Positions 1-64,000 of a stretch of DNA of 64,000 bases are shown piece after piece. The notes beneath the pieces are model-generated. The model was not told the DNA's origin. It searched no databases and saw only the letters and a list, made by a program, of their open reading frames with translations. Location of the stretch: positions 682,001 to 746,000 of the forward strand of contig NW_026782019.1 of the NCBI RefSeq assembly GCF_031769215.1, read 5' to 3'. Position numbers and translations under genes: made by a program. Position 1 is the stretch's first letter. Each line of letters begins with the position of its first letter. The DNA is from Ylistrum balloti. Taxonomy: Eukaryota.

Positions 1-2290
1 GACATATCTCCCATTGGAAATGAATCATTAGGTGTGGCAACACGGCTTGTGTTGGAATGTTCGGCAGTTTGACCGCTCCAGTTTACGGAGCTTGCTACTG
101 GTTGAGTCTGTTGAGGGTTGTATGATTGATTTGGATAGCTAGATGCAGGAGCTGCCATTCCTTCTTGTCCATATCCACCACCTGAAAAATATTAACTTTT
201 CACACTAGCCAAAAATAGTCATCCAAAACATAACAATATTATTTTGAGACATTCCTCACAATCTATGGGTTAAAGGAACCCAATTCACTGTGAACAGTTT
301 TATATACGATACTGCATGGACAACATCAAATTAAGAAAAAAGTGTTTCAAAGAATGTCACAGGTACCAAACATCAGGCCAGATTAAGCAGGTGTGCAGTA
401 TTAATCTTTAGGTCTTACTAACAAGATTGCTCGAATTAGGACGTTGGCATCCTCGATATTCCTGGGGTTACAATAACCACTACTGCCTGCACCCCTGAAC
501 CATGTCATGGCAAAACTGAAGACACAAGTGAAGAAATTTAATTGGTTCCAGGGGAGAAAAACTGACCAGTCGCAGGCTGATACGCTCCTTTTGAAGATTA
601 CAAAGGAAAAATGACCATCTTCAAAACCATTACAATACACCGTTATGCGTCCTTAAGATTCTTGATTCATTGATGTACATTAAACGATCAAACTAGTCTT
701 TTTGTCATGTCCACAAGGAGAATCAAGGATGGGAGATTGGATCATTGAAATTTAGTAGGAAACCATACAGTCTGGCAACACTGGTCCGATTTGGTGATAG
801 AACACTGACCTGTTTTGGAGAAACTGACAAATGTATATACTGTTCTTATATAACTAATGTATCTTACTGAGACGGGATTCATCACAACAGCAAACTAAAC
901 AGTCAGAGCTATAATTAGATGTCACCATGCCAACTGATTAAATTCCACACAGATCAGGTATCTGATGTTTGTTACACTGCTACATAATCTGTTCGACTCA
1001 CGTTTAGTAAAGGTAGTTGTCTATGGAATGTCCTGGCCATATGAATTTTGACTTCAAGCTAGTTATAACATTACATTAAGAGAGTATCACGTTAACTTTC
1101 TGTTTCTTTTAGATACCAAAACTTTACAATTTGCCCACTGATATGACTGAGACAACTGAATCCAGATGATAATAAGTTACTAGAGATCACTAGGCTCTTT
1201 GTCTCTTGTTAATAATATGAACATATTTCCATAAAGAAAAGAGAAAATGTACGTTCAGCAACATAAGTATATTTTTATCACACAATGTAATTAATTTTTA
1301 ATCAGATGATGAAACCATTGAACTAATTATATTATACAGGTTGTAAAGACTTCTTTCCCGAACAGAGAAATAAGCATGTAAGGGACTGACTTAGAAAAAT
1401 AAGAAATTTAGATCAGACAGGAAATAGAAATAGTAATTAGAGTGGCATCAGTTTAGAGAGATCATTATGTGGTCTCCAGGTTTAATTTAGTAATGATAGA
1501 AAGCTAAGGGCTTGTAGTGATTTGTCTAATAGAATTCATTTCTTGGTTGTATAAAGGTGTGCACACATGAGTTGTTATAGAAACCTTACTTTTGGATATC
1601 TGACCTAAACTAGTTTTTGTTGGTACTGTTATATATATATTTATAACAAGAAGATGGACAAAATTTCACAATCCTTCCAATGATGATTTATCTTCTTTAA
1701 ATTGTCTTGTGACTCGGAGCATCTACCAATTATGTCGAGAGACTTTTCCAATAGTTAACTACCAATTACAAGTATATACATATAGTTATAACCACTGTAA
1801 TTTGTGAACATGATGGGTTCAAGTTCTATTCACATGTAAAACTTCACTTGAATTGCTGAGTTCAACAATCACTAACATTATTTTATTATTTTGGTGAGAA
1901 TTGTATCCTAGCTTGCATCCCCCTCCTTTACTCCCACCCTCCCCTCCAAAACACAAAAAAAGAAGAAGGAAAAAAACAACTGAATCATGTGTTTATGAGT
2001 TACTGAGTTTGAAAAGACATGTCCATTTCACGAATGTTTAATAATTTTGTTAATCTGTCAGGTTTATGATCAGATTTCTGAAATTGCCAAATGTCAAGGT
2101 TAAAATGAATGCCCTGTGAAATGTATAGACAGGAAGCATCACACACAGCGCATCACAAGGAAAGCTACATTCAGTATATATGATATGTATGATCACAACA
2201 CATACCATATGTATAACCCCCTTGTTTGTTGTCTTGGTGGCCAGTTGCCATGTTATAGGATGGAGGAGGTGCTGAAGGATAGCTTGTCAT
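1..2290 (-). CDS. 5' part of a gene with a Pro/Gly/Tyr-rich N-terminus, possibly protein lifeguard / TMBIM family; continues beyond the window start
   Basis: Coding exon 2290-2206 (ATG, phase-1 GT donor) joins an exon starting at 181 (TTTTCAG acceptor) in frame: MTSYPSAPPPSYNMATGHQDNKQGGYTYGGGYGQEGMAAPASSYPNQSYNPQQTQPVASSVNWSGQTAEHSNTSRVATPNDSFPMGDM. PSAPPPSY and DSF resemble the N-terminus of TMBIM1/lifeguard from memory, but the diagnostic TM region is outside the window, so the product is tentative. Confidence 0.55.
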
Positions 2291-3997
2291 GATGGCGTCT
2301 AATGATCTGTAATAAAAATAAAACAGTCTATTTATGATTAAAGTACATCAATACAACATTGTTTCTATCATGAGCAGGCAAACTCGCAGGAGCATGAGTA
2401 ACCATGTACAAATTGACAAGTACACACACTTTTTTTTACTTCTGCCAATTCACCAGTTTCTTCCAGTCAAATATGGTCATTTCATTCTCTAGACCCTACT
2501 GGCTAACAATTTTATTACTTCACCATTTGACAGTGTGAAACAAAGGGCAGTAACTCTGGGACATTAGAATAGGTCATTTAGGAAGAAGGATTGTCACCTT
2601 ATGGTAGTTTTGAAATGAAGAGTTTTGGATATGGGTGAGAAAATCCTGTCTAGTCACATTTGGGATGTACAGGTTGGTTGTTTTAATGGACTGAAATGTA
2701 AGCCAAGTCTGATTTCCGAGTCATCAGGAAAAACAAAACAATATAATAATGATGAACACATTCTACAATGACGACATCCCATAACTTTAATGATTACCAC
2801 CATGTTTTACTACTGATCTTGTCACTAAATCACATAGAAGCATCCCGCATCATGTGACAACTATGCAAGCAAACTACACCTACCACTGCACTTGAGAAAG
2901 TCTTCCACTTGCGGTCATCAGTCACACACTATCTAAACAAATGACTATGATTACCAAGGCACCTTTTCCTTGTTCTACACCCCCAGTCAATGTTTCTGCC
3001 CTAGCTTTCATCTTGTACTCAAAACAACTGTTGCCCTCTCCTACTTTTTGAATCCTCTCAACCATAATCCTTATATCAATTAGAAGACCCCAATCACAAA
3101 TTCACTTTCATTCTGTCATGTATGTATGATGTGTGACAGTCTGACTACAACACATCCAGGCCATTATGATACTCTATATGATTTTTCAAATACATAATTC
3201 AACTGTTATGTTCATAGTGTGAAGTTCCATAGTTTCGAAAACATTTAATCACTCTAATTTGACGGAACAAACATCTAACCCTTCTCAAATTTGACTTTCA
3301 TTAAATTATAGGATATCATGGTTTTGTTTGTCAAGTAGCGTATAGTAACACTTTCAGTGTATGTGCCTATTTCTGTGTGTCATTTTCAGACTGTGTTAGT
3401 TGTATGGTACAACTCCCAAATAAAGACATTTTGAGTAAAAATTCCCCATGATCATTACCAGTGGCGGCAAGGTGACAAGGAAATAAAATACGAAGGTTGC
3501 CTGTCGAAGACAAAGCATGCAGGGTAATAAATATTTACCCATTAAACTTACTGTTAGGCCTACAATCTTGATTTCAAAATAATCCTAATTATAAAATAGA
3601 AGTTCAATGAACTAACGTAAAATACATGGGTTTGTAACGACGTACTAATGGGTGTGAGGTTATAACGATTTCGTAATATTGTCAATAATGTGCCCCTGTG
3701 ATCGATGTAAACAAACGCTCCAAGGTATAAAAGACAGCACATGCCTTATATTTATATCAATATTATAAGACACAACGCGTCCATCTCTTATCTTGGCCGT
3801 TTTTTTATCATTATCTACTTCAAATACAATGTTCTGAGGTTAATACATCAACAAGATGAAGGTGTCAGGTCAGGATGGATTGTTTACGTAATAAGATTAC
3901 AGGTTTCACATTTTCGGAATATTTTTTGCTTCGTGAAGATTTCAATAATGTTTTACGATTTTGTCTTTTCGACTATCTACAACTGGGGAGTACTTAC

Positions 3998-4123
3998 TGG
4001 ACTATTTAAGCGCCTAAAACACTGACAGAAACCCGGAAGCGAAAGTAGGTTTGTAGTTGGTATGCTCGAATTTCCGTCGCGTGAGAGATGTCAGCGCCAT
4101 GAGATGTGCCAGGGCGCATGCGC
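3998..4123 (-). promoter_or_regulatory. Candidate first non-coding exon and housekeeping-type promoter of the minus-strand gene
   Basis: Minus-strand donor CA|GTAAGT at 3998/3997; ETS motif CCGGAAG at 4033-4039; NRF1 palindrome GCGCATGCGC at 4114-4123; local CpG enrichment. Confidence 0.5.
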
Positions 4124-5134
4124 GTTACTGTGGAAATTAAAGGGACAATATCTGTTCCGTACAGCCGTCTACCTGGGTCGCTTTGAAAGAAAAGTATTTT
4201 TTCCCCACTAACACGCGATGACTGTGTCGTTACATGGCGTGAATTAAAAATAAAGCAAATTGATAACCTTTATATATCATTTTAACGCAGCAATTATCCC
4301 GTTACTGAAAGCGCGTTAATTACTTTAACGTGCTAGTTTTTTTATATTGCTTTCATTTGGTAGCGGTATGTATACTATCTTATCTTACTACTTGTGTCTA
4401 CTTTTTTCTCATTAACCAATTTATTATTATTATTTGTTTTCTTTTAACTTATTCTATGTTTACATACATTCTGGTAATTGTTATTATTGTTTTTCGGTAT
4501 ATTAGGAATTCTCGCCATTTCACCCAATCTTATGTTGCATGCTATGATACATCGTTCTTGGTCTATTTGCTTACTGTGTGTTAGTGTGCAGATCCCAATT
4601 TGCTTTTATTGTACATGCTGTAAAATATATCGATACTTTTTCTTGCTAAAAAGATGATACAGCTGTTTTTGTTTTCGTAATTTCACCAATAATACTTTCA
4701 GATACTTTCATCTTGCAGGATGTGATTTATCATATACATATATATTTACACATATTTTTCAAATATAAAGGCTGAATTCACAGTGTCCGTTGAAACATAT
4801 TAAAATAACTTCAAACAACACATCTCATTGAATTTAACATGAAAGCTTCCATTTCCGAATCTTCACGATGTTTAATATTTCCATATAAAGATTCAGAGAT
4901 GAAAAATGCTAATGTTTATTTCGACATGTTGTATGAAGTTATTTTAACATACAGTTCCCAAATACAAGATTATTCACCCATGCTTAATATTTCTCTTATA
5001 TTTCCTTTTGTCATTAAATAATTCCTTGTTTCGTCAGATACATTGATGTTTCCTTTCTTTCTTCTCTTCATTTCTGCTCACACTATACTCTACATGGCCT
5101 AGAGGTTACGATAAGAGAGGTCGTATTTCTGCCC

Positions 5135-5242
5135 TAATTGGTTTGGCTAGGCATCAGTATAAGGGGATATTTCCCCTCATTACAAATCAAACCCCGATAA
5201 CATACGTCCGCTCTCAGCCAAACTCACGTCACACCTCGTGAC
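5135..5242 (+). promoter_or_regulatory. Candidate promoter/5'UTR of the lectin receptor gene
   Basis: ATTGG (reverse CCAAT) near 5136, TATAAG at 5158, near-palindrome GGGGATATTTCCCC at 5163-5176, ACGTCA half-CRE near 5226, then ATG at 5243. Motif-based only. Confidence 0.35.
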
Positions 5243-7733
5243 ATGGACGCTTTCTTGATTGTGACAAATGTTCTTATCATTCAACTTTCCTTGTCTATAA
5301 GAGTCTTGGGTAAGTAACTTTTCTTTTATGATCGAAAAATCAAAATATTCGCATTCAATTTTAATGGATGTAAACGATTTTATGAAGAACCTGACATGTT
5401 AAGTAGCTATAGCGGTCTCGATCGTAGTATATTGTAAGGTATAGATATACAAACGATAGAGACATAGTGTCAACTATAACTTGTCTATTTTGTAAAGGAA
5501 TGTAGTCCCTGGTTATATTATGTATTTAATCAAAATAAAAATTCCCCTGAAACATGTCGAAAGCATATCATCCACGTATACATGTATATATATATATACA
5601 ATAAGTTTACTACAAATCACAGCCATAATACTGAGTTAATAGTACAAACACATAAACTCTGGTTGACAAAAGTGAATGAATAGATATTGATATCACAGAA
5701 ATAAGACATTGTTGCGATAGAATAAGCGTTTAACATGGAAACGCAAGACCTATTTCAATCATAAGGACTGTATGGACATAACTCAAATAAAAAGAGGTAG
5801 CCTTCAAAGAGAGACCCTTAAAAGTGCGAGCTCCTCTCTGACAATCATTGCGTCATCGTCATCTGTATCGTGAATGCTGAATCAATGCATGTCTACTCGG
5901 TGGAACAAATCACTATTTCTTACGATGTAACATAATTATACTTACATGGTAAAAAAAACAGTCACGAACCATTCCATACGTACATTGCGTGACTTTATTT
6001 ACATATGTTTTACCCTGAACATAGTAAAAGAGTTAAAATAACTTATCTAATAATAAACTATTGATGTTCACCAACTACTGGCACTTAAATTATATATCCG
6101 TTGTAAAGAAATTACAAAGTCATCACTACCAACGGGAGCGTAAGAAATAACGCCCAATTAAAAAAGGAGAAAAAACATCTGTTTTATACGCCCATGAATG
6201 CCAACTGAAAGCAGTTCATTTATGCTAACCATGTTTACAGCTTAGTGGATGATAAGGTCTAAGTAATGAACGTTATATAATGTACGTAAACACATAAGAG
6301 AAAGTGCTGAGTATTAGACGTGGAGAACAATCCTTTAAGTTACTCTTTATTTACTCATATTTACTAAACGAAAACTATTTCATACACCGTTATTCTACAC
6401 CCTAGTCCAAAAATAGACGTGCTATATATTGAGAATAAATTATATAAATGCTCATTTAGTTGCCGGATTAGATAAAGACAAAACATAAGTTTAAATGCAC
6501 ATATTTAGTGTGCATTGTATGATAGGACGATGTTTGACGCGATGGAATTTCACCGCTCGCGACGCTTTAATGAGGTGCCTGTGAGCGTTGACGACATGTT
6601 TACAGTCTACAATGGGATGAATGCCAGCTAGCTTGTTGATATTTGCCTACCTCATTATGTCTTTAGAGAAGATGGTACCAAGTCTTTAAATTGCATACGC
6701 ATATATTCCTTGAGTCGTATCCAAGAGAGAATTTCAAACAGAATAAACGGAATCATGGGTCAAACATTCAAACAAATTCTTCGAAAGACGTATAAATTCC
6801 TAGAATAAACCAAATTACTTACGCGTTTATCTTACCCAAACGAATGAAAATCTCTTAACAAGTTTTGTAACAGAATGATTATGGTTAGTAATTGTTTGGA
6901 TAATGTAATTTGCTGGAATGCATGACTCTCTCTTCCAAGGGGAGTAGATGGTTATATTATTTTGTAAAAAAGTGCACTTGTAAAGGCTTTGTAAACAGAG
7001 GTGTATCTGTTTGAGATATGTAAGTGTCTTCATATAGGAATAATACGTATACCATTAAGACCTATATGTTATATCCGTCGCTATTTATAGACAAACAATT
7101 GAGAACGTAAGTGCTTTACCTTTTCTTTATCATTAATGTCTGTATTCAAAGATTCTAACACAACTGCAATATTTATATTTAAATAAAGATTTTGCTGTGT
7201 TTGTTGAAAGTATTTTTGAAATTTCACGATGTTAAGTTTATATAAATAGGTGTTATTTTATCGCAGTTATAAATGAAAAACGAATTATGTTTAGATACTT
7301 TTGAGCTGTTTTTTTTTCAAAGAAAGCCTTTCCATTATGAAAGTTTTCAGAAACATACTTCGGGTTGCTTTTACTTCAACATTTATGTCTGTAAATAGAG
7401 TTATAAAAACACATAGAATAACATACGTTTGGTTTCAACACAATTAAAAGCTATTTGCCATTAAGAGCTGTTATCATGCCAGGGTCGACTAGGAAAATTT
7501 ACAAGCTGGTGGAGGAGGCAAGGACGTGGTCGGAGGCCAGGGACTTCTGCAAGGCACAAGATGGGGACCTCGGTGTAGTCACCGACTTCTACTCAAGTCC
7601 GGGGCGATACCTTGCGCACGCTCTTGAGTCCACCCCTGACCTCAAGGCCTGGGTTGCAGGAAAAGGACATGATGATGGATGGGATTGGTACGATAAGCAA
7701 CGAAAGCAAGGTAAATTTTTCTTTTTTTTTTTT

Positions 7734-7768
<35 letters not shown>

Positions 7769-10700
7769 CTGTACACCAAAAGTGACGCACTTGCTTCCGT
7801 ATCGCGTGCATTCAGAGAAAATTTTGTGAGTTAGAGATTCAAAGTACAAGTATTACTGATAATTGTATTTCATTATAGTCCATATTCATTGGTAATTTGG
7901 ATACATCTATGTCATTGTCAGATCCACGTTCTGTCCGACAAATGCATTGCAATCGGAATGTTATCAAAACCAAATTAAATCATTAATGTAACCCAATGAT
8001 GTCGGAAGTCAAATAGGTTGTTTAAAACGTATCTAAACTATAGCTTAATAGTATTAAACAGGAATCAAACATACAACGAGGATATACAATATAAATCAGC
8101 AGAAAATGTCAGGTAATTCTTTTGTTATCAGATTCAGCAAAACAAGAGTTCCAGATAGTTACATGTGATACAGAATAGCTCTGTATCGCACTTTCTGAGA
8201 GATGGTATAAATGTTGATAGACCTTTCCTGAATTTCAGCTGGATCGGTCACTCCAATGTCACAGCTTATCGCATACAGAGGCTGCGTTAAGCCCGAATTC
8301 ATTATGGGTGGAGTGCGAATGAAGAATAATAATGCTATGGATTGCTTTAAAAAATGTGAATGGAAAGGTGCTATTGCCCTTAAGGTAAGTATAAACTTAC
8401 AAACAACACAACATGTAAGATTGGTGTCAAAGGTCATAGCAAATCATATACAAGCTATTCAGAAAGTTGTGAATATCCTTTTTTGATATATCTCGACCTG
8501 ACTTAGGAGTGAAATGATACTCGGTTGCATTTAACATGTGTTATACCTTCCTTAGAGTTGGTATTGTATTTGTGAATGGCGTCTGCGAAATATCACGGTG
8601 ACCGAAACTGACTACTGTGACATCACGTGTCCTGGACGAGAGGGCGAAAGGTGCGGGGGCATCCATGGCGTCTCCCTGTACCAAATGAGTAAGTTTTGTT
8701 GGAATATTTGTGTTTTATCTGTTTCTAGAATAAATACATTTTGTTGTAACATCCGTGGTGTGTTTCATATGAATGTTCATGAAGTGAAATTTTTGTGAGG
8801 ATAACCTTTTGTGGAGATAAAATATCCCAACACCATGTTAATACCTCCAACCAGGTGGATGAGGGTTGTGGATGCATGTGCAAACTATGAAATATTTCTG
8901 CACAATCTAGTGGATATATATAAAACAATGATTTTAGATTTAGTAAATTTGTTAGACTGTCTATAGGTGCTTGTGGGTGTCAAAATTGAGCTAGTTTAAG
9001 AACTGTATGAGCCATATGAGATGCATTGGGTTTGTAAGGAGAGCTGCGAGGTATGTTTTTCTACACCTGCTGGTACTCAAGTTGAATTCACAGTTCTAGT
9101 CTTGGAATGGACTATAAAGTAAATATTGCGAGAATTTGTGGAGTAGTGCAGTTACAAGAAAAAAGACTGAAATCTTGTAGAGTTTGCACTCACGTTATCA
9201 CTGGTACAGTAGGGTATTTTTATATTCTGTGTTTCTATGACAGATTAAAGCAATTTAAACGTTGTAACTACATTTCCTATCAGAATTGATCTTAAATGTT
9301 GTTTGTGGAATCGCAGATTCACGTGCCGTGCTGTGGGGGCAGGACGAACCCTTAGCAGCCAGGGGCTGTGTTTACGTGAACAGACCTTATGAGGACGAAC
9401 CTTGGAGCTGGCACGCCTCGCACTGTCACATGATCAGGCGTTTTCTTTGTAAATACGGTAAGGAGGCCAATTATGTAAAAAAAAAAAAAAAAAAAAATCT
9501 ATTGTGTTCGTTTATTTCATCAATGTTGAATATTTCTCATATACATATATATGTGAATAATTTGAATTTTAAACATGGTAGGTTGCCCTCTATTATCGCA
9601 ATCTAGTGCCGAGGTAAATTCTCTACATAAGGAAGCAACTCCTTCTAGCCATGAAGTTGGCCCTATCAATTTAAATGTCCCAATGCTGCAGTTTTTATGA
9701 TGCTTATGTGAATGATTCAATGGCGTATAGGACAGGTTGAACTTAAATTTAATGTTGCCCTCTCATTTTTTTGCGGATCAATCAAAGTATTGGAACCGAA
9801 ATTAGCTAAACGAGTTAAGAATTTATACATCCTCTGCATTACACGTATTATTGAATGTTGATGTTAATCTATGTCCTTTGACCCAGTTAACATACATTAC
9901 GTCTAGATGTGCCATACTCCATAGCCTGTGCTCCAATCTCCTATTCCTCTAGTCTTCAGTCAGTATCAAACGAACTCCATTGCTATACCCTCTCTGTATA
10001 CGTTGCCCTTCATCCATTGCTTTTATAGCCTTCATGTTTCATATTTAACTGTAAAACTTCATTCCACTAATCGTCATGTCCAGATTATTATAAACATAAG
10101 AGTTTAGCAGTATTCGTATTTTAACGCCTTTAGAACTGAACGTATTATACTACAATACAATTCCGCCTACTGCAGTTTCTGCATGCTGATTATGTATCAA
10201 ATTTTGAGGACTCATCATTGCGCTTATTAACCCTAACAAGATGAAAATGCGCTAAAATTTGATTACGCTAAATTAAGTTCGTTTACAATAACGACATTCC
10301 ATTCCACGGTTCCTCAGGTTCGATTAACCATACACCATTACTCTACTCCTCATGTCTAGATTCACCGTACTCTAGTCCTTTTGTCTAGATTAATTCTTCT
10401 CTATTTCGTACTCCATTCCCGTAATCCTCACGCCCATATTAAGTGTACTCAATTCCTCTTTCCCTATCACCAGATTAAGCGTACTCCATAGGTCAATTTC
10501 TCATGTCCAGATTAAGAGTACTCCATAGGTCTGTTTTTCCTGTCCAGATTAAGCGTACTCCATACGACTATTTCTCATGTCCATATTAAGCGTACTCCAT
10601 TTCGCCTTTCCTCAAGTCCACTTTGACAATACACTTTGCCTTTATGTCTGGTAACCAGATAATGCGTACTCTTTTATTCCTTATATCTCATTGTCCAGAT

Positions 10701-13700
10701 TGACAATGCTCCAGAATCCTCTTTCCCTAATGTCCAGATTGGCTGTGCTCCAATCCTCTATTTCTAATGTCCAGATTGACTTTGCTCCAATCCTCTATTC
10801 CTAATGTCCAGATTGGCTGTGCTCCAATCCTCTATTCCTAACATCCAGATTGACTTTGCTCCAATCCTCTTCCCCTAATGTCCAGATTGGATGTGCTCTA
10901 ATCCTCTATTTCTAATGTCCAGATTGACTTTGCTCCAATCCTCTATTCCTAATGTCCAGATTGGCTGTGCTCCAATCCTCTATTCCTAACATCCAGATTG
11001 ACTGTGCTCCAATCCTCTATTCCTAACATCCAGATTGACTGTGCTCCAATCCTCTATTCCTAACATCCAGTTTGACTGTGCTCCAATCATCTATTCCTAG
11101 TGTCCAGATTGGTTATGTTCCAATCCTCTATTCTTAATGCCTAGATTGGCAATGCCCCATCCTCTATTCCTAATGTCCAGATGGACTGTACTCCAATCCT
11201 CTATTCCTAATGTCCAGATGGACTGTACTCCAATCCTCTATTCCAAATGTCCAGATTGGCTGTGTTCCAATCCTCTGTCCCTAATGTCCAGATGAACTGT
11301 GCCCCAATCCTCTATTCCTAATGCCTAGATTGACAATGCTCCAGTTCTCTATTCCTAATGTCCAGATTGACAATGCTCCAATCCTCTATTCCTAATGTCC
11401 AGATTGACTGTGTTCCAATCCTCTATTCCTAATGTCCAGATTGACTGTGCTCCAATCCTCTGTCGCTAATGTCCAGATGGACTGTACTCCAATCCTCTAT
11501 TCCAAATGTCCAGATTGGCTGTGTTCCAATCCTCTGTCCCTAATGTCCAGATGAACTGTGCCCCAATCCTCTATTCCTAATGCCTAGATTGACAATGCTC
11601 CAGTTCTCTATTCCTAACATCCAGATTGACTGTTCTCCAGTCCTCTATTCCTAACGTCCAGATTGACTGCGTTCCAATCCTCTATTCCAAATGTCCAGAT
11701 TGACTGTGCTCCAATCCTCTATTCCTAATGTCCAGATTGACTATGCTCCAATCCTCTGTCGCTAATGTCCAGATGGACTGTACTCCAATCCTCTATTCCT
11801 AATGTCCAGATTGACTGTGCCCCAATCCTTTGTTCCTAATGTCCAGATTGACTGTGCTCCAATCCTCTATTCCTAACATCCAGATTGACTGTGCTCCAAT
11901 CCTCTATTCCTAATGTCCAGATTGACTGTGCTCCAATCCTCTGTCGCTAATGTCCAGATGGACTGTACTCCAATCCTCTATTCCTAATGTCCAGATGGAC
12001 TGTACTCCAATCCTCTATTCCAAATGTCCAGATTGACTGTGCTCCAAATTCTCTAATGTCCAGATGGACTGTACTCCAATCCTCTATTCCTAATGTCCAG
12101 ATTGACTGTGCTCCAATCCTCTATTCCTAAATCCAGATTGACTGTGCTCCAATCCTCTATTCCTAATGTCCAGATGGACTGTACTCCAATCCTGTGTTCC
12201 AATCCAGATGGACCTCCAATCCTCTATTCCTAATGTCCAGATTGACTGTACTCCAATCCTCTATTCCTAAAGTCCAGATGGACTGTACTCCAATCCTCTA
12301 TTCCAAATGTCCAGATTGACTGCGTTCCAATCCTCTATTCCTAATGTCCAGATTGACTGTGCTCCAATCCTCTTTTCCTAATGTCCAGATGGACTGTACT
12401 CCAACCCTCTATTCCAAATGTCCAGATGGACTATGCTTCAATCCTCTATTCCTAATGTCCAGATTGACTGTGCTCCAATCCTCTATTCCTAATGTCCAGA
12501 TTGACTGTGCTCCAATCCTCTATTCCTAATGTCCAGACTGTGCTCCAATCCTCTATTCCTAATGTCCTGTGTACTCCAATCCTCTATTCCTAATGTCCAG
12601 ATTGACAATGCTCCAATCCTCTATTCCTAATGCCCAGATGGACTATGCTCCAATCCTCTATTCCTAATGTCCAGATTGACAATGCCCCAATCCTCTATTC
12701 CTAACATCCAGATTGACTGTGCTCCAATCCTCTATTCCTAATGTCCAGATGGACTGTACTCCAATCCTCTTTTCCTAATGTCCAGATGGACTGTACTCCA
12801 ATCCTCTATTCCAAATGTCCAGATTGACTGCGTTCCAATCCTCTGTCGCTAATGTCCAGATGGACTGTACTCCAATCCTCTATTCCTAATGTCCAGATGG
12901 ACTGTACTCCAATCCTCTATTCCAAATGTCCAGATTGACTGTGCTCCAATCCTCTATTCCTAATGTCCAGATTAGCTGTGTTCCAATAATGTCCAGATGG
13001 ACTGTACTCCAATCCTCTATTCCTAATGTCCAGATTGACTGTGCTCCAATCCTCTATTCCTAATGTCCAGATTAGCTGTGTTCCAATCCCCCTGTCCCTA
13101 ATGTCCAGATTGACTGTGCCCCAATCCTCTATTCCTAATGTCCAGATTGACAATGCTCCAATCCTCTATTCCTAATGTCCAGATTGACTGTGTTCCAATC
13201 CTCTATTCCTAATGTCCAGATTGACTGTGTTCCAATCCTCTGTCGCTAATGTCCAGATGGACTGCACTCCAATCCTCTATTCCTAATGTCCAGATGGACT
13301 GTACTCCAATCCTCTATTCCAAATGTCCAGATTGACTGCGTTCCAATCCTCTATTCCTAATGTCCAGATTGACTGTGCTCCAATCCTCTATTCCTAACAT
13401 CCAGATTGACTGTGCTCCAATCCTCTATTCCTAATGTCCAGATTAGCTGTGTTCCAATCCCCCTGTCCCTAATGTCCAGATGAACTGTGCCCCAATCCTC
13501 TATTCCTAATGTCCAGATTGACAATGCTCCAATCCTCTATTCCTAATGTCCAGATCTATTCCTAATGTCCAGATGGACTGTACTCCAATCCTCTATTCCA
13601 AATGTCCAGATTGACTGTGCTCCAATCCTCTATTCCTAATGTCCAGATTGACTGTGCTCCAATCCTCTGTCGCTAATGTCCAGATGGACTGTACTCCAAT

Positions 13701-16700
13701 CCTCTATTCCTAATGTCCAGATGGACTGTACTCCAATCCTCTATTCCAAATGTCCAGATTGACTGTGCTCCAATCCTCTATTCCTAATGTCCAGATTGAC
13801 TGTGCTCCAATCCTCTGTCGCTAATGTCCAGATGGACTGCACTCCAATCCTCTATTCCTAATGTCCAGATGGACTGTACTCCAATCCTCTATTCCAAATG
13901 TCCAGATTGACTGCCTTCCAATCCTCTATTCCTAATGTCCAGATTGACTGTGCTCCAATTCTCTGTCGCTAATGTCCAGATGGACTGTACTCCAATCCTC
14001 TATTCCTAATGTCCAGATGGACTGTACTCCAATCCTCTATTCCAAATGTCCAGATTGACTGTGCTCCAATCCTCTATTCCTAACATCCAGATTGACTGTG
14101 CTCCAATCCTCTATTCCTAATGTCCAGATTGACTGTGCTCCAATCCTCTGTCGCTAATGTCCAGATGGACTGCACTCCAATCCTCTATTCCTAATGTCCA
14201 GATGGACTGTACTCCAATCCTCTATTCCAAATGTCCAGATTGACTGCGTTCCAATCCTCTATTCCTAATGTCCAGATTGACTGTGCTCCAATTCTCTGTC
14301 GCTAATGTCCAGATGGACTGTACTCCAATCCTCTATTCCTAATGTCCAGATGGACTGTACTCCAATCCTCTATTCCAAATGTCCAGATTGACTGTGCTCC
14401 AATCCTCTATTCCTAACATCCAGATTGACTTTGCTCCAATCCTCTATTCCTAACATCCAGATTGACAATGCCCCAATCCTCTATTCCTAATGTCCAGATT
14501 GACAGTGCTCCAATCCTCTATTCCTAATGCATAGATTCATCAAAATGGTGTTTTACATTCTCGATGGCCTTGCTTATAATTGTTCATATAAATATTTTTT
14601 CATTGTTGTACTCTGTCAGACGACCACCATATCTGCGGTGTCTACCCATCTTGTGTTCGGCCCTCCACCAAACCGGCGACGTGGGAGGACGCTGTAGATG
14701 AATGTCAGCTTAACAATGGAACCATTGCAACAGTTGACGTCACACACATGCATGAGAGTGATGAAATCATCACAGTTCCACCTGGTCAGTTCTGGATCGG
14801 TCTTAGTAAGCAAGAAAGCTGGAAATGGACAAATGGTAAATACAAAAATGTACTGTGGTTTTAATTCGATGAACATGTCTAAATGCTTTTCTTTCTTTCA
14901 TCATCTTTTATTCCGATTTGTCTATTTCATATGTGGTGTAATATTCGGCGTCATTGCTAAAAATAAAAGTCTTATATGTCCCATCTTAACTTGATCAGAT
15001 GTATGCACAATTTATGATTTCCTTGCCATACCTTAAGTTGGAGGCGATGAGGGGCTGTTTGTCTTCATGACAATTGTATTACGTCACATTAACAAGTGAC
15101 GTCATGTCAATAATTCAATAACGTCACGTCAACAATGCTAAATACTGAGACAACAATAACATTATATACAATGAGGAAAAGCTTAAAAGTTAAGAAAAAA
15201 GTAAGCTTTCACCTTGTCGGTGAGATAGGGGGGATATCAACATCAGGAAGCAAATTTTCACCTTAGGCATATATCTCCCGCGGATTAAAAACCCTCCGTC
15301 TATTATCACGTAATAGAAGGAAATATTATATCAATCATAATGCTGAACCTATGGTTGATCAATACAATTATTAAACAATGTTTTATGAAGATGAGGTCCA
15401 GTGCTGACACTTTTGGTTAATTGATTGATACCAAGAATAATTCCTCGTTATGATATTGTGTCATCGGAACTATGAAAACTTTATTCCACATTGTATTCCA
15501 GGGGTACCTATTCCGGCTACATACTTCCATGCCGACCGGTATGATAAATGCACGAGCGACACGTGCGTCGTGTTACAAAAGAAAGGCGACCTCAAACTGG
15601 CCGGAGATTTGTGTGATAATAGGAGACCTTTCATATGTCAATTCTGTAGGTGTTCTCTACGATTACGTTGCCTTCTATATCATGACATATAACAGTTTAT
15701 GTAAAAGTAGCACTTTAGTAGAAGGGATTAATATTATTAATGATTAAATGACGAATAACTTAAGGATGTGTTCTAGCGGATTTTCCCGTATTTTCTCTTT
15801 CCCAAAAAATATTGTCCTTGATATTTTTCTCTGGAAATATTTATCAGATTTGTGAAGTAACTCGGCAGGAATATAAAATATCAATCGTTGTACGTAAACT
15901 ATACAGATATAATCCACGTACTGATTGCACCATTCATCAATATATTCGCCCAAACTGTAAGCATGTGGAGAGCAATGGTAGATCAATCGCTCTACACGCT
16001 GTACTCTAAATAAATTTTAGTGTCGGTAGGTAGCAATACCCTAGAATCAATTTAATCGCTCAAAAGAAATAAGTAAGCCACAGTTCGACGCAATAGATCA
16101 CCCAGTTGATACCCCAATATGAACATAAGTATGAGGTAAATGTAGTTTATATGTTACATAGAAACACGCGGGTAAAATCAATATCCCTAATGTATTTCCG
16201 TATTGTTCCCTTCTCCTTAACGTGTCGTCATTGTCACTGTAAATTTCCATTTGAATGAAAAAAGAAATTTCAATGTGTTGAATTGCATCAACGCCACGCC
16301 CTACTAAAAAGGACAAATTATTGAAGACGTTTGGAAAACGATTTCGTTTGCATCGGTTCAAATGTTACGTATTAAAACAATAGCATTCAAATTGAGATGA
16401 TTACTTTTGGTTTTTAATAACGATTTTCGGCATGATGCTGTTGTTTTTGTTTACGTTAATGTTTGATGATAAATGGACCCACATTCGTATATACATATCC
16501 ACATTTCTTCGATAAATCACTTATCTTTATTGATTTCATAGATGTGGAGCACCATTCACCGGTCAAGAACCCACCCTTTGATCAGAAAGATGACCCCTCT
16601 GTAGGGGTTAAAGGTCGGAAAAACAATACCTCAACTGGGGACCCGGATGTTGAATCCAGAGAGGAGATGTACAAAACCGGTAAATATTGTGATCTGTAAC

Positions 16701-18913
16701 AGACTTTCTGTGTGAACAAGATTATGATAAATTTTATAGAGTGCCTCGATACTATGAGTGATATTTTCATTGGCTACCGTAATTAATACAGTGTTTATGG
16801 TGGTTTCTGTTTGAAAAAGATTATCTCGTTGAAACGAGGGATAAGTTTTATCCGAAAAAAGTATACGGTAAACGTAAGTTAAAATTGCGCTGAATGCTGT
16901 TAACTGATTACTTGCTGATAGATAATACCATTGGTGATATTATCCGTTTTGTTTCAGTGATGTACCTGGCGATCGGAGTGGCCTCTGGGATGGCTTTCGT
17001 CTTCTCTATCTGTATCATAGCCTATGTGGCTAGACGGTAAATCTTTCCTTCTATATCAACATTATTAACATTTAAAACTAAACATGTTTTGTTTTGTTTT
17101 TGAGGCAAAAAAAAAAATCTGATTTTCATGTGTAATTTGATTTGTTTTTTGAGAAAATCGAACCATTTAGTAAACAAATTATTATTTCTAATAGTCTATC
17201 AGCAGTCTCTATAATCTGCAGTCTCGAAGATTGTACAAAAGACACAAAATGTATTGCACCATTGAATACAAATTTGGATAAGATAAAGTAGAGGCAAACA
17301 ATGAAGTAAACTTCATCATACAGATGTTAAGTACTGGTTTTTGTCTAAGTATATAATAATTTTTGATATCTTGTAATACGCGGATGTCCCACAGGGTTAA
17401 GCTTGAATACGTACTGATATACTAGTTGTAAGACAGTACAGTTTAGTGTATAAAACTTGAAAGAAAGTTATGTTTTATAAATATGTTCGATATAGTTAGT
17501 CACATTTGGTCCGATTTGGTCACATTTTACATGTCACAGTTTACATGCAATTGCTTCGATATTCAAGGGCCTGATCCCATTACCACGATTTTCGTGCTGT
17601 AAGTCATCAACTGACTACCAAACTAGTAATACAAGAGTTCTAAAGATGCAGTGTGATGAACATTATGGGGAAGTTTTGTAGTCGCCATAGTGATCTCATT
17701 GAGAAATATTCTATTCCTTTGTATGAAATGAGACTTTGCCTGATGATTTCTTTCTTGTATACCTTGTTCTCATTTGAGAACGTGACATTACTTCCTTGAA
17801 TTGACCAAGGTTTACATGGCGGTTGTCGTCGATGCAGCAGAAGACTCATTCAGATCACCGGGTTGTCCCTCTTGTCCTTTTTCTGGAGTTTCCTTTTAAA
17901 CATTTCTTTTGTTCATACTTCGCCCTATTTTTATTGAATTTGAGTTTGGATTATGATTATGTTAACATGTTGGTATTTGCTTGATGTTTCTTGACGGAAT
18001 TACTTTACACGTACATTTTTCATTTGCTTTTCGGCTTCAAACATCGTTGTCATTGAATCTGATGCATCTTTGTTTATCAATTTATATACTAACATACTTT
18101 GGAGATATCATTCAATGTGTCTTATTTGGCGCGATGTAGAACATATACAATTTTAATAAGTAATATAAAACACCAATATGCACGACTGTATTACATACAT
18201 ATGTAATCAATGCATAAGTAATTCTGTTACTTTCTTGATTATCAATTTACAGTTGCAGGCAGCGTTCCAAATGGAAAGCAAGGGGAGGATTCCGACATCG
18301 CAGAGTCAACAACAATGGAGGATTTGTAAACGAATCAATGCACGGGTCCTCATCAGCTCCGCACAAACAGGAAACGGATGTAATTCTTTACGACATTCCT
18401 TGTGATTCTCAAGCGTCGTCGGAGTCGCCTTTTCGGCGGACGCAGCGAGTCCTTCGCGAAGAATCGTTACGGGAAACACCATATACACACACTCGAAGAG
18501 GATCTGACGGGTACCGCAGTCTGTCCTGGAAACGAGTCCCTAGCGGCTCTAGAAAGGAAAAGGATACCAAGCCCAGGGAGCGACAATTCAGTCGCCCTGA
18601 GATTCGATCGGTGTACACGGGACCAGAGACGGAGAGGTCGTTCATGGATGCCAGTTACATGATCCATCAGGTACAGGCACAATGTCACAACGATCGTCAG
18701 GTTCCACGCAGCGAGTATGTAGATATTGAAACCACCGCCAGACAGCGCACTCGCAGATTCTCCGACTTGGAGAACGATGATGCTATTCACTTGGCAGACA
18801 CGTATAGTCAACCAGTTCGAAATAGGAGACCAAGCGACAACGGAGCGTTATCATCAATGGACACCAGTGATTTGTATGCTTGTGTACATAAAGTCATGTC
18901 AAATCGAGACTGA
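5243..18913 (+). CDS. Type I transmembrane receptor: signal peptide - C-type lectin domain with inserted WSC domain - second C-type lectin domain - stalk - TM - tyrosine-motif cytoplasmic tail (about 650 aa)
   Basis: Ten exons with GT-AG ends and consistent phases: 5243-5309 (signal peptide MDAFLIVTNVLIIQLSLSIRVLG), 7483-7710 (CTLD1 N-half: TWSEARDFC, WVAG, WDWYD), 8239-8384 and 8556-8688 (WSC, 8 Cys: YRGC...DCFKKC...YCIC...CDITCPG...RCGG...SLY), 9317-9457 (CTLD1 C-half: WGQDEP, GCVYV, WHASHC, FLC), 14620-14835 and 15502-15645 (CTLD2: TWEDAVDEC, FWIGL, CVVL, LC, FIC), 16542-16679 (stalk), 16958-17036 (TM), 18253-18913 (tail, TGA). Total 1953 nt, an intact frame. Confidence 0.88.
7716..7766 (+). 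repeat. Poly-T followed by (GA)n microsatellite
   Basis: T run directly after the exon 2 donor, then about 15 GA units at 7737-7766. Confidence 0.95.
10300..14530 (+). repeat. 37-bp minisatellite array in intron 5 of the lectin receptor gene
   Basis: Consensus AATGTCCAGATTGACTGTGCTCCAATCCTCTATTCCT. Well-conserved core at about 10692-14530 (roughly 100 copies); more degenerate variant copies at about 10300-10690, with relics to about 9900. Confidence 0.97.
17690..17870 (-). repeat. Dispersed repeat fragment, homologous to 29000-29215 on the opposite strand
   Basis: Reverse complement GCCATGTAAACCTTGGTCAATTCAAGGAAGTAATGTCACGTTCTCAAATGAGAACAAGG...TATTTCTCAATGAG aligns with GCAATGTAAATCTTTGTTAATTCTAGTAACTAAAGTCACGATCTCAAATGAGAACAAGG...TATTTCTCAATGAG at about 29060-29205. 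Confidence 0.7.
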
Positions 18914-19107
18914 TTTTATTCATATTAAAACCACCGCCAGGCAAAGTACCCACAGATTCTCTGGAGGACGATGATGATATCGACTCGGTACACACGTATA
19001 GTCAACCAGTTCTAAACAGGAGGCCAAGCGACAACAGAGCTGTGGCATTAATGGACACCAATAATCTGTGTGCTTGTGTACATAAAGTCATGTCAAATCG
19101 AGACTGA
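18912..19107 (+). pseudogene. Degenerate tandem duplicate of the last about 200 nt of the lectin receptor CDS
   Basis: Aligns with 18713-18913 (AAACCACCGCCAG...ACACGTATAGTCAACCAGTT...TGCTTGTGTACATAAAGTCATGTCAAATCGAGACTGA); offset 199 nt, with a 5-nt deletion, out of frame with the CDS. Confidence 0.9.
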
Positions 19108-19379
19108 TCTCATTGAGAAAAGGGCGTTGTTGTTGGCTTGATATGCAACACAATACATAGCTTTAATGAAGTCAACCAGCTCAAAAGAGTATCTTCTATA
19201 TATGCTTGACGTTATCTTTTTCCTAGATTTAAGGTACACTGCAAGTTATACTTCCGGTTTTAATATCTATGGTGAAAATTGAAGTCATGGATAGGTTACC
19301 TCGCGGTAGCTTTCAGATCTCCAGATTGAAAAAAGAGCACAAAGAGTATGTAATGATGAAAATGATTTTATTTATTTTA

Positions 19380-19890
19380 GCTGGTCTGTCTGTATGCTCC
19401 CCGATAATCATCGGCGGGATTGTATAGTCTCTGACTTGTCCGTCCATCCTAAGACGATTTGCGGTGTACCAAATTAACGACCCGCAACCCCTTAATCACA
19501 GAAATTAGGATAATGAAACTTGATGTATACGTTTATCATACAAATACCACAACTCCTTCATTACCGAGTTATTGCCCTTTGTTAAAAATATCTTTTCTGG
19601 AGCATAACTTTGTTTACTGTGTTGTGTACCAAATTCAGGGCCTTCAACTCCTCAATTACATATTATTTGCCCTTTTTAAAAAATATCTTGTCCCGAGCAT
19701 AACTTGCATGCATTTCAGGTTCGATAATAAAACTTGGTGTGTACATTGCTTATACAAAGACAATGTGCAGTATACCAATGGGGCAGGAGAGATGGTGGCT
19801 GGAGTTATTGCCCTTTGTTCAAATTTGTGTCAAAGGAAGTCATGCTTTATAAAGTTGGAATTCTTTATATAGCAAATCATCTCTTGTTTT
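19380..19890 (+). mobile_element. Non-autonomous Helentron-associated (HINE/DTC84/pearl-like) element with satellite-like internal monomers, probably truncated
   Basis: T-rich start, palindrome CCGAT-AATC-ATCGG, GTCC microsatellite seed, then recurring GAGTTATTGCCCTTT, GAGCATAACT and AAACTTG motifs typical of bivalve Cg170/BIV160-like arrays. Family assignment is from memory, not a search. Confidence 0.6.
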
Positions 19891-20089
19891 TATCTAAACA
19901 TATATATATATATATCAATTTCCTATCCTCACTATGACTACATTCGGTATACTTTTATTACAGTAGAAATATTTTCATCGAATTCCATTTACTATTGTTT
20001 GCGCAAATATTTGATTATCGCCTTTCGTAATACTGTACACATCTGTCTTCTCGTTTTGTGAGTTGATTTCCGGTTATTACCGGTACATG

Positions 20090-20390
20090 TACATTTACAA
20101 TTTATCAATTTGACTTGTGACTTTATTGGGTGTCGTTTCTACCGTTTACTTTTATGACTTTAACAGTACTTTAAAAGTTGTTCAGTCTTGTATCAGTTAC
20201 GGTCAGACATGATCCAGAAACAAACATTCGGCGCTTGGAACGGTGCAGAATCAAATCATTTATCAACGTTTTTCGGGATTTAAGAATACAAATGGAAATC
20301 TTTCCGCAGTTATTCCAGTTTTCCTTCGTCTGTAATTTGTCCATGGCTCTCGCCCGCGATGGTGGAAATGACATACACTATACACAACGA
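20090..20390 (-). pseudogene. Degenerate copy of GAD exon 12 with flanking intron sequence, downstream of the GAD stop codon
   Basis: Aligns with about 20900-21210; the copy encodes [15 protein letters not shown] versus the real [17 protein letters not shown]; acceptor changed from CAG to CCG; internal deletion. Confidence 0.85.
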
Positions 20391-20429
20391 TGTGATCATA
20401 ATATATTGACAGGGTGATAGGATACACTG

Positions 20430-23400
20430 TTATATACCTTTCGCCAAAAGTTCTAGCTCACTGACAACGAAGTCCAGGTCTGATTCTTGGAGAGCTGGAT
20501 TCGAAATAGCCACACGGAAAAAGTTTGGCAAGTCAAGTAAAGGTTGATAAGCTAGCATCATCGAACCTTTCTCCATCATCGCAGCCTTCAGTCTAGGAGC
20601 AACCTTTAACATTTTAAAAATTTACTTTCATTAGTGCCGAACAAGGTCTGCCTAATTTGAAGCTATTGTATAAACGATATTATCTATACGTCATAGTAAC
20701 TTATTGTCTGATTTTTAGACTTGTAGACTGATATATTAAATTTGCTTGCTATAATTATTTTTTTATTATTATTGCTTCATTTGTTATTTCATTTTACTTC
20801 ATTTTCGCCATCTTTTATTCATTTCGCATTTCGCAGCCACACCTTGCTGTACTTACACCTATTCTGTCAAAACTGTATTAAAATAAACAAATATTTATGG
20901 TTTACATTTTGATTCGTATTTGTGACTTTACTAGGCGTCACTTTTAGTGTTTAGTTGTATGACTTTAAAATTAATTAATACCTTTCCTAGTTCAGTCTTG
21001 TATTTGTCAGGATCTTCAACACAGGCTACGCTATCAGGTATGAACCAGAAGCAAACATTTGGCGCCTGGAACTGTGCGAATATATACAAAATTAAATTAT
21101 TCATCATCATATTTCGGAATTCAAGAAAACAAATGTTTTATATTTTTCACGTCTTTCTCATTCTGTAATTTGTCAATGTAATAGCGGAAATGATATTCAG
21201 TATAGACATTTTAGTGTTCCTTAGTTTGAACGCATTTTGATACGAATGCATAGTTCAAATACAAAGGCGATCGTGCATATAGCTTTTGCGTTCAGGAGAA
21301 AATAACATTGAAAAATATTTTAATGTTACCTCGTTATTGACAAGTTTGAAATTTGGTCTTTCATGAATTTTGTTCATCAAATACTTGGCAAGCCTGAAGT
21401 TTTTGTCAATTTGACTCTCGAAACCCTTGTCACCCTGAAAGATATAAACAAATATTTACTGAGAGATGGTTTGTTGTTATTTAGACTAAAAGGATGTATA
21501 CATGGATAAAAAATGTGATAGAATAAATATATTAAAGAACAGCTACCAAATTCGAAATTATTTAAATCTAATGGATACCTTTGCTCTCCACATCAGCCAC
21601 AGTTTAAATACGTCGTTATGACGTCCACATTGTATTGTTTTATCGCCAGTATCATACGTGACGTCATAATGTTTGTCGTTCTGGTATAAGTAGGAAGCGC
21701 CTAGTGCATTCACATCATGGAGAATACCCTTAAAACAAAGAGAGAGAGAGAAAAAAGCAAAGTAACGTCAAATTATATTTAATCAACATTGTTATTTTCG
21801 CTATATGCTGCAGAGATTTTTCTTAATATAAGTAGTATGTTCCTATACGCTGAGAACAATGCTAATTGCCGAAGGAACAATTTGGTCTTCACATATCTAG
21901 TGATCTTTAAGGTATTGAGAATGTTAAATATGAACAAGCAAAGACATGGGTTCAAGAACAAGATGTGTTCATTAATAGGAGTTATCGTTCATTCCTATTC
22001 CACTTCGAAAACAAGTCGATCTCGAAAAAGGAGCCTTGCACGAAAATAAGTCGAGTCTTTATGGTTTTCCACTTGAGATGTCATATTCCTTAGATTATCT
22101 TGGTGAGTTAAGTAGATCATAATATCGCATTATGTAACAATTTCGAAAGCAATTGAATAAATGCATTATGTGATAATCGACAAATTGGAAGAAGTGAAAA
22201 CATATGTTAACTGATAACTTTGTCTCCGTCACAAGACTGTTAACTGCCAAAGATTTGTCCTCATCCTCCTACACAATGTTGGACAAACGTTACATAACGT
22301 TCATACCTTCTGACGGAGAAGGATCGCCGAACACTGTAGCGGTACTCCCATCATCTTGTGTGGATTCCATGTCATAGAGTTAGCACTGGTAAGGAGACAA
22401 TTTGTGAAATACTCCTGTAAGTCGTTAGTGAATAATTTTCTATCCCGACTCATCAGATTTAAGCATGAAAGTAGATTATCAATATTGTTCATTAACATCA
22501 TATCAATTAGGATTTTGTACAACAATCCTTATCTTCATCTTATCAATAATACAGTAATAGTAATAACAGTAAAACGTACTTGTATGGTTGCCTGTCCTAT
22601 AAGACAGCACATTATAATTATAAAACGCTGAAATGATGGATTTGCCATACTGATGTATTAAGGATACAAACGAATATATCAACGTTGAAATCTACTACAA
22701 TATGAAAAGGATAAGCAGCACACGTTCATACATAAACAGTTCAATGTACATTTATATAACATGGAGAACAAATGTGAGGACTATTCATTTTCTTCATAAC
22801 ACTCTCATTGTACTTATATCTGAAGGTGCTGGTCAAATAAAACATGTTCGAGGTTACTGCATTAAATCGCCTGTCTCACTGACAAATGAACTGATTCATA
22901 TATCTTAGATTGCCAAGCAAAAAGTAAATAATACAGCAATGAGTCGTTACTGTTACATTTAGCTAGAAATATTTGCAAACAAATATCATTGTCTCTCATC
23001 AACACAGATCAGTACATCAAAATCACTGAGATAGCATGTTAAATACAATAAAAACCAACTTACCTAGATACGCCTGCTAACAAGTGTCTGTGTCTTTCAG
23101 ACAGTAATACAGATCCTCCCCAAGCACCCTATGAATGTATGACAGACAAAGAGAAAGAAAAAAACCCATTAAAATTCGTGCATTTGATAGTTATATCTAA
23201 CGTGATTCCATTTCAAACAAAACAAATTTGCATGCACTTATGTTCTTTGTATTGTTATTTCTCAGGAAACATTTCTGTAATATGTGGTTTGTATTCAGCG
23301 TGAAGTCACCAAATTAATTAAACAAACCAAAAGTGTATAATGCCTTACATCAACATGAAGCCATATATTGTATTTCTTGCAAATAGCGGATATGTCGTTG

Positions 23401-35955: not shown

Positions 35956-38900
35956 TCATGACGTAAATTGTCTATAATCATGTGACTGGTTGTCTTCTTC
36001 ATCACTGCGCCATGTTTGGATAATGCTCTCCTCGTCTTCTGACATCTCATACCTGATGGAATTGAAAAACACATACAACAATTTCAAGTAGTTTGATTAT
36101 ATATATATATATATATATCTACAAGTGGTGCATAGCTGCAGAGCTCATTCAAATTGCGCATAGGATGTGAATGTATCCATGCCCTACACCGTATTGGTGA
36201 CATAATATATATATTGATATATTAAGAATCTATGAAAGTCAGGTTTTACCGAAAGTAAATTTTATAAAACCTAATTCCAATATTCTTCCAGACGTTTTGC
36301 GTTGACAAGTTAAATTTCAGAACAACATAATTCTGAAATCAGTTTTCACAATATTCGTTTTTCGGTTGCTTGTTCAACAATTGAAAATTCAGAATTTTCA
36401 CTGATAATTAAAATATCAGCCTATTGCATTTTGATGAAGGATGGAAATTCTTTGAAAAAATTACATATTCGATGTCTATCAAACAATCAATAAACCTACC
36501 AGGCCTTGTCATTTTCTCTTGCTTCATCTGCATCCTACAGGTAGTAAATCAAAATATTAAAATAAAAACGTCAAATAAATATTTCAAGAAAAAAACTGTG
36601 AACGGAAGTAAAGATATTTTTAAAATCATACTATCACAACAGTAATGAAAACATGGTTGCTTATGAAATGTACAACTTTAAATAACACGGTCACTTACTG
36701 TTAACGACACCTCGTCCCAACGTTTTTCCTGTGTATCTGTCGATCGTCCGAACTCTCCTGTTGATCGTCCGTAACTGTCTAGAAACTCTGACGATGTAAG
36801 TTCGCTTGGTCCTTGAATATCCTCCTCACTAAACAGTTTAATTTTCGATCTCTGGCGATCTTTTATCTTACGGTTGCTAAGAGTATCTGGTTTGGTGACT
36901 TGCTGCCTATACCGATGGTGACTGATGCGCGGGTCGGGATTGTGTATGTAGGAAGGGTCGGGTCTGGCCCGGCCTCCAAGCCTCCGTCCACTTGCCGTCA
37001 CGACAGTCTCGACCAAGTCACTTCGTTCAGTATTAAACCGCTTCATGGCTTGAAGGTGTTGGGCAAGGCGGTGTTCTCGAAGCACTTCTTCGGGCGCATC
37101 TTCGTTTTCTAAGTTCAACACAACGTTGTTAGAAAAAGTATCATCGTCATCATAATAGTCATCTTCCTCCTCATTTGCTCTCCTGTGACGCCACCTAGAG
37201 GCATTGCGTCGTGTGTCTTCCCACCAATCAGATTCAGAATCACTCGAATCTGCACTAAGAGTATCAGCACGTGAAGTCCAATCCGATGTCCGTTCCGTTC
37301 CGGTTATACCAGAAGTTAGCGTAATTGTGTTTGAACAAACTGACACTTGGTCGACTGGAGGAAACATTCGGTTTTGTAGTTGCCGTGAAGTGTATCTATT
37401 CGCGTACATAGGAGCATCACGCACAATGAGCTGTCCATCCGGATGTTGGTCTGGTGGACGATTAGTGGGTAACACACTAGAGAATTTCACTTCCTTTTCT
37501 CTAGGTTTCACTGTTTCTGCTGGAATAACCTTTGCCACATCATTTTTATCTGTAGGATCAACACTAACTCCCTTGTCCGGCGCACACATGGGTTCTTGCC
37601 GCTCTTTCTGAACGTCTATATTAATATTTTGACTTAACAAAACTGTGTTGATGATGCTGTCAATGTCACCGGGAATATTTTTACTTGAAGGCAGAATTTT
37701 CTGTACCTCTTCAGCGACCTTCGATCTGGAAATCATAAGTAAACAGAGAATAACAAAGATATTTAAAATTTTCCTTCGATAAACAAATACAGTATATTTT
37801 ACATATTCCTAAATCAATGTTACTCACATGAAGGATTTTGAAGAAGGTTCGAGGCAAACACTCTCATTTTCCCCCTCCGATCGATCGGAGTCTACCGTCA
37901 ACGTGGAGAAATCCTTCAGCACTTTGGACAAGAGATCGCTTGTACTAGCTAGGGGAGAGAACTCGAACAGGTCCTGTAATCTCTCTCCTTCTGCCCGGAT
38001 ATTGTCCAGCTGTGTCCTATAATCATGGAATATCAATAAAATATAAAGACTTGTATCACAACTCTGCGTTCGACAAGTACGAATTGTAATAATTACAGAT
38101 ATCACAAAACAATCCTAACAGAAACCTTTCGGATGGCATTCCACTGCAGTCATTGTGCTCAAGTAGGAATTACATTTTACATCACTTGTTATTGCGTCAA
38201 ATACCAAATTGAATGGTATCCGCAGGTAGTTCATTTCATTTTATGAATTGGTGATCCCTTATAGTCACGTTTATCTGTGCATTTTATGCTGAAAATATTG
38301 TAGTCAATTTCAGTGGTGGAAGAAAGCAATGAGAAAATTAATGATAACAAGATATGTTTCAATATTAAGGACATGATAACTTGCCTTCTCTTTTGTACAG
38401 TTGCGTATATGTAACCCATTTATGTATTGTCAGGATATAGCTGAGTCAGCATACATTATTATCGGATAAGCACGAGGAAGCTATTACAGAAGTTTCATTT
38501 TCGTACCGGGTCGTACAAACAGTAGTAGAAACAGCTGTTTATGTTCCTATCGAAGTAGGACAGTTTGAAAGCAAGGCGAAAAAATCTCTGGAAATACGCT
38601 TGAATAAACACTATCATATATCATCAGAACAGCACATTTGAAAAATAGATCTGCCGAACAGAAAGAGAGACATATCAAAATAAACAAGTCTTCATCATGC
38701 TATGAGTGTATTTTACCTAAGTTGCGTTTTCTTATCGGATTCTATTCCGTCCAGCAGTACCTCCACCTTGCCATAGAGATTGGTTAGACTCTCGGTAATA
38801 GTCAACTGTGTTTCTGCACTGCTTTTCAACGTGTCCAAGACATTCTTCTGATGACAAACAAGACGCTGCTCTAGCTGCAAGGACACCAACGTTATCATAA

Positions 38901-41900
38901 ACATTACAACTGGACACATGGTTGTCGGGTATTTTGTGTGGATTAATTTGTACGAAATAGGGACTTCCAACAAATCCGATATTATGTCTAGGAACGGGTT
39001 CAAATCATTACCATTATCGGTATTTTGTCACAATTGTTCAACAACAATATCTTTCATCACTAGGACATATATTTTTCTATAGATTACTTCAAATGTGCCC
39101 TAAGCTACGTTCCATTTCAATCAAAGAATCTGCATCAACAGTCAACAGTTTCCTAAGTAATGCACAGAGTATGAATCACAATTGTCATCTTTGAAGTAGG
39201 TATGATACACCAAACTATTTGTAGTTTCCACCGCAATAAAAGATAGAACTGCGCCTCACAAGACAAGACCTAAAGAGACTTAGTTGAACAAACCGTTTCC
39301 TGTAATTTTACATTCTTCCTACTTATTTCAGTGATGTATCATACATTCCAGAGAGCATTTTCATTATAAACATAAGTACAAATAATGTCCTGGGCACAGT
39401 GTTGAATAATTAGTATCTATGGCTGATAATACGAAGAATGGTTACCTGTTCAATGGCACTTTGAGTGGTCATCCTGTTGGATCGAAGTCTAAAACAGACA
39501 ATAAGAAACATTGAATGAAATCATTGAAAGCACTGAAATTCAGAAAACAACATTGTAGTTTAATTGGCCCATCCTTTCCTGAAATTGCCCGACTTGGAGA
39601 TTGTGGTCTAAACAACATTCCATTTTGTCGTGTGACTTATACCCACCTCTTCACTGCAAGACTGTCCGACGTATGATCTCGCAACAAACATTTACAACAC
39701 TGGTGGAGTAGCAAGAAATGGTAACACGCCATCTGGTTGTGATGCACAGCAACATGTAAGGGGTGTAAACCTTCAGCATTCTCTGTCCAACCTGAGTAAC
39801 CCTGCTCTATCATCACCTATCATCAATAGAAGATATCTTCTTTCAAATTTTGGTCAGTCCTCAAAACATACTTTAAACTTCATGTACGTATCTTAACGCT
39901 GAACAGTAATAGGGCGATACTGAGATTTCATTATAGTTTTAATAGGTCACAAGTCTTCTTTCGTTCATTGGTTTTTGTGTTCTTATTTGATATATGCCAT
40001 AATTTCATTGAAAACAACACGCAAAAACAACCATGTTTTGTTTACAATTCACGGCGAGACTCTTAGAATAAGACCTGATTTGTCGGCAATATTTCACAAA
40101 TTATCAATATTGTTGATTCGGCATCATGCATTAGAGACAACAACTTACGTGTAGACATGTCACGTGACCATGGGCCGCTGCGATGTGTGCTGCAGTATCT
40201 CCCCTGCTATTCTTAGGTAACATCAATTGGCCTTCCTTTTCCTTGGAAAGGAAGCCGAGCAATTTCTCGAGGCATCCACACTGTACGTGACAAAATAACA
40301 GCATCAATTAATATGTTGCATTATGTTAATAACGTCAACTTGCAAGTATCTTTCATTTAAGAGGCTTTGTCATTATCGATTCTATCATCATATTATCATA
40401 ATACATAAATTAAGTACCATGCGTTTGCTTACCTCCCCTTTCTTTGCCGCTACTTCTAGCAGTTTGCTAACTGTTCCTGGAGGTGGCGCCTCTTCACCGT
40501 ACTGTAGCTTTAACAGAGCGTTCATAGCCATCTCCTTTCCATACTTGCAAAACAAAACACGGCGAATCAAGTTAAACATTTCATACATTCATTTCAACAC
40601 TTTAGGATCCTGCGGAAGGTGATTGGAATCGACGAGTTAAAATGATCGTCATAACAGGCTTTTTCTATCACTGTTACAAGATCTAGTAGTATACAAGAGC
40701 TCCTTTTCTGACAGTTCATAGAGACATCCATACAAAAAACCTATTATAACCTACCTGAACAGATACATCTAAGGAAGACAGCCGATCATAATTGAGGTCA
40801 TATGTCAATTCTGGAAACCGGGTTCCGAGCTCGATTATTACTTTAGTTTTGTCAACCATTGCCGCCTTGTGAAGTAGAGTGTTTCCTTGGCCATCTCTAA
40901 GCTTCCTAAGTCTCTCCTCTGGCCATGACGTCAACGTCTGGATCTGCAGAGGTAAAAATTCATACAATTTATATCGAATTTGAAATAGTAATTTGAACTT
41001 TGTATAAAATGAAAGTTGAAAGGAACAGTTGTGTGTGAAACGTTTGTACGGCATGGATAATTTATTCCTTGTTGAAACCAGCATATCTGCTTACTGGATT
41101 TTTACGTAATCATCTTATAACTGTGACATCATTTTTAATTGGTTATTAAGCAAGGATGGCAATTTCTCAAAAAAACAAAAAAAAAAGACGAAAACAGAGA
41201 ACATTTGAAGAGATCGGAAATCTGGCATTGTGTTTAAGTTAAAAGTATCGACTTCAACAACTAGTTCGATGTTACAATCTAAAACCATATTTTTTTTGAT
41301 ATATACAGGAATGCGCTTTCATTAAGATGCAATGAGACGACCACAGACTTTGTCAGATAACACAATAACGTTAACTACACCGTCAATTAACAGACTGACA
41401 GATGAGGTATACTTTCCAAACATAATCCTTACAATCTTATCTTCATCGTCCTCTGCGTCGATGATGGTGAACCAGTATTTTATCTCCTGTTGAGACGATG
41501 ACTTTGACCTGCGGGACTCAACTGATCCCTTTAAGGATCCGACTGAAGATCCTCCTTTTATCTTTGGTAGGGGAGGTAATTTGCGAGGAGAGCTCTGAGT
41601 TCGTGTTACCTCCTCTCTGTTCGCCTTGACACCTACTGCTGTTTCGCCACCTTGAACCTCGTTTTGACTGTCTACGTTATGCACGTTCTTTTGTTGACCT
41701 TTGACTTTTGGTTTACGGTGGAAAAGGTTACCAAGTTTTGACTTCTTTGAGTCGCTCGATTTTGAATCGTCATCACTCAGTATGTGGTTGTCATGGATAC
41801 CATTAGGTATGTGTTTCTTTTTTAGTTTATTAGGTCGTGGATGAGAATCTCTATAGTTAGAGTTCTGTAAAAAAAAATAACGACAATAAAGATATTACAT

Positions 41901-44900
41901 TTGGACTCTTAACACACACGAAACACCAAAAGAATGAATACTGAAAGCGGGGAGTAACAAAGTGCATAAGATCAATGGGTCAACAGCGTGCACAACTAAA
42001 GAACATATGAATTTATGTAAAAAATAAACATGAAATTGTCATAGTAAACTGTTAATTTCTTACAACAGTGATTTGCATTGTGTGAACATCTTTTAACCAG
42101 CAGCGGCAAACGCAAAAAAGAAGATAAATATAGCATCATTCAAAAATACTTACAATTGAAGTAGGTGCGCCATTTAAGTTGTTGGCGGCGAAACACTCGG
42201 AAATACTATCATCGATTGGAAATTCTCGCACAAAATTCTCAAAATCCTTGTCAGTCACTAATGCGACATCTACAAAACTTTCATTACTCACTTCAGTCTT
42301 TTCAGAATCAGAGTAACGTTCATGCATAGACTGTATGGTGAGAATATCTGTAAAAATAAGTAAGGGCATGAGAGTATGAGAAAAAGAGGAGAACGAAATG
42401 TAGGGTGTTATAGGAGGAAGTGTAACACTCGTGGAAGGCAGTAGGCGGAAATATGTATTGGAAGTTAAGTGACCGTTATAATGTATATTGTTTTCCATAT
42501 GTATTGATGATGTATTTATAACGTAAGCTGATGATGTTTGTAATGTGTGCTTACGATTTAAGTAATTAAATATATATTTTCGTCTGTACAGTAATGTAGT
42601 GATGAACGCTGTTTAAAGTCATACGTTCAAAGACCAGATACATTTTAGCTGAATATATATATATGTTTGGTACTTACCGAATAAAGCCTCTGGATTATCG
42701 TCCAAAGTGTCCACGTACGGGTCCATGGTCCCACAGGTGTGGGACTTGAGGAAGGCCTCAAAGCTTGTGTCAGGACTTAATGAGCTTCTGCTGCTGGACG
42801 ACGTGTGCAGGAGGCTGTGGAAGATGATAATAGTGTTGGATAAACAATTATAGTAACACTGAACATGTATGGTATCGACATCAATTAAATAGATAATGAA
42901 ATAGTTGTCAATTATATTTACTTTATATGGCTTTATATCTATAAAATATCCATTGTCAGAGTGCAGTTTATCAACATCCTAGTGTACTGAGGACGGGTAA
43001 TCGTACTTAGTTAATCATTTTACTGACCGTTTTTGTGTGTGATATTGNNNNNNNNNNNNNNNNNNNNNNNNNNNNNNNNNNNNNNNNNNNNNNNNNNNNN
43101 NNNNNNNNNNNNNNNNNNNNNNNNNNNNNNNNNNNNNNNNNNNNNNNNNNNNNNNNNNNNNNNNNNNNNNNNNNNNNNNNNNNNNNNNNNNNNNNNNNNN
43201 NNNNNNNNNNNNNNNNNNNNNNNNNNNNNNNATTCAGACTTGTTGGAGTGGAAGTAAACGATTATCTACAATAGTTAACTTTTTTCAACATATCGTATCA
43301 TATTTCTAAATAACATTTTATAATCAATGGTTTTCAGAGCTTTTACGTTTCGCTGTGACATTATTTCATAATCGATGAGGGTTGAGATTGTTTACAAAAT
43401 GTGTGTATTGTTATGGTTTTGCCATATCAGAAAGGTGTTCATATAAATCCCTACCTATATTGTGAGAATGCCATTATCATATTAATTCTCGAGGAACAGT
43501 GATAAATAGCTGTCCCCTTTGACAAAGTGTCTTGTATATACCGTAATATCAAACATTGAAAATCAATGCTGAGGTAGCGGCCCTAAGGTCGATGTTTGTT
43601 GAGGGACGAGCTATTCAACACTAGAACGCCCCGCGCGTATTGTTAATCCTGATGTCTTATTGTGAAAACGATATCGGAATGTTAAGAATTCAAATCAATG
43701 AAATAGATGACATAGAACGGTTTCATATAGGCGATATACATCTCGTCAGAATAGTATATGTACACCATACAGTCAACCGACTCGTATTAAAATTGATAAA
43801 ATCACTTCAGAGACTGGTGTTATTATTTATTTACAATTTCTGGGGGGTTTTCTCATATGTTCGATACATCTTTAATGGTGCGTTTTAATGAGAATATAGG
43901 CGTGGAGGATACAGTCGAGACGGTGTGAATTGATTTTTATGGTTTACAATCTGTAGCCTGTGGCTATATAGCATACTAAAGTATTTCTAGACGATCTAGC
44001 ATCAACTCAATATAATTCATCAAAGTGATTTGTTTCAGTAGTAAGTTTGAAGGGTGACTATTTCTTTGATCAAAGTACACGAAAACACACATAAATCAGA
44101 TCTTACAGACAGACAAACATATACCGGCCTATTATAATCTATTAGTATTTTGGTTTTCTTTATGGATGTTATAGAACAGTTCACAATTACAAGGTGTTCA
44201 AAGCTGGGAAATAAGATAACCAATCCATTTATTCTTCAGGAACTTTGCTTAAAATATACTGATTTTTGAACTTTGTGTCAGTTAGGAAGAACTACCAGCC
44301 ATAACATCGTATTTCGTCATATTTGGTACTGCATTGTCCGTACTCATTTAACATAAACAGCGGAGACAAAATAATTCTTCGTTTATAGAAACACATAGGT
44401 CAACAGAAACCGGACGTATCAACAGGCAGTCCAGGGAGAAAACCAAGAAACATATCTACTTAACAATGCTCTATGGATTGAACTGAAGTAATATACATCA
44501 TAAATTCACTCTGGATATCCCGAAAAATCAACAACTTCATTTGTCCTTAAAGTTAAAGACCTCCGAATGTAGTTTGTCCTTCTTCCGCCGTAGAAACTAT
44601 TTGATTCACCATGCTTTTCAAAAGATGTGCTCATCTTTTGACAAAATCTCAAACCTCTAGAACACTTTTGAAATTACAACCCTTATATATATAATATATA
44701 ATACAAACAAAAAACAAAGTAACACACAAAACAGGTGTTCGCAATCGATATTATTAATAAGACTTTAGCATGACAGTGAAACAGTCGATTTTAGTCATTT
44801 CGTAGTGACAGAATGGCAGGGACAATAGCATACAGTTCAAGTCATACAAATCACGAATGCCAGCGCGGAATTTTTCCTGTTGACAAGAGTCTTTCAATAA

Positions 44901-47900
44901 CACCCAGATCTCGACGCCCATGTCCTACAGCGTTCACTCACAACATATCTAAAGCTGTGTTACACCCCTACTTCAGACACGAGATAACATCTGAGGAAGT
45001 ACTGTGGATTGTTCAGTGGAGAAATGAATAGGTTATCTACTCACAGTCACACAGTCAGTTACAGTCATATACCCAGAACAAATTATGTGATACTCATCCC
45101 TCTGCATATCGGCGTCATATCTTAAAATGAAAATGATTCATCGAAAAAGTATTTTTAAGGAAAAGAATGCAGTGTTCCCATGCACAGTATGACAGGTATT
45201 TTCTCAAATATTTTAAATTTTAGTAACATCGGAATATCTTTTAAACAATAAAACAAGTAATGTTAATTTGCAAGAAAAAATATATGTTTGTGAATACTAG
45301 AACCAACTTCTTCATTGAAAAAAAAAGATATTTATATGCCTAACAGGTGAACGAAAAAACAAAAAGCACATCTTTTTGTTCAAACTCATTAAAGAAAAAT
45401 GAGTTTTTTCCCAAATTTCCATGAGGAACCTGTTTGGATTGCATTCTTTTTATGATTGAGTCTGTTCTCTCTAGGTGTAACCTACCTGTCTTTGAAATTG
45501 ACTTATACAGAACATTAGTGTCCAAGCTCAAGAGAGTTTGTTTAAAAGATTTTTTTTATTTGATATGGAGCTTTATATACATGTCACATCAAATCAGTAG
45601 ATAAGTTTTATTAATTCAATATTGAAATGAAAATATTTGTTTTAAAAAATTCTTTTTTCGATAATTCCTAATTTATTTATTTGGACAAAGTTATCTCTAA
45701 AAAGTTTATTTGTGAGGTTTAAGTCTTAACCAGCATCAGTGTGACAATTTCTACACATGTACTTACACATGTGGTTGGAATTTGGCGATATTCAACATTT
45801 AGCTCATTTTTTTTATTGTTGTGAAAAGATGCATTTTGACCTCTACATTTACGACAAAAAATGTCAATTTCAACTTCTTGGTAGCTCCTTAGGGGCCAGT
45901 TATATATATTTCACTGATAGTGGAGGGGCAATTTTCCCCGTTTGTGGGCCCTATGTCGTTTTTTTTAAATTGTTATCATTTCTGTTAAAATCATTCGAAC
46001 TCTAATTGAGAAATTTCCGTCATATTTGTTGGCACCATGCCACGAAGGATCTGTGCATGGAATATAGTGTAGTTTTCTATGGAAACGTATTGGTATAACA
46101 ACAGGTTTGGATTGCAGGTCCTTCTTAACGATATAACATTCGGAAAGAATTGTTCGAAAATCACATGAGTAAATAACAGCTTTTCGTACAAATTAATAAT
46201 ATGATACAGCATCGCCAAACAATCAACCGAACCAGACTTTGCAGCTTAATAAAACAAACCCAGAATAGAGAAGAGCTTATACTTAATATCTCAATATCGA
46301 TCAGCCTTTTCAGCTTCAGTTTTGTACTGGAAGGTTGGTCGTAACATATCAGAATTGCTGAAATGTCAACACAACAAACTCCAATCGTTGAAATGTTGTT
46401 AATTTAGTTTAAACTAAAGACAATATAACTCTGATACTGCTTTAATGCACAGAATTCATTTTAACTGGTATTGAAATACAGCCAGGTGAACTCCGGTCGA
46501 AAATTAAAAGTTGGTCAAAAATTTCGTTGCGTATTCAATGATCCATGTGTTTTATGAAGAAATACACTAATGCCTTGATCAATCAAAAATAGAGAACTTG
46601 TACAGTTAAGGTTTAAAGCCTGGTCACTTTGTTAGCGGAATTAATTACAGTAACGTTAGCTCTCAATGTCAAAGATTGAAATAATATAGCGTTTGTTCCT
46701 TGTACTTAAAATAGATTTTTTAATGGGAATATAAAGTTGACATGCCAGGAAGGGTATATATCTCCTGTCATAGCATGAGGGGTACATATCTGTCATACCA
46801 GGAGGGGTACAAACCTCCTGTCACACTAGGAGGGTTACAAACCTTCTGTCAAACCAGGAGGGTACAGACGCCTCTTGTCATACCAGGAAGGGTACTTACC
46901 TTAAGTCTAACGGAGAGGGATATAACCCTGCAGTCATATAAGAATTGTAACAATTGCTGTTGTCATAAGGAGAGGGTAAAAACCTGCTGTTAAACTGGGA
47001 GGATATAAACCTGCTGTCATACGGGGAGGGTACCCATCTGCTGTCATAAAAGGAGGTGGTTACAAACCTCCTGTCATATGGAGAGGGAACAAATCTGCCG
47101 TCACATGGGGAAGGTACAAACCTGCTGTTACACGAGGAGAGCGCAAATCTGCAGTCATATGGATAAAGGTACTGACAAAGAATAATACAAACCTGCTATC
47201 CGTAGATTTTGTTATGTGCCTTTTGTATTTGGGTCCAAATCGTGCATATTCCTCGTTCTCCACCATGCACGTGTATCGAAGGTACCTCATTATAGATTGC
47301 ATTTTAGTTCAATGTCGTGTACACAAATATCCAATGGTTTCTTTAAAATGCCATCAAAATCATGAGATACGGAGATAAAATATCTGGGATAAGAATCAAA
47401 GTAACTTCTAAGCCATCCTGGTAATACGTTTTCCGTCTTGTGTCAGTCCTCTCGGTTTGTCGGTATCATAAATAATGTATACATACGGATGGCTGCGTGT
47501 ATATTACCCGTGTATACGGGGTACAGTGCTTCCTTTGTGTGACCTTGGTAATAGCTAAATTCATATTTTGTATTGTATAAATGTAACTAATCCAACGTTT
47601 TCTCATATAATAGCGTGACTGTTCTTATGATGAATTTATATCCACACTACATGGCAGCCATACTAGTACATAAACCGATGTCACTAACATAATTTACTGA
47701 TGCGGCACAATTTCAATTAACAGTTCATCGCCAGTAAAAAACTGAAAGTAATGTCATGTTTGTAACCAATCACGTTTGTTCTTCATTTGCCTGTTAATGA
47801 GCCAGTCGACTAGAAGCTCTACGCCATGATCCAAATCAGTGTCAAACATTATACCAGTAACGCCCCCAAAATGTCCTCCTCCCCCAGTAGGTACATTGTG

Positions 47901-50900
47901 TCCAAGGCCTCGTGTCGCCGAGGTGACCTCTGAAGTGTTTGCTAACTAAGAGATTTTCAAACAAACACATCCACGTTGTAGAAGCTATGTGTCCACAGAA
48001 AACGAATTTTTATGCCGCTATCACATGTCAACAAGTGTGAATTAACAGCTTAATTCCCACGTCAAACATGTCCAGTGAACTCTCCTTTTCATCCCGATCG
48101 TCAAACTGTCATACAATGTAGCTGTAGATAGCCAGTTGAATAGAATGACGAGCTAAGAGTCAAACCGACTAGCAAACCGGACTAATCCTTACCGAGTAGT
48201 TAAATGACCACGAATTTCAATGTTCCCGTGTATGATGTTACTCGCAAAATGTTTTGTTGTCGAATTCGCACAAATACCTCATGATTCTACTATGATTTTG
48301 CAGGTTTATTATACCCGCAGGTCTCTATCCTCGCAGTAAATAGTCCGCGTATTTAATCCGCCTGTGTGAGAGTACAAACAAATCAAACCGAGTGTTGTCC
48401 TCGTCAAGTAGTCTTTTATATCTATCAAAATATCTCATAATCCAATATCACAAAGTGTATCATACTCTTTGCCACGACCCCAGGTCAAGCACGCCATTTA
48501 AATCCATAGTTATACTTCCGCTTGTGTTAGTACAAAATGGAGACCGTCTCCTAGATTTATATCTTGTCTGTCAAATGACGTAGTTACACCGATGAAGATG
48601 ACGGTTAATATGACCTACCTACTGACACAATAAGGAAAGTTCACTGGATTTAATTGTTCGCAATTATCTGGGAGTGAAGATTTTATAATACGCCAGATTG
48701 AATTTCTTCAACACAGTATATGCATTTTATTTATAACACGCCTCAGAACGGCACGCTGTTCCGAACACGAAGATCGCTCTTAACTATATGTAGTCTTTAT
48801 ATTGAAAGTTAACTGTAGGTAAAAGATGAAATGCTCCTACCTATAGGGTTAATACATCATGTGTCCTTCCAGTCAAATTTTATACTTAATAATCAGCATA
48901 CATCAATCATCCATCATTTTGAAATAGAGGGCAATGGATAACATAACCTTTGAACTTCTAGTTTAAGTATATAATACATATATACTAGTGAATGTCAAAC
49001 AAGTGGAAAAGTTACAAGATTATAAAGAAAACCAAATCTTTTTCTAGATCGTGTTACAACGGCCCAAGGGACAAAAAGCACCCCGAGAGAAACCTGGCGG
49101 TGAATTTCGTAAATGGATACCCACCGCGTTACTGTACCCTTGCCATACCTAACTGTATATCTCAGTAGTGCATCTACACAGGTCCACAATGATGTCAATG
49201 GGAGTCTACTATAGAAAAAACACTGACCTTTGGCCTAACACATACCTTACACTCCGTTTCAGATGTTCGTGGGTTCAGATATCACATTTAAAGCTTTGAC
49301 GTATTGTTGTCCCAAGCAACACGCTTTACTGGGTTTGACACGATAACAATATCGTGAAACTCACTAAAATCCATTAGAGAAAGCGAGTGAAAGTGTTGGA
49401 CAAAGTCGTATTTTACTTAATAACACATAATGATTCGACACCAATATGGCATACTTAGGTATATAACGCTCCATTAGGTGACTGCTGAGGACACGAAAGG
49501 AAACTGCGAAGACTCGATTTGCGGGAACGGATATTCTCGCGTTCGTTCCGGGAAACCAACGTTTTGGAGCTCGAGAAATGAAATTCCAACTCAAAATTGT
49601 ATGCATGATTCTCCTACATGCCGTTTGAAACAAGGAGAATAATGATAGAGAGTGATTTTATGGAGAATAAAAATACGGTGTCTTCATGACAACATTGCAA
49701 TGCTTTTTTGTACGTGTTTTCAAGAAAGGAAAAAGGCGCACTGGTTAAAGTAATTTTTTACTCCACAAACATATTGACAAGTTTGTCATATTCATTTCAA
49801 TTTTTCTTCGTGTAATCAAACAACTATACTGGTGCCGAGAGTAAATAAAAAGGAAATTGCAATGGTCTTATACCAGTAGACCTTGATCACGCCTCCATCT
49901 TCTAGTTTGATATCTAAACATTGAGAATCACAGTCACCTTACTAGCCTGGACTAATGGGAATTTCCCTTAAGGAAAACGGTATAGTGTCCGACTGGTTTT
50001 GAACCTCAGTCGAGGCGGAGTGTTTTTCTTTACTTCTGTCCATTGGAGATTTCTATCCACTTATAAAAAGGTATGACATAAGATTGTACAAAAGTCACAC
50101 AAGTTAATAGCATCTTTAACTAAACATTTGAATTAGATATAGCACAGCCAAACAATGCATTTGATGAATTTTGGTTTCTACTGACGTCTTATCATTTACT
50201 GAGAGTTGATAGGATATACATATCAGAGATACTTGGGGTCGACTGTTTGGAAGCTGAAGTTGCAGATGTGTTTTTTTCAGTTCCACTGTAAAGCCAGCAC
50301 TGGTAAAGTAATAGGAGGGGAGCCCGATAGCCCATTAAGTAACGCATATAACTAATGGTGAAAATCCGGGGTGTGTGGTTCGACCCTGAATTGGGACGGT
50401 TTGTGTTTCTTGGGTGAAGATCTGAGGTGTGTGGTTCGACTCTCAGCTGGGCCTGTGTGTCTTTCACAAGTAGCTGAGATCACGGACAGTCTCATGTTGG
50501 CGTGTCCTTGAGCATGGGGTTTAACCTAATTTTCTCTGGATAGCAAGCGACACGACTCCTACCTACTCCGCTGTTTTAGTGTAGTTAGGCGACAGGGCGG
50601 CGAGAACCCGGAAATAAGGAGACGGCAACTAGGATTCAAAGGGGTGGCAACCGGGAGTCAAAGGGGTGGCAACCGGAAGTCAACGGGCGGAAACAGGGAG
50701 GGAGTTAAGGCCTCTGGAATCAGGAATATGTTCCAAGTTTCACACCAATTATGAGACTGCCAACAATTCAAGAATTGTTACCGTCACTAAATTAGACCCC
50801 GAAATATACTTCCAGTTTACCCAGTTGTTCTTGTTTAATTTTCAGGATAATCAAAAGAACAAAGTACAGGTATCGGCATATTTTGTTAACGTGTCAACAT

Positions 50901-53283
50901 CTTATTCATAGAACCAATAAAGATCTTTCAATGGTGGACACCCAATATCCATCATGGATCCTCTGTTTAATGGCGAGATAACCTTACAACCTTATATTCT
51001 GCAAACTATAATTTAGCTTGAACGCGAATTATTATTTAAATAAATCCAAGTATATATTCTTGTATCAATTAAGTAAAAAGCGGGATACTGTGTGCACCAC
51101 ACAGCACAGTTCGTGGTACGTTCATATAAGGGAGGTAACTCGTATCACGGTCTCTTAGTAAAGATTTAAGAGATGGTAGAGCGAAACTATTTCACCTTTA
51201 TACTATTGTATCAGGGAATGAATATATAAAGATAGAAAGAGTGCAGCTGTTCTTGTCTATTTTGTAGGAAATTGGTCAAACTTTAGAGCTACGTTATGGC
51301 CGAACTTTTCCTGCGCAAGCGACAGACCTTTGCTGCTTAGAATTTCGTGTTTTGATATCCGCATGTTGAGGCACTGACTATCAAATTATATCTCCCTCAC
51401 ATACTATTAGCTACTACAACTTCTACATACCCAACTACCTCAAGATTTACTCTAACCTCTAACTAATCAAATTGGAAAGTTAATACTTATATTTATAACA
51501 CTGATTCTTCAAAACTTTGTCATGTTAAATACCGATTCTATTAAAAACATTCAAAGTGATGATAACTAGTCTGTCTTGTACGAGTTACTTCCCTTGAAAA
51601 TAAATGTAAAACCCGACTAATAAATACGAAGTGCCAAGCTGCAGTTTCGTCGTTATATTTGTATACGTAGAGTATATTGTGTACGCGTCAGACGATACAA
51701 ATAAATGTGACAGCAATCTTAAAGTGCCCATTTTAGTGGTAATTTATGGATCCGATCTTTTGGAATGAGGGCACTTTAATCCCTTTAAATCTTTTGTTCT
51801 CAACAAGAGGAGTGTTGAATAGCTTTAAATGTGTCAAAGTATTGTACAGTACATTATATACCCTGAATCTACATACCCAACTACAAGGCCGCTATAAGAC
51901 GGCAAACATTACATTTTCTTAAAGAAATGTATCTGTCGATGGCAATTTGTGTAGCCACATAGTTGTTACATAAACACTGTGCGTATACAATGACAATGGT
52001 TTTAACTGATAATTTGATTTTATTCAACAAAGAGACGCGCTTTTTTAATCAGCAATCCGTGAAAAACCCCTTTAGGCTTTGAATTTAGTTGTTTATGGTG
52101 TAAAATGCGAGTCACTCTGAAGGTTTCATGATTTGACATCACTAGCAAGTCGCGTGAGGTTTTAATTAAAACTGGTTTTATTTGATTTGTAATTTACCGT
52201 TAGGGAATACACACTACCTGTTAACAGTATATGTACTAAATATATACATGTATATGCCTCTTTTAATTATCATTCATCTCGTCACATCTATCAATCTCGT
52301 ATAGTTTAAACCGTGTACGATTGTTGCGACAATGTCATATATGGAACGAACCGGTGTTTTTTTCTACAGCAGGTAAGAGAATCTCGAGGTCATATTCAGA
52401 TTTTAAAAGGATTTTTTTTTCGTGCTAAACAGTCGCTAGTTCCAGCTGTAGTTCCCGCCGTGTCTGACCTGAATGATACAGACAATGAACACAGTTCTTT
52501 AATGTCGGACAGGGTATATAAATGTCACATTAAGCAGTAAGAATTGGTTTTAACTAAGTTTGCGTGCCATCTTCTTTCCAACAACTAATAAACACAACTA
52601 CAGTATTCAATTGCAGTATGTAGTGACAAGTCACGTTAACACACGTACAGCTATTGTACATAACATAAATGCCAATAAAGAGTAGAAGTGAATATTAATT
52701 AGAGTTTGACAGGTTTTTGACGCATTCAAATTCTATTTCTATCTCACAGCCACTTGATAATTTGTTCACTCATTTTATTGTCTTCAAGTCCGAATTATTC
52801 ACCGAAGCAAAAGTTACGCCTTTAGTATGCACCTGTGGATCAATAATCATATATATGAACTAGAATACATTGCTTAGCGTCATTAAACCGTGAACATGTA
52901 AAAGTATTAGTCATTAAAACTAAATAAACCGTGACGAAAGTTTACCTTAATGCGTTTCCTTGTAGCAATAATTGTAATTCATGAGCTAAAATGAAACAAA
53001 TTCGTCTAAAAATAACCTGATACATCCCCTCTTACAGGTGGAGTCAAATCTAACACCTTCCGTCCCTCTTTATGTCCCTCCGTCCTTCATTATGACCAAA
53101 GTCTGAATTAGTTTAATACAATTTTACCCTATATGAATTTTCGAGAAAAGTTGAGCACACTTCTATTTAAATGACACGTCAAAGTTCTGTTCAGGTGTGC
53201 ACCATAGAATTAAGAGATAAAATGTCTCCCTGTACTCACATTTTGCTGAGGTCGGATGAACTGTCACTGCTGACACTTGACAT
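35956..53283 (-). CDS. Ankyrin-repeat and coiled-coil protein, synphilin-1 (SNCAIP)-like, about 985 aa
   Basis: 14 exons with consistent phases: 53283-53240 (MSSVSSDSSSDLSK), 42814-42678, 42347-42154, 41864-41433, 40943-40755 (DGQGNTLLHKAA), 40543-40433, 40280-40149 (NSRGDTAAHIAAAHGHVTCL), 39816-39647 (ENAEGLHPLHVAVHHNQMAC), 39488-39446, 38874-38717 (coiled-coil-like), 38016-37828, 37725-36699, 36534-36500, 36052-35956 (TGA); 2958 nt. Ankyrin repeats are clear; the synphilin-1 resemblance (ankyrins then a Cys-containing helix and coiled coil) is from memory. The first exon link spans a 10-kb intron that contains an N gap. Confidence 0.8.
43048..43231. other. Assembly gap
   Basis: Run of 184 N. 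Confidence 1.
46741..47200 (+). repeat. Degenerate tandem repeat with a unit of about 28-29 bp
   Basis: About 16 copies of approximately TGTCATACCAGGAGGGGTACAAACCTCC. Confidence 0.8.
50320..50520 (+). mobile_element. tRNA-derived SINE-like fragment
   Basis: Two B-box-like GTGTGTGGTTCGAC motifs (about 50371 and 50428) followed by GTGTCCTTGAGCA, a block seen in aquatic-animal SINE2 cores. Confidence 0.4.
50594..50705 (+). repeat. Short 22-bp tandem repeat
   Basis: About 5 copies of approximately GGGGTGGCAACCGGGAGTCAAA; the best copies are at 50641-50662 and 50663-50684. Confidence 0.8.
51719..51779. mobile_element. Miniature inverted-repeat element with TTAA ends (Kolobok-type MITE remnant)
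   Basis: Perfect 11-bp inverted repeat TTAAAGTGCCC ... GGGCACTTTAA; termini are AG...CT inside the TTAA. Confidence 0.45.
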
Positions 53284-53907
53284 GGCGCCCTATATCACTG
53301 GACTATCGATTTGACGCTTAAATCCACTGTCAAATATCCGTATCACCGATGCTAGATTACATATATATCTACAGATATACACAGGACCTGTCCCGAGTTC
53401 CTTACCCGACAACACATTCCGGGTAAATACTCTACAAACATACTCTACTACACAACAGAAGATTGTGGTACACTAGAGTTATCTCCCATCGCTTGATCGA
53501 TTACCTTCTCATCTTAACAAAGCGATTGTAGATCGAACTGATTGTCTATTGAAACGTATGATATAAAGATAACGTGTCTCACGGCATCTAAACCAAACAG
53601 CACTGGTCTTTCTAAATGAGCAGGGACGCGCCATACACAATGCTGATTGTTTAATATGATGAAAAATGTCGAAAGGAAATAACGAAAAAAGTAGGGACGA
53701 TATCAACCTCAAAAAATGCAACAACAAACAGAAATCAAACATGTATCAAAAGAAAAGATATGCCTTCATTTTCAATACCAGGCTGTGGGCCGTAATGAAT
53801 GTAAAATTGCGATGTCAGTATACATCCGGTTTGCATATACATTTTTTAAATTGATATATACAATCATTGAGGTATTTTGTAGTTACGTAAAATGTTTGTC
53901 ATTTCTA

Positions 53908-56900
53908 TATACCATACTCTCACACAGATCGATGTGTAAACCGAATCTCACACAGGTCGACGCGTATTCCGTACTTCACACAAGTCGGGGTGTATACCGT
54001 ACCTCGCACAGGTCGACGCGTATACTGTATCTCACACAGGTCGACCTGTATCCCGTACCTCACACAGGTCGGCGTATATACCGTACCTCACACAGGTCGG
54101 CGTATATACCGTACCTCACACAGGTCAGCGTGAATACCGTACCTCACACACCTCGGCGTGAATACCGTACCTCACACAGGTCGACGTGTACACCGTACCT
54201 CACACAGGTCGACGCGTATACCGTACCTCACACAAGTCGGGGTGTATACCGTACCTCACACAGGTCGGCGTGTATACTGTACCTCACACAGGTCGGCGTG
54301 TATACTGTACCTCACACAGGTCAGTGTGTATACCGTACCTCGCACAGGGCGGCGTGTATACCGTACCTCGCACAGGTCGGCGTGAATACCGTACTATAAA
54401 CAGGTCGATGTGAATACCGTACCTCACACAGTTCGGCGTGAATACCGTACCTAACACAGACCGGCGTGAATACCGTTCCTCACACAGGTCGGCGTATATA
54501 CCGTACCTCACACAGGTCAGCGTGAATACCGTACCTCACACACCTCGGCGTGAATACCGTACCTCACACAGGTCAACGTGTACACCGTACCTCACACAGG
54601 TCGACGCGTATACCGTACCTCACACAAGTCGGGGTGTATACCGTACCTCACACAGGTCGACGTGTATACCGTACCTCAAACAGGTCGGCGTGTATACCGT
54701 ACCTCACACAGGTCGACGTGTACACCGTACCTCACACAGGTCGACGCGTATACCGTACCTCACACAAGTCGGGGTGTATACCGTACCTCACACAGGTCGG
54801 CGTGTATACCGTACCTCACACAGTTCGGCGTGAATACCGTACCTAACACAGACCGGCGTGAATACCGTTCCTCACACAGGTCGGCGTGTATACCTCACAC
54901 AGGTCGGCGTGAATACAGTACCTCACACAGGTCGGCGTGTATACCATACCTCACACAGGTAGGCGTGTATACCGTACCTTACACAGGTCGACATGTATAC
55001 CGTACCTCACACAGGTCGACGTGTATACCGTACCTCAAACAGGTCGGCGTGTATACCGTACCTTACACAGGTCGACGTGTATACCGTACCTTACACAGGT
55101 CGACATGTATACCGTACCTCACACAGGTCGACGTGTATACCGTACCTCACACAGGTCGGCGTATATACCGTACCTCACACAGGTCGACGTGTATATCGTA
55201 CCTCACACAGGTCGGCGTGAATACCGTACCTCACACAGGTCGGCGGGTATACCGTACTTCACACAGGTCGACGTGCATACTGAACCTCACACAGGTCGGC
55301 GTGTTTACCGTACCTCACACAGGTCGGCGTGTATACCGTACCTCACACAGGTCGGCGTGTATACCGTACCTCACACAGGTCGGCGTGTATACTGTACCTT
55401 ACACAGATCGGCCTGAATACCGTACCTCACACAGGTCGGCGTGTATACCTTACCTCACACAGGTCGGCGTGAATACCGTACCTCACACAGGTCGGCATGT
55501 ATACTGTACCTCACACAGGTCGACCTGTATGCCGTACCTCACACAGGTCGGCGTGTATACTGTACCTCACACAGGTCGGCGTGTATACTGTACCTCACAC
55601 AGGTCGACGTGTATACCATACCTCACACAGGTCGACGTGTATACCGTACCTCACACAGGGCGGCGTGTATACCGTACCTCACAGAGGTCGACGTGTATAC
55701 CGTACCTCACACAGGTCGGCGTGTATACTGTACCTCACACAGGTCGGCGTGAATACCGTACCTCACACAAGTCGGCCTGTATACTGTACTTCACACAGGT
55801 CGACGTGTATACCGTACCTCGCACAGGGCGGCGTGTATACCGTACCCCACACAGGTCGGCGTGTATACTGTACCTCACACAGGTCGGCGTGTATACCGTA
55901 CCTCACACAGGTCGGCGTGTATACTGTACCTCACACAGGTCGGCGTGAATACCGTACCTCACACAGGTCGGCCTGTATACCGTACCTCACACAGGTCGAC
56001 GTGTATACCGTACCTCGCACAGGGCGGCGTGTATACCGTACCTCACACAGGTCGGCGTGTATACTGTACCTCACACAGGTCGGCGTGTATACTGTACCTC
56101 ACACAGGTCAGTGTGTATACCGTACCTCGCACAGGGCGGCGTGTATACCGTACCTCGCACAGGTCGGCGTGAATACCGTACTATAAACAGGTCGATGTGA
56201 ATACCGTACCTCACACAGATCGGCGTGAATACTGTACCTCACACAGGTCGGCGTGTATACCGTACTCTCATAAAGGTCAACATTTATATTGTACCGTCAC
56301 AATAGTTGACGTGTATAACGTACCTCACACAGGTTGAAGTGTACAAAACATTAAAATACAAGTGGACGCAAATACATTGTTAACTATACCCTCTCAAAAG
56401 TCAACGTATATCCTTTCACTCACATTGGTAGACATATATACCGTGTATTCATGTGAACGAGTATCCCGTACCATCATGAAGTCGACATGTTTACCATATT
56501 CATCTACAGGTCGATATGTCTAATGTTCTCTCGCGCAGATCGACGTACATAAATAAAATGTACCTTAATCTCGTACAGGTCGACGTGAATACCTTGACCT
56601 CGTTCAGGTTGGCGTATATAATGTATTCACACGCAGGTCGACGTGAACAACATATCAACACAAATGTCGACGTGTAAACCCTAATCTAACACAGGTCGAC
56701 GTGTACACCGTGCCCTCACAAAGGTCGACGTGAATACCTTAACCTCATACAGATTGACGTGTATAATGTATTCACATACAGGTCGATGATTATACCGTTC
56801 TCTTACATAGGCCGACGTGTGTATAGTAAACATGTATACCGAGCGTGTAGGTGTATTAACAGACAAACAGGCCGACGTGACCATAACCTTGTTCAGGTCG

Positions 56901-57000
56901 GCGTAAATATCGTAACCTCGTATAGGCGGACGTGTACACCCTATTCACATGTCGACATGTACACCTTCTCGCACACAGGTCGACCTGCACACACATGCGA
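53908..57000 (+). repeat. 28-bp CpG-rich minisatellite array upstream of the first coding exon of the ankyrin gene
   Basis: Consensus CACACAGGTCGGCGTGTATACCGTACCT; conserved from about 53908 to 56340 (about 87 copies), degenerate to about 57000. It explains all long ORFs at 53716-56186. Confidence 0.97.
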
Positions 57001-57393
57001 GGATATTACCAAACTAATACGTGTTACGTTTCCCACGTCCCTATGACGTGAGCGTGTAGCCAGAACACGTGTGTTGCTACGGGTATTACAATTTAGAGGG
57101 TAAGCTAAAGATACGTCGGATAGCTGCCGTTATAGACTGCGTCGTGATATTGGGTAAGTAACATACACATCACATACAGTAAAAGTTGTATCTCTAAATA
57201 GGCCACACAGTAGTTGTTCCATATTATTACACATCATGTAGATTTGGTGCACCGTACACCGGTCTCAGTATAAACAGAAAACACATGTATACCTGGCCAC
57301 ACATATACGCTGTCATTACAGAGTGATGTGTTGACATCTCGTCTGAATATAATTGTTTCAATATTTTGTACGATGTAGTGTAGGCTGTCTTAC

Positions 57394-57500
57394 CTGGTAG
57401 TAGTCAGCGTGGTGAAGAGGGTTGTCTTGTCTCAGTCACAAACATGGCTACCTGTGTCCTTACCTTCTGTTTACAGTACCATCCATTACGTAGTCTGACA
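57394..57500 (-). other. Candidate non-coding 5'UTR exon of the ankyrin gene
   Basis: Strong minus-strand donors CAG|GTAAGA at 57394 and AAG|GTAAGG at 57464; could splice to the TTGACAG acceptor at 53326 upstream of the ATG at 53283. The 5' boundary is unknown. Confidence 0.4.
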
Positions 57501-59489
57501 GAGGAAGTCACAGTATGGTAGAGGCCCGCCATGGGAAACCCGTAAGCTCAAACTGGGTTTAGTCGATAATTGACATACCCAGAATCAGGGCCCATTGTAC
57601 ATCGTAACAAAAGCTTACTATAGTATGTAGACCAGATCTATTATAAACATCGCCCGAGTCATTACTCACGGCGGCTGTGGCTAAACTAGTTCTTTTTTTA
57701 CTGAAATACAGGTACATGTGCTTTATCCCTATTTGATGTTTTGTATCGTGATTTGAACGTAATGCTGTTCATTGTTATTGCATTGGACACGAACTTACAT
57801 GCATATAAGGCATTTGTGTGCGTGCTGTACAGTACTATACACATTGCATTGTTGTCGTGCTTGAATATCTAAACCTCCCGAGGGACCCCAATAGAAATTT
57901 AATTCGTAAATTGAAATTGTCCACATCATTTATATTGAAGCGCCGATCGAGTTCCGGGTGGGTGACTTTGTGTGACTAATCTGGTCGATTGTCAGCGCTA
58001 ATGTGTATAGAAGGGCATCGCTCCAATGAGCTTTAATTGTACAAGCGTTATAAGTAAATATAGATCACGCTGTTAGCTTAACTGTCTTATTGGTATTATA
58101 TATTTAGCACTTGTATGCAAATTGCTTTCATTCTATTTCAATTTTACCACAACACAAGTCTTTGATGTGTTTCACATTCTTTTGCCGGTGAATGTGAAAT
58201 TCTAGCGAAAAACATGTATGTAGTTTTGAGGTTATAAGGAGACGTAGTCACCGTTTGGAACCTCAGAGTTGACAACCCGACTGTTATGTTCTGCCGCCCG
58301 TCTTACAATACGGAACGTGTCTGAAAGTGATGAAGTACTACATGACAGCGAAAGTGTTTAGCTTTATAAATTAAGTTTTAGGGGTTTATCGTCCTCAGGG
58401 GTGAGGACAGGTGTCAGAAGGGACACCAAAATAAAACACAGAAAGAAACTAAAAGCACACAGAAAAGAATGAAAACATCGATCAAGACCCCAAGCGATGT
58501 AACAGGGACAGTAGATTTATTCTGATATCGTCAATATTTATTAATAGTTTGGAAAGATTTAGATTGGACTCGTAACATTCGTAAGATTCTTTACATATTA
58601 ATTATCAATCTACTTAATTATTTGTATGATAAAATTGCCTTGCAGTTATTGATACCAGTACTCCAGAACTATGACTTTTTATAGGTATGAGTGTGACATG
58701 CGTGTAAAACACTTTGGCCGGGTTTTAACTAAACCATGTTACAGGTCCATGTGTGTCATTCTCTGCCCGATCGACTGTAATGCTCACAGTGAAACGAGGT
58801 TAAGTAAAGTTATACCTCTGTGTGATCAGAATGGCGTGCGTGCCTAAATAGCGCGCTCTAAAGAATCGATCATTTTTCTTTTTGAGAGCACACACGTACC
58901 TTAGCTTGTTTATGTACCCTGGAGTTTTCATAGCGTTTTGTTTTTCTTTTTCTTGTATGACAACATGATTTGATATATATATATATATATTCGAAAAACA
59001 ATAAAAAAAATATAATCGCACGGCGACATGTCTTATGTCTGCAAATGACTGTTTGCGAGTTACCTCCCCTACAATATGAAGCACAAGGGTATTATGCTAT
59101 ATATATATGTTTACTGTCATAATGTTTGGTTCCCAATGAATATATTGAAAATCATTAGAAAATAACGTTTCATTATTGGCCTATTTGGGCCTTCAGTTAT
59201 CGCTTTCTGTCCGTTTTTTACCTAGGGACTATTTTTTGTTGTTTGCAGGAACAGTTGTTTAATCTGTACTAAGTCAAGGGTCATCTCTTGAAACAGTCCT
59301 GGGGTAATATTAGTGTTTTTAAACGCGAAATATTAACAGGTCATAATGTATATCAGCAATTGAATTGATTAACCTTGTACTTTACAACAAAACATTTTAT
59401 ATGGATTGAACTACGAAAGCTGGTTGGGGACCCATTTTCGTGATTTATCTGGCGCCATAATGCACAAGATTTTTTTTGTGACGAATTTG

Positions 59490-59570
59490 AAAAAAAAAAC
59501 AAAACAACAACAAACAAACAAAAAACAAAAAGCAAAAACAAAAACAAAACAAAACAAAACAAAAACAAAC
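59490..59570 (+). repeat. A-rich (AAAAC)n-like microsatellite
   Basis: Directly visible. Confidence 0.9.
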
Positions 59571-61897
59571 CCACGACATCTATAAACTACCAAGTCCTTA
59601 ATCAAGATGTTATTTTGAAATAGTTTGTAACCGAAGAACACTTTAATATTACCTTTAGTATGTAACAGCTTCCGGGGAGATAGGCGGAATATGTACAGTA
59701 CTTCTATTTGCCAAATATAAAACCTTGTTTCATTTGTCTTCAGTTATCAAAGGAAACTTACATGTATTTCTTTTCAGTAGACAATCATCTTGTTGTAACA
59801 TGGGACATTTGTTCAGTTTTTTTTTTTTTTTTTTCTTTAGATTGAAAATCTTGACCTATATGAGTAAATAACATAGCATACTAATGCCTAGGATACTATA
59901 TCAGGCACATTAAGTATCTGTTACATTAATGAAACTATATCGAGACCCTCCATTAGCAGATAATTTGTCGCGGACCTTGGCCACGCACCGAGGAAATACA
60001 ACGATAATCTAGTGAAAAACACGAAATGCTAGTATGTATTTCATCTTAAAAGTGAGATATTCTCCTCTGTGTTGATAAGCTTTTGGTAAAAAATATTGAT
60101 AAATATTCACGGCAAATTTAAATGACTTTTATTTATCACAAATAACGAAGCAGTTTATAATAACGATCTTAAATTAACGCTTTAAAGGAGAATATTACTT
60201 CTTTAACAAGAAAATCTGATGACGAATCCAAGAATTAAAGAAAAAATGAAAAATGTCTGATACATATATAAATTCCATCGTCGCCATGACCTTGACCTTG
60301 GACCACTGAAAAAACAGAGTAAAAAGTATATTCATACTTGATGTTAGTGTAGCAGTGTTGAAATTTGTAGAATAATACAAACAACACACTTTTGAAAGTT
60401 TTTCCGATTTATTATCCTAAGTGGATTTTCCCTGCAATTATACAACAGTACAATTCTATAAATGAGTTACATACAAATACCGCACTTATCCGGTACAATA
60501 TTTATATACAAAATGTACAACTAGTCACGTTACATTTACATTAAACAATTGAAATAAGAATTCCTTAAAAATTTAATTTACATGAAACCGATAATATATG
60601 TATACTTGATATTTAAGATATTCATGCAAATTCTATCGTTTTAAATATATATATATATATATGCATACACAGTGAATACAATAAATAAATTATAAGGAAT
60701 ATTGGAAAATGAAAATAATCGTACCTATTTCTGGAACAGGGGCCATTAAGTAGGGAGCGAACTCTCGTTAGTACTGATGTGTCTATTCTGTTTAACAGAT
60801 AAGTACATACTCTGACTCAACCAACCATCAATATCTTTTATGTGGCGAGGACAAAGAATAACATATGGGTCCCAAACCAGTAGATGTAATATTCCAGAGT
60901 TTCTGATATTGAACCGATCCGGATTTCTCTTCCCCGTACTAGCGTTCAGACCTAATTTTACGTTACTACTTTCCGCTGTGACTCGCTAGGTACACGTCTT
61001 TCACGTCAATATAGTTTGTGTATTATGTCAACAGCACTATAAACCTACCGTGGGAGCTACACGCAGGTAGGTCACATTACTATCATCACTCTGTAATAAC
61101 GTTGGACGCAGCATTTTGTAGCTATGTTACATTCCCAATATTTTACAAAATGATATGGATGCTTATCTGCCTCAAACAGCTCGCTGCATCTATCGCAGAC
61201 CTGGCAAGGTTTACATACGGAAGCCCATACCGGCCTGACGTATTTCGGTTCGAACAGTTTAACAAGAAAGATCCAATCGTGCTGAACCATGTAGTACAGG
61301 ACTCCGTTTGTAGACTGACCTTGTGTCAGGCTATTCTTTTCTTAAATAATGTTATAGATGTGTCACATGCTCATTTTTATTACGAATTTGGCAATGTCAT
61401 CTGCAGTGTGTCATTGACGAACTTGAATTCTAATGCATGTTTTATGTTAAAAGTTAACAATCACATAACAGAAATACACACATTTATGAACATTGATGTT
61501 ACACATGTTCGCTGAATAAAAGCCACAAAATTTGTAAATAATCAATTCCTATTCCAGTCTATTTTTATAGGTATAATTCACTGTTAAACACCTCACTGAA
61601 GTAGTTTCTAAATCGACAATAGGCAATAGCCTTTTTGAGCAACTCTGTCATAGTTTTATTTATGACCACTGAATCGATAAAAAGGAGTGCAAACTGCGGT
61701 AATACAGAGAGATCCCACGGCAACTGGTTGTTTATGTGATATTTCTTTCACTCCAGTTATTTTTCAAAAGTTGTAATATGCAATAACACTATAACGGTAT
61801 AATATTTTACAAATTACAACAAAATTATCAAGTTTATCGTTTTCAAAGCAGGTAGTGGATAGAAATTCATATAACGCGAACTACGTTTTGAACTTCC

Positions 61898-61952
61898 GTG
61901 TGTGTGTGTGTGTGTGTGTACACGTGTGCGTGTGTGTGTATATGTGTGTGTG
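61898..61952 (+). repeat. (GT)n microsatellite, interrupted
   Basis: Directly visible. Confidence 0.9.
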
Positions 61953-62368
61953 AAGCGCCCTTACAGCCATATTATTCATTCATTCACAGTTTACAGAAGG
62001 AGTAGTGTGGTCAGAATTGTCGTTATGCTAAATGTGCCAATATAAAGAGTCCTTAAAAAAATGCAGATAAAATCAAATGTGTGTCAGCTGTCGCTCTCAG
62101 TGTGAGCGTTCGAAGTGATAACGTCAACGAGCATGGAGTTGACCCGGTCAAAGTTCAAAGGGTCAGCTAATCAAAATGTCTTGAAATTTTATTCCACGTA
62201 TGGATTAAAAGTGTTCGATAAACAATTTTGGTGATTAATTGATGTCTTGAGAATTGCTAAATGCCCACATATTGTAGTACAAATATTGTTTAAACCGTAC
62301 ATATTTTAGGAAAATATGGCAAATAAATGATACAAATATGATAAGCTATTATGGACAGGTTTGAACCG

Positions 62369-62760
62369 TTTTTTTAGGTCATCTGAGACAAGGTCTCATG
62401 GTGACGTAATCTAATACCCTTCATCCGGCGTCGTGGGTCGTGCGTCCGTAAACAATTTAACTCTTTCGACTTCTTCTCAAAAACCCATGATCCATTTTGA
62501 AAGAAACTTTGCAGAAACTTCTCTGACCTAAAATGAACCAAAACCTGAGGGGCGGGTCAGAAGGAGTCAAATTAACTCAGATTTAAAAAAAAATTTTCTC
62601 AAGATCCAGACATGGTAGAATCAAATACTCTTCTTGAATGGAAACATCTTAAGGTGCTTTACCGAAATTGTTAATTTCATGGCCCCAGGGTCTCACATTT
62701 TCCCCCGGGGGGAAGGGGACAAGTTTACTATAGTTTATATAGGAAAACTATATTTTTGAG
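62369..62760 (+). mobile_element. Helentron-associated non-autonomous element (HINE/CvA/pearl-like) with Cg170-like monomer
   Basis: TTTTTAGGTCATCTGAG start, hairpin TGAGAC-AAG-GTCTCA, CGTCG/CGTCC microsatellite seed, TTCTTCTCAAAAACC...AAACTT core, then a CCCCCGGGGGG...TATAGGAAAA satellite-like segment. Matches the oyster HINE layout as remembered. Confidence 0.65.
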
Positions 62761-64000
62761 CTTAATTTATTTAATGAGCACACTCATTCATAGATCTAAA
62801 TAAAGACATTTGTATACCAGATATCTCGTATCAAACATTTCATACATATCATATATTCCTAATTCCTGTTTTCAAATACACCGTGTGTTCATGTAAAACA
62901 TATCAAACATTTCATGCACAACGCCATATATCTGTAATAGAAACATTCATAATTAAAGATTTAATATTTCATACACATCAGATCTGTTCACTGAAATATT
63001 CACCTCTATACACGATGTAAAGAAGTGTTTATACATGCATATAAATAGCTCTCACATTATCAATCAATTTATTATACACAAACAAATACTTAAATATGAT
63101 GCATCAGATTTCAATCGATCCAAGATGTCAGTTAAGAACATTGAACATATAACTAGCCATAATAGTCACGTGTTGTGTTTATCTTTTTTAAAGAATGAGA
63201 ATAGAGATAGACTGGTCATTACAAAGACAGACAAACACAAACAAATCACGTGCACACAGAGGCAAGAAATGTTAGATAGAGTAAGACGTACAGACAGACG
63301 AACATAAAGACATACAAGCACAAATACATTCACACAGGATCGAGTGTCGACAGATTAGAGAGAGACAGGCCTTTCAAAAGTATGAAATTAAATAAACAAT
63401 TGCTTTATTGCAAACATTTGCTCTAAACCAACTATCAGAGTTTAAAGACCGTTAATAGCTAAGAATAGATATAGACAGAAATGACAGAAAACTAAACAAT
63501 ATAAGTCTAAATAAGTAAAAAAAAATTCTCCATTTTCTTCACTCTCTGTTGAAACTTTCAAAAGAAACATCACACTTAGCCGTTTTTATGTATTTTTATA
63601 CATTGTGATGGTCTTATGATAAACTGATCAGATAATTTATGTTTTAAGTCTTATCAACAACACTACTCATTTAAACCTAGGTCAGATCCTTGTAAACGGC
63701 ATTTTTAATGTAAATTTAGATAGCGTACTTGCACATGTAAGGTTATATTTATTGACGATCACGAAATTGTCCCATGTTTATTATGTCGTCCATTCCAATA
63801 AAAAAGGTAATTTCTTAATCACCATATCAAACAATGACGTGACATCGTTTACTTGAATTAAATTCAGTCGGAATTTTTATTAGACTTTATACCGACTCTT
63901 CTTTATCAGGGTGAAGTTTAGCCTACACAATTGATACATGCACATCGTGGACAGAAGGTATGATAACACGCTGATAATGAGTAGCAATAGTCACGTTGCT

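What the first reader, a model, noticed from the sequence alone, without database searches (positions are those of the whole stretch)
7483..9457. WSC domain inserted into the long-loop region of a C-type lectin domain, with an exon-shuffling signature
Seen: exon 7483-7710 encodes the first half of a CTLD (Cys1, WIGL-equivalent WVAG, WDWYD); exon 9317-9457 encodes the second half (W..DEP, Cys2, WHA, Cys3, FLC). Between them lie two exons encoding a complete 8-Cys WSC domain. The module is flanked by phase-1 introns, totals 279 nt (a multiple of 3), and sits where the uninterrupted CTLD2 of the same gene also has a phase-1 intron (WKWTNG|VPIP). Established: the long loop carries the Ca2+/sugar site of CTLDs, and WSC is a putative glycan-binding module. 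Inference: a 1-1 module was shuffled into a pre-existing CTLD intron, giving a nested domain-in-domain; skipping both exons would restore a contiguous CTLD. I do not know of a characterised receptor with this nesting, but I cannot search for one.
Basis: partly seen in the sequence, partly recalled or inferred. Interest (0 to 1): 0.8.

Follow-up and report, generated by a model that had tools for sequence, protein, structure and literature searches.

The report
WSC domain nested inside scallop lectin domain
A scallop cell-surface receptor gene carries a complete WSC sugar- or protein-binding module spliced into a surface loop of a C-type lectin-like domain. This domain-within-a-domain layout is conserved in four scallop genera, escapes routine annotation, and I found no description of it in the literature.

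Summary
The window comes from the scallop Ylistrum balloti. The four exons belong to gene LOC132546285, and its RefSeq protein (650 aa) is reproduced exactly by a 10-exon model with canonical splice sites.

- **One lectin domain, split.** Exons 7483-7710 and 9317-9457 are the two halves of one C-type lectin-like domain (CTLD). Joined, they match a profile of 68 uninterrupted CTLDs end to end (72.7 bits). With the insert present, the match splits at profile position 72/74.
- **Fold.** AlphaFold packs the halves into one CTLD (Z about 15 against solved CTLDs).
- **The insert.** The 93 residues between them carry the eight cysteines and CGG motif of a WSC domain, spaced as in yeast Wsc1. Pfam scores it 0.5 bit below threshold, and its fold could not be modelled.
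- **Conservation.** Single-copy, syntenic orthologues in Pecten, Mizuhopecten and Argopecten keep the same module exon lengths and splice sites. dN/dS is 0.04-0.13.
- **Annotation.** Routine Pfam sees only the second CTLD, so the nesting is hidden.
- **Origin.** The phase 1-1 signature is real but weak evidence, because nearly all ectodomain introns are phase 1. The intron in the second CTLD lies 3-5 residues away.
- **Gaps.** No RNA data could be obtained, and function is inferred.

This is a new variant of known kinds.

The parts
5243..5309 (+). Exon 1: start codon and hydrophobic signal-peptide-like N-terminus (residues 1-22 plus the first base of Gly23); followed by a phase-1 intron
   Evidence: Found by ATG, hydrophobicity and phase-1 donor scan. 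100% match to P0151 residues 1-23. Part of the exact model. Conserved with Pecten DNA.
7483..7710 (+). Exon 2: N-terminal half of CTLD1 (residues 24-98: beta1, alpha1 with Cys45, alpha2, WVAG, WDWYD); phase 1 on both sides
   Evidence: Pfam Lectin_C profile positions 2-62. Local CTLD profile positions 2-72, 43-46 bits. pLDDT 78-97. dN/dS 0.05.
8239..8384 (+). Exon 3: 12-residue linker plus the first half of the WSC module (Cys114, Cys134, Cys138); enters in phase 1 and leaves in phase 0
   Evidence: Open frame and splice sites. Exon-only conservation. dN/dS 0.20. Part of the Pfam WSC hit on the whole insert.
8556..8688 (+). Exon 4: second half of the WSC module (Cys151, Cys153, Cys168, Cys172, Cys180-Gly-Gly, an invariant NIT glycosylation sequon); enters in phase 0 and leaves in phase 1
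   Evidence: Pfam WSC profile positions 49-82, E 2e-4 on this exon alone. Aligns to the yeast Wsc1 domain 7pz2. dN/dS 0.06.
9317..9457 (+). Exon 5: C-terminal half of CTLD1 (residues 193-238: LWG.DEP, Cys209, WHA, Cys228, FLC236); phase 1 on both sides
   Evidence: Pfam Lectin_C profile positions 80-106. Local profile positions 74-115. pLDDT 69-94. dN/dS 0.02.
14620..14835 (+). Exon 6: N-terminal half of the uninterrupted CTLD2 (ends inside the Gly311 codon of WKWTNG)
   Evidence: Pfam Lectin_C E 7.5e-6. Exact model.
15502..15645 (+). Exon 7: C-terminal half of CTLD2
   Evidence: Pfam Lectin_C profile positions 77-107. CTLD2 as a whole scores 47 bits. Exact model.
16542..16679 (+). Exon 8: membrane-proximal stalk
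   Evidence: Exact model. Conserved with Pecten DNA. No Pfam family.
16958..17036 (+). Exon 9: transmembrane helix followed by a basic stop-transfer stretch
   Evidence: Exact model. The hydrophobic stretch is nearly invariant in four species.
18253..18913 (+). Exon 10: cytoplasmic tail of about 220 residues with eight invariant tyrosines, and the stop codon
   Evidence: Exact model. Alignment A1. No Pfam family.

Best explanation
This is exons 2-5 of a single-copy scallop gene (Ylistrum balloti LOC132546285). The gene encodes a type I membrane protein with this order of parts: signal peptide, CTLD1 with a WSC domain nested in its long-loop region, CTLD2, short stalk, transmembrane helix, and a tyrosine-rich tail of about 220 residues.

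Shown here: the two CTLD1 half-exons together make one normal-sized CTLD. The 93-residue, two-exon module between them is a WSC-type eight-cysteine domain with short linkers. It lies between the W-x-W strand and the (E)P loop. The arrangement, the module's exon lengths and its splice sites are conserved under strong purifying selection in four pectinid genera.

Inferred: the WSC cassette entered a phase-1 intron of a two-exon CTLD in or before the ancestor of these scallops.

Inferred mechanism: CTLD1 has lost the canonical Ca2+/sugar ligands (EPL for EPN/QPD, WHA for WND, RGC for E-x-C). It therefore serves mainly as a rigid pedestal. It presents the WSC domain on its former ligand-binding face, and WSC supplies or completes the recognition surface for a glycan or a protein. 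Engagement is then passed through the single membrane helix to conserved tyrosine motifs in the tail, one ITIM-like S-x-Y-x-x-I and three Y-x-x-P.
For: Gene model:
- The spliced window exons equal RefSeq P0151 exactly.
- In Mizuhopecten, the genome project's own protein record and RefSeq carry the identical protein sequence.
- Exon lengths and phases are identical in Pecten and Argopecten. In Mizuhopecten the module exons have the same lengths and canonical splice sites.
- DNA similarity to the Pecten locus is limited to exons. The downstream decarboxylase gene is syntenic in all four species.
- Pairwise dN/dS is 0.04-0.13 for both CTLD1 and WSC, with dS about 0.9-1.8.

One CTLD:
- The A+D construct aligns end to end with 112 uninterrupted CTLDs.
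- MAFFT opens one gap over module residues about 74-171.
- A profile of 68 uninterrupted CTLDs gives 72.7 bits over positions 2-115 for A+D. For the full module it gives split hits at positions 2-72 and 74-115. WSC alone scores -3 bits.
- Cysteine parity fits: 1 + 3 Cys in the halves align to the invariant or nearly invariant (90% or more) Cys columns of the CTLD alignment, and 8 Cys lie in the insert.
- AlphaFold gives pLDDT 78-97 for the halves.
- Foldseek returns CTLDs only. VIA-align gives Z 14-16 and rmsd 2.2-2.6 A over 109-119 residues, spanning model residues 1-217 against whole solved CTLDs.

WSC:
- Pfam PF01822 gives E 2-4e-6 in all four orthologues.
- The best PDB sequence match is the yeast Wsc1 domain 7pz2.
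- Cys spacing is 20/4/13/2/15/4/8, against 22/4/16/2/15/4/8 in Wsc1, and the CGG motif is present.

Degenerate Ca2+ site: seen in the alignment with canonical EPN/QPD and WND sequences.
Against: - No transcript evidence was obtained. No RNA run holds the locus, and the one listed run laid nothing. Splicing therefore rests on annotation and conservation.
- The WSC part could not be modelled (pLDDT 33-51 in context, 35 alone). The geometry of WSC relative to CTLD1 is therefore unknown.
- The WSC Pfam score is just under the gathering cut-off (27.3 against 27.8).
- I built the alignment given to AlphaFold from CTLDs aligned across the gap, so the fold result is not fully independent of the sequence alignment.
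- No ligand, expression or signalling data exist. The pedestal-and-WSC binding model is inference.
- Intron-position identity with CTLD2 is approximate.
Confidence: 0.75

Rival explanations
1. The architecture is the same but the origin differs. An ancestral serial CTLD-WSC-CTLD ectodomain lost two exons, the C-half exon of the first CTLD and the N-half exon of the second. That left a chimeric CTLD wrapped around WSC. No insertion into an intron took place.
For: Every CTLD half-exon in this gene is itself a symmetrical 1-1 exon (228, 141, 216 and 144 nt), so such deletions would stay in frame. Bivalves are reported to have lineage-specific proteins that combine CTL and WSC domains. The CTLD1 insertion point and the CTLD2 intron are not at exactly the same residue.
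Against: It needs two independent exon losses and a functional chimera of halves from two domains. A+D scores higher against a CTLD profile than the intact CTLD2 does (72.7 against 59 bits). No serial precursor was seen among the relatives found.
Confidence: 0.15
2. The WSC exons are cassette exons. The common protein is the skipped form with a plain CTLD1, and the nested form is a minor or conditional isoform.
For: Skipping is in frame and yields a full-length CTLD. No RNA data could be examined here.
Against: The WSC exons are under purifying selection as strong as the CTLD exons, with all eight Cys invariant. All annotations in four species include them. No skipped isoform was returned by a search that would have admitted one by length and shared words.
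Confidence: 0.07
3. The gene model is an annotation artefact. The WSC exons belong to a separate gene lying inside an intron, or the CTLD1 halves are decayed remnants that do not fold together.
For: Only predicted models exist. Each half alone is below the Pfam threshold.
Against: The WSC exons have no conserved start codon or signal peptide, because the only Met in the linker is Val or Leu in the orthologues. They begin with a split codon at a conserved acceptor. The halves have dN/dS of 0.02-0.05 and keep the four canonical cysteines. The predicted fold is confident.
Confidence: 0.03

Closest known systems
Canonical C-type lectin-like domains, e.g. CTLDs of mannose-receptor-like proteins, collectin CL-11, codakine
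   Same: Same fold by prediction (Z about 15). Same four core cysteines and the same W-rich core motifs. The nearest sequence relatives are single CTLDs of 'macrophage mannose receptor 1-like' proteins at about 25-30% identity.
   Different: Here the chain leaves the domain after the W-x-W strand, builds a whole 8-Cys domain, and returns. None of the 68 comparators has more than a few residues at that point. The EPN/QPD and WND Ca2+/sugar motifs are replaced by EPL and WHA.
WSC domains: yeast Wsc1 sensor domain (PDB 7PZ2), human Kremen1 WSC (5FWS), the fungal beta-glucan lectin SiWSC3
   Same: Eight cysteines with near-identical spacing, the CGG motif, and the Pfam PF01822 match. Like Wsc1 and Kremen, the host protein is a type I membrane protein.
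   Different: In those proteins WSC is a terminal or serial module (Kringle-WSC-CUB in Kremen; PMC9024836). Here it is embedded in a loop of another domain. Sequence similarity is low, and the Pfam score is 0.5 bit under the cut-off.
Polycystin-1, and the bivalve-specific CTL+WSC proteins mentioned by Saco et al. 2023 (PMC10140915)
   Same: The same two domain types occur in one extracellular region (polycystin-1 architecture from my own knowledge; bivalve CTL+WSC combinations).
   Different: Those are described as combinations of separate domains. The text searches of that paper found no mention of nesting. The scallop proteins here carry only PF00059 in precomputed annotation, so a domain survey by standard thresholds would list them as plain CTLD proteins.
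Known nested extracellular domains, e.g. the integrin alpha-I domain in the beta-propeller, or laminin L4 within an LE module (from my own knowledge, not tested here)
   Same: An autonomous module is inserted in a loop of a parent domain, which still folds.
   Different: The parent and guest folds are different. I know of no case, and found none, with a CTLD as the parent.

Membership tests
C-type lectin-like domain (PF00059 / CTLD fold) | Full-length profile match | tested here: met
   A+D gives 72.7 bits over positions 2-115 of a 116-position profile built from 68 uninterrupted CTLDs. The full module gives complementary hits at positions 2-72 and 74-115. Pfam on the 217-residue module of the Pecten orthologue (P0001) gives 33 bits against a cut-off of 22.6, although the C-terminal part of that alignment is misplaced into WSC. 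Each half alone is below the cut-off (18.9 and 14 bits).
C-type lectin-like domain (PF00059 / CTLD fold) | Four core cysteines (C1-C4, C2-C3) | tested here: met
   Cys45, Cys209, Cys228 and Cys236 are invariant in four species. They align to the invariant or nearly invariant (90% or more) Cys columns of A2. The pairing itself was not tested.
C-type lectin-like domain (PF00059 / CTLD fold) | CTLD three-dimensional fold formed by both halves | tested here: met
   AlphaFold pLDDT is 78-97 for the halves. VIA-align gives Z 14-16 and rmsd 2.2-2.6 A over 109-119 residues, spanning residues 1-217. This is a prediction, not an experiment.
Ca2+-dependent carbohydrate-recognition domain (true C-type lectin) | EPN/QPD and WND motifs plus the Glu before Cys2 | tested here: not met
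   The sequence has EPL, WH(A/T) and R/H-G-C in all four species. I therefore do not file it as a canonical sugar-binding CRD.
WSC domain (PF01822) | Pfam gathering score | tested here: inconclusive
   27.3 bits against 27.8 for the isolated insert. E is 2-4e-6 in 4 of 4 orthologues. Within the full proteins the score is 22-24 bits.
WSC domain (PF01822) | Eight conserved cysteines in WSC spacing, and the CGG motif | tested here: met
   Cys114, 134, 138, 151, 153, 168, 172 and 180 have spacing 20/4/13/2/15/4/8. Wsc1 has Cys27, 49, 53, 69, 71, 86, 90 and 98. C180-G-G is present.
WSC domain (PF01822) | PAN/Apple-like fold with a long L5 loop | tested here: inconclusive
   AlphaFold confidence is too low (pLDDT 33-51 in context, 35 alone). 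Only the helix carrying Cys134/138 and the strand carrying Cys151/153 appear where expected.
Exon-shuffled class 1-1 module | Both flanking introns in phase 1 and module length a multiple of 3 | tested here: met
   146 + 133 = 279 nt with phases 1 / 0 / 1. These values are identical in Pecten and Argopecten, and in Mizuhopecten the module exons are collinear with the same lengths. The feature is weakly diagnostic, because all other ectodomain introns are also phase 1.
Exon-shuffled class 1-1 module | The recipient intron exists at the same site in an uninterrupted homologue | tested here: inconclusive
   CTLD2 has a phase-1 intron at profile position 69 against 72/74, which is 3-5 residues away. 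26 CTLDs of a chiton gene and a sea-urchin gene have introns at positions 71.5-75, but in phase 0 or 2.
Exon-shuffled class 1-1 module | An identifiable donor module elsewhere in the genome | not testable with these tools
   Word-based searches with the WSC part found only the four orthologues. No mollusc genome collection is available for tblastn.

The most novel reading that the evidence does not exclude
This is the first natural case of a whole autonomous domain grafted into the long-loop (ligand-binding) region of a C-type lectin-like domain. A dead Ca2+ site has been replaced by a WSC recognition head, giving a composite sensor on a tyrosine-signalling receptor. The innovation is specific to scallops and arose by intronic exon insertion. 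Nested lectin domains of this kind are systematically missed, because each fragment falls below the family thresholds.
Probability: 0.35. Interest if true: 0.65.

Novelty: new variant of a known kind. Interest (0 to 1): 0.5.

Why it matters
CTLDs are among the most studied recognition scaffolds in immunity. Their long-loop region is where specificity is made, and it is known to vary by loop remodelling, loss and domain swapping. A natural, long-conserved graft of a second binding domain into that loop would be a new way of diversifying the scaffold. It would also be a clean example of module insertion inside another module. In addition it gives protein engineers a tolerated insertion point.

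There is a practical lesson as well. With standard thresholds these proteins are annotated as having one Lectin_C domain only. Surveys of lectin repertoires in bivalves and elsewhere may therefore overlook split or nested domains.

Tried and rejected
- **RNA evidence.** Two run searches (the module region and the 672-nt tail exon) returned only one non-RNA run. Laying that run gave no contigs. No junction evidence exists either way.
- **WSC structure.** The insert was folded in context and alone with the four orthologues. Both runs had low confidence, so I made no fold search on it.
- **Deeper WSC alignment.** Word searches with the insert found only the four orthologues or nothing. I tried it as a region of the full protein and as a 97-residue profile. 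The protein atlas gave no usable hit.
- **Pfam's single Lectin_C alignment.** On the Pecten module it ran from residue 12 to 131 and ended at 'WYCICE' inside WSC. I considered this as a rival domain boundary and rejected it. WSC alone scores -3 bits against a CTLD profile, and A+WSC scores no more than A alone. Exon 5 supplies profile positions 74-115.
- **WSC in other relatives.** None of the 149 other best representatives matching exon 2 contains a WSC-like segment. Only one 50%-identity cluster in 1.84 billion representatives matches exon 2 below E 1e-30.
- **A general phase-1 intron at this CTLD site.** It was not found in chiton and sea-urchin multi-CTLD genes.
- **Other.** The Rfam scan of the window found nothing. 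The N run at 43048-43231 was left untouched.


Full report
**What is there.** Reading 7300-9700 shows four open exons with AG/GT borders at 7483-7710, 8239-8384, 8556-8688 and 9317-9457. Spliced, they give one 215-residue open frame. Scanning upstream for an ATG, a hydrophobic stretch and a phase-1 donor gave a single candidate, 5243-5309.

An exhaustive HMMER search of 1.84 billion cluster representatives with exon 2 alone returned one close relative, a 653-residue Pecten maximus protein (XP_033724953.1, 88% identity). All other hits were generic multi-CTLD proteins. A word search with the module of that protein found three more proteins. They come from Ylistrum balloti, Mizuhopecten yessoensis and Argopecten irradians, are 649-657 residues long, and are 84-85% identical over the module.

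The Ylistrum protein (XP_060065978.1, LOC132546285, 'uncharacterized protein') matches the coding exons of the window at 97.8-100% by tblastn, apart from hits that run into flanking intron and the split codons at exon borders. A 10-exon model from the window reproduces all 650 residues exactly.

**Is the gene model trustworthy?** I could get no transcript evidence. Two searches for sequencing runs returned one non-RNA run, and laying it gave nothing. The support is comparative.

- DNA similarity between the window and the Pecten locus is restricted to ten blocks that coincide with the ten exons. It then resumes in the downstream pyridoxal-decarboxylase gene, which is syntenic in all four species.
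- Exon lengths (67 or 64, 228, 146, 133, 141, 216, 144, 138, 79) and intron phases (1, 1, 0, 1, 1, 1, 1, 1, 2) are identical in Ylistrum, Pecten and Argopecten. Mizuhopecten is collinear, with canonical sites at the four module exons and a GC donor further on.
- Synonymous sites are near saturation (dS 0.9-1.8), while dN is 0.07-0.14. That gives dN/dS of 0.04-0.13 for both CTLD1 and the insert in every computable species pair.
- In Mizuhopecten the genome project's protein record and RefSeq carry the same protein sequence.
- The middle exons cannot be a separate intronic gene. They start with a split codon and have no conserved Met or signal peptide.

**One CTLD or two fragments?** Pfam on single exons places exon 2 on Lectin_C profile positions 2-62 and exon 5 on positions 80-106. 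This is the same split as the two exons of CTLD2.

The construct without the insert (A+D, 121 residues) aligns end to end with 112 uninterrupted CTLDs of 110-129 residues among the proteins fetched. MAFFT aligns 68 of them to the module with one clean gap over module residues about 74-171. Only two residues of the comparators fall inside that gap.

A profile built from those 68 CTLDs gives the following scores:

| Construct | Score | Profile positions |
|---|---|---|
| A+D | 72.7 bits | 2-115 of 116 |
| Full module, first hit (residues 3-74) | 43.3 bits | 2-72 |
| Full module, second hit (residues 172-214) | 17.0 bits | 74-115 |
| A+WSC | 44.8 bits | 2-72 |
| Exon 2 half alone | 46.6 bits | 2-71 |
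| WSC alone | -3 bits | none |

This removes the alternative suggested by Pfam's own alignment of the Pecten module, which ended at 'WYCICE' inside WSC.

Cysteine counts agree. There is one Cys in exon 2 and three in exon 5. They align to the invariant or nearly invariant (90% or more) Cys columns of the CTLD alignment.

AlphaFold2 on this alignment gives pLDDT 78-97 for both halves. Foldseek returns only CTLDs. VIA-align gives Z 14-16 and rmsd 2.2-2.6 A over 109-119 aligned residues. The model range is 1-217 against complete solved CTLDs such as CL-11, mannose-receptor CRD4 and codakine. One caveat applies: the input alignment already encoded the split, so this result is supportive rather than independent.

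**What is the insert?** Pfam WSC (PF01822) matches all four orthologous inserts at E 2-4e-6. The score is 27.3 bits, just under the 27.8 cut-off. The best PDB sequence match is 7pz2 (E 0.02-0.04), which is the yeast Wsc1 sensor domain.

The paper on that structure defines WSC domains by three features: eight cysteines (27, 49, 53, 69, 71, 86, 90, 98), a CGG motif, and a PAN/Apple core with strand order beta1-beta5-beta3-beta4-beta2 (PMC9024836). The scallop insert has Cys114, 134, 138, 151, 153, 168, 172 and 180. The spacing is 20/4/13/2/15/4/8, against 22/4/16/2/15/4/8 in Wsc1. It also has C180-G-G, and all of these residues are invariant.

Because beta1 and beta5 are neighbours in that fold, the domain's two ends should lie close together, as a loop insertion needs. 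This last point is inference. I could not confirm the fold, because the insert stayed at pLDDT 33-51 in context and 35 alone. No further WSC homologues could be recruited.

**Where in the CTLD?** The chain leaves after W-D-W-Y-D-K-Q-R-K-Q and returns at S-R-A-V-L-W-G-.-.-E-P. That is between the W-x-W strand and the loop that normally carries EPN/QPD, which places it in the long-loop region (established CTLD nomenclature, from my own knowledge).

CTLD1 has EPL instead of EPN/QPD, WH(A/T) instead of WND, and R/H-G-C where a Glu usually precedes Cys2. This holds in all four species. The canonical Ca2+/sugar site is therefore gone.

**Exon-shuffling claim.** The facts are right. The cassette is 279 nt, is flanked by phase-1 introns, and is split by a phase-0 intron. 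Skipping it is in frame. Two qualifications apply.

- Every other ectodomain intron is also phase 1, so any viable insertion had to be 1-1.
- In profile coordinates the CTLD2 intron is at position 69 and the CTLD1 break is at 72/74. That is 3-5 residues apart in a loop with indels.

In 26 CTLDs of a chiton gene and a sea-urchin mannose-receptor-like gene, introns occur at many positions and in all phases. Some lie at positions 71.5-75, but in phase 0 or 2. The shared layout of two exons and a phase-1 intron in CTLD1 and CTLD2 is thus specific to this gene. That fits a pre-existing intron but does not prove it.

An origin by exon loss from a serial CTLD-WSC-CTLD ancestor is not excluded, since all the half-exons are symmetrical.

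**How it probably works (inferred).** This is a type I receptor. Its membrane-distal head is a CTLD scaffold with a dead Ca2+ site, carrying a WSC domain on its former binding face. WSC domains bind beta-glucans in fungal lectins and proteins in Kremen. I therefore expect the WSC, perhaps with neighbouring CTLD loops, to be the recognition surface, and I expect binding not to depend on the canonical Ca2+ site.

The tail has eight invariant tyrosines, including S-E-Y-(V/M)-D-I (ITIM-like) and three Y-x-x-P motifs. This agrees with the scan's separate note on the tail.

**Comparison and novelty.** The gene is annotated but uncharacterised. Precomputed Pfam lists only PF00059. On the full proteins only CTLD2 passes threshold, while the CTLD1 halves and WSC are all sub-threshold. 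Routine annotation therefore hides the architecture.

Saco et al. 2023 mention bivalve-specific CTL+WSC combinations (PMC10140915). Term searches of that paper found no mention of nesting or insertion. A 2025 review of bivalve C-type lectins does not mention WSC or insertions at all. Searches for domain insertion in CTLDs, for WSC in scallops, and for the gene identifiers found nothing relevant.

I rate this a new variant of known kinds. It has two familiar domains and a familiar evolutionary mechanism, in an arrangement I could not find described.

**Limits.** There is no RNA evidence, no experimental structure, no confident WSC model and no ligand. The taxonomic range is known only from annotated proteins of four pectinids.

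Noticed in passing
window 10692-14529 (intron 5, between CTLD1 and CTLD2): A 37-bp minisatellite of about 104 copies (higher-order 148-bp unit) with strong C-over-G skew on the + strand. It makes this intron 5162 bp in Ylistrum, against 704 bp in Pecten and 1025 bp in Argopecten.
   Followed up: partly
window 18909-19104: Just around and after the stop codon of the tail exon lies a diverged partial copy of the last 60 or so codons of the tail (55-78% amino-acid identity to the tail). The Ylistrum protein ends at ...SNRD, about 7-9 residues earlier than its orthologues.
   Followed up: no
window about 20429-23148, minus strand: This is the neighbouring gene for a pyridoxal-dependent decarboxylase (PF00282). 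Its exons are conserved with Pecten, and it lies in the same tail-to-tail position in all four scallop genomes.
   Followed up: partly
window 14620-15645 (CTLD2, protein residues 244-356): CTLD2 has seven invariant cysteines, an odd number (244, 250, 267, 327, 332, 348, 356). One may be free or may form an intermolecular bridge.
   Followed up: no
window 54000-56000: A GC-rich block (54% against about 35% elsewhere) holds overlapping long ORFs on the + strand (up to 456 aa). They have no Pfam family.
   Followed up: partly
L002 about 11763 (Mizuhopecten orthologue, exon 8 donor): The stalk exon appears to use a GC rather than a GT donor in Mizuhopecten. The other three species have GT.
   Followed up: no
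window 7713-7766: A poly-T run followed by a (GA)n microsatellite starts a few bases after the donor of exon 2.
   Followed up: no
window 3-191, minus strand: An open frame rich in Gly, Gln, Pro and Ser runs off the window start. It is probably an exon of another gene.
   Followed up: no
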